Source: an uncultured Tissierellaceae bacterium (GTDB lineage: Bacteria; Bacillota; Clostridia; Tissierellales; Tissierellaceae). Taken from it: 64,000 bases of DNA. Below the pieces are notes generated by a model. It was not told the origin of the DNA, searched no databases, and saw nothing but the letters and a program-made list of their open reading frames with translations. The position numbers and the translations under genes are program-made. How positions within the stretch are numbered: the stretch's first letter is position 1; the number at the start of each line of letters is the position of its first letter. Where the stretch lies: contig CAZGQG010000004.1 in NCBI GenBank assembly GCA_964527205.1, positions 7,023-71,022 on the forward strand, in the 5' to 3' direction. Below are positions 1-64,000 of this stretch, in pieces.

Positions 1-1572
1 CTCATGTGAATCTTTCTTTGGTAGTTCAAGGTCTACATCATCAATATTTATATTCATAGCCTCTGCTACACCCTTACCATAGGCTGGATCAGCTTGGTAG
101 CAATTGAATATATGCCTATGCTTGATTTGTAGAGTTGAATCTCCCATATTTCTTGCTGTATTGTCAAAGAGAACTTGTTTTTGATCCTCTGTCATTCCTC
201 TAAATAAGAGACCTGGTTGAGTATAATAATCAGAGTCATCTTCTCTAAAGTCATATCTATATATGTCTCCGCCCTTTTGCTTAGGTAGATTATTGTCAGG
301 ATCATCTTTCCAGTTTCCATAGCTGTTTGGCTCATAGTGCAGTTCGCTTCCTAAGTTTCCATCTACACGCATTTGTCCATCTCTGTGGAAACTATGTGGA
401 TTTACTACTGCCTTTGGTGAGTTAACTGGTATCTGGTGATGATTTACTCCTAGACGATATCTCTGAGCATCTCCATAGGAGAATAGACGTCCTTGCAACA
501 TACGGTCTGGCGAGAAACTTATACCTGGAACTGAATTTGCCGGATTAAAGGCTGCCTGTTCTATTTGTGCAAAGTAATTATCTGGATTTCTATTTAATTC
601 AAATTCTCCAACTGGCATTAATGGATAATCTTCCTTTAACCACATTTTTGTAAGGTCAAATGGATTATTTTCCATTGCATCTGCCTCTTCTTCAGTCATA
701 ACTTGAATGTACATTTTCCATTTTGGATATTTTTCCTGTTCTATAGCTTCATATAAATCTCTTTGATGTGATTCTCTGTCCATACCTACTACCTTTTCTG
801 CTTCCTGGTCTGTAAGGTTCTTTATACCTTGCTGGGATCTAAAGTGGAACTTAACCCATACTCTTTCATCTTCAGCATTTATCATACTATAGGCATGGGA
901 ACTAAATCCATGCATATGCCTGTAGGATGAAGGTATACCCCTATCTCCCATTATAATTGTAACTTGTAGTAAGGCTTCTGGAAGTGATGTCCAGAAATCC
1001 CAGTTTGTATTAGGACTTCTCATATTAGTTCTTGGATCTCTTTTTATAGCATGGTTTAGGTCTATAAACTTCATTGGATCCCTAAAGAAAAATACTGGAG
1101 TATTGTTACCAACAAGGTCCCAATTTCCATCCTCTGTATAAAATTTCATGGCAAAACCACGTATATCTCTTTCTGCATCTGCTGCTCCTCTTTCTCCTGC
1201 AACTGTGGAGAATCTAGCTAGCATTTCTGTTTCCTTGCCTACTTCTGAAAATATATCTGCCTTAGTATATTTTGTAATGTCATGGGTTACCTTGAATGTT
1301 CCAAAGGCACCTGAACCCTTTGCATGCATTCTTCTCTCTGGTATAACTTCTCTATCAAAATGAGCCATCTTTTCTAAAAACCATACATCTTCTAAGGCTA
1401 AAGGCCCTCTTTTACCTGCTGTCATTGAGTCTTGATTGTCAGTTACCGGTGCACCTGCTGCTGTCCTTATGTAAGGATTATCCCCCACATTTTGATTTCT
1501 ACTAGGACTGTGTTTGTCTAATCCGTTCTTATCCATAGGATTTTCATTCATATTCTTTTTATTTTTATCCAT
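1..1572 (-). CDS. katA: Monofunctional heme catalase; C-terminus runs off the window edge
   Basis: Absent from the ORF track because no stop lies in the window. Manual minus-strand translation from ATG 1570-1572 (GGGAGG upstream) gives [12 protein letters not shown]...[48 protein letters not shown]... The frame stays open for 524 codons to base 1 (...[20 protein letters not shown]). It carries the catalase distal-His motif. Confidence 0.9.
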
Positions 1573-1754
1573 ATAAATTCCTCCCTCGACTACTTATATA
1601 CCCATTTTCTCATTTTTAAACACTATCTAAGAGAGAAAGCTGTAAAACTTATTTAAAGACCAAAAGAGATTTTATTTACTATAACTGTGATTGATTAATA
1701 AAAATATAATAAGATATATTGAAAATCATAAAATCTTCTATAAAAGCAGTGGAA

Positions 1755-1803
1755 AAAGCTCCTCCATAACTATGAAATAAGTTATGGAGGAGCTTTATAT
1801 TTT
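1755..1803 (-). terminator. Rho-independent terminator after the 1828..3036 gene
   Basis: 16-bp perfect stem aaagctcctccataac / gttatggaggagcttt, followed by a T-tract on the minus strand. Confidence 0.7.
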
Positions 1804-1827
1804 TCTAATCTTTAAAATCTCTTTATC

Positions 1828-3036
1828 TTAGTATAGACCTTCTAAGTCCTCTAATGGTAAATATATATAAAGAGGATCTACTACACTGTCATCTAAAGGA
1901 TAGTAAAATACTATAAGATTTGAACCCTTAAAGTATATTTCCTTACCCTCTGCTTCAAATTCTAGGTCATGTTGTTCCTTAGATGCCTCTTCTATTATTT
2001 CTAATAATCTTTCTTGGCTCTCCTTATCTTCTTTAAAGAAGCTTTCAAAGTCAATTTCCTTAGCATTTTCTAGATCTAGATTCAAGCTCTTTACTAATCT
2101 TTTCTCTGAACCCATAAAATCAAAATTTCCTCTGAAAAGTAAACTTAAGATTTCATCATTTAAAAAGCTTACTTCATAGTCTAATTCTAAATCCTTATAA
2201 AGATCATTGTCCTTTATCTCTTGAACAAATTTTTCTATTTTAAGATTTACATCTTCTGCCTTATCTAATCCTTGAAATTCAGGATATAGAATATTTTCAT
2301 TGTCTTTATCTTCTACTTCCACTATATAAACATCTGTATTTAAAACCTTGATTCTTTCAGCTCTTCCCTGTGGAGGTAGGCTTAGGGTCAAGATTTCTGG
2401 TATAAGAACTTCTAGCTTGTTTCCTTTTTTTATATCTTCAAACTTAAATTCCTTTCCATCCTTATCTTCTATTACTGTATCTTCTGATATATGAAACATT
2501 ATCTCATCTTGAACACTGTCTTTATCTCCAGCTACTAGGATACTAGTAAGCTCTTCTGTCTTTACTATTTCTTTTACAAAGCCGGATAGGATCATTTCTT
2601 CTGGTCTTATCTGGTAGTTTAGTACTTCTGTGAAAAATTCTTCTGGTACAAAAGTTCTACTATCCTTTATCTCTGGTGCTTGGGATAGGGGAAAAGGTGC
2701 TACTCTTTGATGAAAGTATGCATTTTCTCCTATGGTTACAGTTGTCCACTGAGGTCCACTTCCTATTTCTACGGTTCTAGTTTCACCAATCCATTTTATA
2801 TCCAAGCCTAGGATGCCCTCTGCTACCTTTCTTAGTGCTACCATAGTAGTTCCATCTTTTTCATAAGTTTCTACATTTGTTAGATCTAAAACATTGTCCA
2901 TGTCCATAATAAGCTCTGCCTCAACTTCCTGATTTTCCATCTCTTCATCTTCTATATCAGCTAATACTACACTTCCGCTAAATAAAAGACTAAGAGCTAA
3001 TCCTACTGCTAAAATTTGCTTTTTCATCCATGACAC
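1828..3036 (-). CDS. Secreted protein with a copper-amine-oxidase N-terminal (stalk) domain and a DUF3298/DUF4163-like C-terminal region
   Basis: 402-aa ORF with a signal peptide (KKQILAVGLALSLLFSGSVVLA) and a stalk-domain pattern (VALRKVAEGILGLDIKWIGETRTVEI). The C-terminal family assignment is from memory. Confidence 0.55.
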   Translation of the reverse strand: MSWMKKQILAVGLALSLLFSGSVVLADIEDEEMENQEVEAELIMDMDNVLDLTNVETYEKDGTTMVALRKVAEGILGLDIKWIGETRTVEIGSGPQWTTVTIGENAYFHQRVAPFPLSQAPEIKDSRTFVPEEFFTEVLNYQIRPEEMILSGFVKEIVKTEELTSILVAGDKDSVQDEIMFHISEDTVIEDKDGKEFKFEDIKKGNKLEVLIPEILTLSLPPQGRAERIKVLNTDVYIVEVEDKDNENILYPEFQGLDKAEDVNLKIEKFVQEIKDNDLYKDLELDYEVSFLNDEILSLLFRGNFDFMGSEKRLVKSLNLDLENAKEIDFESFFKEDKESQERLLEIIEEASKEQHDLEFEAEGKEIYFKGSNLIVFYYPLDDSVVDPLYIYLPLEDLEGLY

Positions 3037-3169
3037 TCCTTTGTGTTTTGCTTTAATTTTAATTCTGTCTCATCTACTATTCTAACACAATGTTTTAATA
3101 TTAATAGGTCTTCCGGCTATTTGTAACTAGATTGTAAAGTCTAATCTAAAAATAGACCGCCTCTAGATT

Positions 3170-3619
3170 TTATAATTCTAAAATATATTTATAAGCAGCT
3201 TCTACAGGGTTTTCATAATACTGCTCTACCCTATTTACTAGAATAAATCCAAAGTCCCTAAAGATCCTTTGCATCTTCTTATTTGACTCCCTGGTTTCAG
3301 CCTTAATCTTAGGAATACCATCCTTCCTGGCCTCATCTATCATATGCTGAATTAATTTATGCCCATGTCCCCTTTCCCTATGGTCTGGATGGGTGCTAAT
3401 AGTCATAAGCTTGCTATAGTCCCTTAAGCCCTTCCACTTGTATACTGAGGCGCTGGCCCTTATCTCTCCCTCTTCTATAATGGCGTAATAGTAAGTTCTC
3501 TTATCTTTTAAGAGCTTTATCCAGTATTCCCTAAAGCTATATTCTTCGGGAAAGCATAGTCTATCAAAGCTATGTATTTCTTCTAAATAATCTATATCCA
3601 ATCTTCTTATCTTTTCCAT
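3170..3619 (-). CDS. GNAT family N-acetyltransferase (RimI-like)
   Basis: 149 aa with an acetyl-CoA-binding-type motif (HPDHRERGHGHKLIQHMIDEA) and typical GNAT size. Confidence 0.75.
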   Translation of the reverse strand: MEKIRRLDIDYLEEIHSFDRLCFPEEYSFREYWIKLLKDKRTYYYAIIEEGEIRASASVYKWKGLRDYSKLMTISTHPDHRERGHGHKLIQHMIDEARKDGIPKIKAETRESNKKMQRIFRDFGFILVNRVEQYYENPVEAAYKYILEL

Positions 3620-3633
3620 AAAATCCTCCCCAA

Positions 3634-3670
3634 TAAAAAAATCAATGCCATGTATAATTATAGCATTGAT
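3634..3670 (-). terminator. Rho-independent terminator after the ABC ATPase gene
   Basis: Stem atcaatgc/gcattgat, with a run of 7 T on the minus strand immediately 3'. Confidence 0.6.
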
Positions 3671-3671
3671 C

Positions 3672-4448
3672 TTAGCCTACTGGCGTTAAATATATTTTAT
3701 CTGTGTGTTTGTTCCTATCTATTTCAACCTTTAAATCATAGGCCTCCCTAATGTTTTCCTTGGTAATTACATTTTCAGGCTTGCCTCTTCCTATGATCTT
3801 TCCCTGGTTTAGCATTATTATCTCATCTGAATACCTTACTCCCAGGTTTATATCATGGATAACTAGGACTATGGTCATTCCTCTCTCCTTGTTAAGCTCT
3901 CTTAAGAGATTTAGTATTTCTATTTGATGGTTTATATCTAGATGGGCTGTAGGCTCATCCAATAAGATAATAGCAGGATCCTGGGCTATGGCTCTGGCTA
4001 TAAGCACTCTTTGCCTTTCTCCTCCGGATAGTTCCGTTATCATCCTATCCTTTAGATAGAGAGTATTTGTAAGCTCCATGGCTTCTTCTACCATCCTGTA
4101 GTCCTCTCCATTTTCCCTTTCAAATCTGCCCTTGTAGGGGTGCCTTCCCATAAGGACTACTTCCTCTACTGTAAACTCAAAGTCAATGGCAGTATCCTGA
4201 GGTACTAGGGCTATTTTTCTAGCAAGCTCTTTTCTTTTAAAGTTTCTAATATCCCTTCCCTCAATCAATATAGTGGATGATTCTGGGTGGTAAATATTAT
4301 TTAATAGTTTTAAGATGGTTGACTTACCGGAACCATTTGGTCCTACAATACTTAAAAACATACCCTTCTTTATGTTAAAGTGTAAATTTTTAAGAACTGG
4401 CTCATCCTTATATGCAAATTTTAAATTTTTAACTTCTATTGAATTCAT
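3672..4448 (-). CDS. btuD: ABC transporter ATP-binding protein, FepC/BtuD type (corrinoid/iron-siderophore class)
   Basis: 258 aa with Walker A GPNGSGKST, signature LSGGERQRV and Walker B ILLDEP. It is the last gene of an operon headed by a cobalamin riboswitch. Confidence 0.8.
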   Translation of the reverse strand: MNSIEVKNLKFAYKDEPVLKNLHFNIKKGMFLSIVGPNGSGKSTILKLLNNIYHPESSTILIEGRDIRNFKRKELARKIALVPQDTAIDFEFTVEEVVLMGRHPYKGRFERENGEDYRMVEEAMELTNTLYLKDRMITELSGGERQRVLIARAIAQDPAIILLDEPTAHLDINHQIEILNLLRELNKERGMTIVLVIHDINLGVRYSDEIIMLNQGKIIGRGKPENVITKENIREAYDLKVEIDRNKHTDKIYLTPVG

Positions 4449-4482
4449 CTAATCATCTCCACATTAAGCTTTCTATAAGCTC

Positions 4483-5526
4483 TTACTGAGTCTTTGTCTT
4501 TTTTAAAAGATAAAGGAAAAAAGGTCCACCAAATAGTGCTGTTATAATGCCTACTGGTATTTCCACTGGGGAAATTATCGTACGGGCTATGGTATCTGCA
4601 AATATCATAAATATTGCCCCTACCAGAGCTGATGCAGGAAGTAATACCCTGTGGTCCGGTCCTATTATTATTCTCACTATGTGAGGTATTATAAGTCCAA
4701 CAAATCCTATTATTCCAGATACAGAAACTACCATGGCCACCATAAAGGTCCCAAGAATCAGTATATACATCTTGGTCTTTTCCACATTGATTCCCAAACT
4801 CTTTGCAGAATCCTCTCCTGTTAGCATAATGTTTAGGTCTCTGGCAAAGAAATTAATAAGGATAATAGAGCCTATAACTGGTAGGGAAACCCTAATCAGT
4901 GGACTCCATCCCTTTCCTGCCAAGCTTCCCATGGTCCAATAAACTATCTTTGCCATATCATTGCTAAAGATTACCATTAAAAAAGACATTATAGCCGTAA
5001 GGAATTGTCCTATGGCTACCCCTGCCAGTAACAAGGTAGTTACTGGTACCTTGTTCTTTATTCTTGAAATGTTATAGACAGTAAATACTGCAGCTAAAGC
5101 CCCTATAAAGGCAAAGAGGGATATGGAAGACATGCCTAAAAAAGATATGCTAGCCTTTAGGATAATAGCTATAGTTGCACCTAAGGCAGCTCCTGAAGAT
5201 ATTCCTATTACAAAGGGATCTGCCATAGGGTTTTTAAACATACCCTGAAAAGCTGCTCCTGCAATAGCTAAACTTGAGCCAACCAAGACTCCCAAGAGTA
5301 CTCTTGGAAGTCTTATTGACCATATTATTATCTGATGTGTCTCTAAGATATCAGATACATCTATATAATTTTTTAAAATAGGTGTTTTAGATCCAATTAT
5401 CCTAAAAACATCTGTCCATTTAATACTTGCTGTACCTATTACAGAAAATATTCCTATGGACAATACTAATATAAGGGCTAGAAAAACTAATACCCTTCCA
5501 TATTTACCTTTTTTAACCCTTGCCAT
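4483..5526 (-). CDS. btuC: FecCD-family ABC permease (BtuC-like)
   Basis: 347 aa and polytopic, with FecCD-type motifs (RLPRVLLGVLVGSSLAIAGAAFQG, ...GGPFFLYLL). Confidence 0.8.
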   Translation of the reverse strand: MARVKKGKYGRVLVFLALILVLSIGIFSVIGTASIKWTDVFRIIGSKTPILKNYIDVSDILETHQIIIWSIRLPRVLLGVLVGSSLAIAGAAFQGMFKNPMADPFVIGISSGAALGATIAIILKASISFLGMSSISLFAFIGALAAVFTVYNISRIKNKVPVTTLLLAGVAIGQFLTAIMSFLMVIFSNDMAKIVYWTMGSLAGKGWSPLIRVSLPVIGSIILINFFARDLNIMLTGEDSAKSLGINVEKTKMYILILGTFMVAMVVSVSGIIGFVGLIIPHIVRIIIGPDHRVLLPASALVGAIFMIFADTIARTIISPVEIPVGIITALFGGPFFLYLLKKTKTQ

Positions 5527-5538
5527 ATAATCCCTTCT

Positions 5539-6534
5539 CTATTTAAATGCGTCTGGATATATTGCCTTTGCCACTAGTTCCAAAGCATCTACTATTCTTG
5601 GTCCTGGTCTTGATACCATGTCTGCTTCTGTTCCCTTAAATAGGTGTATCCTATCATTTTTTATAGCTGTAAGGGATTCATAACCTGGTCTAGCCTTGAT
5701 TGACTCCTCAGTTATATCATCCATAGCTTGAGATGTAAGGTAAACATCTGTATCTCTTTCTATTAACTGCTCTACATCATACTGAGGATAAGCTCCATCT
5801 GCATCCTCTGCTATATTCTGTGCTCCTGTTAGAGTAATTAACTCATCCATAAAGGAACCTTTTCCAGCTCCCATTAGAGGATCATGCCAGATTTCGTAAA
5901 ATACCTTTACAGACTCCTGGTCCTTTACCTTTTCTACTATTTCATCTTTTTTCTCTAGCATAGCATCTGTAAGTTCTTCTGCCTCTTGGTTTCTTCCTGT
6001 CGCCTTGCCAAGAATTTTTATATTCTCTACTACTTCAGCTATGGACTCTCCTAAAAAGCTTATTACTGTAATTCCTGCACCTTCAAATACTGCAGCATCT
6101 TCTTCATCTATAAAGCCATAGACTAGTACTAGGTCTGGGTCTAATTCTACAACCCTTTCTAAGTTTATTCCCTCATAATCTCCAACTATTTCCTTAGTTG
6201 TAGCTTCTTCTGGATAGTTACAGTTACTTGATACTCCTACAACCTTGTCTCCTAGTCCTAGGGCAAAGATCATTTCCGTAGAACTTGGATTTAATGATAC
6301 TATCTTTTCTGGTTCTTCTTCTATGCTTACCATGTTTCCAAGTCCATCACTTACCTCTACTGGAAAACTTGCAACTTCTTCCTCTTCTTCTAAAACTTCT
6401 TCATCCTGGTCCAAATCCTCTACTGCTCCACTATCTGGCTCCACCACATCTTCTTCTCCTGTACTACAAGCAGCCAGTGAAAATAAGGCTAGTACAATTA
6501 ATGCTAATAATCCTAATCTTTTAAAATTTTTCAT
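5539..6534 (-). CDS. btuF: ABC substrate-binding lipoprotein, periplasmic-binding-protein type 2 (BtuF-like)
   Basis: 331 aa with lipobox LAAC and an acidic linker. It is the first gene downstream of the cobalamin riboswitch. Confidence 0.7.
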   Translation of the reverse strand: MKNFKRLGLLALIVLALFSLAACSTGEEDVVEPDSGAVEDLDQDEEVLEEEEEVASFPVEVSDGLGNMVSIEEEPEKIVSLNPSSTEMIFALGLGDKVVGVSSNCNYPEEATTKEIVGDYEGINLERVVELDPDLVLVYGFIDEEDAAVFEGAGITVISFLGESIAEVVENIKILGKATGRNQEAEELTDAMLEKKDEIVEKVKDQESVKVFYEIWHDPLMGAGKGSFMDELITLTGAQNIAEDADGAYPQYDVEQLIERDTDVYLTSQAMDDITEESIKARPGYESLTAIKNDRIHLFKGTEADMVSRPGPRIVDALELVAKAIYPDAFK

Positions 6535-6577
6535 ATTTCCTCCTTGATATTTTATATATTTAATATTTTTTTACAAC

Positions 6578-6778
6578 AAAAAAACTTACCCCCAATATTT
6601 AAGGATAAGTCTAAAGACTTCAATCCTCCCTCCGAGATAATATATAGGCAGATATCCTGACTTATGGCTTTTCCTAATTCCAACACCTTCCCAGTTTCCC
6701 AGTGGCCTTTGTTGGTTTCGTACCATTTACAGTAGCGGGGGCTGTAGTGGCTTCTAACCACTTTCCCTTTTAATCCCT
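6578..6778 (-). promoter_or_regulatory. Cobalamin (B12) riboswitch with terminator expression platform
   Basis: The minus strand reads AAAGGGAAAGTGGTTAGAAGCCACTACAGCCCCCGCTACTGTAA...GGCCACTGGGAAACTGGGAAGGTG...AAGTCAGGATATCTGCC (B12 box), then the hairpin acttatcc/gggtaagt plus T7 at 6578-6612. Confidence 0.85.
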
Positions 6779-6854
6779 ATATTTTCATATAGGAAACCTA
6801 TAATCCTATTCAATTACTCCATAATAATATCATATCCAGAGAATATTTTCAATA

Positions 6855-7307
6855 TTATCTAGACTTAAGGTCTTCTATAAGCTCTTTCATTTCCTTTATT
6901 TCTTTTTCCTGGGCCTTGATAATGTCATCTGCTAATTTCCTAACCCTAGGATCTTCTATCTTGGCTCTTCCACTTGTAAGAATAGCTATGGAGTGATGTG
7001 GTATCATTCCCTGCATATAATCAACATCATCTATGGTTGTTTGATTTCTCATTAAATAAAATGAGCTCCCAAATACCAATACGCTAACTAGAAGAATCCC
7101 AATATTTATCTTCTTGTCATCTAGCATATGAAGCATAAATCCCAGCATTACCACTGCCATTACTGCTGTGGAAAGAATCGTCATATATAATCTCATTTCA
7201 CTAAAATATACATGATCTATTTGGTAGGTGTTAAGATACATTACCCCATACATCAATATGGCAGAACTTATTATCATGCCAAAAAATTTCATATAATTCT
7301 TTTTCAT
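6855..7307 (-). CDS. DUF305 family membrane-anchored protein
   Basis: 150 aa with three N-terminal TM helices, then the DUF305-like pattern MIPHHSIAI...DIIKAQEKEIKEMKELI. Confidence 0.6.
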   Translation of the reverse strand: MKKNYMKFFGMIISSAILMYGVMYLNTYQIDHVYFSEMRLYMTILSTAVMAVVMLGFMLHMLDDKKINIGILLVSVLVFGSSFYLMRNQTTIDDVDYMQGMIPHHSIAILTSGRAKIEDPRVRKLADDIIKAQEKEIKEMKELIEDLKSR

Positions 7308-7468
7308 TGTAAGCTCCTTTCTTTTCTATTCCCTAAGAATTCTCTACTTAGTTTTAATATACCCATGTAAAGTTAGTTTTATTTATATTTTTCTTTTTTA
7401 CTCTATTATTTATAGAAAAGATATATGGTCTAATTGTCTCTATATAAGTAATATAGTGAATAGCTTCC

Positions 7469-7497
7469 TTGACTCTGGGTATATTCATTGATAGTAT
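7469..7497 (+). promoter_or_regulatory. Sigma-A type promoter for the M-box/mgtA transcript
   Basis: TTGACT (7469-7474), a 17-nt spacer, then TAGTAT (7492-7497), about 25 nt upstream of the M-box. Confidence 0.5.
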
Positions 7498-7521
7498 GGT
7501 TATTTGATAAATGAATATGAT

Positions 7522-7675
7522 TTGTTAGGTAGAGGCTCCTATACAAACACAGGCTACTGCCCAGAAACGTCCAGAGACGCCAACGGGTATAACAGGAATT
7601 AACCGAAATAAGGTGTTCTTAAGGTAGCTAACAGAAATGTTTACGTTGTATAGTGCTAAAACTCCACGAAAAGAT
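7522..7675 (+). promoter_or_regulatory. M-box (ykoK leader) Mg2+ riboswitch
   Basis: GTTAGGTAGAGGCTCCTATACAAACACAGGCTACTGCCCAGAAACGTCCAGAGACGCCAACGGGTATAACAG...GTGCTAAAACTCCACGAAAAG matches the conserved M-box core. It lies upstream of a Mg2+ P-type ATPase. Confidence 0.85.
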
Positions 7676-7716
7676 CATAATGTGTAAGATTTTTTATACT
7701 TTATGTGGATATTTAG

Positions 7717-7750
7717 AAGCTCTCACTGCCTGTGGGAGCTTTTTATATTT
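7717..7750 (+). terminator. M-box expression-platform terminator
   Basis: 10-bp stem aagctctcac/gtgggagctt (one G-U pair), followed by TTTTTATATTTTT. Confidence 0.7.
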
Positions 7751-7784
7751 TTATTAAATTTATTATAGAAAGGATGGATAAGAG

Positions 7785-10427
7785 ATGAAAGATCTATTTA
7801 AAATAGATTATTTTGATCTAGCAAGCCGGCCTATAAAAGAAATCAAGGACTGGTTTGGTGTTAAGGAAGATGGATACAGTGATGAAGAAGCAGCTAGAGT
7901 CAGAGAAGAGTATGGGGATAACGAAATTGATTATGGTACAGAAAAACCCCTATGGAAGATTGTTGTTGAGGCCTACTTTACTCCCTTTACCCTAGTATTA
8001 TTTGCCCTGGCAATTGTTTCTTTCCTAACGGACTTTATATTTGTTCCAGTGGAAGAACAAGAGATCTTTGGACCAATTATTATTATCGTCCTAGTTCTCC
8101 TAAGTGGTACTATGACCTTGATTCAAACCCTAAGATCCAATCGTTCAGTTCAGGAATTGGAATCCATGGTAGAGGTAACATCAGCTATTAAGCGTGATGG
8201 TAAGTACAGTGAAATAAGAACAGAGGACATTGTACTTGGAGACTGGGTTAGACTAAGTGCGGGGGACATGATTCCAGCAGATATTAGACTTGTAGAAACA
8301 AAAGACTTATTTATCTCACAAACCTCCCTTACTGGAGAAAGTTATCCAGTGGAGAAAAGAGCAGAGATAGAAGTCAAAGAAGTTACAAATGAGACAGCCT
8401 ACGAAACCCTAGCCTTTACAGGCACTGAGGTAGTTAGTGGTAGTGCTCAGGGAATTGTAGTAAGAACTGGTAATGACACCTTATTTGGAGATATAGCAGA
8501 TGAACTAGCTCATGAGGAGCCAGAAACTAGTTTTGATATTGGAATTAAAAACACATCTTTATTATTAATTCGTTTTATGATTGTAATGGCCCTAATGGTT
8601 ATTTTAATCAATGGTTTGACCAAGGGAGACTGGCTACAAGCCCTAATCTTTGGAGTTTCCATAGCAGTTGGACTTACTCCGGAAATGCTTCCTATGATTG
8701 TTACAACCAACCTGGTCAAGGGTGCTAACGACATGGCCAAGGAAGGTACTATCGTTCGTAACCTACACGGAATCCAGAACTTTGGAGCTATTAATCTTTT
8801 AGTTACAGATAAGACAGGTACACTTACCCAGGATAATATTATCCTTCAGGCACATTTAAATATAGAAGGCTTTGAAAGTGAAAGAGTTCTTCGCCATGCC
8901 TACTTAAATAGTAAGTATCAAACAGGTCTTGGGAATCTAATGGATGAGGCGATTATAAAGGCTGCTGAGAATGAGCTAGATACAGAAGCTTTTAATTACA
9001 CCAAGGTAGATGAGGTTCCCTTTGACTTTGAGAGACGTCGCTTAAGTGTAGTAGTAGAAGATCCAACTGGAAAAACTCAATTAATTACAAAGGGTGCAGT
9101 GGAAGAAATGCTAGATGCCTGTTCCTTTGTTGATTATGATGGCAAGGTTCATGAACTTACAGATGAACGCCGTGAGTATGTTAGGGATCAAGTAGCAGAT
9201 CTTAATAGAAAGGGCCTCCGTGTTTTAGGGGTCGCCCAAAAAACTAATCCACCTCCAGTAGATGAGTTTTCAGTAAAAGATGAGACCAATATGGTCCTAA
9301 TAGGTTATCTTGCCTTCCTAGATCCTCCAAAGGAATCTACCAAGGAAGCTATAGAAGCCCTAAAGGAACATGCAGTTGATGTTAAGGTAATGACAGGAGA
9401 CACTGAATTAGTAACTATTGCAGTTGCTGAACAGGTTGGGCTTCCTACAGACAGGGTAATATCTGGAGAAAAACTCCTTGATAAGACAGATGATGAATTA
9501 AAGATAATTGTTGAAGAACATGATTTATTTGTTAAATTAAATCCAACTCAGAAGTCTAGATTGGTTGGTATCTTAAGAGGAAATGGTCATGTAGTTGGTT
9601 TCCTAGGGGATGGAATCAATGATTCACCTGCCCTTAGAGCATCAGATGTAGGTATATCAGTGGATAATGCAGTTGATATAGCCAAGGAGTCAGCAGACAT
9701 AATCCTCCTAGAAAAAGACCTAATGATTTTGGAACAAGGTATACTTTCAGGTAGAAAAATATTTGGTAATACAATGAAATACATTAAAGCAACTACAAGT
9801 TCAAACTTTGGTAATGTGTTTTCTGTATTACTTGCCAGTCTTTTCCTACCATTTTTACCTATGTTACCAATTCAATTATTGTTCTTAGGACTTATTTATG
9901 AAATCTCCTCCATGTCTATTCCATGGGACCATATGGATGAAGAATATCTATACCAACCAAAGAAATGGGAGGCAGAGGGAATTAGAAAGTTTATGGTTTG
10001 GTTTGGTCCAACAAGTTCCATCTTTGATATAACTACTTTCTTAATAAGTTTCTTCCTAATTGCACCAGCCGTTGCAGGGGGTCAATTTAATAGTCTAGGA
10101 CCAGAGGCCAAGGCCTTGTTCATAGCTGTATTCCAGTCTTCATGGTTTATAGTTTCCCTATGGACACAGACACTGGTACTTCACACCTTAAGAACACCTA
10201 AGATACCATTCTTAGAGAGTAATGCATCCTTTATAATGACTACCATTACAACAATTGGTATCCTTATAGGGTCAGTGGCTCCTTATACAAAATTAGGTGA
10301 TCTACTAGGACTAGCACCGCTTCCATCCAGTGCATGGTGGATGTTATTGGTAACAGTAATAGCCTATCTAGTACTGGTACAAATAGTTAAAAAGTTCTAT
10401 GTAAGAAGATATGGAGAATTATTATAG
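7785..10427 (+). CDS. mgtA: Magnesium-importing P-type ATPase
   Basis: 880 aa with the phosphorylation motif DKTGTLT, TGES, the GDGINDSPAL hinge and a 10-TM layout. It is preceded by the M-box. Confidence 0.9.
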   Translation: MKDLFKIDYFDLASRPIKEIKDWFGVKEDGYSDEEAARVREEYGDNEIDYGTEKPLWKIVVEAYFTPFTLVLFALAIVSFLTDFIFVPVEEQEIFGPIIIIVLVLLSGTMTLIQTLRSNRSVQELESMVEVTSAIKRDGKYSEIRTEDIVLGDWVRLSAGDMIPADIRLVETKDLFISQTSLTGESYPVEKRAEIEVKEVTNETAYETLAFTGTEVVSGSAQGIVVRTGNDTLFGDIADELAHEEPETSFDIGIKNTSLLLIRFMIVMALMVILINGLTKGDWLQALIFGVSIAVGLTPEMLPMIVTTNLVKGANDMAKEGTIVRNLHGIQNFGAINLLVTDKTGTLTQDNIILQAHLNIEGFESERVLRHAYLNSKYQTGLGNLMDEAIIKAAENELDTEAFNYTKVDEVPFDFERRRLSVVVEDPTGKTQLITKGAVEEMLDACSFVDYDGKVHELTDERREYVRDQVADLNRKGLRVLGVAQKTNPPPVDEFSVKDETNMVLIGYLAFLDPPKESTKEAIEALKEHAVDVKVMTGDTELVTIAVAEQVGLPTDRVISGEKLLDKTDDELKIIVEEHDLFVKLNPTQKSRLVGILRGNGHVVGFLGDGINDSPALRASDVGISVDNAVDIAKESADIILLEKDLMILEQGILSGRKIFGNTMKYIKATTSSNFGNVFSVLLASLFLPFLPMLPIQLLFLGLIYEISSMSIPWDHMDEEYLYQPKKWEAEGIRKFMVWFGPTSSIFDITTFLISFFLIAPAVAGGQFNSLGPEAKALFIAVFQSSWFIVSLWTQTLVLHTLRTPKIPFLESNASFIMTTITTIGILIGSVAPYTKLGDLLGLAPLPSSAWWMLLVTVIAYLVLVQIVKKFYVRRYGELL

Positions 10428-10441
10428 GATTAAAAGATTTT

Positions 10442-10478
10442 AAGGAAAATAAGTTTCGGCTTATTTTCCTTTTTTGTA
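10442..10478 (+). terminator. Rho-independent terminator of mgtA
   Basis: Stem aaggaaaataag/cttattttcctt followed by TTTTT. Confidence 0.75.
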
Positions 10479-10532
10479 TTCATCCCCTAAGAGGGATATA
10501 ATATACTTATAGATTAAACAAGGAGTGTAAAA

Positions 10533-11978
10533 ATGTATTATTTTAAGAAAACAATAAAAATTATATTTATTCTATATCTTCTATACGCCATCTTTTTTTC
10601 AGTTTTCATCTTTGCCTATCACAAGCCTATTGATAAGAAGGATATAGAGGACAAGCTTTCTAAGCCTCTGGGAGACAGGGAGAGAAATGACCGGGTGGCC
10701 CTTATTGAGTCTCCTGAGAATGCCATTAACATTAGGCTAGATTTAATTGAAAACGCCCATTCCACCATAGACATATCCTACTATAAGTTAGTGGATGGAG
10801 AGGTGGCAGATGTCTTTTTAGGATCTGTCTTGGAGGCAGCGGACCGAGGAGTCCAGGTAAGGATACTATTAGATGGGGTTATTCAACTTAGTAATATGGG
10901 GGGCAAGGTAAATAAGATTTTTTTAGGCTTTGAAAACCACCCTAATATAGACCTAAAGCTCTATGAACCCTTTAATCCACTACTTCCAATATCTTGGAAT
11001 AACAGACTTCACGATAAGCTTATTTTAGTAGATGGTGAATTTGCCCTTACAGGAGGTAGGAACATTGAGGACCGCTTTTATTTAGAAGAAGTCTTTCAAG
11101 ATGGCTTTGTCAAGGATAGGGAGTTGCTTGTCTATAATGACAAGAAAAAAGATGGAGCCTCCACTGTAATAGAAGAAATAAATTCCTATTACAATGAACT
11201 TTGGAATCATTCCTATTCCAAGCCTAAGTATAACTATATGACTAAAAGAAGGATCTCCAAGGGAGAGACCTATCTTGCCCGTTTAAGATTAGAACATGAA
11301 ACTCTAAAAGAAGATTTTTTAGACAGGTATTTTCCTAGTATCAGGCCCATAGACTGGAGAGAAAAGACAATTCCTGCAGATAGGGTACGCTTTATATCAA
11401 ATCCTATAGGAAGAAGCAATCAAGACCCAAGGATATTAAAGGCAATCCTTCAGTTAAGCTCTCAGGTTGAAAATGATATGCTTGTACAAAGTCCCTATAT
11501 AGTACCTTCTAGGAGCATAAATGCAGCCTATAGGGAGTATGATATAGATCCAGAAAAGATAAGACTACTTACCAATTCCTGTGCCTCTAGTCCTAATCTA
11601 CCAGCCTTTGCTGGTTATAAGAGATATAGGGAGGACATGGTAGATCAGGGTCTTACTATCTATGAATATCAGGGGCCAGGATCCATACATGCCAAAACAG
11701 CTATTTTCGACAAGGATATAAGCCTAATTGGTACCTTTAATCTTGATCCAAGAAGTGCCTATCTAAGTACAGAATCAATGATGATAGTTGAAAGCAAGGA
11801 CTTTACCCATATCTTAAAGGAAACCATGCAGAAAAACCTCTTCTATAGCTTAGAAGTAGATGAGGATTATGACTATATTGAATTGGAAGGCCTGCCAGCC
11901 TATGATCTGGCCAGGGCTAAGAGAATATTTATTACTGTCCTATCAAAGATAACACCCCTATTTGAATATTTACTATAA
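10533..11978 (+). CDS. Phospholipase D / cardiolipin-synthase-like protein with an N-terminal membrane anchor
   Basis: 481 aa with two HKD motifs (HDKLILVDGEFALTGGRN and HAKTAIFDKDISLIGTFNLDPRS). Confidence 0.8.
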   Translation: MYYFKKTIKIIFILYLLYAIFFSVFIFAYHKPIDKKDIEDKLSKPLGDRERNDRVALIESPENAINIRLDLIENAHSTIDISYYKLVDGEVADVFLGSVLEAADRGVQVRILLDGVIQLSNMGGKVNKIFLGFENHPNIDLKLYEPFNPLLPISWNNRLHDKLILVDGEFALTGGRNIEDRFYLEEVFQDGFVKDRELLVYNDKKKDGASTVIEEINSYYNELWNHSYSKPKYNYMTKRRISKGETYLARLRLEHETLKEDFLDRYFPSIRPIDWREKTIPADRVRFISNPIGRSNQDPRILKAILQLSSQVENDMLVQSPYIVPSRSINAAYREYDIDPEKIRLLTNSCASSPNLPAFAGYKRYREDMVDQGLTIYEYQGPGSIHAKTAIFDKDISLIGTFNLDPRSAYLSTESMMIVESKDFTHILKETMQKNLFYSLEVDEDYDYIELEGLPAYDLARAKRIFITVLSKITPLFEYLL

Positions 11979-11983
11979 AAAAT

Positions 11984-12015
11984 GCCCTATCCAAATCTGG
12001 ATAGGGCTTATATTT
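11984..12015. terminator. Bidirectional terminator between convergent PLD-like and rubrerythrin genes
   Basis: 10-bp stem gccctatcca/tggatagggc with A/T-tracts on both sides. Confidence 0.65.
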
Positions 12016-12600
12016 TTAGTATGTTTCACAAAATACTTCAAAATGTCCTTGTGGATGATCACAAGCTGGACATACATCTGGTGCTGACTTACCCTTATGT
12101 ATGTAACCACAGTTGTTACATTTCCATTCTACTACTTCATCTTTTTGGAATACTTCATTGTTTTCAATATTTGCCAATAGCTTTTTGTATCTTAGTTCAT
12201 GGCGCTCTTCTGCTTCTGCTATTTCTCTCCATACATATGCTATCTCTGGAAATCCTTCTTCATCAGCTACATCTGCAAATTTAGGATAAAGTACTTCCCA
12301 TTCTAATCTTTCACCCTCTGCTGCTGCTTTTAGGTTTGACTTAGTATCTGCCAATGCTACAGGATATTCTGCATTAATTTCAACAAATTCTCCTTCTAAA
12401 GTCTCACTTAGGAATTTCATAAATCTCTTTGCATGCTCTTTTTCATTTTCAGCTGTCTCTAAGAATATGTTTTGCATTTGAACATATCCTTCTTTTTTTG
12501 CCTGGGATGCATAGTAAGTATACCTAGTTCTTGCTTGGGATTCCCCAGCAAATGATATCATTAGGTTTTCTGCTGTTTTTGTTCCTTTTAAAGATTTCAT
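12016..12600 (-). CDS. rbr: Rubrerythrin
   Basis: Ferritin-like diiron motifs (E..ARTRY, EKEHAKRF, EGERLEW..., EERHELRY) plus a C-terminal rubredoxin CNNCG...CPACD. Start moved to the ATG at 12598-12600, which has GGAGG upstream; the track ORF begins 23 codons earlier. Confidence 0.9.
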   Translation of the reverse strand: MKSLKGTKTAENLMISFAGESQARTRYTYYASQAKKEGYVQMQNIFLETAENEKEHAKRFMKFLSETLEGEFVEINAEYPVALADTKSNLKAAAEGERLEWEVLYPKFADVADEEGFPEIAYVWREIAEAEERHELRYKKLLANIENNEVFQKDEVVEWKCNNCGYIHKGKSAPDVCPACDHPQGHFEVFCETY

Positions 12601-12764
12601 TCTATTACCTCCATTTTTTTGATATATTACTCTACTTTTATTATAGACCATCTTTAAGATTTTTCCCAATTTTCAGATTTTAACTAAGTATAATTGGCAT
12701 TTTCGGCTTATAGTCTTTTAGCTGACTATAAGCCTCTTTAATCTCTTAAATGATCATTAAAGCC

Positions 12765-13595
12765 TTAGTCTAAATCAATTTCTAAAAGAAGTGGAGTATG
12801 GTCTTGTCTTGGTCCAGAGTCTATCATCTCAGACTTACTAACCTTGTCTGCTAGTCTGTCACTAACCAACCAATAGTCAATCCTCCAACCTGAATTGTTA
12901 ATCTTGCTTGTCTTTGCCCTTTGGGCCCACCAACTATAGATGTCTTCTACATCTCCGTGGATATATCTAAAGGTATCTGTAAAGCCTCTATTGAGTAGAT
13001 TTGTGAAGCCTTCCCTCTCTTCATCTGTAAAGCCTGCTGTCCCTCTATTGCTATCTGGATTTGCCAGGTCTATCTCCTTATGGGCCACATTGTAGTCTCC
13101 TGTTGCTATGACTGGCTTTTCCTTGTCTAGCTTGTGAAGGTATTCAGCATACTTTTCATCCCAAATCTGTCTTTCCTCTAATCTTCTAAGTCCTTCTCCT
13201 GCATTGGGAGTATAGACCTGGGTAAGGTAGAATTCTCCAAAGTCCAGGGTGATTATTCTTCCTTCTAAGTCCATAGTATCTGGAGCTCCTAGACTAGGAT
13301 AGGAAACCACTGGAGAGTACTTGTCCTTATATAGGAACATAGTACCTGAATAACTCTTTCTAGCTGGTTCCTCAGAATTTCTCCATACATAGGTGTATCC
13401 TTCAAAATATTCTTCTAAAAGTTTCTTATGCTTCTTTGTTGGCCCATTATAGGGTAGTTTTGTTTCCTGTAGGGCAATTACATCTGCATCCATCTGGACA
13501 ATTGTATCCAGTACTGCTCTTGAAAGTATGGCCCTATTTGAATCACTTGTTAGGGCTGCATTTAATGAATCAATATTCCATGAAATAAGTCTCAA
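12765..13595 (-). CDS. xth: Exodeoxyribonuclease III (AP endonuclease)
   Basis: 276 aa of the EEP fold: MRLISWNIDSLN..., ALQETK, TGDYNVAH, SDHTPLLLEI. Confidence 0.85.
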   Translation of the reverse strand: MRLISWNIDSLNAALTSDSNRAILSRAVLDTIVQMDADVIALQETKLPYNGPTKKHKKLLEEYFEGYTYVWRNSEEPARKSYSGTMFLYKDKYSPVVSYPSLGAPDTMDLEGRIITLDFGEFYLTQVYTPNAGEGLRRLEERQIWDEKYAEYLHKLDKEKPVIATGDYNVAHKEIDLANPDSNRGTAGFTDEEREGFTNLLNRGFTDTFRYIHGDVEDIYSWWAQRAKTSKINNSGWRIDYWLVSDRLADKVSKSEMIDSGPRQDHTPLLLEIDLD

Positions 13596-13709
13596 TTGTT
13601 TCCTCCTTGTGATTTAAAAATTATTTGTGCCTCTTTCTCTATTATACCTAAATACTCTAAGATTAATCATTATAGGTGGAATCATCCTAGAGCATGCTTT
13701 TATTATTTA

Positions 13710-14774
13710 TTAATCAAGCCACTTCAACCTATCATTATCTAGTTTTTCTCTGTATTCCATCATGCTATATTTTTCTAGCATCTCCTTGGCATGGGCTGGG
13801 TTTTCATAATACTCCCTTAAATCCTTCTCTTCCATGGGAAGGCTAAAGGGACAGGAGGCAATGCATATGCCGCAATCTGTTCCAAATTCCTTCCATTTCT
13901 TAAAGCAAAGGGCTTGATTTGTCCTCCAACGCTCTATCCCCTCTAAAGTCTCTGGACCTTCTGGGGATATGGCCTTGGATGGACATAGCTTGGCACATCT
14001 TCCGCAAGCCAGGCAAAAATCCTTAACTTCCAAAGGAGAAGCCTTGCTTTTAACCAGGGGCATATTTGTACTTATGGCTCCTAATCTTATCCTAGAACCA
14101 TATTCCGGTGTTACTAGGAGACCATGCCTGCCAATGTCTCCTAGGCCTGCCTCCTTGGCTGCCAGAGGTAGGAGCATTAGGTAGTTACCATCCATATGAT
14201 TTCTAGCTTCATAGCCTAGAGACCTGATGTAGTAGGCTAGGATCATGCCTATAATAGCTGTATCCAGATACCCCTTGGTCACTTCTATACTTTGTGATAG
14301 GAGAGGTGCTGTATTTATATAGGCTGGATCCATTTCCACTGCAAATACAAAGGTATGGGGATGAACTGGATCAATTTTATCTCCATAAACCTCATCCCTC
14401 CTACCCCTATGACTATAGTAGTAGGCCTCATCTAGTTCTGCAACTCCCATTAAGTCAGCACCATAAAGTCCTGCAAGACCCCTTAGTTTTTTTGTAAATT
14501 CTTCAGGGCTAGCCTGAACTGGATGGTCTGCCTGTCTACCTCCCTCTACCAAGCCCCTTATATCTGATAGGAATTCAAAGGTAGAATCTACAATGGGGGA
14601 GTTAAGGGGATGAAAAAACTTAGCTCCCTCAGCATTCATCTCCCCCATAGCCCTTATCTCATCATCTATTTCCTTATATTCTGGATGTTTCTTATAGTAA
14701 TCTTCATATTCTTTTGTACCCTTTGATCTAGCCATCCTAGAAAACATTATATTTCTTTCATCTATTCTTCCCAT
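13710..14774 (-). CDS. RdhA/QueG-superfamily iron-sulfur protein (reductive-dehalogenase-like, no Tat signal)
   Basis: 354 aa with two ferredoxin-type motifs typical of RdhA/QueG (CLACGRCAKLCP and CGICIASCPF). The N-terminus looks cytoplasmic. Confidence 0.55.
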   Translation of the reverse strand: MGRIDERNIMFSRMARSKGTKEYEDYYKKHPEYKEIDDEIRAMGEMNAEGAKFFHPLNSPIVDSTFEFLSDIRGLVEGGRQADHPVQASPEEFTKKLRGLAGLYGADLMGVAELDEAYYYSHRGRRDEVYGDKIDPVHPHTFVFAVEMDPAYINTAPLLSQSIEVTKGYLDTAIIGMILAYYIRSLGYEARNHMDGNYLMLLPLAAKEAGLGDIGRHGLLVTPEYGSRIRLGAISTNMPLVKSKASPLEVKDFCLACGRCAKLCPSKAISPEGPETLEGIERWRTNQALCFKKWKEFGTDCGICIASCPFSLPMEEKDLREYYENPAHAKEMLEKYSMMEYREKLDNDRLKWLD

Positions 14775-14825
14775 TTAACCATCACTCCTATCTATGCACA
14801 TCTAAGATACTTACAGTGAACTGGA

Positions 14826-16052
14826 TTAGTCTCTTCCCTTATTAGGGTTTTCTCTATAGCCTTCTATAAGTTCTCCATTTTCCATGATAATAGGATCTGC
14901 AGTTGGTTGATTCCATGATATGTCATATCTATTCATAAGATAATCATTTAAATCCCTCTTGCTTGTAAATTTTATAGCCTGGTAGGGCTCTAGGAAGGAT
15001 AATTTTTCAATAAATAAAAACTCTCCATCTTCACTTGGGATTAAAAGACCCATATGTCCAATAAATAGGTAGCCTTCTTCATCATGAAAGTAAACAGAAA
15101 CTATAGATCTATCCTGGGAATTATGGAATTTAATTTCCTTGTTTTCCAGATCCTTCTTTATCTTCTCTACATGCACATCCACATCCTTTGTAAGCTCTGT
15201 AGGGATTCTGGAATAAAAAGTTCTAAATTCTTCCATTTCTTCTTCAGTGAAAATATCCTTAGGATTTTCCCTTAGGGCCATTTCATCAAAGATTAGCCAG
15301 TCTGACCTACTTGTATCTATCTTTCCAATCTCCATAGAATCCTTCATAAGACCATAGGTTACTATCCTACAATTATTTCCTAAAAACAAAGGATGTTTTC
15401 CATCCCATAGGTCGTACATGGATACAATATCATATTCCGGCTTAAGGCCCTCCACAGTATGGAAACCTTCTACTAGGCTTACAGCTTCTATGGCTTCATT
15501 ATAGTAATTAAGCTCTTCAAAAAATAAATCTAAACTTTTCTCTGGAATTCCAGCTGACTCCATAAATTCTCTTACTTGGGTCTGGCTATCCTGATCTAAT
15601 AAATTTGAATAAGTAAGGCTCCCTTTATAGTCCTCTTCTTTATTAATAGAAACTAGCCCTTTTTCCTTGTCCCAAAGAACTTCCCCTCCACTTAGCCTTT
15701 CTATAAGCTGCCTTCCTACTAGGGTCCTTCCCTTAAGGATTCTTGCTGGTCTTTCTAGATCAATTTTTTCCCCATTAAAGTTGGCAAAATCCTCTCCAAT
15801 TCCCAGCTCAAGTTCTCTATCTCCTTTTTTTGCAAGTACCTTTCTAGTCTCCCCATTCCAGGAAAGTTCATAGTCTAAAGCTTCTAAAATAGCTCTTATG
15901 GGTAATAAAATCTCCCCATCTTCTAGGATTGGTCCTAGATCAGTTTGGATTTCCTTATTATTTACTTGTAAAATCATAGGCCCTTCATCTGCCAGGGCAA
16001 GGCTTGTTAGGCTTAATACTAATATTAAAGCTACAGCAATTAATCTTTTCAT
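14826..16052 (-). CDS. Secreted stalk-domain protein with a DUF4300-like C-terminal domain
   Basis: 408 aa with a signal peptide (LILVLSLTSLALA) and a copper-amine-oxidase N-terminal-type repeat (LLPIRAILEALDYELSWNGETRKV). The C-terminal family is a low-confidence recollection. Confidence 0.45.
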   Translation of the reverse strand: MKRLIAVALILVLSLTSLALADEGPMILQVNNKEIQTDLGPILEDGEILLPIRAILEALDYELSWNGETRKVLAKKGDRELELGIGEDFANFNGEKIDLERPARILKGRTLVGRQLIERLSGGEVLWDKEKGLVSINKEEDYKGSLTYSNLLDQDSQTQVREFMESAGIPEKSLDLFFEELNYYNEAIEAVSLVEGFHTVEGLKPEYDIVSMYDLWDGKHPLFLGNNCRIVTYGLMKDSMEIGKIDTSRSDWLIFDEMALRENPKDIFTEEEMEEFRTFYSRIPTELTKDVDVHVEKIKKDLENKEIKFHNSQDRSIVSVYFHDEEGYLFIGHMGLLIPSEDGEFLFIEKLSFLEPYQAIKFTSKRDLNDYLMNRYDISWNQPTADPIIMENGELIEGYRENPNKGRD

Positions 16053-16134
16053 CTTTTTCTCCTCATCTCTTTCTAATTTTACTTCTATAGATATTATAAC
16101 ATCTTCTAGAGAGTCTACAAGTTCTAGTATTTAA

Positions 16135-16173
16135 GCAAAAAAAATATGTAGTCCTTGAATAAGAACTACATAT
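16135..16173 (-). terminator. Rho-independent terminator after wrbA
   Basis: Stem atatgtagt/actacatat with T-tracts on both strands. Confidence 0.6.
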
Positions 16174-16186
16174 CATATTTTTTTAT

Positions 16187-16807
16187 TTATTTAGAGTCAT
16201 TTTCATTTCCAAGTTTTAAAAGTCTAGCAATTTCTAGAGTCCTTCTAGCTTGGTGTTTTACAGCTTCTTCAACATCTTCTACCATACCATCTGCTCCTGC
16301 TGTTACAGATGTACCGTAAGGGTTTCCACCTGCTGCAAATATACTATTGTCTGTATAACCTGGAGCTACTATTATTGCTCCCCAGTGCATCATAGTTGTA
16401 TAGATAGCCTGTATTGTCTGCTCTTGTCCTCCGTGTTGGTTTTGAGCTGAACTCATAGCTGATACTACCTTGTTTACTAATTTACCCTCTGACCATATTC
16501 CACCCTGTAGGTCCATAAATTGCTTGATCTGTGATGCAACATTTCCGAAACGTGTAGGAGCTGAGAATATTATAGCGTCTGCCCATACTAGGTCATCTGA
16601 TGTAGCTACTTTAATATCTTTTTCCTTTTCTTTTTGAGCCTTCCAAGCTGGATTTGCATCTACTACTTCCTGTGGAGCAAGTTCCCCTGCCTTAACAAGT
16701 CTTACTTCAGCACCTGCTTCTTCTGCTGCTTCCTTTGCCCAATTTGCTAATTGAAAGTTAGTTCCTGTCATACTGTAATATACAATTGCTAGTTTTGTGT
16801 TCTTCAT
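16187..16807 (-). CDS. wrbA: NAD(P)H:quinone oxidoreductase, flavodoxin-like (WrbA type IV)
   Basis: 206 aa with the flavodoxin-like start KLAIVYYSMTGTN and a WrbA-like insert. AAAGGAGAG RBS. Confidence 0.8.
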   Translation of the reverse strand: MKNTKLAIVYYSMTGTNFQLANWAKEAAEEAGAEVRLVKAGELAPQEVVDANPAWKAQKEKEKDIKVATSDDLVWADAIIFSAPTRFGNVASQIKQFMDLQGGIWSEGKLVNKVVSAMSSAQNQHGGQEQTIQAIYTTMMHWGAIIVAPGYTDNSIFAAGGNPYGTSVTAGADGMVEDVEEAVKHQARRTLEIARLLKLGNENDSK

Positions 16808-17050
16808 TTTACATATCTCTCCTTTAATTTTAAATAATTTTTATTATTGTCCTTCTCATATTATGATATTTTATATTTACTATTTTTCTCATTCTAACTA
16901 TATATACCCCGTCCCAGTATCTCCAAACATTTATCTATTTTATTTTTTCTTCTTACAATTAAATTTATTATGGATAGGAGATTTTTCTACTTGTTAAATT
17001 CCTTGATTTTAGGGTATATCTTTACTAGAAAGAGATTAGGAGAGGATATA

Positions 17051-17608
17051 ATGCTTAAATTTGGAATAATTGTTGGAAGTTTGAGAAAAGAGTCTTATAA
17101 TATGAAGGTAGCTGAGTACCTTGTCCGCCGCTACAAGGATAAGGCTGATTTTGAAATAGTGGATATAAAGGACTTTCCCCTATTTAATCAGGACTTGGAA
17201 GATGATGTACCTCAGCCAGTCCTAGATGCTAGAAAGAAAATAGATGGAAAAGACGGTGTTATAATTGTTTCACCAGAACACAATCATTCTATTCCTGGAG
17301 TTATGCAAAATGCCCTGGATTGGTTTTCCCGTGATGATTATGTAATGATGAAAAAACCATATCTACTTATGGGAGCATCAGATGGGTCTATTGGTACTGC
17401 AAGAATGCAGGCTCAGATCAAGCAGGTCCTTAGTTCAGGAGCCTTCCAGATGTATAGTCCACCTTACAATCAACTCTTGTTTGCAAGGATTCAGGACAAT
17501 ATGGATGAAGATGGAAATATAACCAATGAAGGCAGCATAAAGAGATTGGACAAGAAAATAGATGATTTTATAGACTTTACAAAAATGATAAAGGAATATA
17601 AAAAATAA
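17051..17608 (+). CDS. NADPH-dependent FMN reductase family protein
   Basis: MLKFGIIVGSLRKESYN...SPEHNHSIPG motif. Start set at ATG 17051, which has AGGAGAGG upstream; the track ORF starts 27 codons earlier with no RBS. Confidence 0.8.
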   Translation: MLKFGIIVGSLRKESYNMKVAEYLVRRYKDKADFEIVDIKDFPLFNQDLEDDVPQPVLDARKKIDGKDGVIIVSPEHNHSIPGVMQNALDWFSRDDYVMMKKPYLLMGASDGSIGTARMQAQIKQVLSSGAFQMYSPPYNQLLFARIQDNMDEDGNITNEGSIKRLDKKIDDFIDFTKMIKEYKK

Positions 17609-17623
17609 AAATTAAAAAATAAA

Positions 17624-17656
17624 AACAAGCAAATTAAATTTTGCTTGTTTTTTTGT
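17624..17656 (+). terminator. Terminator of the FMN reductase gene, overlapping the 3' end of the convergent MATE gene
   Basis: Stem aacaagcaaa/tttgcttgtt followed by T7. Confidence 0.6.
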
Positions 17657-18965
17657 TTGTTTTGTTGAGATAGATTAATCTGGCTCCGTACATAAAAAAC
17701 ATAAAGCACCAGGAAACTATTTCAGAATACACAATAGCTAGATTTCCAAAGGCTGGTCTAAATCCGTAAGAAAGGACAATCCTAACCACTAGGGATAGGA
17801 GCCCATTAATACTTGAATATAGGACTTCTCCCTTTCCCTCTATATAGCCACGCATGGCCATGGACAGGGCAAAGACAAAGTAGAACCAACCTAAATTATA
17901 GAAAAACTCTCCACCAATCTGGGCAGCTTCTTGACCTACTCCAAAGATTTCTATCATAGGTTTCCCAAAAAATACCACAATAGGTGTAAGTATTATAGAA
18001 ACAAATAGGGCAAACTTAAGTCCTATTATCAAGCTTCTCTTGGCCTCTTCTTCCTTGCCCAGGCCAATATTTTGAGAAACTATTATTGAAATCCCTGTTC
18101 CCAGGTTAATAACTGGAAGGAGCAGCATTGTATCTATTCTATAGGCTGTGGTAATGGCTGCAACTGTAGCCGTTCCAAAGCCATTCATAAAGTTCTGTAG
18201 GATTAGGTTTCCAAAGGATGTAATAACAGATTGTACAGTAATAGGTACTGCCAGGCTAGATCCTTTTCTTAGAATATCCCTGTCAAAAACTCCTCCCTTT
18301 AAACTAAAGAAAATCCTATGTTTTTTCTTGGCATAATAGACCATATAAAGAGTCATGATTATTTGTGCAAAAAGAGTTGCTAGGGCAGCACCCTCTGCTC
18401 CCCATCTAAAGCCTACTACCAGTACAATATCTAGGATTACATTGGTAATGGCAGAGACAAGAACTGCATAAAAGGACATCTTGCTGTCTCCAATCCCCCT
18501 TAGGACAGCAGCATAAACATTATATACTGTCATAAAGGGAATTCCCCCTAGAATTATCTGTACATAGATCTTGGCTATAGGGAATATCTCCTCTGGTGTT
18601 TGCAGGGCCAGGAGTATGGTATCTGTGTAATATATGGTTATTAAGCTTATAATAGTCATAATAATTCCTAGGACCAGGGTAAAACTTGAAAGAATCTTGT
18701 TTTGTATGTAGCGGTCCTCATTTCTAATATATCTAGCTGATAGGATGGATATACCTGAGGTAAAGCCCGTTATAGCCATTATAAAAAGGCTGGTAATAAC
18801 ACTGGTAGCCCCTATGGCTGCCAGGGCCAATTCTCCTTCCACATTACCAACTATAAAGGCGTCAGCCCAGTTATAAAGCTGCTGGAGCAAGCCGCTTAAT
18901 ATAAGGGGCATGCTAAATGAAATTAATACTCTTGCAAGTTTAGAATCCAATGACTTTTTATCCAT
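17634..18965 (-). CDS. MATE family efflux transporter
   Basis: 443 aa with 12 predicted TM segments and a MatE-type N-terminus (SMPLILSGLLQQLYNWADAFIVG). Confidence 0.85.
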   Translation of the reverse strand: MDKKSLDSKLARVLISFSMPLILSGLLQQLYNWADAFIVGNVEGELALAAIGATSVITSLFIMAITGFTSGISILSARYIRNEDRYIQNKILSSFTLVLGIIMTIISLITIYYTDTILLALQTPEEIFPIAKIYVQIILGGIPFMTVYNVYAAVLRGIGDSKMSFYAVLVSAITNVILDIVLVVGFRWGAEGAALATLFAQIIMTLYMVYYAKKKHRIFFSLKGGVFDRDILRKGSSLAVPITVQSVITSFGNLILQNFMNGFGTATVAAITTAYRIDTMLLLPVINLGTGISIIVSQNIGLGKEEEAKRSLIIGLKFALFVSIILTPIVVFFGKPMIEIFGVGQEAAQIGGEFFYNLGWFYFVFALSMAMRGYIEGKGEVLYSSINGLLSLVVRIVLSYGFRPAFGNLAIVYSEIVSWCFMFFMYGARLIYLNKTNKKTSKI

Positions 18966-19061
18966 TTTCTATCTCCTAAAAAAATTGCCCTAAGAAACTG
19001 GCAATCTTAAATTTATTATATTTTTCTTCTAGAACAGACTATATTATAACACAATTAATAG

Positions 19062-19110
19062 ATAAAAATCCCCCTTAAGAATTAATTCTTAAGGGGGGAT
19101 TTATTTTTTT
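19062..19110 (-). terminator. Strong terminator closing the 26.6-19.1 kb operon
   Basis: 17-bp stem aatcccccttaagaatt/aattcttaaggggggatt with T-tracts on both strands. Confidence 0.8.
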
Positions 19111-19116
19111 ATAAAT

Positions 19117-19836
19117 TTAAGTATTTGCCTTAACAGTATCAAAATGAAGTTCTCTCATTCCTTCAACCTCATCACATATGGATTTAAGATCACAGCTATT
19201 GCAGTCTAGGTCCATTTCACTTAGGGCATGGTTTAGTGTAAAGGTAATATCATCAACCCTACCAGCATTAGTGATTAGATCTTTAAAGATAGGAAGGTCT
19301 TCACTAATAAAGATAAGCTTGACCCCTTTCACATAGGGATTTTCCTTGTAATTTTTTATAAAGTTATTCCCTACATTTTCAAAGGATATGCCCTCTTTAA
19401 TTGCAGACTTTGAAATCCTAACCTGCTCCCTCCTATCCATGGTAGATGCCCTCATCATATAGCCCTTTATATTTGTATTGTACTTTACAAATTCCAAGTC
19501 CTTAATGGTCTTATAGGCTATATCATCATCTTCTAGATTAGCTATGTGAAGAAGAGCTATCCTAGCAAAGACTGTATCTTCTCTTATTTGATTTAGGTCT
19601 TCACCATATAATAGGATCTCATCTCTTGGAACAAGATCCTGTGAAGTGGTGACAGCTTGGTAACTAACTGCCGCCTTATAGCTTCCTCCCAGTTCAAAGG
19701 CTGAATCACTCTTTAATATAAGTTCGTTTTTCTTACCAGTCTCCCAGATAGAATCCATAGAGACTTCTAAGCTTCTAGGAGTGTAAGCTTCTAGTAAATC
19801 CATTGTATCCCTTATAATGCCTTCATATAGTTCCAT
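19117..19836 (-). CDS. Acetyl-CoA synthase (AcsB/CdhC) middle-domain-like protein with a C-terminal CxxCx5C motif
   Basis: 239 aa. From my recollection of Moorella AcsB, segments align: ILLYGEDLNQI vs IEVIGPDIDQI, and RISKSAIKEGISFENVGNNF vs RVSKDAVAKGFRFKNYGEIL. It ends in LDCNSCDLKSICDE and has no A-cluster domain. Confidence 0.45.
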   Translation of the reverse strand: MELYEGIIRDTMDLLEAYTPRSLEVSMDSIWETGKKNELILKSDSAFELGGSYKAAVSYQAVTTSQDLVPRDEILLYGEDLNQIREDTVFARIALLHIANLEDDDIAYKTIKDLEFVKYNTNIKGYMMRASTMDRREQVRISKSAIKEGISFENVGNNFIKNYKENPYVKGVKLIFISEDLPIFKDLITNAGRVDDITFTLNHALSEMDLDCNSCDLKSICDEVEGMRELHFDTVKANT

Positions 19837-19991
19837 TACAACTTAGGTTCCTTTTCTCTAGCGTCAAATTTCTTTCCTAAGAATGAATATATTACTGAAA
19901 CTAGTTTCATATCAAGATTGAAAAAGTATACTGTAAAAAGCAAGACAAATAAAACTACTAATACAATTAATATTATCCCTAATGCTTTCAT
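19836..19991 (-). CDS. Unannotated 51-aa single-pass membrane peptide
   Basis: Below the ORF-track cutoff. ATG 19989-19991 has GGGAG 8 nt upstream, inside the activator gene's 3' end. Translation: MKALGIILIVLVVLFVLLFTVYFFNLDMKLVSVIYSFLGKKFDAREKEPKL. Its TAA overlaps the next ATG (TAATG at 19834-19838). Confidence 0.55.
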   Translation of the reverse strand: MKALGIILIVLVVLFVLLFTVYFFNLDMKLVSVIYSFLGKKFDAREKEPKL

Positions 19992-19995
19992 ATTA

Positions 19996-20793
19996 TCACT
20001 CCCTTGCTAAAGCTTTTTGACGTGCATATTCTGCTGCACCTAAGGCACCCATTAGTTGAGGATCTGTGTCTAGTTCAATAACCTTAAGCTTCAAAACATG
20101 CTCTAGAGATTTTTTTAGTCCCCTGTTTTTTGCACAACCACCAGTAAGGGTTATGCTATCAGTTGCCCCTGCTTTCTTTGCCATTACAAAGCAACGCTTA
20201 GCTACTGCCTGTTGGATTCCTGCAGCAATTTCATCACGGGGTTTGCCCTCTCCTACCAGGGTTATTACCTCACTCTCTGCAAATACTGTGCATTGAGCTG
20301 TTATAGGAATAACATTTTTTGCTGATAGGGATAGTTCTGAGAATTCTGTTAGGGACAGTTCAAAGGCACTGGCCATACTCTCAAAGAATCGTCCTGTTCC
20401 CGCAGCACATTTATCGTTCATGGCAAAGGTTTTCACCGTACCATCTGTATCTATAGAAATCCCCTTAACGTCCTGACCACCAATATCTATAACTGCCTTA
20501 ACATCAGGATTTGTAATATGAACTCCCATAGCATGGCAGCTGATTTCTGAGATGTTTTCATTGGCTTGAGGAACCTTATTACGTCCATATCCTGTACCTA
20601 TTAGATAGTTTAAATCATGAAAGTCCTTAAGACCCACTTCTTCCAATACTGCTTCTAGGCTTAACCTAGCACTTTCCTCTGAGTTAATCTTACTCCTAAG
20701 TGTATTGTGAGCTACAATCTTTCCCTCTTCATCTAAGATCACAGATTTTGTATATGTGGAGCCTACATCACATCCACCAAAATATTTTTTCAA
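19996..20793 (-). CDS. ATP-dependent [4Fe-4S] activator (BcrAD/BadFG/HgdC ASKHA family)
   Basis: GCDVGSTYTK, DIGGQD, MNDKCAAGTG and AQCTVFAESE motifs. Likely TTG start at 20791-20793, 7 nt after AAGGAGGG, which spans the upstream TAA; the track ORF starts at 20835. Confidence 0.85.
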   Translation of the reverse strand: MKKYFGGCDVGSTYTKSVILDEEGKIVAHNTLRSKINSEESARLSLEAVLEEVGLKDFHDLNYLIGTGYGRNKVPQANENISEISCHAMGVHITNPDVKAVIDIGGQDVKGISIDTDGTVKTFAMNDKCAAGTGRFFESMASAFELSLTEFSELSLSAKNVIPITAQCTVFAESEVITLVGEGKPRDEIAAGIQQAVAKRCFVMAKKAGATDSITLTGGCAKNRGLKKSLEHVLKLKVIELDTDPQLMGALGAAEYARQKALARE

Positions 20794-20806
20794 TTTAAAG
20801 CCCTCC

Positions 20807-22330
20807 TTACCAAGTTTTTTCATCATCAAAGTCAACTAGTGTGGCATCAACTGGTTCTTCATTAAAGACAGTTTCCATATATCTATTAACTGATGCTCTC
20901 ATTTCCTTTCTTGAAACAGTTCTAGGGTCCATTAGGTCATGGTCTACCCATATTAAATGAATTCCTCTTTCCCTGGCCTGCTCTTCAAAAAGACCTGTAA
21001 GTCCTGACATGGTCTTGCATGAAATATGTCCAAACATTATAACCATATCCGCATTAAATTCCTCACATACCCTCCATAATTCATCAAGAACATTTACATA
21101 GCCACCATTTGTATGTCTTCTCATTACCATTCTTTCATAGGTATGGGCCATATCCTTTAGGGATTCTTCCTTGTCTTCTGTGTTAAATAGCTTGGTGGAA
21201 ACTAAACTCTCCATATCCACTAGAACATTTATACCCCAGCAATTTTCTGCCCAGGTAGAAAAATTACTATAATAATGGGCTGGTGGAGACCAGACTATGG
21301 CGCGGTGTCTCATTTCCTTAGAGCATTTTTCTTTCTCCTTGTAGCCTTCCATCATAATCTTATTAACCTTTTTATCCAGTTCTAAAAATCTCTCATCCAT
21401 ACTTCCTGTTATAAGGGTGGAATACATCCTGTAAAGAGCAAGATTGGCTCCTGTTATTTGTGGATAATCAGTTTTGTTGATTTCCCACTTTTCAAGTTCA
21501 TATTCTGTTTCCTTATTGTACTGCTTCATACATCTAAAGTAATTGTCCCAATCAAAGGTCTCTCCTGTATTGTCTTCAATAAACTTTATACAATCCTTAA
21601 GGTCTTGAACTGCATATTCTTCTACTTCCTGTCCTAGATACCTTACAGGTAATCCTAGGGGAAAGGTTGGTAGATTAAAGTATCTGTTCTGAAAGGAGCT
21701 TGCCATTACAGATCCATCACAGGGCATACTGCTTGTAATATAGCATTTTCCAAGGATTGGATATTCATCAACCACTGCTACTCCTGCTTCACAGGCTGGC
21801 AGTGGACAAACATCTGCTGGCAAACCAAAGTTTTCAATAGCATCTAAATAAGGTATCATGCTGTGCTGGTCTATAATTGAAGATTGAAAAACAGGTACTA
21901 CCTGAGCTCCAATTCCTATTAAATTTGGAAAGCCTGCCATTAGGTGCTGAGGCATCATTTCATCAAATAAGACAATCCTATCTGAAAGATCATTGGCTCC
22001 AAATCTTTTGTCTGCCTTAAATAAATTTGAAATTATTCCTGTTGTATTTTTTATCATCATATTAAAATGCAAATGATTTATTCTTAAAGTTCTACCTCTA
22101 AGTCCCATAGAATGCCTATCAATAAAGGCTGGTGTAGAAAGATAGGAAGACATCCACCTGTAGTTAAATGCTCCCTTAGTAATTCTAATAGGGGCACTGG
22201 AAACAAATTTAGTCAGATCCTTCCAGGTTACAAGCCAACGATAAAAATCATACATAGTATCATTTAAACCTCTCCACTCCCTGCGCTTAAGATACATTTT
22301 CCCGTGGTATAGTTCACCAATCTTAGTCAT
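20807..22330 (-). CDS. 2-hydroxyacyl-CoA dehydratase / benzoyl-CoA reductase family subunit (HGD-D), large
   Basis: 507 aa with conserved Cys-containing segments (LPADVCPLPACEAG, SSMPCDG, MFGHISCKTMSG) typical of HgdA/BcrC-like proteins. Its start overlaps the upstream gene by 8 nt. Confidence 0.7.
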   Translation of the reverse strand: MTKIGELYHGKMYLKRREWRGLNDTMYDFYRWLVTWKDLTKFVSSAPIRITKGAFNYRWMSSYLSTPAFIDRHSMGLRGRTLRINHLHFNMMIKNTTGIISNLFKADKRFGANDLSDRIVLFDEMMPQHLMAGFPNLIGIGAQVVPVFQSSIIDQHSMIPYLDAIENFGLPADVCPLPACEAGVAVVDEYPILGKCYITSSMPCDGSVMASSFQNRYFNLPTFPLGLPVRYLGQEVEEYAVQDLKDCIKFIEDNTGETFDWDNYFRCMKQYNKETEYELEKWEINKTDYPQITGANLALYRMYSTLITGSMDERFLELDKKVNKIMMEGYKEKEKCSKEMRHRAIVWSPPAHYYSNFSTWAENCWGINVLVDMESLVSTKLFNTEDKEESLKDMAHTYERMVMRRHTNGGYVNVLDELWRVCEEFNADMVIMFGHISCKTMSGLTGLFEEQARERGIHLIWVDHDLMDPRTVSRKEMRASVNRYMETVFNEEPVDATLVDFDDEKTW

Positions 22331-23528
22331 GACTTAAGGCCTCCTTTTCTTTTTGAATCATTTTGATTTCAAGACTTTCAACAAATGCCTGTATTCTTGT
22401 ACGGAGCTGTCCTGAACCTCTTGCCATATAAGGGCGGTCTAGAGATAGGACTGGATATCCAAACTCTGTATTCATTACATGACTTGCCAGGGTTCTTTCA
22501 TAGCCCCAATAATCACAGAACTTTATCTGTTCATAGATTATTCCATCTGCCTTGAACTTCTTTGCATAATGATCAACCATGTCGTACCTTTGGTCAATTT
22601 TCTCCTTGCTCATATATCTAGGACACTGGCTTTGTTCCAGGTACTGCCTACAAATTGCTGTAAGTACATCTTCACCCTCTGGTAGGTTGATCTCCTGTCT
22701 ACCTGGGAAGGATCCAAAGCAAAACCTATCAGCAACTATAAGAGCTCCAGATTCTTCTATTAGCTGGGTTAATTCTGGGTCATCTATCTCACTTCCCACT
22801 AAAACCACTCTTGCTCGAAAATTCTTTTTCGTATCTCTTTCCCTATTCCTAACTTCTTCTAGAGTTTCCCTAAGCTTATCTACAATAAGATACTTGGGAC
22901 AACAATAGGTCACTAGATTTAGAATATGGAACTCATAACCGCTTATAGGAGGATTGTCCTCTGTTCTAAATTCTCCTATCTCAGTAATTAGCCTGCAAAC
23001 CTCATTATGCATTTCCAAAGACTTTCTTATTGCCTCATCCGATGTATCCACCCCTAGTTTTTCCTTTAGGGGATCTAAGACCCTAAGTCTAATTTGTCCC
23101 ACATAATGGGCTATGGCATGCTCATCTACCTTGTAGGGTATGTCAACATGGGATATAAAGAAATTTTCCTTATCAATTAGCTCTAATAGTTCAATATTCT
23201 CCATTGCCCTGTTCATCTGAGCACAGGCATCAACACCTGCAATAGCATCTATAAAGTTATATCCCCCTTCAATGGACCTTTCTAATAGGGCCCTACAGTA
23301 CTCACAGGTATAGTTGGACATATAGTAAGTAGCTATATCTAGGGAGCCTGTTCTTGGAGCTCTCATTCGTAAAGAAAAACAATTGTCAAGATTTAAAAGT
23401 ACTTCCGGCATATGAAAACATGTATAAGCAATGGCCAGCTTTCCTTCTCCCTGAGCCTGCCTTATTAAATCATTATTTGCATCCTGTAATAAGCCTTCAA
23501 AGTAATACAAATGTTTTAAGTCTTTCAC
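22323..23528 (-). CDS. 2-hydroxyacyl-CoA dehydratase / benzoyl-CoA reductase family subunit (HGD-D), small
   Basis: 401 aa with HgdB/BcrB-like patterns (IAYTCFHMPEVL, GVDACAQMNR, DRFCFGS, IKFCDYWGYE). GTG start with AAAGGAGAA RBS. Confidence 0.7.
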   Translation of the reverse strand: MKDLKHLYYFEGLLQDANNDLIRQAQGEGKLAIAYTCFHMPEVLLNLDNCFSLRMRAPRTGSLDIATYYMSNYTCEYCRALLERSIEGGYNFIDAIAGVDACAQMNRAMENIELLELIDKENFFISHVDIPYKVDEHAIAHYVGQIRLRVLDPLKEKLGVDTSDEAIRKSLEMHNEVCRLITEIGEFRTEDNPPISGYEFHILNLVTYCCPKYLIVDKLRETLEEVRNRERDTKKNFRARVVLVGSEIDDPELTQLIEESGALIVADRFCFGSFPGRQEINLPEGEDVLTAICRQYLEQSQCPRYMSKEKIDQRYDMVDHYAKKFKADGIIYEQIKFCDYWGYERTLASHVMNTEFGYPVLSLDRPYMARGSGQLRTRIQAFVESLEIKMIQKEKEALSHD

Positions 23529-23542
23529 TGGATTCTCCTTTC

Positions 23543-24304
23543 TTAAATCTCTAATTTTTCAAGAGCTTCTACAACTCCTAGAACTACATTGGAATCATCT
23601 GGAAGATTAAAGATGCTTTTTCCCTGAATGTCAAAGGATGCAAGGTTTTTATCTTCCTCTATATAGGTAAGGATAGGTATACCCTCAGTCTTAATATAGT
23701 CCTTTAAGGATATATCTCCCACACGATTAACTATTACACCAACCTCTTCATACATTACTAGCTCATCTGCTACTTTTTTAATGGTCTTAACTACCTGGGT
23801 ACCCTTCTTGCTAGGATCTGTAATTAGGAGCAAGTGAGTAACCTTGTCCATAACCCTACGATTAACCTGTTCAATTCCTGCCTCACCATCAATTACCACA
23901 TAATCAAATTCCTGGGAAAGCATGCTTATTACATCCTTTAAATAAGCATTGATCTTGCAATAGCAACCTGTTGATTCAGGACGTCCTATGGCTAAAAATG
24001 CAAAACCATCCTTTTCAACTATGGTGTCAAAGATCTTAAATCTGGCATCTCCAAGGATTTCAATAGCATCCTTAGGATTTCCATCCTCTACATTTTGTAC
24101 AATAGATTTTCTTATATCATCTAGGGTGTTTTCTGGGTCAATATTTAGAGCAGTAGAAAGACCTATTGCTGGGTCTGCATCAATGGCTAAGATGCGTGAC
24201 TCTGGATACTTGGCTACTAGAGTCTTTACTATTGAAGCTGATACTGATGTTTTACCAACTCCACCCTTTCCTGCTACAGCTATAATTTTTGCTTGTTTTT
24301 CCAT
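23543..24304 (-). CDS. CooC/MinD-type P-loop ATPase (metallocentre maturation-like)
   Basis: 253 aa with the deviant Walker A AGKGGVGKTS, AIDADP, and the GRPESTGCYCKINAYL CxC motif characteristic of CooC-type Ni-insertion ATPases. Confidence 0.7.
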   Translation of the reverse strand: MEKQAKIIAVAGKGGVGKTSVSASIVKTLVAKYPESRILAIDADPAIGLSTALNIDPENTLDDIRKSIVQNVEDGNPKDAIEILGDARFKIFDTIVEKDGFAFLAIGRPESTGCYCKINAYLKDVISMLSQEFDYVVIDGEAGIEQVNRRVMDKVTHLLLITDPSKKGTQVVKTIKKVADELVMYEEVGVIVNRVGDISLKDYIKTEGIPILTYIEEDKNLASFDIQGKSIFNLPDDSNVVLGVVEALEKLEI

Positions 24305-24328
24305 AGTTCTCCTCCTATATTTTAATTT

Positions 24329-26611
24329 TTAAATCTTCCTTGCAAGATTATAAGCTGCACGGCTTCCTTCTAGTACCCTACCAGCACGGTGACTATCCCC
24401 AATATTATAAACTTCCTTGGCTACAAAGTCTTTTTGAGCTTGGAAATACAGGCTTTCATCAGCCCTTCCTCCCATTGCCAGTACAACAAGGTCTGCATCT
24501 ATACTCTCATCCCTGGTCTCATCTCCAATTTTCTTTTCCATTGGATTTGGAATGTTAACAGGTAGAAGTGGTTCCCAAGTATTGTATGGGTTTGGTACTC
24601 CCTTTGAAATATTTCTGCTAATATGAACCTTGCTTTCATCAAAGGATACAACCTTAGCACAGTTAATAAGTTCTACATTTTCCTTGTTTAGGTAATAAAT
24701 CAAATGTCCACGGTTGGCTGTACATACTCCCTCCATGAAGTTTGGCAACATCTCTACAACCTTTACATCCTTGTCATATTCATATTTCAACCAATAAGCT
24801 GTTTCACAACCTACAACTCCACCACCAATTACCACTATCTTCTTAGCATCTCCCATAAGTTCAGGATTAGATAGGAGGTCTGTAGCTTGTACAGTCTTTA
24901 TCTTCTCTATACCTGGCATCCTAGGATTAATATCCTGGGTTCCATAGGCAAATACTACTGAATCATAGTCTTGGTCCTTTAACCAATCAGAACTTACCTC
25001 AGTCTCATATCTCATTTTAAAGTTAGGGTTTTCCTCAGCTAATTCAACCTGATTTTCTAGGTATTTTAGATAGTTTTCAAATTCATATTTGATCTTAGGT
25101 ACACTACCTGGTCTAACCCTTCCCCCTATTTTTCCACTTTTTTCAATTAAATCTACCTTATGGCCACGCTTTGCAGCTGTTGTAGCAAAGAGAACTCCTG
25201 TAGGTCCAGCTCCTACTACAGCAATGTTTTTGACCCTTTCTGGTTCTCCAGGGATTTCAGGCATTACATCTTCAAATCCAGTACGTGGATTTACTGCACA
25301 CTGTGGATGTCCACCTTCAACAAATTCATTGATACAACCTTCCTGACAACCAATACAAGGTATTATCTCTTCCACATCTCCTGCATAGGCCTTGTTAGCC
25401 CACTCTGGATCTGCAAGCAATGGACGAGCAAGCATTACCATATCGCAACTTCCATCCCTAAGTGCCTTCTCAGCAAGGTCTGGATAGCCTAGCTTACCAA
25501 CAGCAACTATAGGAACTTCTAATCCCATATTGGATTTTATATCTCTAGCCTTAAAGTATTCCTTAGCTGTACGTGATATATCTAAGAAGCATCCTGCAGG
25601 CATTCCAGCTGGAGGATGAGGTAACCACCAGTTATCATAGCAACCAAGGTCTACGTCAAACATATCTACTCCTGCCTTAACTAGATTTTCCATATAATCT
25701 AGGGTATCTGCTATGGTTCTTCCATCCTTAAATTTCTTTAGGGAATTGACCTTATCCATATCCTCTCCGTAAGTCTCATTAAGTGCCAATGAAAGGTCTA
25801 TACGGTACATAATTGGATATCTGTCTCCTACTCTTTCTCTCATTTCCTTTACAATATCAATACCAAATCTCTGCCAATCAGAATATTTTCCTATCTTTCT
25901 ACGATTAAAAGCTGTATTAGTCATTTGATCTAGAAGATAGCCCTCATGACCATGGAGATATACTCCATCAAGTCCACATTCCTTAGCATCTGCTGCTGCT
26001 TGACCACAATTTTTTACAATTTTATTTAATTTAGAATCCGATAATCTTAGGCATGGAACCTGTGGTATATAGAAATTGGGATTAAAAGATGCTGATCTTG
26101 GAAATTTCATTTCATTTACCAAACAAGTTGGAGGGCCTACACGTCCTAGACCTGGTGTAATTTGAATAAAGATTTTACTTCCATAAGAATGTACTCCCTG
26201 GGCAAGATCACGCCAACCTGCAAATACAGTACGGGATCTATCTATACGTGGAAACATTGTAAGATCTCCAGATTCAGTTAGGGACTTATCTATACCATGA
26301 CTTACTGGAATTAAACCAGTAGTAAGTAATCCTGTCCCACCCTTGGCTCTGGCAAAAAAGTATTGAAGCATCTTTGCATTGGGTCTGCCTGTTTCATCAC
26401 ACATATTCACATTTCCCATAGGTCCCATTACTATACGATTCTTAAGAGTAATATTATTTACCCTAATAGGAGAAAACAAGGTTTCATAGGGATACATTTC
26501 CTTGGTCATTCTGGCTGTGCTGCCTGCCTCATTTTCATTCTCTTCCTGGACCCAATTACCATAACTGTTAATTAAATCCTGAACTAATTGATCTTTTTTC
26601 AAGACATTCAC
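24329..26611 (-). CDS. Enoate-reductase / 2,4-dienoyl-CoA-reductase-type flavoprotein (OYE FMN domain + 4Fe-4S + FAD/NAD(P) domain)
   Basis: 760 aa with an OYE core (LKNRIVMGPMG, HGHEGYLLDQ), the cluster motif CIGCQEGCINEF...C, and dinucleotide folds VVGAGPTG and VIGGGVVG. The start codon is uncertain (GTG 26611 or TTG 26602). Confidence 0.8.
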   Translation of the reverse strand: MNVLKKDQLVQDLINSYGNWVQEENENEAGSTARMTKEMYPYETLFSPIRVNNITLKNRIVMGPMGNVNMCDETGRPNAKMLQYFFARAKGGTGLLTTGLIPVSHGIDKSLTESGDLTMFPRIDRSRTVFAGWRDLAQGVHSYGSKIFIQITPGLGRVGPPTCLVNEMKFPRSASFNPNFYIPQVPCLRLSDSKLNKIVKNCGQAAADAKECGLDGVYLHGHEGYLLDQMTNTAFNRRKIGKYSDWQRFGIDIVKEMRERVGDRYPIMYRIDLSLALNETYGEDMDKVNSLKKFKDGRTIADTLDYMENLVKAGVDMFDVDLGCYDNWWLPHPPAGMPAGCFLDISRTAKEYFKARDIKSNMGLEVPIVAVGKLGYPDLAEKALRDGSCDMVMLARPLLADPEWANKAYAGDVEEIIPCIGCQEGCINEFVEGGHPQCAVNPRTGFEDVMPEIPGEPERVKNIAVVGAGPTGVLFATTAAKRGHKVDLIEKSGKIGGRVRPGSVPKIKYEFENYLKYLENQVELAEENPNFKMRYETEVSSDWLKDQDYDSVVFAYGTQDINPRMPGIEKIKTVQATDLLSNPELMGDAKKIVVIGGGVVGCETAYWLKYEYDKDVKVVEMLPNFMEGVCTANRGHLIYYLNKENVELINCAKVVSFDESKVHISRNISKGVPNPYNTWEPLLPVNIPNPMEKKIGDETRDESIDADLVVLAMGGRADESLYFQAQKDFVAKEVYNIGDSHRAGRVLEGSRAAYNLARKI

Positions 26612-26653
26612 CCCTTATTTTTATGTTAATATTTTAACATTTCAAAGTAAAAA

Positions 26654-27271
26654 TTATTTTTTATAAGCTTCTAAGTAATTTGTAATGATCTTCCTGCAAT
26701 AGTTTCTAAGTTCATAGGAGCCTTTGTTTTGACACCAATTATAGATTACTCCTCGGGAAATCATTAGTAGTTCTGATGTTATATCCTCTGCATCTTCCGA
26801 CTTTGTAATGAGTCCCTTGTCCTGGGCTTGGATAACGAGTTGAAGTAGGCCCTGAGGCAAACCTCTGTCAGACTTTAGAAAAAAGTCAACTCCCTCTGTG
26901 ATTTGAGCCCTGTAAAGCTCAATCATTAAATCAATTCCTACATCAATTGCATAAAGCATTTGATAGTCAATATATTCTAAAATCCTTCCAAATTCATCCT
27001 CACTCTTTAACTTTCCGATAATGTTTTCCTTAAAAAAATTGTCACATTCTCCGTAGCCTTCTACTATTAAATCCTGTTTGCTTTTAAAGTGATGATAAAA
27101 AGAACCTATAGAAACCCCTGCTTCAGTGCAAATAGTTTCAACGCTTAGTTCATCATAGGTATAATCCTTGCTAAGTCTCTTTGCTGTTTTCATAATGTGA
27201 TCTTTTGTTGCCTTTGCTTGTAACTGTCTACTTGTTAAGCTTTCTCTAGCCTCCACCATGACCTCCCCCAT
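26654..27271 (-). CDS. TetR/AcrR family transcriptional regulator
   Basis: 205 aa with the HTH region YDELSVETICTEAGVSIGSFYHHFKSKQDL. Confidence 0.85.
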   Translation of the reverse strand: MGEVMVEARESLTSRQLQAKATKDHIMKTAKRLSKDYTYDELSVETICTEAGVSIGSFYHHFKSKQDLIVEGYGECDNFFKENIIGKLKSEDEFGRILEYIDYQMLYAIDVGIDLMIELYRAQITEGVDFFLKSDRGLPQGLLQLVIQAQDKGLITKSEDAEDITSELLMISRGVIYNWCQNKGSYELRNYCRKIITNYLEAYKK

Positions 27272-27284
27272 AGATTTATTTTCA

Positions 27285-27324
27285 CAGAATCAATTCATAG
27301 AACTCATTCGCAGAATGCATTCTG
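27285..27324 (-). promoter_or_regulatory. Candidate TetR operators (two related palindromes)
   Basis: Perfect 14-bp palindrome CAGAATGCATTCTG (27311-27324) and a related CAGAATCAATTCAT (27285-27298), 14-53 nt upstream of the TetR ATG. Confidence 0.5.
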
Positions 27325-27417
27325 TTAGATTTAAACCAAATAGATCATATTGTTATTTTATTTACAAGCCTTATTATTATTTATTTTCAGTATTTTCAGT
27401 AAAATTTCCCAGCAAAT

Positions 27418-27441
27418 GAAAAAACAGCCCCTAAGGGCTGC
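27418..27441 (-). terminator. Terminator after the TPR-protein gene
   Basis: Stem cagccc/gggctg (loop ctaa) followed by T6 on the minus strand. Confidence 0.6.
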
Positions 27442-27474
27442 TTGGATTCTTCTTTTATATTAGATCTTATACTC

Positions 27475-28206
27475 TTATCTTAATTTCTCATGGGATAGCT
27501 TGGCTGAATATAGTTTATTGCCTTCCCTAGCTATTCTTCCATACTTTGATTTTGCCCCTTCAATATTTCCTTGTTTTTCATCAATAATTGCTAGATCAAA
27601 GAGAATTTCTAGTTCTAATCTTTTACTGATCTTATCCTTAGGGTATTTCTCAAATCTTTCCCTACTCCTCTCATAATCACCTTCATATAAGTATTTATTA
27701 GCCATGAGAAGGTCCATCAATTGTTCAGCTAGCTTGTCCTTTACCTTGTATTCCTTAGCCCTATTATATATTTCCTCTGCCTTATCATATTCTTCTAAGT
27801 TATAATAGGCTAGCATAAGAGTATTATAGTAGCTTAATATTGACTTGTTTGCCCTAGGCAAATGATCTTCCTCAACTTCCTCCAAAAATTCCAGGGCTTT
27901 TTCATATTTTCCCAGACTTAAATATCCAAAGGCCAAGTCCAAATTATAAAGACTATTTATCTGCTTGTTTTTTCCTCTATACTTATAGGTTTTATGACTT
28001 GCTTGGATAAATCCTTCAGGATCTAGGTCACTTTCAAGTATTCCATATCTTTTCCTCTGTCCATAGTTTATATAAATTATATATCCTAAAGTTACTATAA
28101 GAACAGTTGTTATACCCCCAACTAGAAATGATAGGTCTAGTATATAATTTGTAAAAATTGTTATTATTAAAGTTATAGCAATTAAAATATATTTATTCAC
28201 CATCAT
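27475..28206 (-). CDS. Membrane-anchored TPR-repeat protein
   Basis: 243 aa with two N-terminal TM helices, then repeated A..Y/LG.Y..A TPR-like units. Confidence 0.6.
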   Translation of the reverse strand: MMVNKYILIAITLIITIFTNYILDLSFLVGGITTVLIVTLGYIIYINYGQRKRYGILESDLDPEGFIQASHKTYKYRGKNKQINSLYNLDLAFGYLSLGKYEKALEFLEEVEEDHLPRANKSILSYYNTLMLAYYNLEEYDKAEEIYNRAKEYKVKDKLAEQLMDLLMANKYLYEGDYERSRERFEKYPKDKISKRLELEILFDLAIIDEKQGNIEGAKSKYGRIAREGNKLYSAKLSHEKLR

Positions 28207-28251
28207 GGCTAATCCACCTCTTATGCTTTATTATTTTAATCCTTGCCCTTC

Positions 28252-28725
28252 TTATAGGATATCTAAAATCTCAATCTCCATATTTCCATCAGGAGTTTCT
28301 ATGCTTACCTTGTCCCCTAATCCTTTCCCCAAAAGAGCTCTTCCTATGGGAGAATCTATTGATATATTATGTTTTAGGGGATTTGCATCTAATTTTCCTA
28401 CTAATCTATAGCTTTCTCTTTCTCCATCAGGAACTTCCATAAAGCTTACAAGGCTTCCAATAACTACTTCCTTGTTTTCCTCTTCTCTAGGCTGGATAAT
28501 AATCTCTGCCCTGTCCAGAATATCTTGAATTTCTATTATCCTCTCTCTTATCTGGGCCTGTTCTTCCAGGGATTCATCAAAGGATATATTATCTGAAAAA
28601 TCACAGAAACCTCTAAGATATTTAATCTTATCCCTTATCTCTCCTTGTTTTTCATCCCTTAAATAAGCTAATTCTTCTTCCAGTTCTTCCTTGGTCTCTT
28701 TTGTTATAGGATATTTGTCCTCCAT
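28252..28725 (-). CDS. greA: GreA/GreB family transcript-cleavage factor
   Basis: N-terminal coiled-coil (ITKETKEELEEELAYL) and a C-terminal domain with ISIDSPIGRALLGKGLGDKVSIETPDG. Start set at ATG 28723-28725, 8 nt after AAAGGGG. Confidence 0.75.
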   Translation of the reverse strand: MEDKYPITKETKEELEEELAYLRDEKQGEIRDKIKYLRGFCDFSDNISFDESLEEQAQIRERIIEIQDILDRAEIIIQPREEENKEVVIGSLVSFMEVPDGERESYRLVGKLDANPLKHNISIDSPIGRALLGKGLGDKVSIETPDGNMEIEILDIL

Positions 28726-28763
28726 ATAAATCACCCCTTTATAATCTATTTACTGAATAAACT

Positions 28764-29303
28764 TTAAGTGTTTTTACTTAGTTTCCTTATTGGTTTTTTA
28801 AGTATAATAAATATAATATAGCCTAGCACTGCTCCCAATGTATTGTTAATCAGATCAGTCACATCAAAGGAGCGGTGATTTAAGAGAAATATTGTCATCA
28901 TCAATTGGGTTAGCTCTATAGATAGGCTAAATAAGAATCCAGCTCCTACCACCCTTATTAGATTTATATTTTTCTTTAAAAGTGAGTATAAAAATCCAAA
29001 GGGTATGGTCATTATTATATTTAAAACAACTTCTTTAAGAGCTCCTGATCTACCTAGGATTAAATCATTATAGGGTTTAATATTTCCATAGGAAAACTCT
29101 ATAGAACTATGATATTTCCATTTAAGATCAAATGTCCAGTCTATAGGCAGTATAGTTAAAAACAATACAAAGCATATGTAAACAAAAAACAAATTCCTAA
29201 ATATTAATTCCCCTCCCTTATAGTCCTTCCATTTGTTAAAGTATATAAGAAGATACACCACTATTAATCCTATTATAGACCAGAACATTCTCTTCACCAC
29301 CAA
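28764..29303 (-). CDS. VanZ family membrane protein
   Basis: 179 aa with 4-5 TM helices and VanZ-like motifs (NIIMTIPFGF, SFDVTDLINNTLG). Confidence 0.7.
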   Translation of the reverse strand: MVVKRMFWSIIGLIVVYLLIYFNKWKDYKGGELIFRNLFFVYICFVLFLTILPIDWTFDLKWKYHSSIEFSYGNIKPYNDLILGRSGALKEVVLNIIMTIPFGFLYSLLKKNINLIRVVGAGFLFSLSIELTQLMMTIFLLNHRSFDVTDLINNTLGAVLGYIIFIILKKPIRKLSKNT

Positions 29304-29379
29304 TTTTTTGTTATTCTTTCTGTCTTTATTTATCTACTATCCTATAAGGAAATTATAAGAATTCAATATATTGACAAAA

Positions 29380-29745
29380 CTAAATCTCATTACCATCCTT
29401 ATCAAATTTCCTCCAAAGGGCAATCTCTGTTGGTATTATAGTTAGGATCAAAATCACTAGTTCTCCATAAAATACCCAAGAAGGTATTTCTTTGTAGCTC
29501 TTTGTAAATAATATAGAATAAATTAAGATCAATACAAGAAGAAGACTTCCAGTCCAGCGCCAAAGTCTTCCTTGATATTCATGGGCAAATTTCCAAGTTT
29601 CTTCATCCTTCATAGATCTTGAAGATCTGTATCCCTATAGCCAATTTATGCTTTTAGGAGGATGATTTTTCCATAAAAGTCCAAAGATAATCATAATAGC
29701 TGGAGGGGGGAGGAGAGATATTAAAATTAGAATAACGTTTTTCAT
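29380..29745 (-). pseudogene. SdpI/YhfL-family membrane protein interrupted by an in-frame TAG
   Basis: The frame from ATG 29743-29745 reads MKNVILILISLLPPPAIMIIFGLLWKNHPPKSINWL*GYRSSRSMKDEETWKFAHEY... The TAG lies at 29635-29637, and the GYR..RSM motif spans the stop. Confidence 0.6.
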
Positions 29746-29767
29746 TATAATCAGTCCTTAAACTAGC

Positions 29768-30279
29768 TTATTTTTTATATAGATAATCTAAAATATCCTC
29801 CAACTTATAGCTTTCCTTTGATGTTGTATTAAGCATTAGTATGTCAGTATCTTCTGGTCTTATGGACTTGTCTCTTAAAGATTTAAATTTATCTATTGTA
29901 GTTTCTCTCATTTGAGATTCTTTGTTTTCCCTGGTTTTTATTCTTTTTTCTATATCTTCATAACTATCCACCCTGCACTCAATATACTTATAATCCGCCT
30001 CATATTTTTCAGCTAAGCTTAATCCCTTTGAAAGGGTTTCTTCTAGATAGCAAGAAGTGTCAATTATAACGCTAACCCCTTGCTTAAATAGTGCTCCGCA
30101 AGATCAAATACTATTGTATATGAAGTATCTGTAAGCAAAGGGTCTTTTATTCCCATCTTTATCATAGAGCTTTTAATTACATCCCTATCCACCACTATTG
30201 CATTAGTGCTCTTTCTTATTTCTTCTGCTATTGTTGATTTCCCGCTGCCAGGGAAACCTGCCATCTGTAATAAAAACAA
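29768..30279 (-). pseudogene. P-loop kinase-like (AAA_33-type) ATP-binding protein, frameshifted
   Basis: The N-terminal frame has GFPGSGKST and stops at 30064. The +2 frame continues ...KQGVSVIIDTSCYLEETLSKGLSLAEKYEADYKYIECRVDSYEDIEKRIK to 29768. A single-base indel near 30064-30100 would join them. Confidence 0.55.
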
Positions 30280-30527
30280 TCTTATCTACTTCCTCTCTTT
30301 GCTTTATTGATTTTATTAAATCTATTTTTCCATTCTCTAGTTTTTTTCAAATTCCTTACAAGTATTATATATTGTAGGGACAGGCTTTTCTACTCTTTTT
30401 CTAATATTGTTTGTCTTTTATCAAGAATATTATTTTTTTAAAACAAGTCCCTAAGTCTCTGCTGCTTAAGTAGACTACTAGTGGGGTAAATAGACCTTAG
30501 TAGGAAAAAATAGAGAGAGGTGGTTAA

Positions 30528-31871
30528 ATGAAAGTTCTTATTATAGGTGGAGTGGCTGGAGGCATGAGTGTTGCCTTTAAGGCCAAGCGTGAAAATCCAC
30601 AGTTAGACATTACTGTTTTAGAACAAGAAGATTATATATCCTTTGGTGCCTGAGGTTTGCCCTATTATATCGGTGATATATTTGATGATATTGATAAAAG
30701 CTTATTCATTAGGAATCTAGAGGACGCAAAGGAACAGGGAATTAATTTACTGCAAAGACATAGGGTTACGGAGGTTGACTTTGATAAAAAGAAAGCTTTA
30801 GCCCGAGATTTAGATAAGGATGAGGAAAAGACCTTTGAATATGATCAATTAGTCATAGCAACTGGAGCCACTGCCTTCATTCCGGATATTCCTGGTATAG
30901 ATTCTGACAATGTCTATTCTATTACCAAACCCTATATAGTAAAGGATCTTAAGAAAAACCTGGATAAATACACCAATATTGCTGTAGTTGGCGGAGGATT
31001 TATAGGTGTTGAAGTAGCGGAGCAGCTGGCTAAGTACAAGGGTTTAAATATAAATCTCTATCATTCCAGAGATCAGCTTTTAAACAAGGTCTATGACAAG
31101 AAGGCTGGAGAAAGAGCAGCTAAGGAGCTGGAAGATCTTGGTATTAATCTTCATTTTTCTGAAAGACTAGAGGATGTGGTCTACCAGGATGGAAAGGTCA
31201 AGGAAATCCTTACTAGCAACAGAAAAGACCCTGTGGACGCTCTTATTTTAGCTATAGGATTTAATCCTAATACCTCTATCTTTGATGATGAGAGACTGGA
31301 AAAATTAAAAAATGGAGCTATTGTAATTGATAAGTACGGCAGAACTTCAATTCCAGATGTATGGAGTGTTGGAGACTGCGCTACTGTTCCTCATAAGTTT
31401 TTAGATAATCCTTACATTCCTCTTGCAACCAGTGCCAATAAGATAGGTAGGCAGATAGGAATAAACCTATCTAGGGAAGAGAAGGATTTATTTGGAGCCT
31501 ATGAATCCATAGGGAGTAGTTCAGTTAAGATAGGAAGTTTAGAATTTGCTATTACTGGTCTTACAGAGGAGCAAGCTGAGGAGCTTGGCTATGATTATGG
31601 TATAGCAGAGTCTCAAATCTCCAATAAACCTCCTTATATGAACAATTCTAGTAAGATTGATTTTAGGCTTATTTATGAAAAGGAGACTTTTAAACTTCTA
31701 GGAGCTAGGGTTTTTGGAAAAAGAGATGCTGTCCTTAGACTTCTTCCTTTCACTACAGCCATACATGCAGGCATTACAACTAAGGATCTAGCATATTATG
31801 ACTATGCTTATTCACCACCCTTTGCCCTAACATGGGAAGCTGTAAATACTGCTTCATCTATTGCAAAATAA
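30528..31871 (+). CDS. CoA-disulfide reductase / NADH oxidase-peroxidase family flavoprotein with in-frame TGA (candidate selenocysteine) at the catalytic Cys position
   Basis: ATG 30528 gives MKVLIIGGVAGGMSVAFKAKRENPQLDITVLEQEDYISFGA-TGA(30651-30653)-GLPYYIGD... This is in frame with track ORF 30657..31871. The GxGxxG FAD motif lies upstream of the TGA, and the SF(G/A)xC(G/A)LPY active-site Cys aligns with the TGA. Confidence 0.7.
30651..30685 (+). promoter_or_regulatory. Candidate bacterial SECIS: UGA plus downstream hairpin
   Basis: Perfect 6-bp stem tatatc/gatata (30666-30680) with apical loop GGU, starting 12 nt after the UGA. Confidence 0.45.
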
Positions 31872-31885
31872 ATATATTTTATTTA

Positions 31886-31935
31886 AAAGCTTGTACTGGC
31901 CTATCTAGGCTATTACAGGCTTTCTTTTCTTTTCT
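31886..31935 (+). terminator. Terminator of the CoADR/Nox-like gene
   Basis: Long hairpin aaagcttgta...tacaggcttt with inner gccta/taggc pairing, followed by a T-rich tract. Confidence 0.6.
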
Positions 31936-32069
31936 AAAGCCCCCTCACTTCCACTTTATCACTTTAGTGTGATTGAGTTTTCTCTATACTGGGTAAGTAA
32001 TGAACACTACAAAAAATTGTAGGAGATCCATTGTTAGAGAAGGCAAGTTATGCAAAAGGAGGAATAGAC

Positions 32070-32831
32070 ATGAAAAAGAGAATCAGTTTTATTTTAGTAG
32101 CAGTACTAATACTAAGCTTTTCTGTAGTGAGTTTAGGAGAAATTGTAGTTCAAGAAGTAAAAGCTCATTTAGCTGATGATATGAAGTTCCAAGTAGATGG
32201 AAAGATGTGGCAGCCTAAGGATGTAGATGGAACATTATTGTCACCTTTAATTTATAAGAACAGATCCTATGTACCAGTTAGGGCTTTGTTAGAAGAAAAA
32301 GATGTTGATGTAGGGTTTGATGAAAAGACAAGAACTATCATCTTAAACTATCCTGAATATGAACCACCAGTAGGAGAGTACGATCCACCAAAGGATCAAA
32401 GATATTGGGATCCAGATGCAGGTAAATATCCACTACCTGGCGACATAATTGCAGGACCTATAGTATGGAAAATAGGCGGACCTTATGAAGAATTACCTGA
32501 CTATACTTTAATTCTTGAAGAATTTGCAAAGTTAAACCAAGTTATGGATAGCCAAACAATAACTATGCATTTAGATAGAGATGCTAAGGTAATGGTAAAT
32601 GGTAAGGAATGGGCTATAGAAGAATTAGTTAAGGAAAAGAAAGTATTTACAGTTAACGGAGATTCAAAAGGTGAAATTAGTTTCAAAGGCGATAAAAAGT
32701 CTGATACAATTAAATTAGTACAGTTTGATGGTAAAGAAATTAAAGAAGACCAAGCACCAGCAAGAAAAATCGAATGGGAAGTAAGTTTTTCAGGGCCTCC
32801 ATTCAAAATAAAAATAACTATTAGATTCTAG
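32070..32831 (+). CDS. Secreted stalk-domain (copper amine oxidase N-terminal-like) protein
   Basis: Start at ATG 32070 after AAAGGAGG. Signal peptide KKRISFILVAVLILSF, and the stalk-like segment NRSYVPVRALLEEKDVDVGFDEKTRTIIL. Confidence 0.5.
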   Translation: MKKRISFILVAVLILSFSVVSLGEIVVQEVKAHLADDMKFQVDGKMWQPKDVDGTLLSPLIYKNRSYVPVRALLEEKDVDVGFDEKTRTIILNYPEYEPPVGEYDPPKDQRYWDPDAGKYPLPGDIIAGPIVWKIGGPYEELPDYTLILEEFAKLNQVMDSQTITMHLDRDAKVMVNGKEWAIEELVKEKKVFTVNGDSKGEISFKGDKKSDTIKLVQFDGKEIKEDQAPARKIEWEVSFSGPPFKIKITIRF

Positions 32832-33023
32832 TAAAATTTCTAGTAATATTCAATAAAAAATTCTCTTTTTTAGATTTAATCTTTAGGATTAAAAATAGAA
32901 AAGAGAGTTTTTCTTTTTATAAAGCTTTACACTTCAACTATTAGATAAAGGCTAGTCATTATTTGTAAATATATATCCCTTGGTTTATACTAGAATAAGA
33001 GACTAAATGAGAGAGGTGATTTT

Positions 33024-33581
33024 TTGTTAAATATAATTTTGATTCTAGTACTACAACTTATATATGTTCCAATCTTAACCCTTAGGACAATATTTCTAGT
33101 TAAGAATATGACCCTCATAGCTTCACTTCTTGGCTTTGCAGAGGCCCTTATTTATGTATTTGGATTGTCCCTAGTCTTTAGTGGGGAACAGGGTCCAATT
33201 GCCATGTTAGTATACGCTCTTGGATTTGGTTTAGGTATACTTATAGGTGGGGCTGTAGAAAACAAACTTGCCATTGGCTACAATAGTTTCCAGGTAAATC
33301 TTATGGATAAGAATACAGATCTAATCCTTAGATTAAGAAACGAAGGATTTGGAGTTACTGTCTATGAAGGTGAAGGAAGAGATAGCCAAAGATATAGATT
33401 AGATATTCTTACAAGAAGAAATAGGGAAGAAGAACTTATGGATCTAATAGGTGAATATGAGCCAAGGGCCTTTATTGTTTCCTATGAACCAAGAAGATTT
33501 AAGGGTGGATTCTTAGTTAATTCAATGAAAAAAGTAAGAAATCCTAGGATAATAAATAGAAGAAATATGGATAGGGACTAG
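33024..33581 (+). CDS. UPF0316 / DUF2179 membrane protein (YebE-like)
   Basis: 185 aa with three TM helices and the DUF2179 C-terminal domain pattern (GFGVTVYEGEGR...). Confidence 0.65.
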   Translation: MLNIILILVLQLIYVPILTLRTIFLVKNMTLIASLLGFAEALIYVFGLSLVFSGEQGPIAMLVYALGFGLGILIGGAVENKLAIGYNSFQVNLMDKNTDLILRLRNEGFGVTVYEGEGRDSQRYRLDILTRRNREEELMDLIGEYEPRAFIVSYEPRRFKGGFLVNSMKKVRNPRIINRRNMDRD

Positions 33582-33621
33582 GTTTAAAGATAATAATGAG
33601 ATAAAAAAATAATGGGATTTT

Positions 33622-33651
33622 AAAAGAGCCTCTCCGGAGAGGCTCTTTTTA
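33622..33651 (+). terminator. Rho-independent terminator
   Basis: aaagagcctctc-cg-gagaggctcttt followed by T-tract. Confidence 0.8.
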
Positions 33652-33875
33652 CTTGCCCTCTCTTAGTCTTAGCCGGTTACAGAATATTTGAAATAACCAT
33701 CTATAATACCATGAAAAACATAGAATGTCTATATATTTCAGCCTTAAATTTGACATAGGCCTCTATTTATTATACACTTTTATAATAGAGGGGCTCTAAG
33801 TCAATAGTCGCAAGTGATTTTTTATGCACTATTTTAATAAAAATAATTTTTCATGAGAGGAATGAGGTTGAATAA

Positions 33876-34994
33876 ATGATACGCTTTGAAAATGTAAGAA
33901 AACAGTATGATGATACTGTTGTATTGAAAGACATAAGTTTTAATATTGAACCAGGCGAGTTTGTTGTCTTAATAGGCCCAAGTGGTTGTGGAAAAACAAC
34001 AACATTAAAATCGATAAATCGTCTAATCAGGCCAGAAGCTGGCAAAATCTATGTGGATGGAAAAGATATTTCGAAAACTGATCCTGTAAAACTAAGACGT
34101 GGTATAGGATATGTGATTCAGCAAATAGGGCTTTTCCCAAATATGACTATTGAACAGAATATAGGAGTAGTTCCTAAGAGGCTTGATTATAGTAAGGAAG
34201 AGATTACAAAGATTACAAAGGATTTAATGAAAATGGTAGGCATGGATTATGATGAGTATGCCCACAAATATCCTTCAGAACTATCTGGAGGTCAGCAACA
34301 GAGAATTGGAGTACTTCGTGCCTTGGCTGCATCTCCTCCAATTGTATTAATGGATGAACCCTTCGGAGCCTTAGACCCAATGACCCGTACTGTTTTGCAG
34401 AGGGAAATAAGGAGTATACAAAAGAAGTTAGATAAGACCATAGTATTTGTTACCCACGATATGGATGAGGCCTTGGATTTGGCAGATAAGATTATCTTTA
34501 TGGACCAGGGTAAAATATTACAAATGGCTAGTCCAGAGGAAATGTTAGAAAATCCAGCCAATGATACTATAAGAAATTTTATGAGGAATACAACTATATC
34601 CTCTGAGAGAATTGATTTAACAGCTAGGGACTTTACAAAGCCTGATGTTATTACTTCCTATAAGGATAGGAGTATACGTTCAGCTACAAGTATAATGGCT
34701 CGTAATAAAATTGACTCTCTTATAATAGTGGATGAAAATGATCGCTATCAAGGTGTTGTTACTATAAAGGCTATTAGAGCCCATGGAAGTAAAACTGGAA
34801 CAATTGCAGATATAGAACCTTACCAAAATATTACAGCAGATATTACAGAAGATGCTAAGGAATCCTTTGATAAGTTCTATGATTCTCCAGATGATTTTAT
34901 AGTAGTTTTAAATGAAGACAAGACTGTAGCAGGATTTATAACCAAATCCAGCATGGCTATAGCAATGGCAGATACTCTATGGGGTGAGATGTAA
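33876..34994 (+). CDS. opuCA: Glycine betaine/carnitine/choline ABC transporter ATPase with tandem CBS domains
   Basis: 372 aa with GPSGCGKTT, LSGGQQQRIG, VLMDEP and a C-terminal CBS pair (SIMARNKIDSLIIVDEN...). Confidence 0.85.
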   Translation: MIRFENVRKQYDDTVVLKDISFNIEPGEFVVLIGPSGCGKTTTLKSINRLIRPEAGKIYVDGKDISKTDPVKLRRGIGYVIQQIGLFPNMTIEQNIGVVPKRLDYSKEEITKITKDLMKMVGMDYDEYAHKYPSELSGGQQQRIGVLRALAASPPIVLMDEPFGALDPMTRTVLQREIRSIQKKLDKTIVFVTHDMDEALDLADKIIFMDQGKILQMASPEEMLENPANDTIRNFMRNTTISSERIDLTARDFTKPDVITSYKDRSIRSATSIMARNKIDSLIIVDENDRYQGVVTIKAIRAHGSKTGTIADIEPYQNITADITEDAKESFDKFYDSPDDFIVVLNEDKTVAGFITKSSMAIAMADTLWGEM

Positions 34995-35626
34995 TGGGTT
35001 TCTTTGAAATTTATGGAGATCGTTTAATATCAGCAATTCAGACCCATTTATTTTATGTACTTGTATCTGTAGGAATTGGACTCCTAGTAGCTCTTGTATT
35101 AGGGATTCTTTTATCACGTGTTCCCCAATATGCAAAGATAATTATGCCAATTCTTTCTATATTCCAGACTATACCAGGTATAGTATTTATTGGTTTATTG
35201 TTCTTGGTATTAGGAATGGTTCCAGTTACAGTGATTACAGCCCTATCTATTTACGCTGTTTTCCCTATACTAAAGAACACCTATACAGGTTTATTAGATG
35301 TGGATCCAGCCCTAATAGAGGCGGCTAAGGGTAGCGGGATGTCACCAGTTGAATCTCTTTTTGAAGTGGAACTTCCAATAGCACTTCCTTCAATCTTCGC
35401 AGGTTTGAAGATGTCTACCATATATACGGTAAACTGGGCAGTTTTGGCTGCAATGATTGGACTAGGTGGCTTAGGTGAATTTATTTATATCGGTATCACA
35501 TCAAATGATGACCAGATGATTCTGGCAGGGGCTATTCCTTCTGCTATTATGGCTATTATACTGAGCTTATTAATTGATGGAGTTAGCCGATTAATGATAC
35601 CTAAGGGTCTAAGGAGTGTGAAATAA
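34994..35626 (+). CDS. opuCB: Osmoprotectant ABC permease
   Basis: 210 aa BPD-type permease with an EAA-like loop (IEAAKGSGMSPVESLFEVELP). Its start overlaps the upstream stop. Confidence 0.8.
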   Translation: MGFFEIYGDRLISAIQTHLFYVLVSVGIGLLVALVLGILLSRVPQYAKIIMPILSIFQTIPGIVFIGLLFLVLGMVPVTVITALSIYAVFPILKNTYTGLLDVDPALIEAAKGSGMSPVESLFEVELPIALPSIFAGLKMSTIYTVNWAVLAAMIGLGGLGEFIYIGITSNDDQMILAGAIPSAIMAIILSLLIDGVSRLMIPKGLRSVK

Positions 35627-36216
35627 TGGATATATCAATTGTATGGGAACATCTATTTTTGGTTTTTATGTCAGTGATATTTTCATTGATTATTGGACTG
35701 CCATTAGGGGTCCTAGCTTATTTAAAGGCACCCTTTAGAAAGATTATTTTATGGACAGTGGAAGTATTACAAACTATTCCAGCCCTTGCTCTGTTGGGAT
35801 TGATTATGATTGTATTTGGAGCAGGTAAGCCAACGGTTATTATAGGCTTGGTTTTATATTCCCTCCTACCTATAGTTCACAACACCTATGTAGGACTTGA
35901 AAATGTGGACAGTGGTATAAAAGAGGCAGGTAAGGGAATGGGAATGACCCAATTAGATAGGTTGATTTCCGTAGAAGTGCCACTGGCTTTTCCTATGATC
36001 TTTACAGGAATTAGAATAGCTACTATTACAACTATTGGTGCAGCTATATTTGCTACATCAGTTGGTGGAGGTGGCTTAGGCTCTATAATATATAAGGGTA
36101 TTAGAACTCAAAATATGAATTTAATCTTATTTGGTACTCTAGCCCTAATGATTATGGCAATTTTCTTTGACATCCTAATGACATGGATAAATAATCGTTT
36201 AGAAAGAGCTAGGTAG
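35626..36216 (+). CDS. opuCD: Osmoprotectant ABC permease (second subunit)
   Basis: 196 aa with the loop KEAGKGMGMTQLDRLISVEVP. ATGA overlap with the upstream gene. Confidence 0.8.
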   Translation: MDISIVWEHLFLVFMSVIFSLIIGLPLGVLAYLKAPFRKIILWTVEVLQTIPALALLGLIMIVFGAGKPTVIIGLVLYSLLPIVHNTYVGLENVDSGIKEAGKGMGMTQLDRLISVEVPLAFPMIFTGIRIATITTIGAAIFATSVGGGGLGSIIYKGIRTQNMNLILFGTLALMIMAIFFDILMTWINNRLERAR

Positions 36217-36249
36217 TGTTTAAAAATTTGAAAGGGGTATTAAAAATTT

Positions 36250-37179
36250 ATGAAGAATGCAAGAAAGATTTTAGCTTTAATGATGATATTGGTATTGGTC
36301 CTATCATTTACAGCATGTAGTTCAGATAGTGAAAGTGCTGAGGCACCAATTGTTATATATGATGGGCAATTTACAGAAATGAAATTAATGCATCTAATGG
36401 CAAAAATGCTAGTTGAAGACCATACAGATGTTACAGTGGAAATAAAAGACGAAATGGCACCGGTTAATAGTTTTGAGCAACTAGTTGAAGGTAAGGCAGA
36501 TATGATGAACTCCTATGACGGAACCTTATTGACCACTTTTCTTAATTTAGATACACCGGATATTCCAGAGGGTACTTCTCTTTATGATTTTGTTAATGAA
36601 GAAGCCATGGAAAGACATGGAATTAAATTATTGGATAAGATAGGATCAGAAAACACCTATGCCATTGGAGTACTAGGAGAAACTGCTGATGAATACAATT
36701 TAGAAACCATTAGTGATTTATCCCAGGTTTCTGATCAAATAGTATTTGGAGCAGAGCATGATTTTTATACTGAAGCTGGTAGTATGAAATACACTCCATT
36801 TATAGATTTTTATGATATGAACTTTAAAGATAATAAGCCAATTGACATCAACCTAAAGTATTCAGCTATTGAAACTGGAAATATTGATGCAACCACAGTA
36901 TATACAACTGATGGTATGAATAAAAAAGTTGGTTTAGTTATATTAGAAGATGATCAAAACTTCTTCCCAGAATATAACACAGCCCTACTTGTACGTTCAG
37001 AAATATTTGAAAGATATAGTGAAGTTGCTCCTGATTTAGAAGAAGTATTAAATAAATTAGGTGGACAATTTACCAATGAAATAATGACGGATCTAACCTA
37101 TGAAGTTGACGTAGAAGGTAGATCAGAAGAGGAAGTAGCTAGGGAATTCTTAGTTGAAAAAGGATTAATCTCAGAATAA
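36250..37179 (+). CDS. opuCC: Osmoprotectant-binding lipoprotein (OpuBC/OpuCC family)
   Basis: 309 aa with lipobox FTAC and an OpuAC-type fold pattern (DGTLLTTFL..., NTYAIGV, YTTDG). Confidence 0.75.
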   Translation: MKNARKILALMMILVLVLSFTACSSDSESAEAPIVIYDGQFTEMKLMHLMAKMLVEDHTDVTVEIKDEMAPVNSFEQLVEGKADMMNSYDGTLLTTFLNLDTPDIPEGTSLYDFVNEEAMERHGIKLLDKIGSENTYAIGVLGETADEYNLETISDLSQVSDQIVFGAEHDFYTEAGSMKYTPFIDFYDMNFKDNKPIDINLKYSAIETGNIDATTVYTTDGMNKKVGLVILEDDQNFFPEYNTALLVRSEIFERYSEVAPDLEEVLNKLGGQFTNEIMTDLTYEVDVEGRSEEEVAREFLVEKGLISE

Positions 37180-37222
37180 GATTCTGATTAAAACTTAGTC
37201 GGGAAAATATATGAAAAACAAT

Positions 37223-37262
37223 AAATAGTCTTGGAGATTTTCTCTCCAAGACTATTTTTATC
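37223..37262. terminator. Bidirectional terminator between convergent opuC and 5'-nucleotidase operons
   Basis: 15-bp stem aaatagtcttggaga/tctccaagactattt with A/T-tracts on both sides. Confidence 0.8.
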
Positions 37263-37284
37263 TTTGTTTTTCTTTATCTATAAA

Positions 37285-38757
37285 TCAATCCTTATAAAGA
37301 AGGCGTCCTTCTACTTTTTCTCTTACATTTGGATGGCCTCTTAGCCACTCTTCTATAACTTGGAAGGCAGATGTTGAGACTACCCTGCTTGAATTTAGCT
37401 TGTTTAGTTCTTCCAGGCTAATGCCTAGATTGTTCTCAGCATTAGTAACATGATAGGACTGCAAGGTAATTGTATAATGCTGTTCATCATTTACCCTCTT
37501 GTCATTAATATAAAGATCTTCAAGTCTTCTTTGGGATTCTGAATAAATACTTCTAACCTTTTTATTTACTTGGTAGCACTCTCCTTCCCCATCCCTGTTT
37601 TCAATTCTCATTATATGGGAAAATATATCCTTAAGCTGCTTACCTGTTATTGTATATCTGGTGAGACTGTCATCATAGGGAAAGCACTCCTTTAGACTTG
37701 CCAAGGTTACCACAGGACCTAATTCTTCAGATCTAATAGATCCTGAACCTAATAGCATTACATCAGTATCAGAATTATCAGCTAGGGCATCTGCAAAAAG
37801 ATTGCCCAGACTTGTCTCTACCTCCCTCTTTGGGTGGCTTAGTTTTACAGAAAATCTGGTTATTATAGAATTATACTTTTCATCAACTTCATTTTTATAA
37901 ATACTTAGATAGTCTTCCAAGGAGGTGTCCACAGTGGATGTTTTTTCATTAATAGGAACAAGCTGCCAAACCCACTCGGCAATTGAATTTGTCTTTTCAT
38001 CAACTATCATGTCAAATCTTCCTATTTGATCAGTGCCGTAGCCAGCCTGGGCTACAATAATATTATTTACAATCTCTGGCTGCTCTAAAACTGTATGTGT
38101 GTGACCTCCAAGTATCATATCCACACCCCACTCCGGCTTTAAAAGTTTTGCTAGTTCCAAATCCGATTCAAAGCCAATATGGGTAAGGGCTATGGTGAGA
38201 TCAATGTCATGATTTTTATAGGCATTGCAAATCTTTCCCACCTCTTCTGCTGCATCTTCAATTGATACAAAGGTTCCTATAAGCTTGTCTAGGGCCAAGG
38301 AATCCATGACCTTTTCTGTAATAATTCCTATAAACATTATATCAAAGCTACCAATATTTAAGATTACATAGGGAGTCATCAATCTCTTACCATATTTTTT
38401 TATATAGAGATTTGCATTAACTATGGGAAAGTTTGCCACCTTTTCAAGAAATAGCAAATGAGGCAGTCCATAATCAAGCTCATGATTTCCTAGGGTAACA
38501 ACATCTGGTGAAAGAAAGTTCATCAGCTCAATTGTGGAAGCCCCCTTATACTCAGCATCAATTAGTGAACCCTGAACCATATCTCCAGAGATAGTAAAAA
38601 TTACATGCTCCTCTTCTTCCCTTACCTTGCTAATATATCCAGATAGTAGACCTAGACCACCTATAAGCTCTCCACTACCCTCCATAACCTCTGCCATAAA
38701 GTCTCCGTGCATGTCATTTGAATGCAATAGAGTGAATTTTTGTGTTTTCGGTTTCAT
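37285..38757 (-). CDS. Cytoplasmic bifunctional metallophosphatase/5'-nucleotidase (YunD-like), paralog A
   Basis: 490 aa with no signal peptide. Calcineurin-type motifs (HSNDMHGD, GDMVQG, GNHELD, GGHTH) plus a 5'-nucleotidase C-terminal domain. High identity to 51415..52887. Confidence 0.8.
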   Translation of the reverse strand: MKPKTQKFTLLHSNDMHGDFMAEVMEGSGELIGGLGLLSGYISKVREEEEHVIFTISGDMVQGSLIDAEYKGASTIELMNFLSPDVVTLGNHELDYGLPHLLFLEKVANFPIVNANLYIKKYGKRLMTPYVILNIGSFDIMFIGIITEKVMDSLALDKLIGTFVSIEDAAEEVGKICNAYKNHDIDLTIALTHIGFESDLELAKLLKPEWGVDMILGGHTHTVLEQPEIVNNIIVAQAGYGTDQIGRFDMIVDEKTNSIAEWVWQLVPINEKTSTVDTSLEDYLSIYKNEVDEKYNSIITRFSVKLSHPKREVETSLGNLFADALADNSDTDVMLLGSGSIRSEELGPVVTLASLKECFPYDDSLTRYTITGKQLKDIFSHIMRIENRDGEGECYQVNKKVRSIYSESQRRLEDLYINDKRVNDEQHYTITLQSYHVTNAENNLGISLEELNKLNSSRVVSTSAFQVIEEWLRGHPNVREKVEGRLLYKD

Positions 38758-38778
38758 AATTTTCTCCTTTCTATAGAA

Positions 38779-39492
38779 CTAATTATAGAAATTTATGCCA
38801 CATGATTGGCAGAAAACTGCTTCCTTATGTGCGACAGCAGCCCCACATTCAGGACAAAAGGCCGGGGCCTTTAGCTCCTCTTTTAAATTTATAGGCATGT
38901 CTGCACTTTCTCCATTTAATAGTGCACAGATATTTTCTCCAGCTTCTCTATAAAGATCATAACCATGACGTGATTGGCTGTCTACTTTAAAGGAATTGAG
39001 ATTGAACTCAATAGTTTCAAAGTATGGATTCTTAAGATTAATTGTAATATGAAAGTCATAATGATATTCATAGCGGCGAATCATATAGCTAACTTCCATT
39101 CCATTTTTGTCTAATTGCTTTAATTCTGTCTTTGATTCATTTATATCCATATTACAGCTTAAAACATCAGAAATAGGAATTATATCTGGATTATCTTCAA
39201 TTTCTCCAGTAAAACTTATAATAAAGGCCTCCATACTATCATCCACCAAGATCATGGTATCAACACCTAGTCTCTTACTTACATTAAAACCCTCAAGTCT
39301 TTTTTCATTTTCCTTACGATATTCTAATTGCTCCTTAATCTCTTCCAAGCTAGTATTTCTTCTCCCAGCAAACCAAGGTGAAAGTTTATTATTACAATCC
39401 TTGCATATATTTCCATCTTCTAATTTCCTATTGCCTAGTAGTCCAATTTTACCACCACATGCATCACATTGTTTTTTGCTAAAAATAGCCAT
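38779..39492 (-). CDS. DUF4428-type zinc-ribbon protein with a second C-terminal zinc ribbon
   Basis: 237 aa: N-terminal CDACGGKIGLLGNRKLEDGNICKDCNNKLSPWF and C-terminal CPECG...CQSCG. Confidence 0.6.
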   Translation of the reverse strand: MAIFSKKQCDACGGKIGLLGNRKLEDGNICKDCNNKLSPWFAGRRNTSLEEIKEQLEYRKENEKRLEGFNVSKRLGVDTMILVDDSMEAFIISFTGEIEDNPDIIPISDVLSCNMDINESKTELKQLDKNGMEVSYMIRRYEYHYDFHITINLKNPYFETIEFNLNSFKVDSQSRHGYDLYREAGENICALLNGESADMPINLKEELKAPAFCPECGAAVAHKEAVFCQSCGINFYN

Positions 39493-39545
39493 AATAATCT
39501 CCTTTCTTTTATATATCCCAGGATCTTACATCCTCAGAAGAATTC

Positions 39546-40049
39546 CTAAGCCCAGGGATCTTCATTTTCTGGTTTTCTAATCTCACTTAGGAGCATTTGA
39601 TCCCATAAAAACCATTGGCCAGTAGATGGTTTTTCTCTAAGCTGAATAGGTCTTGGGCTATCTGCTCCACTAGATTGGAGGTAGAATTTAACATAGCCCT
39701 TTTCCCCATAGCTATGGGGAAGTACCCTTATATTTATCCTGTATGGCTCTGCTGGCTTATATCCGTTCTCTACTGTGCTTCCTTCAAAGTAGGATGATAC
39801 TATATAAGCCCTTCCCTCCAATCTTTCACTTATAAACTGAATCTCATAGTTGGATAGTTCTTCTGGTCCCTTTAAAAGATTGATCATCTTAATAGCTTCC
39901 TCTTTATTTTCTGCCCATAGGCCTAAAGCAACTACTGTAAGAGCAGCTAACTGATGTGCTTCTTTACAATGCTTGTCATAGATTGATTTAAAGTCTCCTA
40001 TGTTTTTAGGAAGTTGATTGAAAGTTACCTGCCAAGATTTATTATCCAT
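39546..40049 (-). CDS. Hypothetical protein (167 aa), first gene of the paralog-A operon
   Basis: ORF with AAAGGAGAA RBS. I recognised no family. Confidence 0.5.
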   Translation of the reverse strand: MDNKSWQVTFNQLPKNIGDFKSIYDKHCKEAHQLAALTVVALGLWAENKEEAIKMINLLKGPEELSNYEIQFISERLEGRAYIVSSYFEGSTVENGYKPAEPYRINIRVLPHSYGEKGYVKFYLQSSGADSPRPIQLREKPSTGQWFLWDQMLLSEIRKPENEDPWA

Positions 40050-40114
40050 TTTATTTCTCCTTTATAGTTTAATCTTACTAGTAATTTAAATAGATATTCA
40101 TCTTTCTTAGAATA

Positions 40115-40159
40115 ATTATATCATTTTATTCTAATTTTATACCTAGCCGTAACGGCTAG
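40115..40159 (-). promoter_or_regulatory. Extended -10 promoter (TGATATAAT) with upstream palindrome CTAGCCG-N3-CGGCTAG
   Basis: Palindrome at 40143-40159, exactly 22 nt spacer, TATAAT at 40115-40120 preceded by TGA. The same architecture occurs at 50165-50209. Confidence 0.55.
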
Positions 40160-40339
40160 TTTTTCATATATAATTTACATATATAAGACTCAAGTCCTCT
40201 TATTTATTAGAAATAAGAGGAAATGAGTCATGGATTGGAGAAATAAAGATTGTATGTAAAATATGATCTAATGCCTTATCTAGTTATAAGGAAAGGAGAA
40301 AGAAACTTACTATATGGAAGCCATAGTCAAGATAATTCA

Positions 40340-41089
40340 TTATTCTTGATTGTAAAAATAGCCGCTTAAGACTAGGAGTACTTGGGAGGGTAGGTAAAAA
40401 AACCACATTAATATGTAGGAGATATTTCTATAATTTGTTAAAAACAAATTATCTATATTCATGGTCTTTGGAAGATTAAATAAGAGGACATTTACATCAC
40501 ATAGGATAAATAGAATCATCCCAGCCAGGATCATTCTGCTATTTCTCTTTGGATATGTAGTTGATTTTAGGAGTTGAAAGCCCCTATAGCTAGCTGCTAA
40601 TAAGGCTATGGCGTAAAAAATAGATATTGTTATTAGAAAATCAAACTCTCCTAAAAACCTATTGCTCACAGCATAGATAAGCATTAGAAAAATCAATAAG
40701 GAGGAAAAATTATAAAGACTATTCCTTGTGAATTCTTCCCTATATCTTAAATTATGTAGGATTTGTGCCAGGGCAAAGATCCCTACTCCCAGAGCATGTT
40801 TGCCCTTTATAAATAGAAGTAAAAAATCTGCAACTAGGGTTGTAGCCAGAGCTAATCTTAGTAAGAGGATGTCTCTTTTGGATATATAATTTTTACCTAT
40901 TAAAAGACTTATGGCAAAAACCATAAGCATAGCAAGGTACTTAAGCCTATCTGAATATCTTAAGATATCTGTCCTAGATAAATCTATATATAAAAAAGCC
41001 ACATATACTACTAGAAGCAAGCCTAGTAAGATTACTATAAGTAGGGATTTTTTATCCCTTTTTACTTCCTGAGCTTTCATTTGCCTCAA
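40340..41089 (-). CDS. YhhN-family membrane protein (lysoplasmalogenase-like)
   Basis: 249 aa with about 8 TM helices. YhhN-like size and topology; family call from memory. Confidence 0.45.
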   Translation of the reverse strand: MRQMKAQEVKRDKKSLLIVILLGLLLVVYVAFLYIDLSRTDILRYSDRLKYLAMLMVFAISLLIGKNYISKRDILLLRLALATTLVADFLLLFIKGKHALGVGIFALAQILHNLRYREEFTRNSLYNFSSLLIFLMLIYAVSNRFLGEFDFLITISIFYAIALLAASYRGFQLLKSTTYPKRNSRMILAGMILFILCDVNVLLFNLPKTMNIDNLFLTNYRNISYILMWFFYLPSQVLLVLSGYFYNQE

Positions 41090-41176
41090 CCTTTCTCGGA
41101 TTAAATAATTGGATACTAATAATTCATATTATACAATAATACATATATAAGCATATATTTTTAATAGTTATAAAGC

Positions 41177-41225
41177 AAAAAAAAGATATAGGAATAGTAG
41201 TAAATTATACTATCTATCCTATATC
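41177..41225 (-). terminator. Terminator after the flavoprotein reductase gene
   Basis: Imperfect long hairpin gatatagga.../...tcctatatc followed by T8 on the minus strand. Confidence 0.65.
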
Positions 41226-41275
41226 AATTATACTCTATTTGTGCTTAACTAGAGTCTTTTATAACACATATTAAA

Positions 41276-43030
41276 TTATTTTACAAATTTTGCTGCTGCT
41301 GCACCTGCTTGTCTTCCAAAGGTTAGGAAGCTCATTATTGCAGTACCACTACCAGGATATTCCTTGTATAGGATTTGTCCTGAAGCTACTTCTCCTGCTG
41401 CATATAGACCAGGTATTACATTTCCTTCTGTGTCTATTGCTTCAGCATCTATATTAATCTTAACTCCACCATGGGTTCCACTATTATGCATCTTCATATG
41501 AACTGCATAGAAGTCCCCTTCCTCTATTGGAATCATGTATTCAGCTGCCTTGCCATATCTTGTGTCTTCACCATTCTTACTCATTTCATTGTACTCATCC
41601 ACTGTTTCTTTTAATGAGTCAGCATCTACTCCCATTTTCTCTGCTAATTCTTCTATGGATCCAGCTTCAACTGCTCCACCTGCTTCAATTGCTCCTGCAA
41701 CCCTATCATTAAATGTCTTTTCATCAAAAACATACCAGCAATTGTCATAGCCTGTGTCCATTAATTCTCTTGTTCTCTTAAAGTGGAAATCTTTTTCATC
41801 CATAAATCTTTCTCCATCTGGAGTTACAAAAAGACCTGTAGCCTCTTCACCATAACCATAGTATGTTCCTGTACGGTCTAGGGTCATATTTATTCCACCA
41901 TCTGGCATAACTAGGTCTGCACCTACTTCTTTAGCCATGGTAATTCCATCACCAAAGTTTCCTTCTCCTACACCAGTTGTAAATTCTCCTGCACTTGGAT
42001 AGTATTCCTTAACCATTTCTTCATTCCTTGAAAATCCACCTGTTGCAAGGATTACAGCCTTGGTATTTATAGTAATTTCATCTCCATCACTATTCTCAGC
42101 TATTACTCCTACTATCTCTCCATTTTCCTCTATTAGAGAAATTGCTGGAGTTTCATAAAGAATTTCAATTCCTCTTGACTTTATTTCAGCTTCTAGAGGC
42201 ATTGTTAGGCCTGAGCCTGAATCATTTGCCGGCATATGTCCCCTAGCTGGCTTTCTATATGAATGTAGAGGCTCTACTTCATCTGAAAGCTCTACTCCAT
42301 AATCTATTAACCATTCTATATTTGCTGCTGAATTATTTGCTATTAGATTTATAAAGTCTTCATCTACTTCGTATTCTCCAATTTCCATTAAGAATTCTGC
42401 AAATAATTCTGGACTGTCTTCTATTCCTAATTTCTTTTGAATATCTGTTCCTGCTGCTAGCATTTTTCCGTCAGATCTAATTGTACTTCCTCCAACTGCT
42501 GGCATTTTTTCAAGCAATATTATATTTTCTGCTCCATTATCTGAAGCTTCTAAAGTTGCTGCTAAACCTGCTATTCCTCCACCTACAACAACTAGATCTG
42601 CCTCCATTGTAAGCTTTTCTCCAACTTTTTCTTCCTTATCTCCAGCTACTTTTAAAGCTGCAATATCTGCTCCTGCTTCTTTTAATGCTTCTTCTACTGC
42701 TTCTAAAATACCATTACTAGTAAAGGTTGCCCCTGCTACAGCATCCACTGCTAGGCTTTGATCTTCTACTATTCTCTCTGGTATTCTTTCTAGGGCTGGG
42801 TCTGCAACACCTGCTGATTCTTCGTGTCCTAGAACTTCAACGCTTTTAATTTCCTTTGCATCTACTTTTACCTCAACTTCTATAGGCCCATTATGTCCCT
42901 CTGCTTTTCCCTTGTATGTACCAGCTATGTATAGATCATCTCCTGATGCATCATCAGTCCCTGTAGTACAGCCTGATAAAACTGATAATAACAAAACTAA
43001 TACAAGTACTAAACTTATACTTCTTTTCAT
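41276..43030 (-). CDS. Extracytoplasmic lipoprotein: FMN_bind domain + FAD-dependent fumarate/urocanate-reductase-type (flavocytochrome c family) domain
   Basis: 584 aa with lipobox LSGC (Cys21), the flavinylation-type motif DAVAGATFTS (Thr102), the FAD fold VVVGGGIAGLAA, and a C-terminal GLYAAGE motif. Confidence 0.8.
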   Translation of the reverse strand: MKRSISLVLVLVLLLSVLSGCTTGTDDASGDDLYIAGTYKGKAEGHNGPIEVEVKVDAKEIKSVEVLGHEESAGVADPALERIPERIVEDQSLAVDAVAGATFTSNGILEAVEEALKEAGADIAALKVAGDKEEKVGEKLTMEADLVVVGGGIAGLAATLEASDNGAENIILLEKMPAVGGSTIRSDGKMLAAGTDIQKKLGIEDSPELFAEFLMEIGEYEVDEDFINLIANNSAANIEWLIDYGVELSDEVEPLHSYRKPARGHMPANDSGSGLTMPLEAEIKSRGIEILYETPAISLIEENGEIVGVIAENSDGDEITINTKAVILATGGFSRNEEMVKEYYPSAGEFTTGVGEGNFGDGITMAKEVGADLVMPDGGINMTLDRTGTYYGYGEEATGLFVTPDGERFMDEKDFHFKRTRELMDTGYDNCWYVFDEKTFNDRVAGAIEAGGAVEAGSIEELAEKMGVDADSLKETVDEYNEMSKNGEDTRYGKAAEYMIPIEEGDFYAVHMKMHNSGTHGGVKINIDAEAIDTEGNVIPGLYAAGEVASGQILYKEYPGSGTAIMSFLTFGRQAGAAAAKFVK

Positions 43031-43168
43031 TTTTTTTCCTCCTCTTTTTTATATAGATCTTAAATCAAACATCTTGTATCATTAAAACACATTGTATCAA
43101 TTTTAACGAAAGAATGCAACTAGATTTTAGAATTTCTCCCCTTTTAAGTTTCTCTAGCTTTTTTCCAT

Positions 43169-43225
43169 AAAAAAATAGCTCCAAGTAAAGATCTAATTTT
43201 CTTAATTAGATTCTCCTTGGAGCTA
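43169..43225 (-). terminator. Terminator after cls
   Basis: Long hairpin tagctccaag...cttggagcta with inner pairing, followed by T7 on the minus strand. Confidence 0.65.
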
Positions 43226-43260
43226 GCATATATTTAATCCATATTTTATTTTGATACTCT

Positions 43261-44835
43261 TTAAAGTAGAGGTGCAAACACTCTCATTAGTCTAGCCATG
43301 ATACTCATAAAGATATTGTGATTCTTTATATCTTCATAGGTAACTAGATGGGACACCTTTAAAGTTTCTCTAAAGTCATTTTTAATATCTCCTATAGTCT
43401 CTGTTCCCTCCATATAGAGTCCACATTCAAAATGATGGTAAAGGCTTCTATAGTCAAGATTTACAGTTCCCACAACTGCCTTCCTATCATCACTTAAAAA
43501 CTGCTTGGCATGCATAAAGCCTGGTGTATATTCATAGATTTTAACCCCTGAGTCCATTAGCTCCTTATAATAACTTCGAGACTGGGCAAAGACAAATTGT
43601 TTGTCTGCTATATGGGGCATTATGATCCTTACATCTACTCCCCTTCTAGCTGCAAATTGTAGGGATGTTACCATTTCACCATCTATGATTAAATAGGGGG
43701 TCATAATATAGACATAATCCTCTGCTCGGTTTAATATGTCCATATAAATCATTTGCCCTACCTTATCATTGTCCAAGGGAGAATCTCCATAGGGTATAAC
43801 ATAGCCTTTTTCCCTTCCCTCTAATTCTTCAGACTTGTACTTATCCATCATATAGCTTCTGTTTTCTTCACTGGCATTCCAAAGTTGTAAAAACATTATG
43901 GTAAAGCTTTCCACAGCCTTGCCTTGGACCATAACAACTGTATCCTTCCAATGGCCATATACTTCTATTAGATTAATATACTCATCTGCAAGATTTATGC
44001 CTCCTGTAAAGGCAAGTTTTCCATCAATTACTAGGATCTTCCTATGGTCCCTATAGTTGTAGTGGGTCGAAAGAAAGGGACGGATTGGTGAAAAGACCTT
44101 GCATTCTATGCCCAGCTTCCTTAATTTATCAGGATAGCTATGAGGCAGAAGGGCGAATTCATTGGTTCCATCATACATAAACCTAACCTCCACACCTTCC
44201 TTTACCTTGTCAGCTAGGATTTTTAAAATTTGTCCCCACATATAGCCTTCCTCAACTATAAAATATTCCATAAAAATAAATTCTTCAGCTTTTTCTAACT
44301 GAATTAAGATTTCTTTAAAGGCATCCTCACCTAGGGGGAAAAACTTTGTTCCCGTATTTTTATATACTGGGTAGCCTCCTGCCTTGCCAGTATAGGTGGC
44401 CAAATTGTATAGGCCCTTGTTTTCCAAGCTTAACTTTTTCATTAAATCCTTCTGGTCTATAAATTCACCTTGAGATTCCCTTACTATTTCTTTTATCCTC
44501 TTCTTTATAGTCCTGTGTCCCAGATCCTTTTGTATAAAGATATAAAGCAGACCTCCAAAACCAGGAAGTAGCATAATAAGTGTAATCCATGATAACTTAA
44601 CACTGGTATTGTGGTCTGAATTTATTACATATAGGGCCATACCTATTGTAAATACTAGGATAGTACCAACTGTAAAGGGAATGAAGCTTTCTAAAAACAT
44701 AAATACCCTAATTAACAGGAGTATTTGACCTAGTAAGAGGAGAAGAACAACTCCAGTTCTACCAAATACTATTCTCAGAATTCCCTTCTTACCTTTTTTA
44801 AGAAGCAAAATTTCATTAGCTTTATGTGTGCTCAT
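43261..44835 (-). CDS. cls: Cardiolipin synthase
   Basis: 524 aa with N-terminal TM helices and two HKD motifs (HRKILVIDGKLAFTGGINL and HAKQFLSDDRKAVVGTVNLDYRS). Confidence 0.85.
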   Translation of the reverse strand: MSTHKANEILLLKKGKKGILRIVFGRTGVVLLLLLGQILLLIRVFMFLESFIPFTVGTILVFTIGMALYVINSDHNTSVKLSWITLIMLLPGFGGLLYIFIQKDLGHRTIKKRIKEIVRESQGEFIDQKDLMKKLSLENKGLYNLATYTGKAGGYPVYKNTGTKFFPLGEDAFKEILIQLEKAEEFIFMEYFIVEEGYMWGQILKILADKVKEGVEVRFMYDGTNEFALLPHSYPDKLRKLGIECKVFSPIRPFLSTHYNYRDHRKILVIDGKLAFTGGINLADEYINLIEVYGHWKDTVVMVQGKAVESFTIMFLQLWNASEENRSYMMDKYKSEELEGREKGYVIPYGDSPLDNDKVGQMIYMDILNRAEDYVYIMTPYLIIDGEMVTSLQFAARRGVDVRIIMPHIADKQFVFAQSRSYYKELMDSGVKIYEYTPGFMHAKQFLSDDRKAVVGTVNLDYRSLYHHFECGLYMEGTETIGDIKNDFRETLKVSHLVTYEDIKNHNIFMSIMARLMRVFAPLL

Positions 44836-44874
44836 AGTTTCATTCCTTTTCCTTATATTTTAGAAGACAGATCT

Positions 44875-45909
44875 CTAACTCTCCTTGCCTTCCCTGTCCT
44901 TTAGCTTCTTAGTCCATTGACTATAGATAGTCTTTAATGATTCTGGATTTAATTCTATTTGATTTTCATAGGCATATTTAATAGCTTGTCCTAGGGCAAA
45001 GGTAACACTGCTAGCTACTCCTCCCCCTACTATTAAGTTATAGCCTGGTATAAGTTTGATTAGCTGTCTATAGGCAGCCCTTCCTGCACTTCCAGTTATG
45101 GTGGTAAGGATCATTTCCTTAGCATCATCTCTGGAAATTGGATTGTCATAGAGATTAGATAATTTTACCATTAGTCCAATCTGTATGGCTGTAATAGGAA
45201 CTATATCTGCCCCAGGAATAGGAGTAAGTCCCACTGCCCCTGCAGCAGCTGAGGCTCCAAGAATCCACTTTTGAGCAATAGATGATTTTTCCTTAACATG
45301 CTTAGCGAAGAGGATGTCTTTTTTTTTGACCTTTAAGATATCCAGTATCTCCATTTTTAACTTGTCTATATTTTCACCGGTCTTTGATGAAATAGGAACA
45401 ATCTTGTGTGATTCCCCAAGCTCTCCCGCTATATAGCTTACTAAAGCAGGGATATCTTCAGCAGCATCAATCTTATTTAATACAATAATTATATTATCAT
45501 TGTGTTTTTTTATTTTTTCAAATACCTTTTTCTCTGTGAGAGATAGTACATTGCCTGCAGCATTTAAGAAAAACAGGATAATATCTGATTGCTTGTAGTA
45601 ATTTAAGGTCATCTCAGAATTATCTTCTATAATATCATCTAGGCCAGGAGTATCCACAAATACAACTTTCTCCCCATACTTATGAGGCTCCACCTCAATG
45701 GTTTCACCTGGCTTAGAGCTTACCCTAGCAACTCCCTCATCCATTAGGGCATTTATAGTTGATGATTTCCCTGAGTTTATATTTCCAATTAGGACAAAGA
45801 GTATATCCTTATCCAATTGTTCATTTATTTCCTTCATTTCCTTATCGTAGCTTTCATTAAAAAACTCATTAAAATCAGCTTCATTTTCTTCCCAATATGT
45901 TTTTTTCAT
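44875..45909 (-). CDS. GTP-binding protein with a C-terminal DUF697-like membrane-associated domain
   Basis: G1 GNINSGKSS, G3 DTPG, G4 NKID, and a hydrophobic Gly/Ala-rich C-terminal half. Start set at ATG 45907-45909, 8 nt after GGAG; the track ORF starts at 45936. Confidence 0.65.
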   Translation of the reverse strand: MKKTYWEENEADFNEFFNESYDKEMKEINEQLDKDILFVLIGNINSGKSSTINALMDEGVARVSSKPGETIEVEPHKYGEKVVFVDTPGLDDIIEDNSEMTLNYYKQSDIILFFLNAAGNVLSLTEKKVFEKIKKHNDNIIIVLNKIDAAEDIPALVSYIAGELGESHKIVPISSKTGENIDKLKMEILDILKVKKKDILFAKHVKEKSSIAQKWILGASAAAGAVGLTPIPGADIVPITAIQIGLMVKLSNLYDNPISRDDAKEMILTTITGSAGRAAYRQLIKLIPGYNLIVGGGVASSVTFALGQAIKYAYENQIELNPESLKTIYSQWTKKLKDREGKES

Positions 45910-46005
45910 TTTATCAACTCCAATATAAGTCATCATAGCTATATTAATCTCTATTAATAAGATATTTACCCTATATTTATTATATCATGTGGCAAAAAAA
46001 TTTAT

Positions 46006-47742
46006 TTATAAGATTTCCTTCTTGGCTATTTTATAAAACTCCTTGGCATAACTATACTGCCTAAGGGCATAGTCTCCTTGTTCCATACCAATATAGGTCC
46101 TGTATTCACTCCAATTACTCCATAGGAAACCACATAGGGCAACATAGGAATAGATCTTAATCCTAGTTTCCTTAGAACAACCCTTAGAAAAATATATTTC
46201 TATTAGCCTGTCTATTTCCTCTTTATTATAGCCTGCAGATACAGCAAACATGGCTATATCTATATCTGGATCATGCATACCTGCATATTCCCAGTCTATA
46301 AGTCTTACCTCATCATCAAAGATAAGGAAATTATTTGGAACAGAGTCAATATGGCTAAGGATATACTTCCTATCCAGACTTTCTATATAGTCCTTTAATT
46401 CCCACATTTTTCTCTTTACCTCATTATAATCTTTATGGATTGAATCTTCTTTTCCTCTTAGGGACTCATAGTATTCAATTTTTTCGAAAAGATTGAATTC
46501 ATGATCTACTTCTAGTTCTAAATTGTGTAATTCCTTTAATTTACCTATACATCTCCTTACATCCTCCAGGTCCTTAGGATTGCACTCTCTGGCATTAGAC
46601 CAGTATTCTGTTATCCTAAGTCCATTATTTGGATTAAAATAGGAGATTTTATCTGAAACATCATAGTCCATTAAAAGCTGATATACCTGGTATTCCTCTT
46701 TCCTGTCAATGATCTTATCCGTTCCCTCACCAGGTATACGAACCATATACTTCTTGTTTTGAAGTTCAAATTTAAAGGTATTGTTAGTCATGCCCTTTTT
46801 CAAGGCTACTATGGAGCTAATCTTCTCTGGAACCGTATTGAATATCTCTGCAATAAAGGAGATAAGTTCTGATTCTAAATGGGGAGAATCAGGATCAAAG
46901 TGCCTTAGCTCTTCATAGGTATCAATACCAATAAAGCTTAGGGGTGCTTCAGTATTGGGAGAGACTAATATATTCCCATCCTGAATCAAAGCCTCCTCCC
47001 AAACCTTGTCCTTGTAAAGAGGATCCTGGTAGAGCTCCTTTAGGTTCTCCCTTATAGCCCTAGCCTTCCTTTCAAGGATATAGGCTATACCCATTAAGGA
47101 CTCCTCCTTCTCAGGAGCTACCATAACCAATTCCTCTTCCTCATTTACCATCAATACACTCTTTTTATCCTTAATCTCTGAATTCATATACCAGGAATAA
47201 AGCTCTCTTTCTGAAAAAGGATTGTTTTTGTAATATATATCACTGGGAACAATATAAGAATTTCCCAAATATTCCTCTGCCAGGGCAAGGGAATGAAGAC
47301 TATCCATCTCATCAAAATCCTCATTGTAGAGGAGTCTTACCCCATATTTCTCTTCTAAGTATTCAAATCTTTCCCTCATGAAACCCAGAACAATGTAAAT
47401 TTCTTCTATGCCTACCTCATGAAGCTGGCGGATGATTCTTTCAATTAGGACTTCTCCCCTGACCTTCAAGAGTCCCTTTGGTATCTTGGAATTAATGGGA
47501 GTCATACGGGTTCCAGGCCCAGCAGCTAAGATAATGGCATTCTTTGGCTTCTTTTTTTCTAATTCCCTCATTCCCTTGTCCGTTAGGGTGTGATCCTCAT
47601 GGATAAATCCTCTTCTAATCAATTCAGTCAAAGATTCTTCTACTTCTTCCAAGGGATATTCACTTATCTCAGTTAAAATATTTTGATCTATGTAGGACTG
47701 TTTTGAAAGTTCCTTAAGTATATCTAGTTCTTGTAAATTCAT
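46006..47742 (-). CDS. Fusion protein: nucleotidyltransferase (LicC-like) + choline/aminoglycoside-type kinase (LicA-like) with an N-terminal HTH-like region
   Basis: 578 aa with NAIILAAGPGTRM...PKGLL (sugar/phosphocholine nucleotidyltransferase) and kinase motifs (LSHIDSVPNNFL, IDWEYAG). Confidence 0.7.
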   Translation of the reverse strand: MNLQELDILKELSKQSYIDQNILTEISEYPLEEVEESLTELIRRGFIHEDHTLTDKGMRELEKKKPKNAIILAAGPGTRMTPINSKIPKGLLKVRGEVLIERIIRQLHEVGIEEIYIVLGFMRERFEYLEEKYGVRLLYNEDFDEMDSLHSLALAEEYLGNSYIVPSDIYYKNNPFSERELYSWYMNSEIKDKKSVLMVNEEEELVMVAPEKEESLMGIAYILERKARAIRENLKELYQDPLYKDKVWEEALIQDGNILVSPNTEAPLSFIGIDTYEELRHFDPDSPHLESELISFIAEIFNTVPEKISSIVALKKGMTNNTFKFELQNKKYMVRIPGEGTDKIIDRKEEYQVYQLLMDYDVSDKISYFNPNNGLRITEYWSNARECNPKDLEDVRRCIGKLKELHNLELEVDHEFNLFEKIEYYESLRGKEDSIHKDYNEVKRKMWELKDYIESLDRKYILSHIDSVPNNFLIFDDEVRLIDWEYAGMHDPDIDIAMFAVSAGYNKEEIDRLIEIYFSKGCSKETRIKIYSYVALCGFLWSNWSEYRTYIGMEQGDYALRQYSYAKEFYKIAKKEIL

Positions 47743-47880
47743 AGCTTAATACCTCCTAAGATAATTATATCATAATTTTCTGTAAATCTCTCCACTATGA
47801 CTATTCAGGCTTAAAGTAGCTAGCTATATAGGGATATATATATATAAAAGAAGCTATAAACTAGTTAATCTTATAAAACC

Positions 47881-47908
47881 AAAAAAATAAGGGGCCCTTA
47901 GGCCCCTT
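47881..47908 (-). terminator. Terminator after the HEAT-repeat lipoprotein gene
   Basis: aaggggcc-ctta-ggcccctt followed by T7 on the minus strand. Confidence 0.8.
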
Positions 47909-47936
47909 TAGATTATATGTTTTGCAATTGTTCATC

Positions 47937-49199
47937 TTACTTATTCTTTTCCCATATTTTATTATATTCCTCTAGTATGTCTTCTTTTTCAGGATGACTT
48001 GAGGATTCTAGAACTCCCTTAAGATTGGTAAAGTCATCTCTGCTTCCATATTTATTTACTAGCTCAATTGCATATTTAGGAGCCAAGTAATAAATATCAG
48101 GGTCCTTTGCAATCTCAAACATAGGATCTATTAGTTCTCTGGAATTATAATAAGTAGACTGTCCTTCCCATTCCTTGAAGCTCTCAATATCACTGGTATT
48201 TTCTCTCTTTGCGCTGTTAATATAGTTTATTGCCTTAAAATGTGGCATTCTTTCACTTCTTGGCTGGTAATTAAGGTAGTCAATTGTAGCCCTATAGGCT
48301 TTTTCACTTGTTCCATCATAAATTGGAGGACCAAGCCAAAGCTTTACTAGGGAAGTCATGGCGTCTTCATGATATTCTTCCCTATCCTCATCCATTAAAA
48401 CTTCCACAAGACTGTCTACAGCCCTATCATCTCCTAAATCTCCAACTCTTCTATAGGCTGCTCCTTTAACATCAACATTCTCATCCTCCATCATTTCTAT
48501 TAGTCTGTCTAGACTCCTATCTATTTCTTGTGATGAAGATATGCCCAATGTAGAGTTAGATCTAATAAGGGGATGTTCATGCTGGGACATATTGAAAATA
48601 AAATCTGCTACTTCAGGATCTTCCATATGATATCTAAAGGTATTGGTTAATTGATTTAGGACAAAGGTATCTTCTTCTGTTTTAGCCAAATCTAGGAGCA
48701 TTTTCATCTTATCAGCTTCTTCTTCTAAAGCAGATCTTAAGTTAGAGCCAGTTCTTTGGTCAAGCAATACCTGTCCCCTCACAAGTGGATCGGGACTTGC
48801 CAAAGCTTTTTCAAGAATTAAGCCCATATCTGGAAATACAGCCTTGTCTTTTCTTAAAAGTCCTAGTGCCTTATCAGTTTTATCAAATTTTATATTTAAA
48901 GTGTTTTCGAAGTTATCAGACTTTGCATATTTATAGGATTCCAGCAAGCTTAGATATTCATCCACACTTATATTGTTTCTATCCTCTACCAATGCATCTA
49001 TTAGGTCCTCCTCTGTCATGTTTTCATAATCTATGTCCAGGCTCTCTCTCACTTGATCTTCTTCCTTCTCCTCTTCTTCTAGGTCTTCTAACTCTACTAT
49101 TTCAGTTTCTACTTGGGATTCCTCTGCCTTATTTTCACATCCTATAAATAAGGAGCTTACAATTAAAAGCACTGCCAATAAAATAAGGATTTTCTTCAC
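47937..49199 (-). CDS. Lipoprotein with HEAT/armadillo-like repeats
   Basis: 420 aa with lipobox FIGC, an acidic linker, and repeated D..VR..A...L-type HEAT-like units. Confidence 0.5.
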   Translation of the reverse strand: MKKILILLAVLLIVSSLFIGCENKAEESQVETEIVELEDLEEEEKEEDQVRESLDIDYENMTEEDLIDALVEDRNNISVDEYLSLLESYKYAKSDNFENTLNIKFDKTDKALGLLRKDKAVFPDMGLILEKALASPDPLVRGQVLLDQRTGSNLRSALEEEADKMKMLLDLAKTEEDTFVLNQLTNTFRYHMEDPEVADFIFNMSQHEHPLIRSNSTLGISSSQEIDRSLDRLIEMMEDENVDVKGAAYRRVGDLGDDRAVDSLVEVLMDEDREEYHEDAMTSLVKLWLGPPIYDGTSEKAYRATIDYLNYQPRSERMPHFKAINYINSAKRENTSDIESFKEWEGQSTYYNSRELIDPMFEIAKDPDIYYLAPKYAIELVNKYGSRDDFTNLKGVLESSSHPEKEDILEEYNKIWEKNK

Positions 49200-49224
49200 T
49201 TTAACCCCTCCTTATAGTCTTAGT

Positions 49225-50118
49225 TTAATCATATTTTCTTAGTCTATTTCTTTCACGTAGGCCTGCAATTGTTTCATCACGCTCACTCCTAGCATTATAG
49301 GCAGCTGCCTTGCTAAAGGCTGATTCAAGCTTATCTCCCAGATCTTCATCTAACTTGCCCTTAAAGAGAGACTTGGTAGCAGAGGTGGATGCATCTCTCA
49401 TACTAGCTCTTACTTCTTTTTTCTTTACCCCATAGTCTTCACTTTGCATTTCTACAGCTTCATTTATACTCTTCATAAGACTTATAGCATTTTCTCTTAT
49501 CTTTTCTTTTTTCTTGCTTGATTCATTATCTGCAACTAGTAATTCTATTCCATGTAGATAGGGATGCTGTGTAAAGATAGTAAGGTATAATTTTTTCATT
49601 TTTTCATCTGGATATTCCTTTAAGTCTGAAGTATTAAAGACAGTTCGGTCCTCTAATTTTTTAGTTCTGTTCTCATCCTTAAGGTCAGTATACTCACCGT
49701 GTATACAAGCTCCTTCCAATTCATCAGCATGGAAGACATCAAAGCTCTCATATTTTGGATGTTTTTCCCATATGGTGTAATTACGACTATCCTTATGATA
49801 GCGAAGTTCATATTTGCCTAGGTTTATACTGGTCCATGGGTGGTCAGCTGAAAGAGCTTCAGTTAATTTAGGATATTCAAAATCAGCAAAATATTGATTA
49901 TAGATCTCTCTGTCTTTTTTTCTTTGTTCTAGGTGGGAATCAAGATCTGCTTTTTTCATATCTACAAGTTCAACAAAGGGACTAAGCATGGATTTTCTAC
50001 ATTTGTTGCAAACATATATCTTTTCTCCCTTATCTGCTAACTTTGCTCTATTAAGAGCTCCTACTTCCTCTTGGCACAAATAGCATTCATCTTTTTTTAA
50101 GAAACCAAATATTCCCAT
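49225..50118 (-). CDS. Zinc-ribbon protein related to the DUF4428-type protein at 38779..39492
   Basis: 297 aa: N-terminal CYLCQEEVGALNRAKLADKGEKIYVCNKCRKSMLSPF, followed by a charged helical C-terminus. Confidence 0.5.
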   Translation of the reverse strand: MGIFGFLKKDECYLCQEEVGALNRAKLADKGEKIYVCNKCRKSMLSPFVELVDMKKADLDSHLEQRKKDREIYNQYFADFEYPKLTEALSADHPWTSINLGKYELRYHKDSRNYTIWEKHPKYESFDVFHADELEGACIHGEYTDLKDENRTKKLEDRTVFNTSDLKEYPDEKMKKLYLTIFTQHPYLHGIELLVADNESSKKKEKIRENAISLMKSINEAVEMQSEDYGVKKKEVRASMRDASTSATKSLFKGKLDEDLGDKLESAFSKAAAYNARSERDETIAGLRERNRLRKYD

Positions 50119-50164
50119 TTCCTCATCTCCTTTTATTCTCCTAGTTAGACTATCTTATAATCAA

Positions 50165-50209
50165 ATTATATCATTATTTTTTCCCATTGTACCTAGCCGC
50201 AGTGGCTAG
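50165..50209 (-). promoter_or_regulatory. Second copy of the palindrome + extended -10 promoter architecture
   Basis: CTAGCC-N5-GGCTAG at 50193-50209, exactly 22 nt spacer, TATAAT at 50165-50170 preceded by TGA. Flanking bases are also conserved with the copy at 40115-40159 (AAAACTAGCC...GGCTAGGTA.AA). Confidence 0.55.
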
Positions 50210-50249
50210 TTTTATCCCTATAAGTTGATTTTCTTTCTCTTTCTTTGCA

Positions 50250-50293
50250 ATTAAAAGAAGACACCATGCATATTATTCATGCACAGTGTCTCC
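50250..50293 (-). terminator. Terminator after the CAP-domain gene
   Basis: Hairpin gagacac..tgcatg/catgca..gtgtctc (two internal mismatches) followed by a T-rich tract on the minus strand. Confidence 0.5.
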
Positions 50294-50295
50294 TT

Positions 50296-51396
50296 TTAAT
50301 CTGAAAAATTCATAGCACACCAGTAACCCCTGGCTAATAAAATATAATCATTGTTTTTACTATTCTTATATATATCTCCCTTGTATCCTCTTGGTATTTT
50401 ACTATACTTGACCTCTCTTATAGGATTATCTGTGTCCTTAAAGCCTATGCCTATTTTTCTTAAATTAGGGTCTACCATGTTGGCATAGTGGCCCGGTGAA
50501 TTGTAGAAGGACTTGTATATTTCCTCCCCTGTTCTATAGCCATAAGAACAATTTTCTGCTGCTGCTCTATAATTTAGATTGAATTTATTGTATAGGTCCC
50601 TTAAAGTTCCGTAGGAACCTGTATGGGCCAGCTTGTTTTCCTTGTACATATCTTCTGCCTTGTACTGGGATATTTGATTTAAAGTTTCATCTAATTCTAA
50701 AGGCTCTCTACCTAGACTTTTTCTTTCTTCATTTATCATTTCCAGTATTAGCTCTCTTTGATCCTGTTTTTCTCCCTTTGTCCATTCCCTATAGTTATTC
50801 TTATCTAGCTTAATGCCCTGAGCATTAATATAAGAATCTGATTCCTTAACATTGGTCTTCACTATAACAGGATCCTTAGATTCTAGATTAGCCATTTTTG
50901 GATCAGATAGCATTAGGACTGTATTGCTTGAAAAGTCCCAAGCTACCTTAAATCCAAGCTCATCCGCCAGGTCTCTAAGTTTGTAGTAATTGTGTCCTCC
51001 TATTAGATAGGCCATGAGAAAAACCTCTTCCCCGTCCTTGTAGAGTTTTGCTGTGCTTTTTCTTGCCTTTTCCTCTATGTAGGGAGTACTGATTTGAGAG
51101 CCTGGACCCTCTCTTGTATATATACTAGAGGTCCTTAAATTTATGGCCTTCTTTTCTCCATTCCATTCTATTTGGAATTCTGATTTTGTGTCTTTAAGTA
51201 TATGGGCTACATCCCTTAACATAAAGTAATTGTTGCCTCCTATATTATAGGCCCTAGGGTCTCTTAGCTTCCCATCTAGACTTATATTCTGTTTTGTTGG
51301 AATTGCCCTTAAGGTTTTCTCTGCCCCTGCTTCTACTATTCCCCTGCTAGTTATCAAAAGTATGCCTACTAGTAGCAATATTATTTTCTTTTTCAT
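50296..51396 (-). CDS. Secreted protein: stalk-domain repeats + C-terminal CAP/SCP (YkwD-like) domain
   Basis: 366 aa with a signal peptide, two NNYFMLRDVA/HNYYKLRDLA stalk-type repeats, and CAP motifs (LAHTGS..., NCSYGY, SPGHYANM). Confidence 0.65.
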   Translation of the reverse strand: MKKKIILLLVGILLITSRGIVEAGAEKTLRAIPTKQNISLDGKLRDPRAYNIGGNNYFMLRDVAHILKDTKSEFQIEWNGEKKAINLRTSSIYTREGPGSQISTPYIEEKARKSTAKLYKDGEEVFLMAYLIGGHNYYKLRDLADELGFKVAWDFSSNTVLMLSDPKMANLESKDPVIVKTNVKESDSYINAQGIKLDKNNYREWTKGEKQDQRELILEMINEERKSLGREPLELDETLNQISQYKAEDMYKENKLAHTGSYGTLRDLYNKFNLNYRAAAENCSYGYRTGEEIYKSFYNSPGHYANMVDPNLRKIGIGFKDTDNPIREVKYSKIPRGYKGDIYKNSKNNDYILLARGYWCAMNFSD

Positions 51397-51414
51397 CTTT
51401 TCCCCCTTCTTCTC

Positions 51415-52887
51415 TTATATACTATAAACTAAGCGACCCTCTACCTCCTCATTTACATTTGGATGGGTCCTTAGCCACTCTTCTATAACATCATAATCTG
51501 AGGTGCTTATAAGCTTGCCTGGTCCCCTAGCTGTAAGTTCCTCTTTGTCTATACCTAGGTTTTTCTTAGAATTTGCAGCATGGTAGCCTTGGATTGTAAG
51601 TGTGTATTCCCTATCATCCTCCACTTCCCTTCCATATAGCTTTAAGCATTCTAATTCTTCCCTAGAATCTGAATACAGAGCCTGGACATTTTTATTGACC
51701 TGGAAGTATTCTCCTTCACCATTCCTATTTTCAAGTCTCATAATATGACTAAAAATTGTCTTTAGATTCTCACCACTTACCCAGTATTTAATTAGGCTAT
51801 CCTCATAGGGAAAACCTGCCTTTAAACTGGCTAGAGTAATTACTGGACCTAATTCTTCAGTTCTTATGGAACCTGAGCCTAGGAGCATTAGATCTGTCTC
51901 AGCATTGTCAGCTAGGGCATCTGCAAATAAATTGCCTAGGGAAGTTTCCTCCTCTCTGGATGGGTGGGTAAGTTTTCTTGATAGTCTAGATATTATAACA
52001 TTATATTTTTCATCAACTCGGTCCTTATAATATGCTATAAACTGCTCTAAACTGTGATCCACCTCTGCTATTTCATTGTTGATTGGAACTAATTCCCATT
52101 CCCAATCCATAATGGAATTGCTCTTCTCATCCACAACAATATCAAATCTTCCTATTTGATCAGTTCCATAGCCAGCCTGGGCAATGACAATATCATTGAC
52201 CACTGCAGGTTGGTCTAAAATAGTATGGGTGTGGCCCCCAAGGATCATATCCACTCCCCATTCTGGATTTAATAAGCTTGCTAACTTCAGGTCTGATTCA
52301 AATCCTATATGGGTGAGGAGAACTGTTAGGTCTATATCATGGTTCTTATAGGCATTGCAGATTTTTCCTACTTCTTCCACTGCATCTTCAATAGATACAA
52401 AGGTTCCTATTAGCCTATCTAGGGCTATCTTATCCATTACCATTTCAGTGATAACCCCAATAAACATTATGTCAAAGCCTCCAACATTAATTATCTTATA
52501 GGGTGTCATTAATCTTTTCCCATAGTATTTAATATAGAGATTTGCATTGACAATGGGAAAGTTTGCCACCTTTTCAAGAAATAATAAATGAGGAAGACCG
52601 TAATCAAGCTCATGATTACCTAGGGTAACCACGTCTGGTGATAGGAAATTCATTAGCTGTATGGTTGATACTCCTTTGAATTCAGAATCAATAATTGAGC
52701 CCTGAATCATATCTCCAGAGATGGTGTAAATGACATTTTCCTCTTCTTCCCTTACCTTATTTATATAGCCAGAAAGTAGGCCTAAACCTCCAATAAGCTT
52801 GCCACTTTCCTCTTCTATTTCAGCCATAAAATCCCCATGCATATCATTGGAATGTAGGATTGTAAATTTTTGTGTTTTCTTCTTCAT
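51415..52887 (-). CDS. Cytoplasmic bifunctional metallophosphatase/5'-nucleotidase (YunD-like), paralog B
   Basis: 490 aa, collinear with 37285..38757 over the full length, with the same metal-binding motifs and no signal peptide. Confidence 0.8.
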   Translation of the reverse strand: MKKKTQKFTILHSNDMHGDFMAEIEEESGKLIGGLGLLSGYINKVREEEENVIYTISGDMIQGSIIDSEFKGVSTIQLMNFLSPDVVTLGNHELDYGLPHLLFLEKVANFPIVNANLYIKYYGKRLMTPYKIINVGGFDIMFIGVITEMVMDKIALDRLIGTFVSIEDAVEEVGKICNAYKNHDIDLTVLLTHIGFESDLKLASLLNPEWGVDMILGGHTHTILDQPAVVNDIVIAQAGYGTDQIGRFDIVVDEKSNSIMDWEWELVPINNEIAEVDHSLEQFIAYYKDRVDEKYNVIISRLSRKLTHPSREEETSLGNLFADALADNAETDLMLLGSGSIRTEELGPVITLASLKAGFPYEDSLIKYWVSGENLKTIFSHIMRLENRNGEGEYFQVNKNVQALYSDSREELECLKLYGREVEDDREYTLTIQGYHAANSKKNLGIDKEELTARGPGKLISTSDYDVIEEWLRTHPNVNEEVEGRLVYSI

Positions 52888-53005
52888 AATTTATCTCCTC
52901 TTTACCTATAATTATTAGGCCTTTCCAAGGACTTAAGCCTTATATATCCAAGTAGGAACAAACAAATCTACCAAAAGCCATATTTAGTTTCTAAATTACC
53001 TATAT

Positions 53006-53034
53006 ATTATATATAAAAAACACAGGGTTAGCAA
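53006..53034 (-). promoter_or_regulatory. Sigma-A type promoter for paralog B
   Basis: Minus strand: TTGCTA (53029-53034), a 17-nt spacer, then TATAAT (53006-53011). Confidence 0.5.
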
Positions 53035-53041
53035 TACAAAG

Positions 53042-53080
53042 AAAAAACGCCTTTATCATCAATAGATAAGGGCGTTTTTT
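53042..53080 (-). terminator. Terminator after sodA
   Basis: Stem cgcccttatc/gataaaggcg (one G-U pair) followed by T6 on the minus strand. Confidence 0.7.
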
Positions 53081-53122
53081 TATTCTTTAAATTTTTCTAT
53101 TTAATTGTTTTTCTTACGGGTT

Positions 53123-53731
53123 TTACTTTGCTTTCTTATAAAGTTCTTCTGCTTTCTTCCAGTCTACTACATTCCACCATTTGTCTATATATTCTGCTCT
53201 CTTGTTTTTATATTTTAGATAATAAGCATGCTCCCATACGTCTATACCTAATACTACTTTCTTGCCATCTGAGATTGGACTATCCTGATTTGGAGTAGAA
53301 ACTATTTCCAATTTGTCATTGTCAAGTACTAACCAAGCCCATCCACTACCAAATTGTCCAGTTGCCGCTTTTTTGAAATCTTCTTTAAACTTATCAAAAC
53401 CTCCAAGATCTTTATCAATCTTTTCAGCTAATTCTCCTTCAGGTTTTCCACCACCATTTGGTGACATCATTTCCCAGAATAATAAGTGATTATAATATCC
53501 ACCACCGTTATTTCTTACAGCTGTTCTTATTGATTCTGGTAACTTATCTAGAGATTTCAATATTTCTTCAATTTCCATATTTTGGTACTCATCATGTCCT
53601 TCTAAAGCTTTATTTAAATTATCTGTATATCCTTGATGATGTTTAGAATGATGAGTTTCCATAGTTTCCTTATCAATATGGGGTTCTAAAGCATCATATG
53701 CATAATTTAATTCTGGTAATTTAAAAGTCAT
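53123..53731 (-). CDS. sodA: Fe/Mn superoxide dismutase
   Basis: 202 aa: [28 protein letters not shown]..., [15 protein letters not shown]. Confidence 0.9.
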
Positions 53732-53800
53732 TGTATATCTCTCCTCTATATATTAAGTTAGTAATTTTCTTCCTAGTATATAGATGCCCAATTTTCTAAT

Positions 53801-53815
53801 TGATAAACATTATCA
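53801..53815. promoter_or_regulatory. Fur-family (7-1-7) box upstream of sodA
   Basis: TGATAAACATTATCA has one mismatch to TGATAAT-N-ATTATCA. It overlaps a plausible -35 of the sodA promoter. Confidence 0.4.
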
Positions 53816-53874
53816 TTGAAAGTTTTTTATTTTAAGCCATTATTCTTAAATATTCACCAAAATTATAAAAAATC

Positions 53875-55611
53875 CTAAAGAAAGTTAAATCCATGTCCCA
53901 CAAGTTTTTTTGTGTATTCATGCCTAGGATCTGCAAAAATCTTTGATGAACTACCACTTTCTACAATCTCACCCTTAGACATTACATAGACCCTATCTGC
54001 AATCTTTCTAGCAACAGCCAGGTCATGGGTTATGTATAGCATGCTAAAACCCTTTTCATTTTGCAGTTTCTTTAGGAGCCTTAGAATATTGGCTTGGGTA
54101 GAGGGGTCTAGCATAGAGCTTATCTCATCAGCTATTAGGATTTTTGGTCTTACAATTAAACTTCTAGCTAGGGAAAGCCTTTGTCTCTGACCTCCGCTAA
54201 GAGTATAAGACTTTCTATTTAAAAAAATATCATCCTGGGGAAGTTGAAGCTCCCCTAGTATCCCTTTAATCTCATCTTCTAAGGATTCATAGGATGCTTT
54301 TTTTATTATCCTTAAGGGCTCAGCTATAACCTCCCTAATGCTTAGTTTTTCATTTATTGCAGAAAAAGGATCTTGAAAGACCATTTGTATGCCCTCTTCC
54401 ATACTTGTAAAATTATTTCCCTTAAGAAGCTTGTCTTCAAAACTTATCTCTCCCCTATCAGCCCTATCTATACCTGATAGGATGCTGGCAAGAGTAGTTT
54501 TACCGGAGCCTGATTCACCAATCAAGGCCACGACTTCTCCACTTTCTATATGAATATTGCAATCAATGCAAGCTTTAACAGATCTATTCTTAGATTTGTA
54601 GATCTTTGATATGTTTTTTCCTTTTAATATGGTAACTATACCCCCTCGGTGGCAGGCTACTTGTCTGTCCTTACCTATGTATTCCAGTTTAGGTTTTTCC
54701 CTGTCACATATGTCTATACTTTGAGTACATCTATTTTTAAAGGGACAGCCTTTATTTTCACAGTCTACACTTCCATCTGGAATCCCCCACATGTCTCCAA
54801 AAATATTAACTGAGGGAGAAGAATTTAATAGGCCCTTGCTATAGCTGTGCCTAGGGGACCTAAGTAAATCTTCTGTTCCACCCTTTTCCACTAGGGAGCC
54901 TGCGTACATAACACAGACCTTAGATGTAAGTTTTAGAACTGTATCTAATTCGTGGGATATAACTAGGAGGGCAAAGTTGTTTTCCTTATATAAGCTGGAT
55001 AGGAGTTCTATTATCTCAGCCTTTGAAACCATATCTAAGGCTGATGTAGGCTCATCTACAATGAGAAGTTCCGGCTCACAGGCCAAGGCCATGGCAATTA
55101 GGACTCTCTGTCTCATACCACCAGAGAGCTCATGGGGATAAGAGTAAAGCATGCCTAAGTCTAAATTCACCTTTGTAAGTAGTTCCTCAATTCTTTTCTC
55201 CCTTGCTTTTCCAGGCAAGCCTGTGTGCCTTACCAAGACCTCATCTATCTGCTCATGAATAGTTAGGAGAGGATTTAATATATCCAGGCTATTTTGAAAA
55301 ACTATAGCCATTTTTTTCCAGCGCAATCCTTCTAATTCTCTTTTTGTTAATTTATTAATATCCTTGTCCTTAAAATATATATTTCCACTTATATGGGCTG
55401 GACTTTTAATAAGACCCATTATAGCCATTGCCATAGAGGTTTTCCCGCTTCCTGACTCCCCTATTATGCCTAAGCTTTCTCCCTTATTTAAGGATAAACT
55501 TAGATTATTAAGGGCGGAGATCCTCTGATCTTCTAACTTGTATTCCAGTGAAAGATTTTCTATTTTTAATAATGAATTATCCATACAAGACACCCCTTTA
55601 TAGTTTTTCAT
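53875..55611 (-). CDS. Fused double ATPase of a peptide/nickel-type (Opp/Dpp/Nik) ABC transporter
   Basis: 578 aa with two Walker A sites (GESGSGKTS, GESGSGKTT) and two signatures (LSGGMRQRV, LSGGQRQRL). The true start may be the internal ATG at 55584. Confidence 0.8.
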   Translation of the reverse strand: MKNYKGVSCMDNSLLKIENLSLEYKLEDQRISALNNLSLSLNKGESLGIIGESGSGKTSMAMAIMGLIKSPAHISGNIYFKDKDINKLTKRELEGLRWKKMAIVFQNSLDILNPLLTIHEQIDEVLVRHTGLPGKAREKRIEELLTKVNLDLGMLYSYPHELSGGMRQRVLIAMALACEPELLIVDEPTSALDMVSKAEIIELLSSLYKENNFALLVISHELDTVLKLTSKVCVMYAGSLVEKGGTEDLLRSPRHSYSKGLLNSSPSVNIFGDMWGIPDGSVDCENKGCPFKNRCTQSIDICDREKPKLEYIGKDRQVACHRGGIVTILKGKNISKIYKSKNRSVKACIDCNIHIESGEVVALIGESGSGKTTLASILSGIDRADRGEISFEDKLLKGNNFTSMEEGIQMVFQDPFSAINEKLSIREVIAEPLRIIKKASYESLEDEIKGILGELQLPQDDIFLNRKSYTLSGGQRQRLSLARSLIVRPKILIADEISSMLDPSTQANILRLLKKLQNEKGFSMLYITHDLAVARKIADRVYVMSKGEIVESGSSSKIFADPRHEYTKKLVGHGFNFL

Positions 55612-56434
55612 TGAAAATTCTTTCTAAATCTCTACTTATGGCAGAAATAGCAAGAATTAGTAACATAGTAACAAGCAATGGGGCCATTACCCACCATTTC
55701 CAGTAGTCTGTAAAATATATGCCCTTAAAATTAATTCCATGATTTAAAATCAATCCCCAACTTTTAGATGTGGGGTCTCCAAGACCTAGAAAAGATAGGC
55801 CTGCCTCTGCTACAATGGCCTTGCTGGTTATCCTTATAATGGTAATAGATAAGATAGGCATAATTTCTGGCAAGAAATGAGTCCTTAATAAATGAAAAAA
55901 ACCAGCCCCATAACTTTCAGCCATTTTAATATAGGACTCTTCCTTAATAGATATGATCTTAGACCTTATTATTCTAGCAGGAGAAGTCCAAGAAAAAAAG
56001 GCAAGAACCAAAACTATATTTCTAATGCTTGGATCAAAAAAAGCACCTAGCAATATCATCATAGGTAAATCAGGTAGGGCAATCATTATATCTACTAGCC
56101 TCATTATAAGCTTATCAATCAGGCCCCCATGGTAGCCAGCTAGGATACCTAGCAGCGCTCCACCTAGTCCTGCTAATAGGGAAGTAGAAAATCCAATAAT
56201 CACACTTATCCTAGCTCCATAAAAGATTTGAGCTAGGAGGTCAATACCCAGATCATCTGTACCTAGGAGATGTTCTCTACTAGGAGCCTCCAAAGCATTC
56301 CCTGAAGGTACTTTATGGGAATGTGTTGATAGGTAGGGTCCAAATACCCCTATGAATATAATTAAAAATACAAATATAATTCCTAGCCTAGCCCCTAGGG
56401 ATAATCTTTTGAAAGCCTCAATATATTTATTCAT
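55598..56434 (-). CDS. Opp/Dpp/Nik-type ABC permease (DppC/NikC-like)
   Basis: 278 aa BPD-type permease; the N-terminal region matches the OppC pattern. Confidence 0.8.
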   Translation of the reverse strand: MNKYIEAFKRLSLGARLGIIFVFLIIFIGVFGPYLSTHSHKVPSGNALEAPSREHLLGTDDLGIDLLAQIFYGARISVIIGFSTSLLAGLGGALLGILAGYHGGLIDKLIMRLVDIMIALPDLPMMILLGAFFDPSIRNIVLVLAFFSWTSPARIIRSKIISIKEESYIKMAESYGAGFFHLLRTHFLPEIMPILSITIIRITSKAIVAEAGLSFLGLGDPTSKSWGLILNHGINFKGIYFTDYWKWWVMAPLLVTMLLILAISAISRDLERIFNEKL

Positions 56435-57406
56435 TTATCTCACCCTTGGGTCAATTTTTTTATAAAATAAATCTGCCAGTAAATTCATAGTTAAAACTAA
56501 AAAAGCAACAAATAAGAATATACCCTGAATCAATACATAATCCCGAACATTAACAGCCTCTCTCATAAGCCTTCCAAGACCAGGATAATTAAATACATTT
56601 TCTACTAAAATTGCCCCTCCCAATACCCCTCCTAGACTCATAAAGACCCTAGTAATAATAGGGAGGAGAGAGTTTTTTAGCCCATGTTTAAATATAATCC
56701 TTTTAGAACTTAGGCCCTTGGCCAGGGCTGTAGTCATATAGTCCTTTGACATTACACTTATCATACTATTTCTAGCCAATAAGTAGAAAGCTCCCACTTG
56801 AGTCAGTACAAGAGCTAGGCTAGGTAGAAGAGCATGGCGAAGAATATCTAAAAACTTATAAAAGCCATTTTTATAGTCCCCAAAGACTGTCATAGCACCA
56901 GAGAGAGGAAAAAAATCAAAGGGTGCTGCTAAAGTAAATAGCAAGAGTATGGCTATTAGAAAAGAAGGTATCTCAGACAATAAGATCATTATAGGATACA
57001 GGCTTCTGTCAATAATGGAATCCCTATACCAGGCAGACAAGCTACCCAGTATGGATCCTAGGACTGCACTGATAAGCAAGGATCCAAGACTTATAAGCAG
57101 GGTCCATCTAGCCCTTTGTAAAACTAGACTTCTTACACTGGCATTGTAATAAATACTATATCCTAGATCTCCCTTAGCCAATTTCATAAGATAATCCTTG
57201 TATTGTTCCCCTAGGCCCTTATCCATTCCATAGTACTTCTTATACTCTATTATTTGCTCTTCACTATAGTTTTGATGGACCCCTCCCTCTTCAGCTGATA
57301 AAAAAGTAAAAGGATCCCCAGGCATTAGCCTGGGAAGAAAAAAATTTAAAGTTATTATTATATAAAATATTATTAAATATTCTAAGAGTTTCTTCGAAAA
57401 ACTCAT
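56435..57406 (-). CDS. Opp/Dpp/Nik-type ABC permease (DppB/NikB-like)
   Basis: 323 aa with the typical start ...LPRLMPGDP and an EAA loop region (TALAKGLSSKRIIFKHGLKNSLLPI). Confidence 0.8.
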   Translation of the reverse strand: MSFSKKLLEYLIIFYIIITLNFFLPRLMPGDPFTFLSAEEGGVHQNYSEEQIIEYKKYYGMDKGLGEQYKDYLMKLAKGDLGYSIYYNASVRSLVLQRARWTLLISLGSLLISAVLGSILGSLSAWYRDSIIDRSLYPIMILLSEIPSFLIAILLLFTLAAPFDFFPLSGAMTVFGDYKNGFYKFLDILRHALLPSLALVLTQVGAFYLLARNSMISVMSKDYMTTALAKGLSSKRIIFKHGLKNSLLPIITRVFMSLGGVLGGAILVENVFNYPGLGRLMREAVNVRDYVLIQGIFLFVAFLVLTMNLLADLFYKKIDPRVR

Positions 57407-57414
57407 ATGACCAC

Positions 57415-58982
57415 CTATTCCATTTCTACATATGATATTTTGTTGTGTGTTACATTATGATGATCAAAGACATGAGTCCAACCATCATATTTTTCAGGCC
57501 TGTAAAGAGTATAGCCACTGGTATTGTAAAGAGTAAGCATAGGCATTTCTTCAGCTATTATCTCTTGTAGCTTAAATATAAGCTCTTTTCTCTCCTCTGG
57601 ATTTACAGCTGACAACTGCTCCCTGGATACTTGGTCAATTTCAGGATTCACATAGCCTGGTATTTGATTGAATTCAGAGTTGTATAGTTCCCTAAGTGTA
57701 TCAGGATCATTACCCCAACCTCCATTACCAGTTAGTGCCAGTTCATAATCAGAATTTTTTATAGCCCCATCCCTGGTTTTTGTATCTAGACTGGTTATAT
57801 TAAGCTTGATACCTATTTTTTCAAAGTTAATCTTTATAAGTTCTCCAATTCTAAGTTCTTCATTGGAATTTCCTATTAGTAAGGAAAATTCATATTCTTC
57901 TCCTCCTAGGAGCTCCCTTGCTTTTTCCAAATCAAAGTCATATTCCTTTACCCCTTCATTATAGAAGGAATGCTCTAAGGGCAAGTATCCTGGACTAGCT
58001 ATTTTACCAGCTCCCCTTCCTACCTTTTCTATTAATTCTTCCCTATCAATGCCATAGGCCATGGCCTGTCTAAGCTCCTTATCCTTAAGCTCTTCTCTAT
58101 TTTCCATATTAAAAAGGATCTTATAACCCCAAAATCCAGGATTTTCTATTAGCTTATAGCTGGGGTATCCTCATATCTAGACAATAAATCAGGATTAATA
58201 TCAGTAATATCTATATCTCCATTCTCAAAGGCCAGAATAGAATCACTTACAGGAATAAATCGAATTTTATCTGCTGCAGGCCTATAGCCCCAGTAATCTT
58301 CAAATACCTCAAATTCATAGGCTCCCTGCTCTTTCTTATAATCTACTAATCTATAGGGACCAGAGCCTATAACCGCTTCTGGACCATCAAATTTTATAGG
58401 ATCATCTACATCTTCCCAGATATGCTTAGGTATAATAGGTATCTTGCCAAAGCGTCCTAAAAGAGTTGCATCAGGAGCTTCTACCTGGATATGAATAGTA
58501 TGATCATCTATTAAGTTTATTTCTTCTATGTAATCCCTTTGGCTTCTGGCTAGGTCGTCCCTAACAGGTGGATGCTCCTTATAATAATCAAAGGAAAATC
58601 TTACATCCTCTGCTGTCATTTCTTCTCCATCCTGCCATTTTACCCCTTCTCTTATTTTAAAGATATAGGATTTTCCTTCTTCATCTATCTCCCAGCTTTC
58701 TGCTAAAAAAGGGATCAAGCCTTCTTCCCCTCTTTCTAAAAGGCTATCAAATATCAGTCTCATCTTATAATAACCAGGACCTCTAGTATAGTGAACAAAG
58801 GGACTAAGGTAACCCCAATCTCCACCTTGTAAATTTAATATAAGAGAATCTTCTACTATTTTATTGTCTTCCAAAACCAGATCCTTATCCTTTTTTAAAC
58901 TATCCCCTTCTTCACCCCTACAAGAAATTAAAAATATAACACTTATAAATATCATGCTAAGCTTTACCAATCTTTTTTTCAT
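57415..58982 (-). pseudogene. Family-5 (peptide/nickel) substrate-binding lipoprotein, split by a 1-nt frameshift
   Basis: ORFs 58149..58982 (lipobox LISC) and 57415..58107 are collinear halves of one SBP. Adding one G to the G4 run at 58162-58165 gives a continuous ...SRYEDTPSYKLIENPGFWGYKILFNMENRE... (522 aa). Confidence 0.6.
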
Positions 58983-59020
58983 ATTAAACCCCTCTTTCTA
59001 TAAATCAGATTTTGCTAAAC

Positions 59021-59437
59021 TTATCTGTCTTCCTTAGGATTTAAAGCTTCAACATAGGGTTTAATATCTAGTACAGGAGTACCATCCAACATATCTACTC
59101 CTTCAAATTCTATATTATTTCCATCTATTCTTGTAAACTTTACAATTGATTGACCAATCCCATTCGGTCTGTTAGGAGATCTAGTGGCAAATACTCCTCT
59201 AATCTCATCTCTTCCATGGGGCTTTAGCTTGAGAGGCACATCCTTTTTTGATTTATGAAAGTGAAAAAGTACCACTCCATAGCTTCCTTCTTCAATTCCA
59301 TCAATCCCATCTAAATACTTAGGTAGGATTTCAATTACTGCCTTCTTATCCTTATTTAAAACACTTTGCCTAGGTAAGTCCTTCCTATCCTTTACTCCTG
59401 ATTTAATATAGCCTATTGATTCCATTCTTATATCCAT
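59021..59437 (-). CDS. TrmO/YaeB (UPF0066) family protein
   Basis: The motif run ...SIGYIKSG...VFATRSPNRPNGIGQSIVKF...GVDMLDGTPVLDIKPY is typical of TsaA/TrmO N-terminal domains. Start set at ATG 59435-59437 after AGGAGA; the track N-terminal extension overlaps the riboswitch terminator. Confidence 0.7.
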   Translation of the reverse strand: MDIRMESIGYIKSGVKDRKDLPRQSVLNKDKKAVIEILPKYLDGIDGIEEGSYGVVLFHFHKSKKDVPLKLKPHGRDEIRGVFATRSPNRPNGIGQSIVKFTRIDGNNIEFEGVDMLDGTPVLDIKPYVEALNPKEDR

Positions 59438-59483
59438 TTCATCTCTCCTATACTTTATTTTTAAAATACAAATACTAGCTAAA

Positions 59484-59512
59484 TAAAAAACCCAAACCTT
59501 GAAGTTTGGGCT
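59484..59512 (-). terminator. Expression-platform terminator of the second B12 riboswitch
   Basis: cccaaac-cttgaa-gtttggg followed by T6 on the minus strand. Confidence 0.65.
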
Positions 59513-59584
59513 AGAATTAACAAATAGTATAGACAAAAATATACAAGTGGACAAAGCACTATAATGTTAAGCTTCCTTCCCTCC

Positions 59585-59745
59585 GAAGGTTCTACTATAT
59601 ATCTACTCTAGGCAGGTCTCCTGACTTATGATATTTTCTATCAACACCTTCCCAGATAAAATCCAGTGGTTTCTGTTGACCCTAAATCACTTACAGTAGC
59701 GGGGGCTGTATAGGACTTTAACCTATTTCCCTTTTAATAAAACCT
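59585..59745 (-). promoter_or_regulatory. Cobalamin (B12) riboswitch, second copy
   Basis: The minus strand reads AAAAGGGAAATAGGTTAAAGTCCTATACAGCCCCCGCTACTGTAAG...AACCACTGGATTTTATCTGGGAAGGTG...AAGTCAGGAGACCTGCC, which is a near-consensus B12 box. Confidence 0.85.
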
Positions 59746-59878
59746 AGAATAGTCTTATTTAGTTATCATATGTATAATATCATATTGTTATATTTAATAC
59801 AATATAATCTATCTCTTATTTCTTTCAGGACAAGAATCCTAGCCTATGCTATAATGGAAGAAAATAGGAGGTGCTTTA

Positions 59879-60961
59879 ATGGAGAAAAAGATATTCTCTG
59901 GAAAAAGTATAATAAAAGGAATTTTCTACATAATAGGATTTCTTGTCTTATTACTAGTGCTTCTGGTCTTATATCTCACTATTACAGAATACAAGCCAGA
60001 TGAGATTACCAGCCTGGTCATTGACTATGCAGATATAAATGAAGTCCCAAGAGAAACTAGCTTTAAGGCAGTAAGCTTTAATCTAGGCTACGGAGCCCTA
60101 GGTGAGGAAGAAGATTTCTTTATGGATGGAGGAAAGAAGGTCTTTCCAGATAGCATAGAAGTGGTAGAAAAAAATCTGGAGGGAATTGCCCATGTCCTAA
60201 AGGATATTGATGCGGATTTCCATTTGCTTCAGGAAGTTGATAAGGACTCTAAGAGAAGCTTTTCCATAGATCAACAAGAATACTTAGAAGATCAGGTCCT
60301 AGGAAAACCAAGCTTTTATGCAGAAAACTATAAGGTTAAATTTGTTCCCATACCCTTCCCACCAATGGGAAAGGTTGATTCAGGCCTAGTAACCAGTGCT
60401 AGGTACAATATATTAGAGGCGGATAGGATAAGTTTATTTGTTCCCTTTAAATGGCCTGTTAGGATAGCCAATCTCAAACGTAGCTTGCTGGTGACCAAAA
60501 TGCCAGTGGAGGATACTGAAAAGGACCTAGTCCTTGTAAACCTTCATCTAGAGGCCTATGACGACTCAGGTGGCCGAGAAGAGCAGACCAGGGAACTCTT
60601 GGAGCTAATGGAGGAGGAAGTGGCCAAGGGAAATTATGTAATAGCTGGAGGAGACTTTAACCAGTCCTTCTTCCCCTTAGAAGATCTACCCTACGAAGCC
60701 ACAGAAGACCAGTGGGAGCCAGGACTCTTAGACCTGGATTTATTTTCAGATGATTTCCATGTTTTAAGAGATGAAAATATGACTCCAACCTGCCGCTCCA
60801 ACCACATAGCCCACACTGAATACCAGGGCAGAAAGTATTATTACTATATTGATGGCTTTATTGTATCGGATAATATTAATGTAGAAAGCTTAGAGGTGTA
60901 TGATCAAGACTTCCAGTTCTCAGATCATAATCCAGTAGTTCTGAATTTCTCATTGAAATAG
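59879..60961 (+). CDS. Membrane-anchored endonuclease/exonuclease/phosphatase (EEP) family protein
   Basis: 360 aa with an N-terminal TM helix and EEP motifs (LLQEVD, VNLHLEAYD, GGDFN, SDHNPV). AGGAGG RBS. Confidence 0.75.
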   Translation: MEKKIFSGKSIIKGIFYIIGFLVLLLVLLVLYLTITEYKPDEITSLVIDYADINEVPRETSFKAVSFNLGYGALGEEEDFFMDGGKKVFPDSIEVVEKNLEGIAHVLKDIDADFHLLQEVDKDSKRSFSIDQQEYLEDQVLGKPSFYAENYKVKFVPIPFPPMGKVDSGLVTSARYNILEADRISLFVPFKWPVRIANLKRSLLVTKMPVEDTEKDLVLVNLHLEAYDDSGGREEQTRELLELMEEEVAKGNYVIAGGDFNQSFFPLEDLPYEATEDQWEPGLLDLDLFSDDFHVLRDENMTPTCRSNHIAHTEYQGRKYYYYIDGFIVSDNINVESLEVYDQDFQFSDHNPVVLNFSLK

Positions 60962-61002
60962 GATTTATTGGTCCTAGAGTAAAATAATCTTAAAAATAGA
61001 AA

Positions 61003-61038
61003 AAGAGCTAGAATTTGCCTAGGCATTTTCTAGCTCTT
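61003..61038. terminator. Bidirectional terminator between convergent EEP and heliorhodopsin genes
   Basis: aagagctagaa...ttctagctctt with inner tgcc/ggca pairing and flanking A/T-tracts. Confidence 0.75.
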
Positions 61039-61074
61039 TATTCTTTGATTTAAAAACAGTCCATCAAGATTAAT

Positions 61075-61854
61075 TTATGGCTGCATGGCTCCAAACAGAA
61101 CCAACCAAGCCAGGGCTGATTTAGCCACTAGGCTTAGAATAATATAAACTCTTTCACCATAAAGATAATCCTTCCATTTCCCAACTTCCTTGTATTGTAG
61201 GATCATATTGATTGGGAAGGTGTTAAATGCTATAAAGTAAACAACAACTATAGCCCATACAAACCAAGGTACCTCTCCAAAATTACCTGTTGCAAACATG
61301 TACATTGCAATGGCAATCCAAGGGGCAATCCCTGCTATTGAACCCCATATAAAGGGACCCCAATTAACATCTTCTTTCTTACGCTGAGAATTCAATTGTT
61401 CCATAACTAATCCAAATAAGTTCATTGTAGCATTAACAAAGAAAATAAGGGTTAATGAAGCAATATCATAAATACCAAATAGGGTTGCAATTAGAACAAT
61501 CATAATTGATGAACTAAGAGCATATTCAAACCATCTGAATTTGTTGATACCAAGCCTTAAGTCTGCAAAATATTTGTCGCTCATAATATATACAATACCG
61601 TGGGCTAGGGCAGAAATAAGTAAAAATGAAGCCACCATAATTCCAAAGGGCAATTGGAACAATTCCTTACTTGCAGTAACCAGTCCCTGGACCTGAGGAT
61701 CATACTTCAAGAAATTTTGTGTAATCATAGGCTGGAATTCTGCAATCTTTTGAATTACACTAGTTGCCAGAAATATCATTGCTATACCCTGTATAAGGTG
61801 TAGAGTCCCCATAATCAAGTTAAATCTCTTCAGTTTTTCTAATCTTTCTTCCAT
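61075..61854 (-). CDS. Heliorhodopsin
   Basis: 259 aa with 7 TM helices. Near-identical blocks to my recollection of HeR 48C12: FRWFEYALSSSIMIVLIA (counterion Glu) and GERVYIILSLVAKSALAW (Schiff-base Lys245, codon 61120-61122). The conserved His residues in LHLIQ and LAHGIV are present. Confidence 0.9.
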   Translation of the reverse strand: MEERLEKLKRFNLIMGTLHLIQGIAMIFLATSVIQKIAEFQPMITQNFLKYDPQVQGLVTASKELFQLPFGIMVASFLLISALAHGIVYIMSDKYFADLRLGINKFRWFEYALSSSIMIVLIATLFGIYDIASLTLIFFVNATMNLFGLVMEQLNSQRKKEDVNWGPFIWGSIAGIAPWIAIAMYMFATGNFGEVPWFVWAIVVVYFIAFNTFPINMILQYKEVGKWKDYLYGERVYIILSLVAKSALAWLVLFGAMQP

Positions 61855-61919
61855 AAAATCATCTCCTTACAGGGTCTTTACCCTGATTCAACTTATAATA
61901 TCCTCTTTAGAAAATATAA

Positions 61920-61950
61920 ATAAAAAGAAGAGCTATAATAAAGCTCCTCT
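61920..61950 (-). terminator. Possible terminator after the DsbA-like gene
   Basis: 8-bp stem agaggagc/gctcttct (one G-U pair) followed by TTTTTATTT on the minus strand. Confidence 0.4.
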
Positions 61951-62584
61951 AGAGTTGTTTCTCTTCTTCCATAATTCTGTGAAGCATCTCTTCTATCTTA
62001 TCTAAGGGTTGAGCCCCTCCTATTAAATATTTCCCCTCTACTAAAAGAGCAGGTACACTGGATATTCCGTAGGCTCTGGCTAGATCAAGCTCCCTGTTAA
62101 CTGCTTCTAGTGACTCAGGACTATTAAAGGCCTTCTCCCACTTTTCCAGGTCTATGCCTGTTTGTGAAACAATATCCTTTATAATCTCTGGATTTCCTAT
62201 GTTTTTATTATCCATAAATAATGCCTCTTGCAAAGCATCAAATACCTCCCAAGCCATATCATCCCCAGCAACTTCTTCCCCAGCCTTAACTGCACGTAAA
62301 GGAAGGATTGACATGGGAAATAAAAAGTCCTTTTCTTTCATTCCTTCAATATTAAACCTATTAAGATCATCATTTATATTTGCCTGTTCCCAATGACTTA
62401 AAATCTCCCCCTTTGCCCCTTCCCTACTTCCAAACATCTTGTCAAAGGCTTCTAGCTCTGGAACTAAGGCAAAGGATCTATGGATAATTTCAAGTTCAGG
62501 CATCCTTTCCTTAAGCTTTCTCATCCTATAGGACATAGGAAAGCAAAAGCTACATATTACATCATGAAAAAATTCTATTCTCAT
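61949..62584 (-). CDS. DsbA/FrnE-like thiol:disulfide oxidoreductase
   Basis: 211 aa with an N-terminal CSFC (CxxC) in FFHDVICSFCFP and the C-terminal GISSVPALLVEGKYLIGGAQ. Confidence 0.75.
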   Translation of the reverse strand: MRIEFFHDVICSFCFPMSYRMRKLKERMPELEIIHRSFALVPELEAFDKMFGSREGAKGEILSHWEQANINDDLNRFNIEGMKEKDFLFPMSILPLRAVKAGEEVAGDDMAWEVFDALQEALFMDNKNIGNPEIIKDIVSQTGIDLEKWEKAFNSPESLEAVNRELDLARAYGISSVPALLVEGKYLIGGAQPLDKIEEMLHRIMEEEKQL

Positions 62585-62641
62585 ATAATTTCCTCCTATC
62601 TTTTGTTCATTATATACCTCAATAGCTTTCTTATAATCTAT

Positions 62642-63538
62642 TTATTTTCTAGATTTTTCTTTAATTTTTATAAAATCCTTCTTATATAAGAGTAAGATTA
62701 ATATAGTAAAAGTGATTAGACTACTTACCAATACAAAAGATAAATCACGAATTATATGATGAGTGGCTCCTCCCGGACCAAGAATAGCCATATGGGAGAT
62801 AATGTAGGATAAGGCAAAGATCATTATTATCCTAGTTACCTTAGAGATCTTATCTTTCTTCCTAAATATAAGGGATAAAATCCCACTTATAATAAGGATA
62901 ATTATCATAACCATTAAATAATAATTCATAGCAAGTCTTGGAAGTGTAAGGCTATATCCCTCTTGTTCCTCCCCATAAATTATTTTATCTAATTCACTGG
63001 TTTGACTTATAAAAAGAACTCTAACAGGTTTTTCTTCATCAATACTTATTACTGCACTTTTCCCCTCTCCTCTTTCAAATAAACTACTTATATTAGTTTT
63101 CCAAGCCATAATCTCGTATTCCATTCCACCATAATTAATCTGAACTATATCATAATTAGAAACTTCAGGCCTAAACTTGATAAATAATTTACCCTCTGCT
63201 ACTTCTGTAGATTCTATAACTTGCTGGTAGGATAGGGGAATAGGTTTTGTAGCTAGGTTTAGTCCTATAATTAATAATAAACTTATTATCAAAGCAGCCA
63301 TGATGCCTGTATAAATATTCCCTTTTTTTATCTTACTATTTACTTTTTTTAATGGGATAGCTTCTAACTCATTTTCCCTTTTATAGTCTAATTTTGCTGC
63401 CTTTAATTCTTCATATTCCCCTTTACATATAGGGCAATTTTCTATATGATCCTCTACAAGTTTTTCTGTATCCTCACTGGTTAAATCTTCCACCACCAAG
63501 GGAAGTAAATCTTGAATTGTATTACAAGTTAATTTCAT
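62642..63538 (-). CDS. Anti-sigma factor (zf-HC2) with TM segments
   Basis: 298 aa with the N-terminal motif H-x3-C-x2-C (DHIENCPICKGE). It overlaps the upstream sigma gene by 4 nt. Confidence 0.7.
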   Translation of the reverse strand: MKLTCNTIQDLLPLVVEDLTSEDTEKLVEDHIENCPICKGEYEELKAAKLDYKRENELEAIPLKKVNSKIKKGNIYTGIMAALIISLLLIIGLNLATKPIPLSYQQVIESTEVAEGKLFIKFRPEVSNYDIVQINYGGMEYEIMAWKTNISSLFERGEGKSAVISIDEEKPVRVLFISQTSELDKIIYGEEQEGYSLTLPRLAMNYYLMVMIIILIISGILSLIFRKKDKISKVTRIIMIFALSYIISHMAILGPGGATHHIIRDLSFVLVSSLITFTILILLLYKKDFIKIKEKSRK

Positions 63539-64000
63539 AGCTTTCCCTCCAGTTCTCTTTGAATTTTCTTTCTAGCCCTATGATAAATAACACAGGCCCA
63601 GTTATCCGTCTTTCCAAATAGTTTAGCTATTTCTTTAAAACTAAGTTCCCCATAAAATCTTAATCTAAAAATTTCACCATAGGGACCTTCTAGTGAAGAA
63701 TCTATAATGCTATTTATCCTTATAAATTCATCCTTAGAAATAATATCTCTTTCAAGCATATTAATATCTTCTTTTTCTATCAGACTATCCAGATCTTTTC
63801 TAAAATCTACTTTTTTGTTTTTTCTAAGATAAGAAAAATACTCATTTTTTGCAATCTGGCATAGCCATACCCTTAATTTAGTCTCACCTCTATAATCGTC
63901 AATGGCCTTCATAGCCTTTAAAAATGTTTCAGATGTAATATCTTCTGCTATATGCTTATCTCTTGATAAGCTTAATATGTAGTAGTAAATATCCTTAAAA
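63535..64000 (-). CDS. ECF (sigma-70 family) RNA polymerase sigma factor; N-terminus beyond the window
   Basis: The frame stays open to base 64000: ...FKDIYYYILSLSRDKHIAEDITSETFLKAMKAIDDYRGETKLRVWLCQIAKNEYFSYLRKNKK (region 2) and ...LSFKEIAKLFGKTDNWACVIYHRARKKI (region 4). Confidence 0.8.
   Translation of the reverse strand, partial: FKDIYYYILSLSRDKHIAEDITSETFLKAMKAIDDYRGETKLRVWLCQIAKNEYFSYLRKNKKVDFRKDLDSLIEKEDINMLERDIISKDEFIRINSIIDSSLEGPYGEIFRLRFYGELSFKEIAKLFGKTDNWACVIYHRARKKIQRELEGKL

Follow-up and report, generated by a model that had tools for sequence, protein, structure and literature searches.

A predicted BCR/HAD-family radical-enzyme operon with a CooC-type ATPase and an ACS middle-domain-like protein

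Eight genes between positions 19117 and 27271 of the window (the whole 64-kb stretch of DNA that was analysed), all on the minus strand and running in one direction in its open reading frame list, encode what we take, with somewhat better than even confidence, to be a TetR-controlled radical-enzyme operon of the benzoyl-CoA reductase / 2-hydroxyacyl-CoA dehydratase (BCR/HAD) family, served by its own accessory pair of a CooC-like protein and one like acetyl-CoA synthase (ACS), probably concerned with nickel. The novelty lies in the almost constant coupling of a BCR/HAD-type reductase to a CooC-type ATPase together with an ACS A2-domain protein. The initial annotation had called this operon an orphan; instead it is a widely conserved module, observed as such in its gene content, homologies, ligand residues and neighbourhoods. 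The ACS-like gene was found in at least 580 species-representative genomes, the bacterial species being mostly from gut and rumen. Among the 51 loci with enough flanking sequence, 42 keep the order CooC, small HGD, large HGD, activase, peptide and ACS-like gene, across Clostridium, Vallitalea, Oscillospiraceae, Lachnospiraceae and Spirochaetes. Among relatives, identity of the ACS-like protein falls to 45%, and that of the small subunit stays at 67% or above. Neither curated families nor source annotations nor the papers that could be searched give this set of genes a function or place it in a characterised pathway.

Features are listed in Table 1. All reading frames were found on the minus strand at the positions and with the tight junctions first described, the strong terminator was recovered as a stem with a T-run (it also scores on the plus strand), and the Pfam scan matched every domain call (PF06050 twice, PF01869, PF00724, PF07992, PF01656, PF00440 and PF03598). 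The gaps between the OYE and CooC-like genes and between the CooC-like and small HGD-D genes are 24 nt and 14 nt, respectively, and the two HGD-D genes overlap by 8 nt (22323-22330). The large HGD-D gene stops with TAA at 20809-20807, followed by GGAGGG, 7 nt and the activase start TTG 20793, which gives the same protein length as called in the relative locus L001. A single base, 19836, is common to the peptide stop and the ACS-like start, which suggests translational coupling. The flavoenzyme frame was correctly placed, but its start is probably TTG 26602 (757 aa, as called in L001) and not GTG 26611 (760 aa). Of the palindromic operators claimed earlier, the one upstream of tetR stood as a perfect copy, CAGAATGCATTCTG, with a second, imperfect copy nearby at about 27275-27296, whereas the short tetR-OYE spacer holds weak AT-rich repeats only. 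By chance, about 0.01 such palindromes are expected in the 203-nt spacer, and CAGAATGCATTCTG is a candidate TetR operator whose function we infer. The TetR gene occurs in three of the 51 sampled loci, and none but the closest relatives (L001, L007-L011) have it in the same place.

Table 1. Features of the operon and its flanks in window coordinates
Feature	Position	Strand	Basis
TetR-family regulator, 205 aa	26654..27271	-	PF00440, 47.5 bits
OYE flavoenzyme, 760-aa ORF	24329..26611	-	PF00724 + PF07992
CooC-type P-loop ATPase, 253 aa	23543..24304	-	PF01656; CooC1 3kje best PDB match
BzdN-like small HGD-D subunit, 401 aa	22323..23528	-	PF06050, 302.4 bits
BzdO/HadB-like large HGD-D subunit, 507 aa	20807..22330	-	PF06050, 155.8 bits
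ASKHA activase, 265 aa from TTG 20793	19996..20793 (ORF 19996-20835)	-	TIGR00241, PF01869
51-aa microprotein	19836..19991	-	HMM conservation across loci
ACS middle (A2)-domain-like protein, 239 aa	19117..19836	-	PF03598 CdhC; profile; fold
Intrinsic terminator at operon end	19069..19098	-	12-13 bp stem, 6 G-C pairs, then T-run
Candidate TetR operator, perfect 14-bp palindrome CAGAATGCATTCTG	27311..27324	.	upstream of tetR

When the two HGD-D subunits were compared with known enzymes, the small subunit matched BzdN (8s02_B) in sequence (E = 6e-27) and fold (E = 1.3e-15), and its C37, C75, C102, C270, C302 and C338 align to the BzdN ligands Cys36/73/100/263/293/327 (PMC11971306). These six cysteines are 100% conserved, C50, C178, C210 and C293 are conserved in addition, and the subunit is a predicted carrier of an [8Fe-9S] double cubane. 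The large subunit matched MbdO (9g87_A, E = 2.5e-7), with C175, C204 and C438 aligned to MbdO cysteines and 100% conserved; C247 is conserved to 98%, H352, H406 and H464 are invariant, and the N-terminus has about 80 extra residues. In the alignment, the catalytic His131 and Tyr97 of BzdO are replaced by Ser207 and Leu177, so the chemistry may differ from Birch-type ring reduction. The activase scored 218 bits with TIGR00241 (cutoff 125.4) and 190.9 bits with PF01869, and since there is a single activase gene, a homodimer is likely. The 51-aa microprotein combines a hydrophobic N-terminal helix with a conserved YxxNLDxK...Y...D tail; it was detected by HMM in 78 of 88 loci, and homologous peptides also follow paralogous HGD pairs (E = 1e-9 to 1e-13). 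Its hydropathy would fit a membrane anchor.

Judged by these alignments, the catalytic core is a BzdN/BzdO-type heterodimer and not a homodimeric double-cubane cluster protein (DCCP). The class I systems BzdNOPQ and MbdONPQ (PDB 8S02, 9G87) are the best sequence and fold matches of the subunits and resemble the module in their heterodimer of two HGD-D-fold subunits, the six small-subunit cysteines that bind the double cubane in BzdN, three large-subunit cysteines for a site-differentiated [4Fe-4S] cluster, and an ASKHA ATPase with a bridging cluster as electron injector. However, BzdP and BzdQ form a heterodimeric activase, the module falls far below the equivalog cutoffs of these systems and has no benzoate-CoA ligase, ferredoxin or dienoyl-CoA pathway genes, it adds the microprotein, the CooC-like ATPase and the ACS-like protein, and its hosts are fermentative gut Clostridia instead of denitrifiers. 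The earlier comparison with DCCP-type reductases (DCCP and DCCP-R, PDB 6ENO, 7YYL) held for the six-cysteine ligand set with a nearby seventh cysteine (C50), the homodimeric activase, the lack of CoA-handling genes and a physiological substrate that is unknown, but not for the core, since DCCP pairs two copies of a single kind of subunit and the large subunit here keeps only three cysteines. The DCCP operon also lacks CooC, ACS-like, OYE and peptide genes. NF040772 (DCCP) was the top NCBIfam match of both HGD-D subunits, with 131 bits against a 350-bit cutoff.

By sequence, the flavoenzyme is of the OYE(FMN)-[4Fe-4S]-FAD/NAD(P) type and FadH/NCR-like: its best PDB matches were FadH (1ps9, E = 1e-61) and 2-naphthoyl-CoA reductase (6qkg, E = 8e-49), its translation carries a CIGCQEGC...C motif, and it stayed under every cutoff in the NCBIfam scan. 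Of the 51 loci, 16 have an ortholog no more than 9 kb away, and 23 have some OYE gene nearby. Naphthoyl-CoA reduction (NCR/DHNCR and the class I BCR-like THNCoA reductase) likewise pairs a FadH/NCR-family enzyme with an ATP-dependent BCR-type enzyme, and in the thn operon OYE oxidoreductase genes adjoin class I BCR-like genes (PMC12016498). Unlike the module, that operon has four BCR subunits, ferredoxin, CoA ligase and beta-oxidation genes and no CooC or ACS-like genes, and its hosts are sulfate reducers degrading polycyclic aromatic hydrocarbons.

The accessory ATPase shares the deviant Walker A (GKGGVGKT) and the CxC motif (C114-x-C116) of the nickel insertases AcsF/CooC. Its best PDB match was C. 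hydrogenoformans CooC1 (3kje, E = 5e-16, against 1e-8 for MinD) with aligned CxC motifs, which rules out a generic ParA/MinD and upholds the CooC-type identity proposed at the outset. C114 and C116 are 100% conserved in the 52 orthologs, and 47 of 51 loci have the gene upstream in the same orientation, at a distance of no more than about 5.6 kb.

For the ACS-like protein, Pfam (PF03598 CdhC, 27.9 bits, gathering cutoff 24), a PDB profile comparison (ACS residues 329-483, E = 2.7e-7) and Foldseek with the structure model (the 22 best matches are ACS without exception, the first at E = 2e-10, and the next fold comes at E = 0.23) agree with the initial suggestion of an ACS middle domain lacking the A-cluster domain. 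The modelled fold is that of A2, which binds acetyl-CoA in ACS (bioRxiv 10.1101/2024.08.05.606187); the ACS domains A1 and A3 are missing, and the adenine-stacking Trp of ACS aligns with Met128. The C-terminus, D-C212-xx-C215-xx-K-xx-C221-DEVEG...H231, contains a CxxCx5C motif that is more strongly conserved than anything else in the family (96-98% in 111 representatives of 23-47% identity) and sits 19 residues past the last aligned position, compared with 23 for ACS C506/C509/C518. By this alignment it is positionally equivalent to these first three A-cluster cysteines, but the protein has neither C528 nor the Cys-Gly-Cys that binds nickel in ACS. The model gives the motif at low confidence, and Zn or a [4Fe-4S] cluster would suit the Cys3His site just as well.

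In 14 of about 51 loci the module is flanked by CooT (Met-Cys start), like CooJ a CODH chaperone, and by a His-rich DUF8180-like protein, which has an N-terminal His tract and is not CooJ; neither gene is present in the 64-kb window. Of the two roles considered initially for the accessory pair, maturation or a new subunit, these neighbours favour metal handling, with the ACS-like protein itself being possibly a subunit, possibly a maturation factor. Unlike in ACS systems, no CODH, CFeSP or methyltransferase genes are nearby. The pair also occurs without HGD genes within 10 kb in one lineage, and the ACS-like gene alone in three loci. These loci and the limited spread of CooT and the His-rich protein count against the favoured reading, as does the formation of double cubanes by heterologously produced BzdNO and DCCP without dedicated maturases (PMC11971306, PMC7317905), by which the FeS core does not obviously need a CooC.

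The same heterologous formation weighs against a rather unlikely but best-surviving alternative, in which the pair serve to assemble or insert iron-sulfur clusters and nickel plays no part: as in Mrp/NBP35-type P-loop ATPases, a labile cluster or Fe would sit on the CooC-like dimer at its CxC, and the ACS-like protein, a scaffold or adaptor outside the mature enzyme, would help to build the unusual [8Fe-9S] or catalytic cluster. CooC does belong to the SIMIBI/MinD class with FeS carriers, with weak NUBPL/ParA and MrpORP model matches, the ACS A-cluster has four [4Fe-4S] ligands of which the Cys3 motif matches three, pair-only loci place the two genes away from HGD genes, and several paralogous HGD pairs are apparently served by one CooC/ACS-like set, as maturation factors would do. 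However, the motif is the CxC of Ni-binding CooC and not the CxxC of Mrp/NBP35, and the nickel-type chaperones CooT (Cys2 signature) and His-rich protein recur beside the module.

We consider it improbable that the operon encodes an ordinary 2-hydroxyacyl-CoA dehydratase of amino-acid fermentation, performing a non-redox, catalytically activated dehydration with CoA-transferase and dehydrogenases encoded elsewhere and the accessory pair as passengers. HadBC/HadI and HgdAB/HgdC do share the HGD-D fold (PF06050 in both subunits), the alpha/beta heterodimer, a single homodimeric activase (the lone activase here exceeds the TIGR00241 'acyl-CoA dehydratase activase' cutoff) and amino-acid-fermenting clostridial hosts, and the source annotation names this family. 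HADs, however, have lost the double cubane (PMC11971306) and carry a [4Fe-5S] cluster in the beta subunit, whereas the small subunit here keeps all six cysteines; HadB/HadC equivalog scores were very low, at 17 bits (cutoff 750) and 81 bits (cutoff 700), respectively. HAD loci contain CoA-transferase and dehydrogenase/Etf genes, but in line with the initial annotation no CoA-transferase or acyl-CoA dehydrogenase/Etf lies beside the cluster in the window, and neither these nor a 2-hydroxyacid dehydrogenase recur in 80 related loci. The strict order and tight or overlapping junctions that the accessory genes keep in 42 of 51 loci are also unlike passengers. Just as doubtful is an independent, merely co-located unit for nickel storage or delivery or CO/metal sensing that serves CODH/ACS or another nickel enzyme encoded elsewhere: pair-only loci adjoin an [FeFe]-hydrogenase-like gene and housekeeping genes, the ACS-like gene can stand alone, and elsewhere CooC and CooT are known solely from the maturation of CODH/ACS, but pair-only loci are mostly one syntenic lineage, HGD-embedded loci span several phyla-level groups and end with the ACS-like gene, which overlaps the peptide gene, and the 10-kb surroundings of related loci show no recurring CODH or ACS gene.

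For the favoured radical-enzyme operon with its accessory pair, a mechanism can be drawn by homology to BzdNOPQ and HadBC/HadI; in it, the kinds of cluster, the assembly of a complex, the use of nickel, the binding of CoA and the reaction itself are inferred. The homodimeric activase would accept an electron from a low-potential donor and, upon ATP hydrolysis, pass it into the double-cubane cluster of the small subunit, from where it would reach the three-cysteine [4Fe-4S] cluster of the large subunit; there the substrate, which is probably unsaturated or aromatic and of the carboxylate or thioester type, would be reduced or radical-dehydrated. The microprotein may serve as a third subunit specific to this family and could act as a membrane tether. 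The flavoenzyme could reduce an activated C=C before or after the reductase step, or feed in NAD(P)H electrons, as has been suggested where OYE genes neighbour those of the BCR-like tetrahydronaphthoyl-CoA reductase. The CooC-like ATPase would load metal, most likely nickel, into or via the ACS-like protein, helped in many genomes by CooT and the His-rich protein. The ACS-like protein, its C-terminal Cys3(His) motif a putative truncated A-cluster site, might then be an extra metal-bearing, possibly CoA-binding, reductase subunit or an assembly adaptor. The module may thus be a new type of nickel-dependent enzyme.

The ORF map of the window contained eight co-directional minus-strand ORFs at 19117-27271, laid out as the initial annotation had claimed, and all Pfam families entered for their products in the table were confirmed. 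Gene junctions were tight, with gaps of 24 and 14 nt, one 8-nt overlap, and one base common to the stop codon of the microprotein gene and the start codon of the gene for the acetyl-CoA synthase (ACS)-like protein. Ahead of the activase gene the order is TAA, GGAGGG, a 7-nt spacer and the TTG start, and the flavoenzyme probably starts at TTG 26602. The equivalog cutoffs of NCBIfam were reached by no operon product; the only NCBIfam model passed was the generic activase domain TIGR00241 (218 bits versus a cutoff of 125.4 bits).

Genes and DNA elements of the operon, with accessory genes at related loci (L numbers designate loci in other genomes or samples that carry relatives of the module, each in its own coordinates)
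Feature	Position	Strand	Details
TetR regulator	26654-27271	-	205 aa; PF00440
OYE/[4Fe-4S]/FAD flavoenzyme	24329-26611	-	760-aa ORF; PF00724 and PF07992
CooC-like ATPase	23543-24304	-	253 aa; PF01656
Small HGD-D subunit	22323-23528	-	401 aa; PF06050
Large HGD-D subunit	20807-22330	-	507 aa; PF06050
ASKHA activase	19996-20793	-	265 aa; PF01869
Microprotein	19836-19991	-	51 aa
ACS-like protein	19117-19836	-	239 aa; PF03598 (CdhC)
Terminator hairpin closing the operon	19069-19098		12-13 bp G+C-rich stem and T-run
Perfect 14-bp palindrome CAGAATGCATTCTG	27311-27324		upstream of tetR; degenerate second copy present
CooT and DUF8180-like gene pair	L004 10885-11317		also in L013, L018, L021, L023, L031, L034, L037, L038, L042, L047, L049, L057, L062

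The gene set had been described as an orphan, a view that did not hold: the module from the CooC-like ATPase to the ACS-like protein is conserved and widespread. When one genome per species was scanned, at least 580 carrier species were found. Most are uncultured members of the Oscillospiraceae, the Lachnospiraceae and further Clostridia living in the guts of humans, mice, chickens, horses and termites or in the rumen; a few are Spirochaetes, and Clostridium algidicarnis DSM 15099 and Brotocaccenecus cirricatena are cultured carriers. Co-occurrence of the genes, which the initial annotation had left to be checked, was counted in the 51 loci whose upstream sequence extended over at least 5.6 kb, and 42 of them showed the order CooC-like, small HGD-D, large HGD-D, activase, (microprotein), ACS-like. 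The CooC-like gene was on the same strand and at most ~5.6 kb upstream in 47 of the 51. The small subunit was 67-85% identical among 27 aligned homologs from carrier lineages, which are named in their source as '2-hydroxyacyl-CoA dehydratase family protein' only; no model organism occurred among the cluster-member names. The microprotein was present in 78 of 88 loci and combines a hydrophobic helix with a YxxNLDxK...Y...D motif; judged by its sequence, it is a genuine gene product family.

A minority of loci deviated. Five to seven carried the CooC-like and ACS-like pair only, and three the ACS-like gene alone. The neighbours at pair-only loci, checked for a common alternative partner, were an [FeFe]-hydrogenase-like gene, P5C reductase, PLD, TruA and MutS, but these reflect essentially one syntenic lineage and are uninformative. 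This high-GC lineage comprises L070, L074 (7378-8961), L075, L080 and L083, where the pair has no HGD genes within 10 kb and lies directly downstream of the divergent [FeFe]-hydrogenase-like gene (Fe_hyd_lg_C and ferredoxin domains). Likewise, recurrence of HtpG, EamA and MGMT in Oscillospiraceae was lineage synteny only, and they were discarded as module partners. In another sample of the window's own species (L002, Logan SRR24377095), the large HGD-D subunit was called as two ORFs (3306-3857 and 3863-4828; 183 and 321 aa) in an otherwise intact operon; either the catalytic subunit is broken in this strain or the assembly is at fault.

The catalytic core is related to class I benzoyl-CoA reductase (BCR) of the Bzd type, since both a six-Cys BzdN-type and a three-Cys BzdO-type subunit are present. 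BzdN (8s02_B) was the best match of the small subunit by sequence (E = 6e-27), followed by the double-cubane cluster protein (DCCP) and HadC, and also the best Foldseek match (E = 1.3e-15) of its AlphaFold model (pLDDT 78). In BzdN an [8Fe-9S] double cubane is bound via Cys36/73/100/263/293/327, and in BzdO a catalytic [4Fe-4S]-OH2 cluster via Cys95/128/380 (Fuchs et al. 2025, PMC11971306). The six BzdN ligands align to C37/C75/C102/C270/C302/C338 of the small subunit, which were 100% conserved in 45 orthologs, and the cysteine spacing fits most of the 7-Cys motif of DCCP (motif from PMC7317905). The large subunit matched MbdO (9g87_A, E = 2.5e-7), with C175, C204 and C438 falling on the MbdO cysteines and all invariant in orthologs.

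At the same time, the module differs from each known relative. Unlike class I BCR, it lacks the heterodimeric ATPase (BzdP/BzdQ or BcrA/BcrD), with a single activase gene both in the window and at every locus sampled, and its subunits stayed far below the NCBIfam equivalog cutoffs for bzdN (103.8 versus 453.8 bits) and bzdO (18.8 versus 448.6 bits). By Cys offset in a single pairwise alignment to MbdO, the positions of BzdO His131 and Tyr97, two of its four catalytic and thioester-binding residues, appear as Ser207 (Cys+3) and Leu177 (Cys+2); the other two, Glu65 and Trp46, were not placeable in this alignment. Further conserved residues were C50, C178, C210 and C293 in the small and C247, H352, H406 and H464 in the large subunit. 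Given the single activase, the apparent Ser207/Leu177 and these extra conserved residues, the core is, as far as its sequence tells, not a canonical benzoyl-CoA reductase.

The single activase gene, which passes TIGR00241, is probably of the homodimeric type known from 2-hydroxyacyl-CoA dehydratases (HADs). However, the beta subunit of HADs has a single three-Cys cluster, the double cubane having been lost (PMC11971306), whereas the small subunit of the module keeps all six double-cubane cysteines; thus, the core is BCR/DCCP-like rather than HAD-like. DCCP, in turn, is a homodimer with a 7-Cys motif, while the module has two different subunits, the large one with three Cys only, scoring 131.5 and 41.4 bits against the NF040772 cutoff of 350. 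Genes for CoA handling were absent, as had been noticed from the sequence: no CoA-transferase, 2-hydroxyacid dehydrogenase or acyl-CoA dehydrogenase-Etf was found near the operon or among the recurrent neighbour families of 80 loci.

One or two extra, paralogous HGD pairs were found in 14 loci (e.g. L020 10799-13809 and 18079-20709), adjoining the core module in L020, L025, L034, L046, L055, L058, L062, L078, L086 and others. Each is followed by its own microprotein homologous to the 51-aa one (E = 1e-9 to 1e-13) and is without its own CooC-like, activase or ACS-like gene; the NCBIfam scan returned no equivalog for these pairs. The paralogous small subunits keep the six double-cubane cysteines, whereas the large, substrate-binding ones share only 35-43% identity with their core counterpart. 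It looks as if one activase and accessory set served several related enzymes, each with a different substrate.

The ATPase encoded with this core was assigned to the CooC type rather than to generic ParA/MinD proteins, in line with the initial annotation, because its best solved relative was CooC1 of C. hydrogenoformans (3kje, E = 5e-16; next MinD, 1e-8) and its CxC motif aligned to that protein. As in CooC/AcsF, a deviant Walker A (GKGGVGKT) accompanies the CxC nickel-bridging motif, both aligning to CooC1, and C114, C116 and the P-loop were invariant in 52 orthologs. Whereas CooC/AcsF, which bind Ni(II) and insert nickel at the expense of ATP, are encoded with their CODH or ACS target, the module gene is accompanied by the 239-aa ACS fragment only; neither CODH nor full-length ACS was found among the window ORFs scanned or the recurrent neighbour families.

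Similarity of this fragment to the middle domain of ACS, proposed at first sight, was borne out by PF03598 (27.9 bits versus a gathering threshold of 24) as well as by profile and fold matches. The family profile hit only ACS in the PDB (E = 2.7e-7), with profile positions 36-193 on residues 329-483 of M. thermoacetica ACS. When the AlphaFold model (pLDDT 86.7, pTM 0.81) was compared with the PDB by Foldseek, as the initial annotation had suggested, the best 22 matches were all ACS/CdhC chains (top E = 2e-10; next fold E = 0.23). The TIGR00316 score was 22.9 bits versus a cutoff of 355.95 bits. The most conserved feature is a C-terminal cysteine motif, D-C212-xx-C215-xx-K-xx-C221-D-E-V-E-G-x3-L-H231, invariant in 27 close homologs; among 111 full-length representatives of 23-47% identity, conservation was 0.98 for C212, 0.96 for C215, 0.98 for C221 and 0.78 for H231. 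A PDB query with the segment of the A-cluster, the metal site of ACS, placed its cysteines at 506/509/518/528. With R193 of the window protein aligned to ACS E483, CxxCx5C begins at +19 and the ACS motif CxxCx8C at +23, which puts the predicted metal-binding cysteines at the same topological position; this equivalence derives from offsets in the profile alignment, and a phmmer search of the PDB with the isolated 65-residue C-terminal motif found nothing.

Like ACS, the 239-aa protein has the A2 (middle, CoA-binding) domain, but equivalents of C528 and of the nickel ligands Cys595-Gly-Cys597 are missing, as is the A3 domain, the chain ending 18 residues past the third Cys. The protein is accordingly predicted to be a stand-alone A2 domain with a truncated A-cluster motif. 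A2 is the main acetyl-CoA-binding domain of ACS, in which adenine stacks on a Trp and a Lys/Arg patch takes up the diphosphate (bioRxiv 10.1101/2024.08.05.606187). In the ACS-like family the Trp position is Met128, and Y126, R92, K118, R129, R140 and K143 are conserved; CoA binding by the protein is doubtful in our judgement. The family comprises 1,164 clusters at 90% identity and 797 at 50% identity (E ≤ 1e-3). No fusions of the domain were found, the best 150 of the 797 representatives all being stand-alone proteins of ~235-250 aa.

Genes for CooT (PF10133) and a small DUF8180-like protein were found in 14 loci. They either lie directly upstream of the CooC-like gene in divergent orientation, or follow the ACS-like gene or a neighbouring paralogous HGD pair. 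The CooT homologs all begin with Met-Cys, and Cys2 is the residue that binds nickel in CooT. In the DUF8180-like protein, a His-rich tract at the N-terminus (e.g. HEHSHSHAHGHEHGHAH) is combined with a conserved LxYMLxHNRxHxEEL helix, which makes it a candidate for an unannotated family of nickel metallochaperones. By analogy, the CooC/CooT/His-rich trio may be likened to a CODH maturation set. Homologs of CooT or the His-rich protein were absent from the 64 kb of the window. In a survey of CODH genomic context, CooC, CooT and CooJ are treated purely as CODH maturases (10.1101/2025.09.14.676152).

The flavoenzyme contains all parts of the FadH/NCR type, i.e. OYE TIM barrel, 4-Cys [4Fe-4S] motif (CxxCxxxC...C in the translation) and FAD/NAD(P) domain; its closest solved relatives were E. 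coli 2,4-dienoyl-CoA reductase FadH (E = 1e-61) and 2-naphthoyl-CoA reductase (NCR; E = 8e-49). It scored below the NCBIfam equivalog cutoffs (BaiCD, 310 versus 825 bits), and the Lachnospiraceae-type OYE likewise had no equivalog in that scan. An OYE flavoenzyme was encoded within 9 kb in 23 of the 51 loci and was orthologous in 16 of these, with varying position and orientation. Its role might be the reduction of an activated C=C bond, either ahead of the reductase step or following it, or the supply of NAD(P)H electrons; the latter has been proposed for OYE and ferredoxin genes beside a BCR-like tetrahydronaphthoyl-CoA reductase (PMC12016498).

A TetR gene was present in only three of the 51 loci. 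L009, L010 and L011 share a palindrome-like box, ACATAgTT.gTTCGGtGAAc..cTATGT, ~60-110 nt upstream of tetR (two copies in L009). This box, conserved among the three TetR-containing relatives, is unlike the palindrome of the window, suggesting that operator specificity has diverged. The genes at 16187-18965, directly downstream of the operon terminator, are for a MATE efflux pump (17634-18965), for an FMN reductase on the plus strand (16970-17608) and for a protein resembling WrbA/flavodoxin (16187-16807). The neighbourhood is reminiscent of quinone or xenobiotic stress, and other lineages do not share it.

Elsewhere in the window, an ABC operon of the oligopeptide/nickel type (53875-58982) has a fused double ABC ATPase of 578 aa. 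Its SBP_bac_5 (Opp/Nik-type) binding protein is split into 57415-58107 and 58149-58982 (profile positions 2-191 and 210-365), likely by a frameshift, pseudogene formation or sequencing error. The copper amine oxidase N-terminal ('stalk') domain occurs in four proteins (1828-3036, 14826-16052, 32031-32831 and 50296-51396; one fused to CAP), probably secreted or cell-wall-associated paralogs. Two gene types are duplicated, one for 490-aa 5'-nucleotidase/metallophosphoesterase paralogs (37285-38757 and 51415-52887) and one for PLD/cardiolipin-synthase-like proteins (10533-11978 and 43261-44835). The gene at 41276-43030 is for an FAD flavoprotein that resembles fumarate reductase and has an FMN_bind domain at its N-terminus, a type linked in anaerobes to extracytoplasmic reductases acting on unsaturated acids.

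By homology, an activase dimer would use ATP to pass low-potential electrons to the small-subunit double cubane and from there to the three-Cys [4Fe-4S] cluster of the large subunit, which would reduce or radical-dehydrate the substrate. The microprotein may be a third subunit, possibly a membrane tether. We are confident that the module is conserved as a BzdNO-type system to which the CooC/ACS-like pair is dedicated. A role of this pair purely in FeS maturation is argued against by the double cubanes of BzdNO and DCCP, which form heterologously without such factors (PMC11971306, PMC7317905). The role considered most likely for the pair is delivery of nickel, or another metal, to or via the Cys3(His) site, in which case the ACS-like protein might be an extra, possibly CoA-binding, subunit or an assembly adaptor. 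Against nickel stand the missing ACS nickel ligands and the fact that CooT is not universal, and nickel involvement is put forward tentatively, as a possibility we lean slightly against. Rather unlikely, in our estimate, is a new nickel-dependent enzyme class in which an ATP-driven BzdNO-type radical reductase is combined with an ACS-derived metal subunit. In such an enzyme, the latter would hold, on the invariant Cys3(His) motif, a Ni or Ni-[4Fe-4S] centre resembling a minimal A-cluster, loaded by the dedicated CooC-type ATPase and, in many genomes, with help of CooT and the His-rich chaperone; the A2 domain would bind CoA or a CoA thioester, and the whole, widespread among Clostridia of gut and rumen, would carry out a low-potential reduction that has so far escaped recognition.

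No paper describing the gene set was found in the searchable literature, and neither curated models nor source annotations assigned a function; PMC10134865 (isoprene reductase), PMC7306483 (Calderihabitans) and 10.1101/2025.09.14.676152 (CODH context) were unrelated. The catalytic core belongs to an already known family, in which there is no known precedent for the obligatory CooC/ACS-A2 pair, for the microprotein or for recurrent CooT/His-rich genes. BCR/HAD enzymes perform some of biology's hardest reductions. To our knowledge, they comprise three functional types, aryl-CoA reduction, 2-hydroxyacyl-CoA dehydration and the substrate-less DCCP, none with metal-chaperone partners, and CooC, CooT and ACS domains are not known outside CO and acetyl-CoA metabolism. 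Even without nickel, two components are new and unannotated, the stand-alone ACS A2 family with its ~800 clusters at 50% identity and the microprotein specific to this family of reductases. The compact gene set and the cultured carrier Clostridium algidicarnis DSM 15099 provide a handle for testing. That a conserved operon unites both worlds in at least 580 species suggests that gut ecosystems harbour a metalloenzyme and a reductive reaction not recognised so far.

Follow-up and report, generated by a model that had tools for sequence, protein, structure and literature searches.

A flavoprotein gene interrupted by an in-frame TGA at its catalytic cysteine codon was found in a 64,000-nucleotide stretch of DNA from an uncultured Tissierellaceae bacterium (the whole stretch being called the window here), and we propose that this gene very probably encodes one full-length, 447-residue FAD/NAD(P)H-dependent oxidoreductase of the single-cysteine class, resembling CoA-disulfide reductase (CoADR), in which UGA codon 42 is read as selenocysteine (Sec). 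The UGA occupies the position of the cysteine in the homologs, and it is conserved together with coding constraint on both of its sides.

The region 30528-31871 of the plus strand constitutes a single frame of 447 codons, which runs from ATG 30528 to TAA 31869-31871 and contains one internal TGA. The ORF reported by the gene caller starts at TTG 30657, yields a product of 404 aa and is devoid of the N-terminal dinucleotide-binding motif, which is present in the 41 codons upstream, running MKVLIIGGVAGG...EDYISFGA. A preliminary description of this DNA had regarded the called ORF as truncated, with a normal N-terminus lying upstream in frame and the TGA placed between EDYISFGA and GLPYYIGD, and the frame from ATG 30528 with its GGVAGG motif and the sequence context of residue 42 (EDYISFGA-U-GLPYYIGD) agree with it on each of these points; the peptide spanning the residue would be EDYISFGA-U-GLPYYIGDIFDNIDEK. 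The parts of the gene are as follows:

30517-30523, plus strand: Shine-Dalgarno-like GAGGTGG, 4 nt before the true ATG
30528-30650, plus strand: first part of the CDS, codons 1-41, containing the FAD dinucleotide-binding GGVAGG (30546-30563, codons 7-12)
30651-30653, plus strand: in-frame UGA, proposed Sec codon, residue 42, in the catalytic Cys42/43 column of NADH peroxidase (Npx), NADH oxidase (Nox) and CoADR
30654-31871, plus strand: second part of the CDS, codons 43-447 and TAA, with the Pyr_redox_2, Pyr_redox and Pyr_redox_dim domains
30990-31007, plus strand: NAD(P)H-binding GGGFIG, inside the second part of the CDS
31886-31934, plus strand: intrinsic terminator, with a stem-loop at 31886-31923 (16-bp imperfect stem) followed by a U-rich tract

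Purine-rich motifs resembling GGTG or GGAGG also precede the ATG in most orthologs. The terminator folds at -20.5 kcal/mol (z = -4.9), and none of 200 shuffled sequences was as stable. It makes the gene monocistronic, and thus, with GAGGTGG before the ATG and a strong terminator after the TAA, the gene is, TGA aside, a complete monocistronic unit.

All domain, model and structure comparisons were made with cysteine substituted at position 42. The combination of Pyr_redox_2, Pyr_redox and Pyr_redox_dim in a protein of about 440-450 aa, with a single redox residue near position 42, is that of the CoADR/Nox/Npx class, and over its whole length the protein can be aligned with NADH oxidases, NADH peroxidase and CoA-disulfide reductases of solved structure, the E-values being 1e-38 to 1e-65. 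In these alignments residue 42 falls on the catalytic cysteine, FGAcGLPY standing against YGACGLPY in 6ruz and FCSCGMQL in the NADH peroxidase 1nhr, so that the assignment to single-cysteine flavoproteins with UGA at the catalytic cysteine, already made in the preliminary description, is confirmed by the solved structures. Both the cysteine-type CoADRs (Staphylococcus aureus Cdr 1yqz, Bacillus anthracis 3cgb, Pyrococcus 3kd9/4fx9) and the Npx/Nox enzymes (Enterococcus faecalis 1nhr/1joa, Thermus thermophilus 6ruz) have the same domains and are collinear with the protein over its full length, and the redox-active residue 42/43 in an SF(G/A)xCG(L/M)PY context is common to all of them. However, these enzymes carry cysteine where Sec is proposed here, and His10 of Npx/Nox is replaced by alanine.

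The top NCBIfam model was the CoA-disulfide reductase NF007123/PRK09564 with 439.1 bits, below its curated cut-off of 458 bits, and the model of H2O-forming NADH oxidase (NF046103) scored 264 bits against a cut-off of 600. The cysteine-form sisters of the gene scored 436-457 with NF007123, while a cysteine-form outgroup, P0051, named CoA-disulfide reductase by NCBI, passed with 486. The clade thus lies just outside the curated CoADR equivalog, and we therefore use the name CoADR-like. Residue 10, which aligns to the active-site His10 of 1nhr, is alanine, and the two tyrosines of CoADR type are present (Y370 and Y428). Together with the model scores, these residues favour a putative CoADR-like over a Nox/Npx-like chemistry.

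The homology search returned close relatives in three forms: entries of 447 aa with tryptophan at position 42, entries of 447 aa with cysteine at position 42, and N-truncated entries of 404, 393, 389 or 374 aa. The DNA of the tryptophan entries contains TGA translated with genetic code 4, and table 11 does not reproduce them; tryptophan thus stands at the active site in public records as a result of code 4 having been applied to short contigs. In the truncated entries this same gene is interrupted at the TGA, as had been anticipated of gene callers, with an ORF of 41 aa called just 5' of it, and the restart methionine differs among them, giving the four lengths. NCBI, too, annotates the truncated form in the Senegalia massiliensis isolate.

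Codon 42 is TGA in the window, and the corresponding codon is TGA in L004, L005/L010, L007, L008, L009, L012, L090, L091, L092 and L093, which amounts to 11 distinct sequences, the window counted, with protein identities of 60-89%. L005/L010 is a Gudongella MAG, L090 is the genome of the S. massiliensis isolate, assembly GCA_009911265.1, L012 is partial, and metagenomes are among the other TGA loci. Four close cysteine forms (L087, L088, L089 and L094) have TGT or TGC at codon 42, as do approximately 75 distant homologs from metagenomes throughout. Among the orthologs compared, the break is always at the catalytic cysteine codon and always TGA, never TAA or TAG, and no second lesion occurs within the 447 codons of any TGA-form gene. 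In codons 1-41, synonymous changes were at least as many as nonsynonymous ones in seven of nine comparisons with orthologs (15 against 5 for L093), the exceptions being L005 (7 and 8) and L008 (5 and 7). The synonymous excess indicates that this short piece is translated and under purifying selection, and purifying selection was seen on both flanks of the TGA.

In a neighbour-joining tree built without bootstrap, the TGA forms fall together in a single large clade, within which a few cysteine forms are nested, and the outgroups contain cysteine; of the 57 clusters in the tree (at least 50% identity), about 41 are TGA forms, in a large Tissierellia/Clostridia clade. Interconversion of Sec and cysteine in such a pattern is usual for real selenoprotein families (PMC1794560). 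The alignment with cysteine-containing orthologs that the preliminary description had recommended was thus carried out, and Sec/Cys pairs were found inside the same clade.

A short hairpin follows the UGA, and two elements of its surroundings need to be located:

30660-30662, plus strand: Pro45 codon, CCC in 10 of 10 full-length TGA forms and in the partial L012; CCA, CCC or CCT in the cysteine forms
30666-30680, plus strand: putative SECIS core, 15 nt, a 6-bp stem UAUAUC/GAUAUA with a GGU triloop, 12 nt after the UGA

The hairpin TATATC-GGT-GATATA was located where the preliminary description had placed it, 12 nt past the TGA. Its GGU loop starts 19 nt after the UGA, within the approximately 16-37 nt expected of a G-containing apical loop, and covariation is present together with low stability. 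The window has 1982 TGA trinucleotides, and a perfect hairpin of at least 6 bp with G in the loop follows at the same distance in no more than 0.2% of them by a strict count and 0.7% by a loose one; its position after this TGA is not a chance feature. The stem is fully paired in all 11 TGA forms, 66 of 66 pair cells being standard. Two independent double changes, which are the only ones on which the covariation is founded, preserve pairing: U-A to C-G in L008 (TAT>TAC plus ATA>GTA) and A-U to G-C in L092 (ATC>GTC plus GAT>GAC); in L091 one pair is changed from U-A to U-G. The observed values of pairing and covariation were equalled by 4 of 500 column shuffles, slid registers gave no covariation, and RNAalifold returned the same helix unguided. 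Among the four close cysteine forms the stem is broken in two and weakened in a third, and it is kept in L089. The final C of codon 48, which forms the closing base pair, is present in 11/11 TGA forms vs 1/5 cysteine forms. According to the preliminary description, TGC or TGT in close relatives lacking a conserved downstream hairpin would point to a pseudogene; the opposite was observed, TGA and hairpin being retained in 11 of 11 sequences with compensatory changes.

The hairpin alone is thermodynamically weak (-1.3 kcal/mol), and the 66-nt region around it folds no better than its shuffles (z = +1.0); as the local fold is not significant, the case rests on conservation and covariation and not on stability. 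Against a SECIS, part of the hairpin follows from the conservation of the encoded peptide, Y-I-G-D-I. A search of Rfam with the whole window at the gathering threshold and with 30560-30800 at E<=10 returned no SECIS or other relevant family. Judging from the aligned codons, the CCC of Pro45 is part of the constrained context of the UGA. Synonymous variation is the lowest of the whole gene near the UGA: of the 16 lowest sliding windows (sum <=13), 15 begin within codons 16-50. Part of this low-synonymous stretch lies upstream of the UGA. Two other pairings were considered and rejected. A longer stem-loop (+15 to +43), obtained from single-sequence MFE folds, is not conserved and was not chosen by RNAalifold. 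Upstream UAUAUAUCC (30634-30642) can be paired by eye with GGUGAUAUA so as to enclose the UGA, and it was rejected as a functional element because this strand would be inside the ribosome at UGA decoding and internal mismatches occur in most sequences; the pairing might nevertheless contribute to the synonymous constraint upstream of the UGA.

The SECIS of Escherichia coli fdhF contains a minimal upper stem-loop of 17 nt about 11 nt after the UGA, with G/U in its apical loop. Like it, the hairpin described here is located within the coding sequence, 12 nt after the UGA, and has a GGU apical loop. It differs in having 6 bp, a 3-nt loop, an AU-rich stem of -1.3 kcal/mol and no bulged U, and the two share no sequence similarity. 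With the ribosome at the UGA, the hairpin (+13 to +27) would be positioned just outside the mRNA entry channel, where it might recruit SelB.GTP.Sec-tRNA(Sec) as in E. coli fdhF, resulting in Sec insertion and not in termination. Sec42, beside the flavin, would then be expected to cycle between the selenolate and either a selenenylsulfide Se-S-CoA, if the chemistry is CoADR-like, or a selenenic acid Se-OH, if it is Nox/Npx-like, the oxidized residue putatively being re-reduced by NAD(P)H via FAD.

Pfam annotation of the ORFs in the 64-kb window revealed no selA, selB or selD, and neither sel genes nor tRNA-Sec were seen in approximately 8.5 kb beyond its right end. The window contains no tRNA gene at all and so no tRNA-Sec; tRNA-Sec was likewise absent from the 19 fetched loci, and a SelD motif scan of all loci was negative. 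No second selenoprotein gene was found in the window among the large genes or the small CxxU/UxxC candidates. In S. massiliensis, an ArsM-like methyltransferase gene (L090 11269-12024) lies immediately downstream of the TGA-form gene and has an in-frame TGA of its own, which aligns to the catalytic Cys224 of CmArsM and would encode the U of HGT-U-VGGA. Beginning 13 nt after it, a stem of 7 bp closes a GGA triloop, in the same geometry as at 30666-30680. Sec-containing arsenite S-adenosylmethyltransferase (PRK11873) is a catalogued selenoprotein family; it is unrelated to the protein family of the present gene and is absent from the window, whereas the hairpin geometry is the same. The Sec-ArsM-like gene of S. 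massiliensis may thus be taken as indirect evidence that the clade decodes Sec. In addition, selA/selB/selD and glycine/betaine reductases that contain Sec are present in C. ultunense, which belongs to the class Tissierellia (PMC5924567).

The UGA might be read in another way, either through a reassigned code (tryptophan in code 4, glycine in code 25) or by SECIS-independent near-cognate read-through inserting tryptophan or cysteine, and the many database entries with W, the rarity of TGA as a stop (2 of 47 ORFs of at least 200 aa in the window) and the Sec machinery not being seen in the window or the adjoining 8.5 kb or so would be compatible with it. We regard it as very unlikely. The W entries are gene-caller artefacts, the rare TGA stops end two Pfam-supported genes, one of which has a second stop directly after, and in 64 kb there is just a single gene with an in-frame TGA; since TGA is a normal stop elsewhere and no other gene of the window is interrupted by it, a reassigned code (4 or 25) is excluded. 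With tryptophan or glycine in place of the catalytic cysteine the enzyme would be dead, which does not fit the purifying selection acting on the clade, and plain read-through leaves no role for a hairpin that is conserved, co-varying and at SECIS distance. It is even harder to credit that translation stops at the UGA and is resumed from TTG 30657, with the 41-aa and 404-aa products working together or the 404-aa product working alone. Gene callers and the NCBI annotation do give a form of 404 or 393 aa, and GGTGCCTGAGG 5' of the TTG could mimic a Shine-Dalgarno sequence, but the 404-aa form has neither the catalytic residue nor the beta-alpha-beta motif that binds FAD, conservation of the restart codon is lacking, with different downstream methionines called in the orthologs, and the break, always TGA and never TAA/TAG, falls in every case exactly at the catalytic cysteine codon.

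A recent nonsense mutation from TGC or TGT to TGA, which would have inactivated a cysteine-type CoADR in this lineage, would accord with the damage seen in other genes of the window. Disruption of three neighbouring genes had been claimed; the AAA_33 kinase gene immediately upstream is truly frameshifted and an SBP_bac_5 gene 26 kb away is split, the third disruption not being confirmed. The absence of Sec machinery from the window and about 8.5 kb beyond its right end could be read in the same sense. However, the sharing of this TGA by 11 distinct sequences belonging to different genera, down to 60% protein identity, excludes a one-off nonsense mutation, and many synonymous changes attest purifying selection on both sides of the TGA; there is no further lesion in the 447 codons, and the start, Shine-Dalgarno sequence and terminator are intact. 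An inactivated gene is thus almost inconceivable. The two damaged genes are:

29768-30279, minus strand: AAA_33 kinase gene, frameshifted in comparison with an intact 165-aa ortholog, immediately upstream
57415-58982: split SBP_bac_5 gene, 26 kb from the TGA gene

With Sec as the preferred reading of codon 42, the gene belongs to a kind of selenoprotein that is already known, as 'NADH oxidase/CoA-disulfide reductase' (COG0446, PRK09564) has been a catalogued bacterial selenoprotein family since the mid-2000s, first from Geobacter metallireducens (prototype WP_011365774.1) and later from single sequences of a worm symbiont and GOS. The likeness is known by model, the best match of the present protein being the same conserved-domain model (PRK09564 = NF007123), and in both cases Sec would be situated in an FAD-dependent pyridine-nucleotide-disulfide oxidoreductase with many cysteine homologs. 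The catalogued examples found are single sequences from Deltaproteobacteria and marine metagenomes, whereas the TGA forms described here make up a large Tissierellia/Clostridia clade. What is new is this large clade of Firmicutes/Tissierellia, for which the comparative support is good and a SECIS candidate is defined, and the cysteine-form outgroups suggest a Cys-to-Sec origin independent of the Geobacter case. We further put forward, as a possibility that we do not consider probable, that the TGA forms represent a large, hitherto unannotated selenoprotein clade of Tissierellia-type anaerobes with, probably, its own Cys-to-Sec switch, several reversions to cysteine and an unusually minimal SECIS, namely an AU-rich stem of 6-7 bp that carries a GGN triloop and is placed 12-13 nt past the UGA, shared by the neighbouring Sec-ArsM-like gene. 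If this were the general rule of SelB recognition in the lineage, few natural SECIS elements would be smaller than this one, and the stem-GGN pattern could be used to find hidden selenoproteins in low-GC Firmicutes.

The main practical value of the finding concerns annotation. All public records examined are wrong, being either N-truncated or furnished with W at the active site, and through such mis-annotated entries family alignments become contaminated and the selenoproteome of the Tissierellia group stays hidden. The clade also adds a well-supported series of Sec/Cys pairs to the CoADR/Nox family, in which cysteine sulfenic acid or Cys-S-S-CoA would here become Sec-SeOH or Sec-Se-S-CoA, and would offer a natural system for asking what selenium gives a flavoprotein thiol reductase in oxygen-stressed anaerobes. 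As S. massiliensis is a cultured isolate, the prediction is directly testable.

The neighbourhood of the gene is not conserved among orthologs, and its context therefore gives no functional clue. Upstream, on the minus strand, lie genes for the AAA_33 kinase, an SdpI-like protein, VanZ, GreA, a TPR protein and TetR, as well as for an old-yellow-enzyme/Pyr_redox_2 reductase of 760 aa and for 2-hydroxyacyl-CoA dehydratase. The downstream side has genes for a Cu_amine_oxidN1-domain protein, a DUF2179 protein and an OpuA-type ABC transporter. Oxidative-stress genes in the window comprise a catalase fragment, rubrerythrin, Fe/Mn-SOD and a DsbA-like protein.

In a Senegalia massiliensis isolate (L090), a further gene interrupted by TGA lies directly 3' of the TGA-form CoADR-like gene:

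11269-12024 of L090 (QXXA01000011), plus strand: ArsM-like SAM methyltransferase gene

An in-frame TGA at 11851-11853 (context HGT-U-VGGA) was aligned with the Cys224 column of CmArsM, a stem of 7 bp capped by a GGA triloop begins 13 nt downstream of it, and the gene has been annotated in two pieces, a 194-aa protein and a 47-aa ORF. This gene, too, probably encodes a selenoprotein and has been mis-annotated.

Database entries of the CoADR-like family carry another trace of the UGA. In 16 cluster representatives (P0001, P0004-P0013, P0015-P0018 and P0022) the catalytic position is occupied by W, and all three entries that were compared with their DNA have TGA there. This W is a systematic artefact, arising because genetic code 4 was used in gene calling of short metagenomic contigs, and screening for it could be an inexpensive way to uncover hidden selenoproteins.

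Within the CoADR-like gene, synonymous variation is lowered 3' of the UGA and also over about 12 codons 5' of it (window 30615-30650, codons 30-41), and this upstream part is unaccounted for by the downstream hairpin. An alternative pairing of UAUAUAUCC (30634-30642) with GGUGAUAUA (30672-30680) is possible, the two structures being mutually exclusive.

Three riboswitches were identified in the window:

7514-7681, plus strand: M-box (Mg) riboswitch, preceding a P-type ATPase gene (7785-10427)
6630-6816, minus strand: cobalamin riboswitch
59594-59762, minus strand: cobalamin riboswitch

One of the two cobalamin riboswitches precedes a FecCD/Peripla_BP_2 ABC transporter, and the one at 59594-59762, together with a TrmO_N-domain gene, lies upstream of the second of two split genes:

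29768-30279, minus strand: frameshifted AAA_33 kinase gene, immediately upstream of the CoADR-like gene
57415-58982, minus strand: split gene for the SBP_bac_5 (Pfam) substrate-binding protein of a peptide/nickel-type ABC transporter

Compared with the intact 165-aa ortholog at the TGA-form locus L004 (670-1167), the kinase shifts from frame -3 to -2 near 30084, and since independent Logan assemblies (L001 and L002) share the split, the frameshift is a real lesion and no assembly error. The SBP_bac_5 pieces, of 277 and 230 aa, cover Pfam profile positions 2-191 and 210-365 and are separated by tandem stops and a frame change.

Oxidative-stress genes are abundant in the window, counting the following:

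1 to about 1595, minus strand: long ORF of at least 531 aa, open at the window's left end, which we take to be catalase-like from its protein sequence
12016-12669: rubrerythrin
53123-53731: Fe/Mn-SOD
61949-62584: DsbA-like protein

A further gene belongs to a presumably anaerobic host of Tissierellia type:

61075-61854, minus strand: heliorhodopsin gene (Pfam PF18761, 322 bits)

It is unbroken in the window and in locus L097, and is broken into 153 and 109 aa in two other assemblies from the window's own population, L095 (10699-11477) and L096 (10698-11476).

Follow-up and report, generated by a model that had tools for sequence, protein, structure and literature searches.

According to Zhang 2009 (PMC2667541), which cites Rodionov 2006, the NikABCDE systems preceded by a B12 riboswitch in C. 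tetani and D. hafniense are predicted cobalt transporters, and on that account B12-controlled importers of the Nik type had already been predicted to carry cobalt in 2006. CbtJKL of S. meliloti is described as a riboswitch-controlled cobalt ABC importer (PMC7689651). Genes for FmdE (PF02663) adjoin metal-ion transporters, and fusions of FmdE to UPF0066 exist (PMC2954224). E. coli YaeB (TrmO, or TsaA) is a class VIII SAM-dependent tRNA m6t6A37 methyltransferase in which the C-terminal DPRxxY domain is required for m6t6A formation (Kimura 2014; PMC4132733). Here we present a locus in which a cobalamin riboswitch precedes a TsaA/YaeB-like gene and an importer of the peptide/nickel family.

The riboswitch and its operon

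The window, a stretch of 64,000 nucleotides from an uncultured Tissierellaceae bacterium, carries an operon on its reverse strand that is governed by a genuine cobalamin riboswitch. The preliminary description placed a near-consensus element at 59585-59745 and proposed a check against Rfam RF00174; in a covariance-model search the leader passes with 110.8 bits (E 6.6e-27) against a gathering score of 31.5 bits, and the match extends over 59594-59762 (-), a full-length aptamer covering all model positions 1-189. The terminator reported there at 59484-59512 is also recovered by sequence, fold and a terminator scan, which together delimit an expression platform at 59480-59512 (-): a 10-bp stem, AGCCCAAAC..GTTTGGGTT, at 59512-59489, then a T-run, 81 nt downstream of the aptamer and 51 nt upstream of the ATG of the first gene. 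Binding of adenosylcobalamin and repression are predicted. We infer an off-switch in which plentiful adenosylcobalamin would let the aptamer fold and the terminator form, halting transcription before the first gene, and scarce B12 would leave the operon transcribed. Nickel-responsive control of the NikR type was not found; no regulator gene was seen in the operon, and its control is by the riboswitch.

The first gene, at 59021-59437 (-), starts with an ATG at 59437 with the ribosome binding site TAGGAGAG upstream, and belongs, as had been claimed, to the TrmO/UPF0066 family. It encodes a single-domain TsaA/YaeB-like protein of 138 aa with the class VIII SAM-binding fold and TrmO_N only, scoring 121 bits against Pfam TrmO_N (PF01980) and 132 bits against TIGR00104, the NCBI TrmO equivalog model, whose cut-off is 93.25 bits. 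The four SAM-contact residues are invariant in the alignment: Q24, R86, D115 and K126 of the window protein align with Q22, R82, D111 and K122 of AF_0241, the reference residues in E. coli TrmO being Q25, R92, D125 and K136. AF_0241, a single-domain archaeal protein with SAM bound, is the nearest solved structure. Foldseek matches are to YaeB/TrmO structures only, for a predicted structure that is poor (pLDDT 65).

The genes that follow encode an importer of the peptide/nickel (PepT) family, in agreement with the preliminary description, with two BPD_transp_1 permeases and a fused ATPase that includes oligo_HPY. Permease 1 (OppB/NikB-like; 56435-57406 (-); BPD_transp_1, Pfam 149.7 bits) and permease 2 (OppC/NikC-like; 55598-56434 (-); Pfam 77 bits) are separated by 0 nt, and the gene for the fused double ATPase (OppD/F- or NikD/E-like; 53875-55611 (-); two ABC_tran domains and oligo_HPY; orthologues of 552-578 aa) overlaps permease 2 by 14 nt. 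The best NCBIfam match of permease 1 is the Opp2B nickel permease, at 243 bits and below the cut-off of 350, and permease 2 matches Opp4C and Opp2C, both below their cut-offs.

The transporter had been described as complete, with a family-5 substrate-binding protein (SBP), DppB, DppC and a fused DppDF. Both permeases and the ATPase are indeed intact in the window, but the SBP is not complete. Its gene is split at a C4 run near 58163-58166 into an N-terminal lipoprotein part of 277 aa that ends at the frameshift (58149-58982 (-); SBP_bac_5, 150 bits, profile positions 2-191) and a C-terminal part of 230 aa in another frame (57415-58107 (-); profile positions 210-365). Frame B reads YPSYKLIENPGFWGY, as in the orthologues, which are continuous across the frameshift point; the N-terminal part is 58% identical to the intact orthologue in L116. 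The frameshift of this assembly is either a mutation or an assembly error. A sister strain (98% identical; L142) has lost the transporter by deletion but retains both the riboswitch and the TsaA-like gene. Taking the frameshift as it stands in this assembly, we see about an even chance that the transporter is decaying in this lineage, which forms part of the explanation that we prefer below. Because the TsaA-like gene persists where the transporter is broken or deleted, its product may have a role independent of the transporter.

The genome is that of a B12 maker with three RF00174 riboswitches in total. The second and third precede cbi genes with CbiMNQO, on contig C5, and a BtuF-type importer.

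Neighbours of the TsaA clade and of the transporter family

In the tree, true (long) TrmO proteins form a starred clade of their own (100/90, 54 rows), and the window protein is placed apart from them in a tail-less Firmicutes clade. A cobalamin riboswitch adjoins 8 of the 17 loci of this TsaA clade, 10/17 have an adjoining ABC transporter, of which three types occur, and 7/17 have neither nearby. In the other TrmO_N clades about 110 loci were covered, and none of them adjoins a riboswitch. The linkage to the window's type of transporter is conserved elsewhere: L116, L117 and L144 all have the same transporter downstream of TsaA, and in L144 the full order is riboswitch, TsaA, transporter. A second type of transporter is found in L112, L113, L115, L135 and L136, where TsaA lies beside riboswitch-controlled FMN_bind-SBP/FecCD importers. 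Where that family adjoins TsaA it is riboswitch-controlled in 6/6 loci, and its FMN_bind-SBPs are of the siderophore type and not of the BtuF type. In L118, a riboswitch is followed by TsaA and a DrrAB-type ABC transporter. There are four loci in which the riboswitch is 3' of TsaA, so in these TsaA is not B12-regulated.

We compared 16 operons of the transporter family, and they carry as accessory gene a TsaA-like gene (4), an unrelated class I SAM methyltransferase (5) and/or the metal-binding protein FmdE (6). Among the 12 operons without a TsaA-like gene, 11 have the class I methyltransferase or FmdE, counting a remnant in L146. The class I methyltransferase lies upstream of the transporter in L145, L149 and L151, FmdE is the first gene in L026, L148, L150 and L153, and in A. 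metalliredigens (L147) the order is riboswitch, class I SAM methyltransferase, same transporter. The window operon has its TsaA-like gene in first position. Judged from these sequences, the pattern looks like non-orthologous displacement. The preliminary description left the role of the TrmO-fold protein unexplained, between a SAM-dependent methyltransferase and a metal or corrinoid chaperone. A partial answer comes from the class I SAM methyltransferase that fills the TsaA slot in other species, which favours a methyltransferase role over that of a pure chaperone. We found no published description of a metal ABC importer module linked to FmdE or a SAM methyltransferase.

Cargo of the importer and role of the TsaA-like protein

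The SBP passes neither of the curated NikA and CntA models: against the NikA model TIGR02294 the N-terminal half of the SBP scores 88 bits and the C-terminal half 39 bits (cut-off 393), and against the CntA model the SBP scores 87.7 bits (cut-off 800). Its nearest solved relatives are mixed (Lmo0135, DppA, NikA), and the haem-named family-5 binding protein HbpA is also among its solved relatives. B12 control had been taken to imply cobalt or a corrinoid as the substrate. A cobalt-related cargo is still the best-precedented reading: in this B12 producer the RF00174 element stands directly 5' of an ABC operon of the PepT family, the arrangement of the predicted Nik-type cobalt importers, and cobalt transport is predicted here by the same sequence argument. 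The implication itself holds less well, since a cobalamin riboswitch is found in 3/16 operons of the transporter family, so that riboswitch control is not by itself enough to identify the substrate, and for the same reason cobalt may not be the general cargo of the family. The implication is further weakened by the riboswitch-controlled CbiMNQO and the BtuF-type importer that the genome already possesses.

The explanation that we prefer, with an evenly divided degree of belief, is that the operon is repressed by B12, imports chelated cobalt and supplies a SAM-dependent helper in the cytoplasm. Its cargo would most likely be cobalt on a small organic chelator; we prefer a chelate to a corrinoid because the FMN_bind-SBPs beside TsaA are of the siderophore type and not the BtuF type. 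The TsaA-like protein would be a cytoplasmic SAM-binding accessory enzyme of metal-chelate importers. After import it would most likely methylate the chelator or cargo, or process it in some other way that allows the metal to be passed on. Elsewhere this role would fall to a class I SAM methyltransferase, to FmdE or to both. Counting against this explanation is the riboswitch-controlled CbiMNQO (cobalt) system that the genome already has.

More tentatively, single-domain TsaA/YaeB proteins, class I methyltransferases of the L147 type and FmdE could jointly represent an unrecognised cytoplasmic step of cobalt/nickel acquisition, a SAM-dependent methylation of the imported chelator or metal complex whose effect is either to free the metal or to tag the used ligand for export, recruited to the B12 regulon by the riboswitch. 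Such a step might be likened to the reduction or hydrolysis of ferric siderophores, which are processed by enzymes such as the reductase FhuF and the esterase Fes. We know of no characterised precedent for methylation as a step in chelate processing. Two unrelated SAM methyltransferase folds in one operon position give a testable claim, that some nickel/cobalt-type importers need methylation; its confirmation would bring a new kind of chemistry to the trace-metal acquisition of anaerobes.

The cargo could also be a corrinoid or a precursor, on which the TsaA-like protein (or, in other species, the class I methyltransferase) would act before it joins the cofactor pool, for example by SAM-dependent methylation of the reduced cobalt, the macrocycle or the lower ligand. 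Riboswitch adjacency is the strongest signal of the TsaA clade, the adjoining FMN_bind-SBP/FecCD importers are riboswitch-controlled without exception, HbpA is among the solved relatives of the SBP, and the best NCBIfam matches of the class I methyltransferases are CpaM (corrinoid-protein-associated), BchM/ChlM and CbiT, all far below cut-offs. However, the separate BtuF-type importer is already under its own riboswitch, the FMN_bind-SBPs resemble siderophore binders and not BtuF, and most Nik-type operons of the family are without a riboswitch and have the metal-binding FmdE instead. With adenosyltransferases of both the CobA type and the PduO type in the genome, no corrinoid-processing step is obviously missing. 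We regard a corrinoid cargo as unlikely.

We find it distinctly improbable that the TsaA-like protein is a SAM-using biosynthetic enzyme for a secreted cobalt/nickel metallophore, exported by a DrrAB-type pump as in L118 and recaptured by Nik- or FecCD-type importers. The model here is the staphylopine Cnt system, which comprises the CntKLM enzymes, the CntABCDF Nik-type importer and the CntE exporter. TsaA-like genes occur under the same kind of riboswitch beside importers and also beside an exporter-type ABC, a layout like that of the cnt locus, where a SAM-using enzyme is combined with a Nik-type importer and an exporter. One of the best NCBIfam matches of the SBP is CntA, although below cut-off, and the residues that contact the amino and carboxyl groups of SAM are invariant. 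Still, a single protein of 135 aa would hardly make a chelator unaided, other biosynthetic genes are not conserved nearby, and the exporter is absent in most loci. That FmdE may stand alone in the same slot fits cytoplasmic handling of the metal better than it does biosynthesis.

To our knowledge, tRNA methylation is the only proven chemistry of the TrmO_N fold, which, like the score above the TIGR00104 cut-off, counts against a metal helper. That score, the name TrmO given to homologues in the sources and the absence of a second TrmO_N gene from the genome, in which the window gene is the sole one, are consistent with an ordinary TrmO tRNA methyltransferase whose adjacency to riboswitches and transporters is fortuitous. 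On the other side, we sought the C-terminal DPRxxY domain, required in E. coli (PMC4132733), and it is absent from the window protein, since the chain stops 10 residues past the K126-P-Y motif and 2 residues beyond the TrmO_N envelope. The protein sits in a separate clade, one that is repeatedly and independently juxtaposed with riboswitches and three types of transporter, and the same slot of the same type of operon is held elsewhere by a non-homologous methyltransferase. Of 14 genomes from this bacterium's family and order, none yielded the gene. The window protein is thus probably not a tRNA m6t6A TrmO, and we give the idea of an ordinary TrmO with chance neighbours very little credence. 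A methylation step in metal uptake, if confirmed, would supply a function for the single-domain YaeB proteins left open by Kimura et al. (2014). Passing the curated model has given thousands of short-type proteins the name TrmO in public databases. On present evidence, at least one Firmicutes clade of such proteins probably belongs to a B12 and metal-uptake regulon and is not a tRNA enzyme.

Finally, B12-independent isozymes are also under B12 riboswitch control, and among the nearest solved relatives of the SBP are binders associated with peptides and cysteine (Lmo0135, DppA). A B12-sparing nutritional response without metals, in which failure of B12-dependent metabolism would prompt the import of peptides or of a methyl-group-related nutrient on which the methyltransferase acts, is nevertheless highly improbable. 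It leaves unexplained the FmdE partners, the siderophore-type FecCD importers beside the TsaA clade and the absence of riboswitches from most of the family, and a search of the genome for PF02965, the AdoMet-binding activation domain of MetH, found none.

Comparison with described systems

The operon is alike in outline to staphylopine Cnt and to the FhuF and Fes systems, where the genes for a chelate importer come together with those for cytoplasmic enzymes of chelator synthesis or processing, and shares with Cnt a SAM-using enzyme beside a Nik-type importer. It differs in that there is no homology to CntK, CntL or CntM, and in the low score of its SBP against the CntA model.

With the NikABCDE systems of C. 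tetani and D. hafniense (PMC2667541) and with CbtJKL (PMC7689651), as those accounts present them, it has in common a riboswitch before a binding-protein-dependent ABC importer of the peptide/nickel family, here in a B12-producing anaerobe. Those descriptions, as far as they go, include no TsaA-like gene or other SAM methyltransferase in first position, and the window SBP is frameshifted. FmdE systems (PMC2954224) are connected to the locus through the six of 16 operons in which the same transporter family is headed by FmdE, and through the TsaA clade neighbouring that of the window, which is FmdE-linked in the tree, whereas a search of the window genome itself found no FmdE.

From TrmO of E. 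coli (PMC4132733), the window protein is set apart by its missing C-terminal domain, its clade and its riboswitch/transporter context. The two share the N-terminal beta-barrel, all four SAM-contact residues and a match to TIGR00104, and the window protein is closest to the archaeal single-domain AF_0241 (PDB 2NV4).

Riboswitch, operon and the split binding-protein gene

Scanned in full against Rfam, the window shows a complete-length cobalamin riboswitch at 59594-59762 (-), which matches the RF00174 model with 110.8 bits (gathering score 31.5), and we place it in front of the TsaA-like gene and importer operon with high confidence. The terminator reported in the preliminary description downstream of the riboswitch is also there, as a 10-bp, G+C-containing hairpin followed by a T-run (59512-59489, (-)), 81 nt 3' of the riboswitch and 51 nt ahead of the first start codon. 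The first gene was described as TrmO/UPF0066-family, and it does belong there: the 138-aa TsaA-like protein encoded at 59021-59437 (-) matches Pfam TrmO_N with 121 bits and NCBIfam TIGR00104 with 132 bits (cut-off 93). Its start is assigned to the ATG at 59437, which has the ribosome-binding site TAGGAGAG ahead of it, in preference to the upstream TTG of the mechanical ORF, which we reject. The genes that follow encode a family-5 binding lipoprotein, two BPD_transp_1 permeases (56435-57406 and 55598-56434, (-)) and a fused double ATPase with oligo_HPY (53875-55611, (-)), with intergenic distances going from a 38-nt gap down to a 14-nt overlap.

The binding protein had been described as complete, but in the assembly its gene lies in two frames. 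The first part (58149-58982, (-)) stays in one frame and ends in ..SRYEDTPAIS and a stop; the second (57415-58107, (-)) is in the next frame and reads YPSYKLIENPGFWGY. Orthologous binding proteins run uninterrupted, as ...KYQEDPSYKIVE.., across the split point. Judged from the sequence, the pattern is what would be expected from one base lost in a C4 run, by mutation or by assembly error. The read-through protein has 414 relatives at E < 1e-60, all intact, of 505-545 aa and widespread in Clostridia. L142 (ENA ERZ12298774) is a metagenome contig of a sister strain from another sample, with 98.4% identity to the window and a 99% identical TsaA protein. In it, an imperfect short repeat marks the junction of window positions 58641 and 53962. 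The 4.7 kb lost there begin early in the binding-protein gene, of which a stub remains, and run through to the ATPase gene's end, whereas sodA, the TsaA-like gene and the riboswitch are retained. The apparent frameshift together with the L142 deletion suggests that the transporter is dispensable in the window lineage while the riboswitch-TsaA pair stays. The small protein may be partnered with another system in the cell of the window organism.

The small protein compared with TrmO

The E. coli TrmO enzyme requires a C-terminal domain bearing a DPRxxY motif, and there are archaeal single-domain homologues without that domain, m6t6A not having been found in archaea (Kimura et al., PMC4132733). 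The C-terminus of the window protein lies only 10 residues past the conserved K-P-Y. Its SAM-contact positions Q24, R86, D115 and K126 are invariant across 25 relatives and align with Q22, R82, D111 and K122 of AF_0241, an archaeal single-domain protein with a SAM-bound structure. The AlphaFold model, which is of poor quality (pLDDT 65), is used for fold assignment alone; it retrieves YaeB/TrmO structures only.

In a maximum-likelihood tree of 129 TrmO_N domains, all the proteins with a long C-terminal domain fall in one starred clade (54 rows), and those with a ~25-residue tail are found elsewhere. FmdE-linked archaea and some Clostridia form a clade of their own. The window protein belongs to a tail-less Firmicutes clade (18 rows, support 83/83) with a core of 12 rows (93/90). 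Neither net charge nor pI of the TrmO_N domain separates the clades. We conclude with high confidence that the small protein is not TrmO. Public records call the single-domain proteins TrmO because they pass the TIGR00104 equivalog model (132 vs 93 bits), and for members of this clade that name is probably wrong. The matches listed in a genome-contig search are mostly Pseudomonas TrmO, a set that serves as a negative control, and a metagenome-contig search with the single TsaA-like protein gives 9 loci, distant and short. Our literature search found no functional study of TsaA-like/UPF0066 proteins with cobalamin.

Gene neighbourhoods and exchange of the accessory gene

We classified 17 distinct loci of the tail-less Firmicutes clade by their neighbours. 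The TsaA-like gene is directly ahead of a window-type transporter in 4 (the window, L116, L117 and L144), so the linkage first described in the window is conserved elsewhere. It is beside an FMN_bind-Peripla_BP_2 fusion with FecCD and an ATPase in 5 (L112, L113 from Desulfitobacterium hafniense, L115 from Alkalibaculum, L135 and L136), ahead of a DrrAB-type ABC pair in one (L118), and next to none of these transporter types in the other 7. In 8/17 loci the gene has a cobalamin riboswitch beside it, a count that spans related, non-independent genomes. The riboswitch is 5' of the gene in the window, L144, L118 and L136; in L112, L113, L115 and L135 it sits 13-50 nt past the stop codon, ahead of the importer. 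Because these 8 cases span at least three architectures, the association does not depend on a single inherited arrangement. Across ~110 loci from the other TrmO_N clades, an nhmmer profile made from 12 riboswitches has no match, and it shows no further weak riboswitch upstream in L026, L116, L117, L145 and L146. The distribution of the gene is patchy: among 399 sampled genomes of its class, only five others carry a close homologue, and none was found in 14 genomes from its family and order.

The gene immediately 5' of the TsaA-like gene encodes a MarR-family regulator in L113 (8521-8976), L115 (8538-8993), L135 (5067-5519) and L129 (6868-7431). Since the riboswitch comes after the gene in L113, L115 and L135, the gene is probably under MarR rather than B12 control in these three. 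The L118 locus (8671-11070 and 13626-13735) reads riboswitch, TsaA-like gene, then a DrrA/DrrB-type exporter-like ABC pair; a few kb downstream are an FMN_bind protein that stands alone and thiC with a TPP riboswitch.

Amongst 16 operons of the window's transporter family, the accessory gene is TsaA-like in 4, a class I SAM methyltransferase of ~275 aa in 5, and an FmdE-domain protein at the operon head in 6 (L026, L148, L149, L150, L151 and L153). The methyltransferase is upstream in L145 (Acetivibrio saccincola), L147 (Alkaliphilus metalliredigens QYMF), L149 and L151, and downstream in L154. L147 also has an FmdE-domain protein 2 kb off, L146 keeps only a C-terminal remnant of the methyltransferase, and L152 has no accessory gene of the three kinds. 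The class I enzymes are mutually homologous (E 1e-33 to 1e-60) and match CpaM, BchM and CbiT weakly, under cut-offs. A riboswitch is present in 3 of the 16 operons. L147, with the order riboswitch, class I methyltransferase, transporter, repeats the architecture of the window operon, with another methyltransferase fold in the first gene.

Two unrelated SAM-binding folds at one operon position are the usual mark of non-orthologous displacement. This shared position is our main reason for taking the TsaA-like protein to be a functional methyltransferase linked to the transporter, and our confidence that it is coupled to the importer is moderate. In L146 (Desulfosporosinus youngiae), the spacer 5' of the binding-protein gene (~5850-6000) encodes a peptide ending in ..KIEARITWMYWKI, which resembles a class I methyltransferase C-terminus and looks like the remnant of a lost first gene; an intact homologous methyltransferase is 5 kb off, beside a flavodoxin-like gene. 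In L026 (Clostridium botulinum ATCC 25763 record, 8906-10312), the orthologous transporter operon is headed by FmdE, and a truncated TsaA-like frame covering residues 31-134 only is 600 nt off in divergent orientation. We found no functional study in the literature on FmdE with transporters and methyltransferases.

Cargo, genomic context and known systems

The genome assembly (1.97 Mb, 98% complete) has three cobalamin riboswitches. The second, at window 6630-6816 (-) with 107.9 bits, precedes a BtuF-type binding protein (113 bits on the BtuF model), a FecCD permease and an ATPase (3672-6534, (-)), probably the organism's corrinoid importer; a GNAT acetyltransferase follows. The third, on another contig, precedes a cbi operon including CbiMNQO. 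With this gene content, the organism makes B12 and already has one transporter dedicated to cobalt and one importer of the corrinoid type. Nearby in the window, a DUF305 protein (6855-7307, (-)) is encoded between the second cobalamin riboswitch and an M-box magnesium riboswitch (7514-7681, (+), 143.5 bits), which is ahead of an 880-aa MgtA-like P-type ATPase (7785-10427, (+)). The TsaA-like gene is the only TrmO_N gene in the genome, and FmdE was not found there. A role in MetH reactivation would be at odds with B12 repression, and the genome search did not find PF02965, MetH's AdoMet-binding activation domain. A role as SAM-dependent corrinoid adenosyltransferase would have no gap to fill, as CobA-type and PduO-type enzymes are both present.

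The preliminary description is borne out in what it observed, except for the broken binding-protein gene, and its interpretation is supported in part. It took B12 control to imply a cobalt or corrinoid cargo. Cobalt is indicated by the B12 control itself, by the published prediction that B12-preceded Nik systems are cobalt transporters (PMC2667541), and by the riboswitch-controlled cobalt importer CbtJKL (PMC7689651). Against a firm cobalt call, most members of the transporter family lack the riboswitch and CbiMNQO is already in the genome. The window binding protein passes neither the NikA nor the CntA model, and its closest relatives of solved structure are a mixed group. For the FMN_bind-SBP importers found with the TsaA clade, 6/6 loci read (L112, L113, L115, L135, L136 and L155) have riboswitch control, and the binding domains of these importers resemble ferrichrome/siderophore-type binders and not BtuF, which favours a metal chelate over a corrinoid. 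These proteins fuse an extracytoplasmic FMN_bind domain to a siderophore-type Peripla_BP_2 domain, and the flavin domain suggests that a reduction takes place extracellularly; in L155, stop codons split the binding-protein gene. FmdE binds metal via an FHGHxC motif, and its genes occur beside metal transporters and in fusions with UPF0066 (PMC2954224). We hold a cobalt chelate as cargo with low to moderate confidence, and the exact chemistry proposed for the small protein with low confidence.

The core of the system, a B12 riboswitch with a Nik-type importer, is of a known, predicted kind. What is new is that the first gene is TsaA-like, that it comes from a riboswitch-linked clade and that a class I methyltransferase can stand in its place.

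Follow-up and report, generated by a model that had tools for sequence, protein, structure and literature searches.

A heliorhodopsin gene from a Tissierellaceae-like anaerobe belongs to a well-populated and strongly constrained clade

The gene we investigated looks expressed and encodes a genuine and intact heliorhodopsin (HeR), a member of a family of retinal-binding light-sensor membrane proteins. Within its clade it is unremarkable; the clade is well populated, thousands of relatives exist, and close ones carry the name "heliorhodopsin HeR". We refer to the whole 64-kb stretch of DNA that was analysed as the window, and to the gene and its product as the window HeR. Since the clade is well populated and contains a protein that has been studied biochemically, the window HeR adds little that is new; it brings no new architecture, fusion, conserved partner or unusual active-site residue.

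Family identity, key residues and fold

The coding sequence and the four codons on which its classification turns are located as follows.

61075-61854, minus strand: HeR coding sequence, 259 amino acids, stop codon TAA at 61075-61077 (from the open reading frame, HMM and PDB matches and the AF2 model)
61120-61122, minus strand: codon AAA of K245, the predicted retinal Schiff-base Lys (48C12 K241), from the alignment and invariant in 79 of 79 clade members
61525-61527, minus strand: codon GAA of E110, the predicted Schiff-base counterion (48C12 E107), from the alignment and clade invariance
61798-61800, minus strand: codon CAC of H19 (48C12 H23), from the alignment and clade invariance
61600-61602, minus strand: codon CAC of H85 (48C12 H80), from the alignment and clade invariance

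An initial annotation of this DNA had described a canonical heliorhodopsin of 259 residues with the blocks RWFEYALSSS and SLVAKSALAW. Both blocks are found in the sequence, and the classification is upheld by two curated HMMs, by homology at the level of individual residues, by a structure model and by catalytic residues that do not vary across the clade. The Pfam profile PF18761 matches the product over its full length (profile positions 1-242 of 242) with an E-value of 2.1e-96 and 322 bits against a cutoff of 26.7. The NCBIfam equivalog NF038020, "heliorhodopsin HeR", is likewise matched from end to end (1-244 of 244), with 298 bits against a cutoff of 100; because this score lies above the cutoff, NCBI's pipeline would name the protein automatically. 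The best PDB matches are TaHeR (E 3.6e-54) and then 48C12 (E 1e-50). The check suggested with the initial annotation, a Pfam search combined with an alignment to these two proteins, gave the full-profile match and placed the Lys and the Glu at homologous positions.

Residue equivalences were taken from the HMMER alignment to the 48C12 chain, which carries native numbering. The alignment pairs H19 of the window HeR with H23 of 48C12, H85 with H80, E110 with E107, S114 with S111, S241 with S237 and K245 with K241. The codon to which the retinal-binding Lys had been assigned is indeed an AAA and encodes K245 within SLVAKSALAW, the proposed counterion Glu in RWFEYALSSS is E110, and the two conserved His residues that had been noted are H19 and H85. 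Of the 17 polar or charged residues that Kovalev et al. (PMC7049168) give as conserved in HeRs, 16 are identical in the window HeR (N12, H19, S81, H85, Y95, N104, R107, W108, E110, Y111, S114, E152, Q220, Y230, E234 and S241). The lone difference is M217 at the position of 48C12 Q213, where Met is a variant that the same authors term frequent. The counterion set consists of a single Glu (E110) in helix C, S241 at the position of the type-1 Asp212, and S81 (48C12 S76) and S114, the three Ser residues serving to stabilise the Glu; E110, S114 and S241 are invariant in the 79 clade members, and S81 is invariant in a 30-sequence alignment. The cavity residues H19, H85, N12, N104, Y95, Y111, E234 and R107 are all present, and the cluster formed in 48C12 by E149, Q216, Y226 and W105 is complete (E152, Q220, Y230 and W108).

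The founding member of the family, 48C12 (6SU3, 6SU4, 6UH3, 9LJJ), belongs to Kovalev subfamily 1 and is 43% identical to the window HeR. The two differ at three subfamily markers, where 48C12 has L202, I142 and Q213 and the window HeR has Y206, N145 and M217; at a fourth, the Asn of 48C12 (N138) is retained as N141. A combination of the Y206/N145/N141 type in a bacterial host is the signature of the all-bacterial subfamily 8 in PMC7049168, and by this signature alone the window HeR would fit subfamily 8 and not subfamily 1. TaHeR, from the Thermoplasmatales archaeon SG8-52-1 (6IS6, 7U55, 7CLJ), is the best match with a solved structure (44% identity) and shares with the window HeR the Met at 48C12 Gln213 and the Asn at Ile142. 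Unlike the window HeR, it is archaeal, carries Thr at 48C12 Asn138 and has a shorter A-B loop, seen as a 7-residue gap in the alignment.

In the AF2 model (pLDDT 84.8, pTM 0.79) the window HeR shows the inverted seven-helix fold of the family, with K245 in helix G and a beta-hairpin in the A-B loop (strands 43-52 and 57-67). The model superimposes on TaHeR (6is6) with a TM-score of 0.88 and an rmsd of 1.9 A, and in the Foldseek search every HeR entry (TM 0.84-0.88) ranks above all type-1 rhodopsins (TM at most 0.61). The loops on the side of the N-terminus, predicted to be cytoplasmic, contain 15 Lys and Arg residues against 3 on the opposite side, a distribution that is consistent with the inverted, N-in topology.

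Transcription unit and flanking elements

The following elements surround the coding sequence.

61863-61868, minus strand: ribosome-binding site AAGGAG, 8 nt ahead of the ATG
61870-61885, minus strand: small leader hairpin CAGGGT-AAAG-ACCCTG, present in the MFE fold
61892-61897, minus strand: probable -10 box TATAAG of the HeR promoter, from a 5' alignment of the six closest HeR genes
61926-61950, minus strand: terminator-like hairpin and T-run at the end of the DsbA-like gene, a 9-bp stem with 4 GC pairs and the tail TTTTATTTAT, from the fold
61002-61039, strand not assigned: 12-bp perfect palindrome AAAGAGCTAGAA / TTCTAGCTCTTT with arms at 61028-61039 and 61002-61013, from the fold

The window HeR gene very probably has its own promoter, as the comparison of upstream sequences suggests. 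A -10-like box lies 35-40 nt from the ATG in the window (TATTATAAG), in the closest relative, L003 (TAGTATAAG), and in the related loci L004 and L005 (TGGTATAAT). A consensus promoter scan reported no promoter upstream of HeR; it missed the TATAAG box because this box has no final T and is not accompanied by a good -35 element. The terminator-like hairpin behind the DsbA-like gene argues against simple read-through into HeR, and it is this hairpin together with the positionally conserved -10 box that points to a separate promoter. On the same two grounds, the earlier description of HeR as a monocistronic unit holds. It is also the commonest arrangement in the family, since helR stands alone in 275 of 448 cases (Cho et al. 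2024, PMC11109279).

At the other end of the gene, the palindrome at 61002-61039 sits between HeR and a convergent gene of the EEP family and is flanked by A/T runs with T-rich tails. Compared with shuffled sequence it folds with z-scores of -4.18 on the minus strand and -3.87 on the plus strand. The bidirectional terminator that had been proposed here is thus a reasonable reading, and the palindrome is a probable terminator common to both genes.

Among the six 5' regions in the alignment, five have AAGGAG or AAAGAG as the ribosome-binding site and one, that of L007, has GATAGG. The small hairpin ahead of it does exist, as the initial annotation had pointed out, but it is confined to contigs of the source organism: an exact-match search found it only in the window and in L001 and L002, all from the same organism, and it is not conserved in the 5' alignment of the five closest relatives (L003-L007). 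The whole HeR leader folds marginally better than shuffled versions (z -2.0). Given this z-score and the absence of the hairpin from the five closest relatives, we rejected the hairpin as a regulatory element. If transcription started about 7 nt past the -10 box, the hairpin would lie at the 5' terminus of the mRNA, where it could have a stabilising effect. Rfam and tRNA scans returned nothing at the HeR locus.

Host, selection and history

The host appears to be a Tissierellaceae-like, obligately anaerobic, monoderm member of the Bacillota, a conclusion supported by the genes it carries. Among species representatives, the nearest genome is that of an uncultured Tissierellaceae MAG (L003). Its HeR is 92% identical, and it has three further genes in common with the window: the one of the EEP family (86%), one for a TetR regulator (83%) and one that is OYE/enoate-reductase-like (86%). 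For the MgtA-type ATPase of the window, the best named relative is from Tissierella sp. (87%), and other Bacillota come next; the Tissierellaceae are placed in the Bacillota, Tissierellia. The window further encodes two 2-hydroxyacyl-CoA dehydratase subunits with a BcrAD-type activator, rubrerythrin, flavocytochrome-type reductases, Fe-S proteins and Cu_amine_oxidN1 wall proteins, and L001, a contig of the same organism, encodes a 2-oxoacid:ferredoxin oxidoreductase. Together, the taxonomic neighbours and the strict-anaerobe markers in the window and in L001 support the anaerobic Firmicute that had been suspected from the sequence. HeRs in strictly anaerobic Firmicutes have been described before (Bulzu et al. 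2021, PMC8612252). Many members of the clade are MAGs whose isolate names, taken as names alone, point to anaerobic digesters, bioreactors or sludge; a search of one literature collection for HeRs in anaerobic digesters returned no relevant paper.

Between the window HeR and its five closest relatives dN/dS is 0.03-0.07 and dS is at least 1.1. Strong purifying selection thus acts on the gene, which is functional and long resident. Saturation of synonymous sites extends even to the comparison with the 92%-identical relative, the GC content of HeR (36.3%) is close to that of the window (35.9%), and its GC3 falls inside the range of its neighbours. With base composition matching the surroundings and synonymous sites saturated, we rejected a recent horizontal acquisition.

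HeRs that are 73-88% identical to the window HeR occur in genomes labelled Thermotogae, Erysipelothrix, Anaerolineaceae, Dehalococcoidia, Fusobacteria, Christensenellaceae, Proteiniclasticum and Trichococcus. The Thermotogae are counted among the HeR-bearing phyla (Chazan et al., preprint). Because synonymous sites are saturated, such high identity across phyla reflects constraint or old transfer and not a recent transfer of DNA. The pattern points to unusually strong constraint, to old transfers among co-habiting anaerobes, or to some of the MAGs being mislabelled.

Function, partners and gene neighbourhood

We consider it likely that the window HeR acts as a regulatory photoreceptor for green light, with a slow photocycle and a scavenged retinal, that controls the activity of partner proteins. 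By analogy with the family and with TfHeR, its closest characterised relative, the protein would bind all-trans-retinal, absorb green light and cycle slowly, and it would not transport ions. Through its basic cytoplasmic loops it may alter the activity of one or more partners. This general model applies to two other cases, AbHeR with glutamine synthetase (PMC9529153) and OcHeR with the ABC exporter OmrDE (PMC11109279), in which light-dependent regulation of the partner operates via charged cytoplasmic residues. Both of these HeRs are actinobacterial and share an operon with their partner, whereas no glutamine synthetase or heterodimeric ABC exporter adjoins the window HeR.

A retinal-biosynthesis gene had not been seen in the window, and this observation was confirmed: SQS_PSY, lycopene cyclase, Blh/BCD and CrtI-type families are absent from the approximately 57 open reading frames scanned with Pfam. 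Blh, the dioxygenase that catalyses the known final step to retinal, needs O2. Taken together, the lack of a retinal-pathway gene in the window and the O2 requirement of Blh suggest that the chromophore would most likely be scavenged or formed by some route other than Blh. Few HeR neighbourhoods or HeR-only genomes contain blh (Chazan et al., preprint).

An alternative, which we regard as unlikely, is that the window HeR is a photolyase helper of the kind found in Trichococcus flocculiformis and that it would bind a class II CPD photolyase via its cytoplasmic loops and boost light-dependent repair. TfHeR (strain DSM 2094; Shim et al. 2022, PMC9769723) falls in the same clade as the window HeR (locus L033), and the two are 77.6% identical over 259 aligned residues. 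They agree in the Schiff-base, counterion and cavity residues and in the markers Y206, N145 and M217, and both hosts are monoderm Bacillota, that of TfHeR coming from sludge-type habitats; TfHeR differs by having three extra residues in the B-C loop. Its binding of retinal and its absorption at 542 nm are experimental findings, and mutants of it, with a photocycle like that of the wild type, recover the ground state in about 0.7 s (PMC9769723). R162 and K227 mediate its binding to the class II CPD photolyase, by which it raises DNA repair about three-fold, and its K227Q mutant lost photolyase binding; the same study places TfHeR and the photolyase in one operon (PMC9769723).

To transfer these positions we validated the numbering of TfHeR: when counting begins at MKEITT, the three residues named in that study prove to be E, R and K. 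E97 of TfHeR then corresponds to D93, a conservative change, and R162 is kept as R158; however, K227 corresponds to E223, so that the charge is reversed at a position that is basic in 59 and acidic in 3 of the 79 clade members. In 8 of 80 clade loci a photolyase gene precedes HeR by 0.6-2.2 kb on the same strand, and TfHeR itself follows its photolyase gene at 0.6 kb, but these loci belong to Trichococcus/Carnobacteriaceae and one Anaerolineaceae and not to the Tissierellales. The window HeR stands alone: no photolyase family was found among the Pfam-scanned open reading frames of the 64-kb window or among the genes called in L001 and L002. The exchange of K227 for E223 and the lack of a photolyase in the window make the partner mode of TfHeR doubtful for the window HeR.

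The initial annotation offered a role in sensing light or photo-oxidative stress as one hypothesis, and the genes directly upstream of HeR on the same strand give this idea a specific form, in which HeR provides the light input to a photo-oxidative or thiol-stress response with the adjacent module. They encode an ECF sigma factor (SigM-like; truncated where the window ends and whole in L001), a membrane anti-sigma factor (62642-63538) with the zf-HC2 motif H-x3-C-x2-C, and a DsbA-like CxxC protein without a signal (61949-62584) as the next gene upstream of HeR. The arrangement resembles sigma/anti-sigma systems that respond to thiol stress or singlet oxygen, a likeness that makes the stress hypothesis look attractive. 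Bulzu et al. (2021, PMC8612252) moreover found redox proteins enriched near HeRs and suggested that HeRs help to mitigate light-induced oxidative stress. The window also holds three genes of this kind.

53123-53731: Fe/Mn SOD, 7 kb from HeR
30528-31871: CoA-disulfide-reductase/NADH-oxidase-like gene, 29 kb from HeR
12016-12669: rubrerythrin, 48 kb from HeR

The earlier statement that the window is rich in oxidative-stress genes is therefore true only in part: the three genes are present, but they lie 7-48 kb away from HeR in separate transcription units. The ABC system near HeR, at positions 53875-58982, is a cobalamin-riboswitch-controlled importer of the Opp/Nik type with a frameshifted binding protein.

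The neighbourhood was compared by calling open reading frames in 80 related loci and the window, followed by all-against-all BLASTP and clustering. The ECF sigma, anti-sigma and DsbA-like genes beside HeR are not conserved among 79 related loci, the closest relative included. Of the 81 HeR loci, only the window, L001 and L002 have a member in the DsbA-like cluster, so that this gene adjoins HeR in the source organism only; upstream of HeR, L003 has an unrelated non-coding stretch of 485 bp and no DsbA. The EEP cluster is found in the contigs of the source organism and in L003 only. No gene family occurs within 3 kb of HeR in more than 10 of the 80 loci, the most frequent being a histidine kinase (10 loci), an unannotated family restricted to 9 loci (9), and a response regulator, a photolyase and an ABC ATPase (8 each). 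We accordingly rejected a conserved HeR gene neighbourhood. The ten recurrent groups of helR neighbours reported previously include neither DsbA nor sigma factors (PMC11109279).

Upstream of the sigma gene in L001 there is an ECF-type motif, TGTAAG-N16-CGTC, which is likely autoregulatory. Neither this motif nor the form TGTAA-N17/18-CGTC has a match anywhere in the window, including the regions upstream of HeR and of DsbA, and the 94-nt HeR leader contains no CG dinucleotide. We also rejected the placement of HeR in the regulon or operon of the adjacent ECF sigma factor, given the intervening hairpin, the missing ECF motif and the unconserved adjacency. The confinement of the DsbA cluster to one organism, the lack of a recurrent neighbour and the absence of the motif make the proximity of HeR to this module look incidental. 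With the terminator-like hairpin between DsbA and HeR, the conserved -10 box of HeR itself and the distances of SOD and rubrerythrin from it, a stress-input function is quite improbable. The analysis added no support to the light-stress role, which had moreover been published (Bulzu et al. 2021, PMC8612252).

A further, more speculative scenario, to which we attach very little probability, concerns obligate anaerobes that are barred from the O2-dependent Blh route to retinal, and sees the tightly conserved HeRs of this clade (dN/dS about 0.05) as sentinels for drift into the lit, oxic zone. The pigment would form only where phototrophs or aerobes supply retinal or carotenoid from outside, and light would then trigger a defence, here possibly via the anti-sigma, ECF sigma and DsbA-like module. 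Least probable of all would be light harvesting with an exogenous carotenoid antenna or proton conduction like that of the viral channel V2HeR3: fenestrations in 91% of HeRs and the use of exogenous xanthophylls proposed for monoderms (Kornilov 2025, preprint), together with the polar Y206 of the clade at 48C12 Leu202 in an otherwise hydrophobic extracellular half, speak for it, but 48C12 showed no transport (PMC7049168), TfHeR is a regulator with a slow photocycle, and no energy-coupling context was seen.

The partner-regulating photoreceptor thus remains our preferred reading. HeRs in strict anaerobes, the missing blh and the idea of photo-oxidative stress have all been published, and the novelty implied by the initial annotation is overstated. 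With a 77.6%-identical relative already characterised, the value of the window HeR lies mostly in its correct annotation, although any HeR is a possible study object since the function of the family is only partly understood. Two points give it modest value. The clade is extremely conserved, and many of its MAGs bear isolate names that suggest digesters or sludge, which raises the question of where such organisms obtain retinal and why they would sense light. The presence of E223 in place of a basic residue that is essential in TfHeR suggests that the choice of partner may vary within the clade.

Relatives of the heliorhodopsin in other phyla

Heliorhodopsins (HeRs) that are 77-88% identical to the window HeR are encoded by genomes that bear the labels Thermotogae/Thermotogaceae, Anaerolineaceae, Dehalococcoidia and Fusobacteria (loci L004 (OY763325.1), L005, L008, L009, L012, L013 and L014 among the related HeR loci that we compared). 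Recent DNA transfer does not account for this likeness, because synonymous sites are saturated; extreme constraint, ancient exchange between anaerobes of different phyla, or wrong labels on the MAGs could explain the identity instead. HeRs have been claimed to be restricted to monoderms, and for this reason their presence in Thermotogae and Fusobacteria would be notable. The clade is also represented twice in a single genome: the chromosome of a Christensenellaceae MAG (OY762278.1) carries two HeRs, at loci L030 and L075, that lie about 0.69 Mb apart and share 76% and 73% identity, respectively, with the window HeR.

Genes flanking the heliorhodopsin

59879-60961, + strand: membrane-anchored endonuclease/exonuclease/phosphatase (EEP)-family protein, convergent with HeR
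61949-62584, - strand: apparent DsbA-like CxxC protein (CSFC), cytoplasmic-type
62642-63538, - strand: apparent polytopic anti-sigma factor with an N-terminal zf-HC2 motif (C5, H31-x3-C35-x2-C38)
63535-64000, - strand: apparent ECF sigma factor, incomplete at the window edge; in L001, a contig of the same organism, it has 167 aa

The EEP-family gene probably shares a terminator with HeR and is the only neighbour of the window HeR that is also found beside HeR in the closest relative (L003, a Tissierellaceae MAG; 86% identity). Upstream, there is a 4-nt overlap between the sigma gene and the anti-sigma gene; the DsbA-like gene begins 57 nt after the anti-sigma gene, with no terminator-like site reported in that gap. 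The three genes probably form a thiol-stress module that is independent of HeR.

Riboswitches and apparently interrupted genes elsewhere in the window

30528-31871, + strand: CoA-disulfide-reductase/NADH-oxidase-like gene with an in-frame TGA at 30651-30653
57415-58982, - strand: SBP_bac_5 solute-binding gene of an Opp/Nik-type ABC transporter, in two ORFs (230 and 277 aa)
6630-6816, - strand: cobalamin riboswitch ahead of a FecCD/Peripla_BP_2 ABC importer
7514-7681, + strand: M-box riboswitch ahead of an MgtA-type P-type ATPase
59594-59762, - strand: cobalamin riboswitch ahead of a TrmO_N-like gene and the Opp/Nik-type transporter

The TGA in the reductase-like gene is codon 42 and falls exactly at the redox-active Cys position of the SF(G/A)xC-GLPYY motif. 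Because of it the ORF caller placed the start at 30657, and the NCBIfam model is matched only from position 44 onward. The gene either encodes a selenocysteine enzyme or carries a nonsense mutation; the 60 nt 3' of the TGA fold no better than shuffles (z +0.77) and so gave no confirmation of a SECIS element. The solute-binding gene is split by a 1-nt deletion relative to an intact 522-aa copy on L002, another contig of the same organism; either the frameshift has made it a pseudogene, or the assembly is in error here. Its transporter, which lies behind one of the two cobalamin riboswitches in the window, possibly functions in cobalt/nickel or corrinoid uptake.
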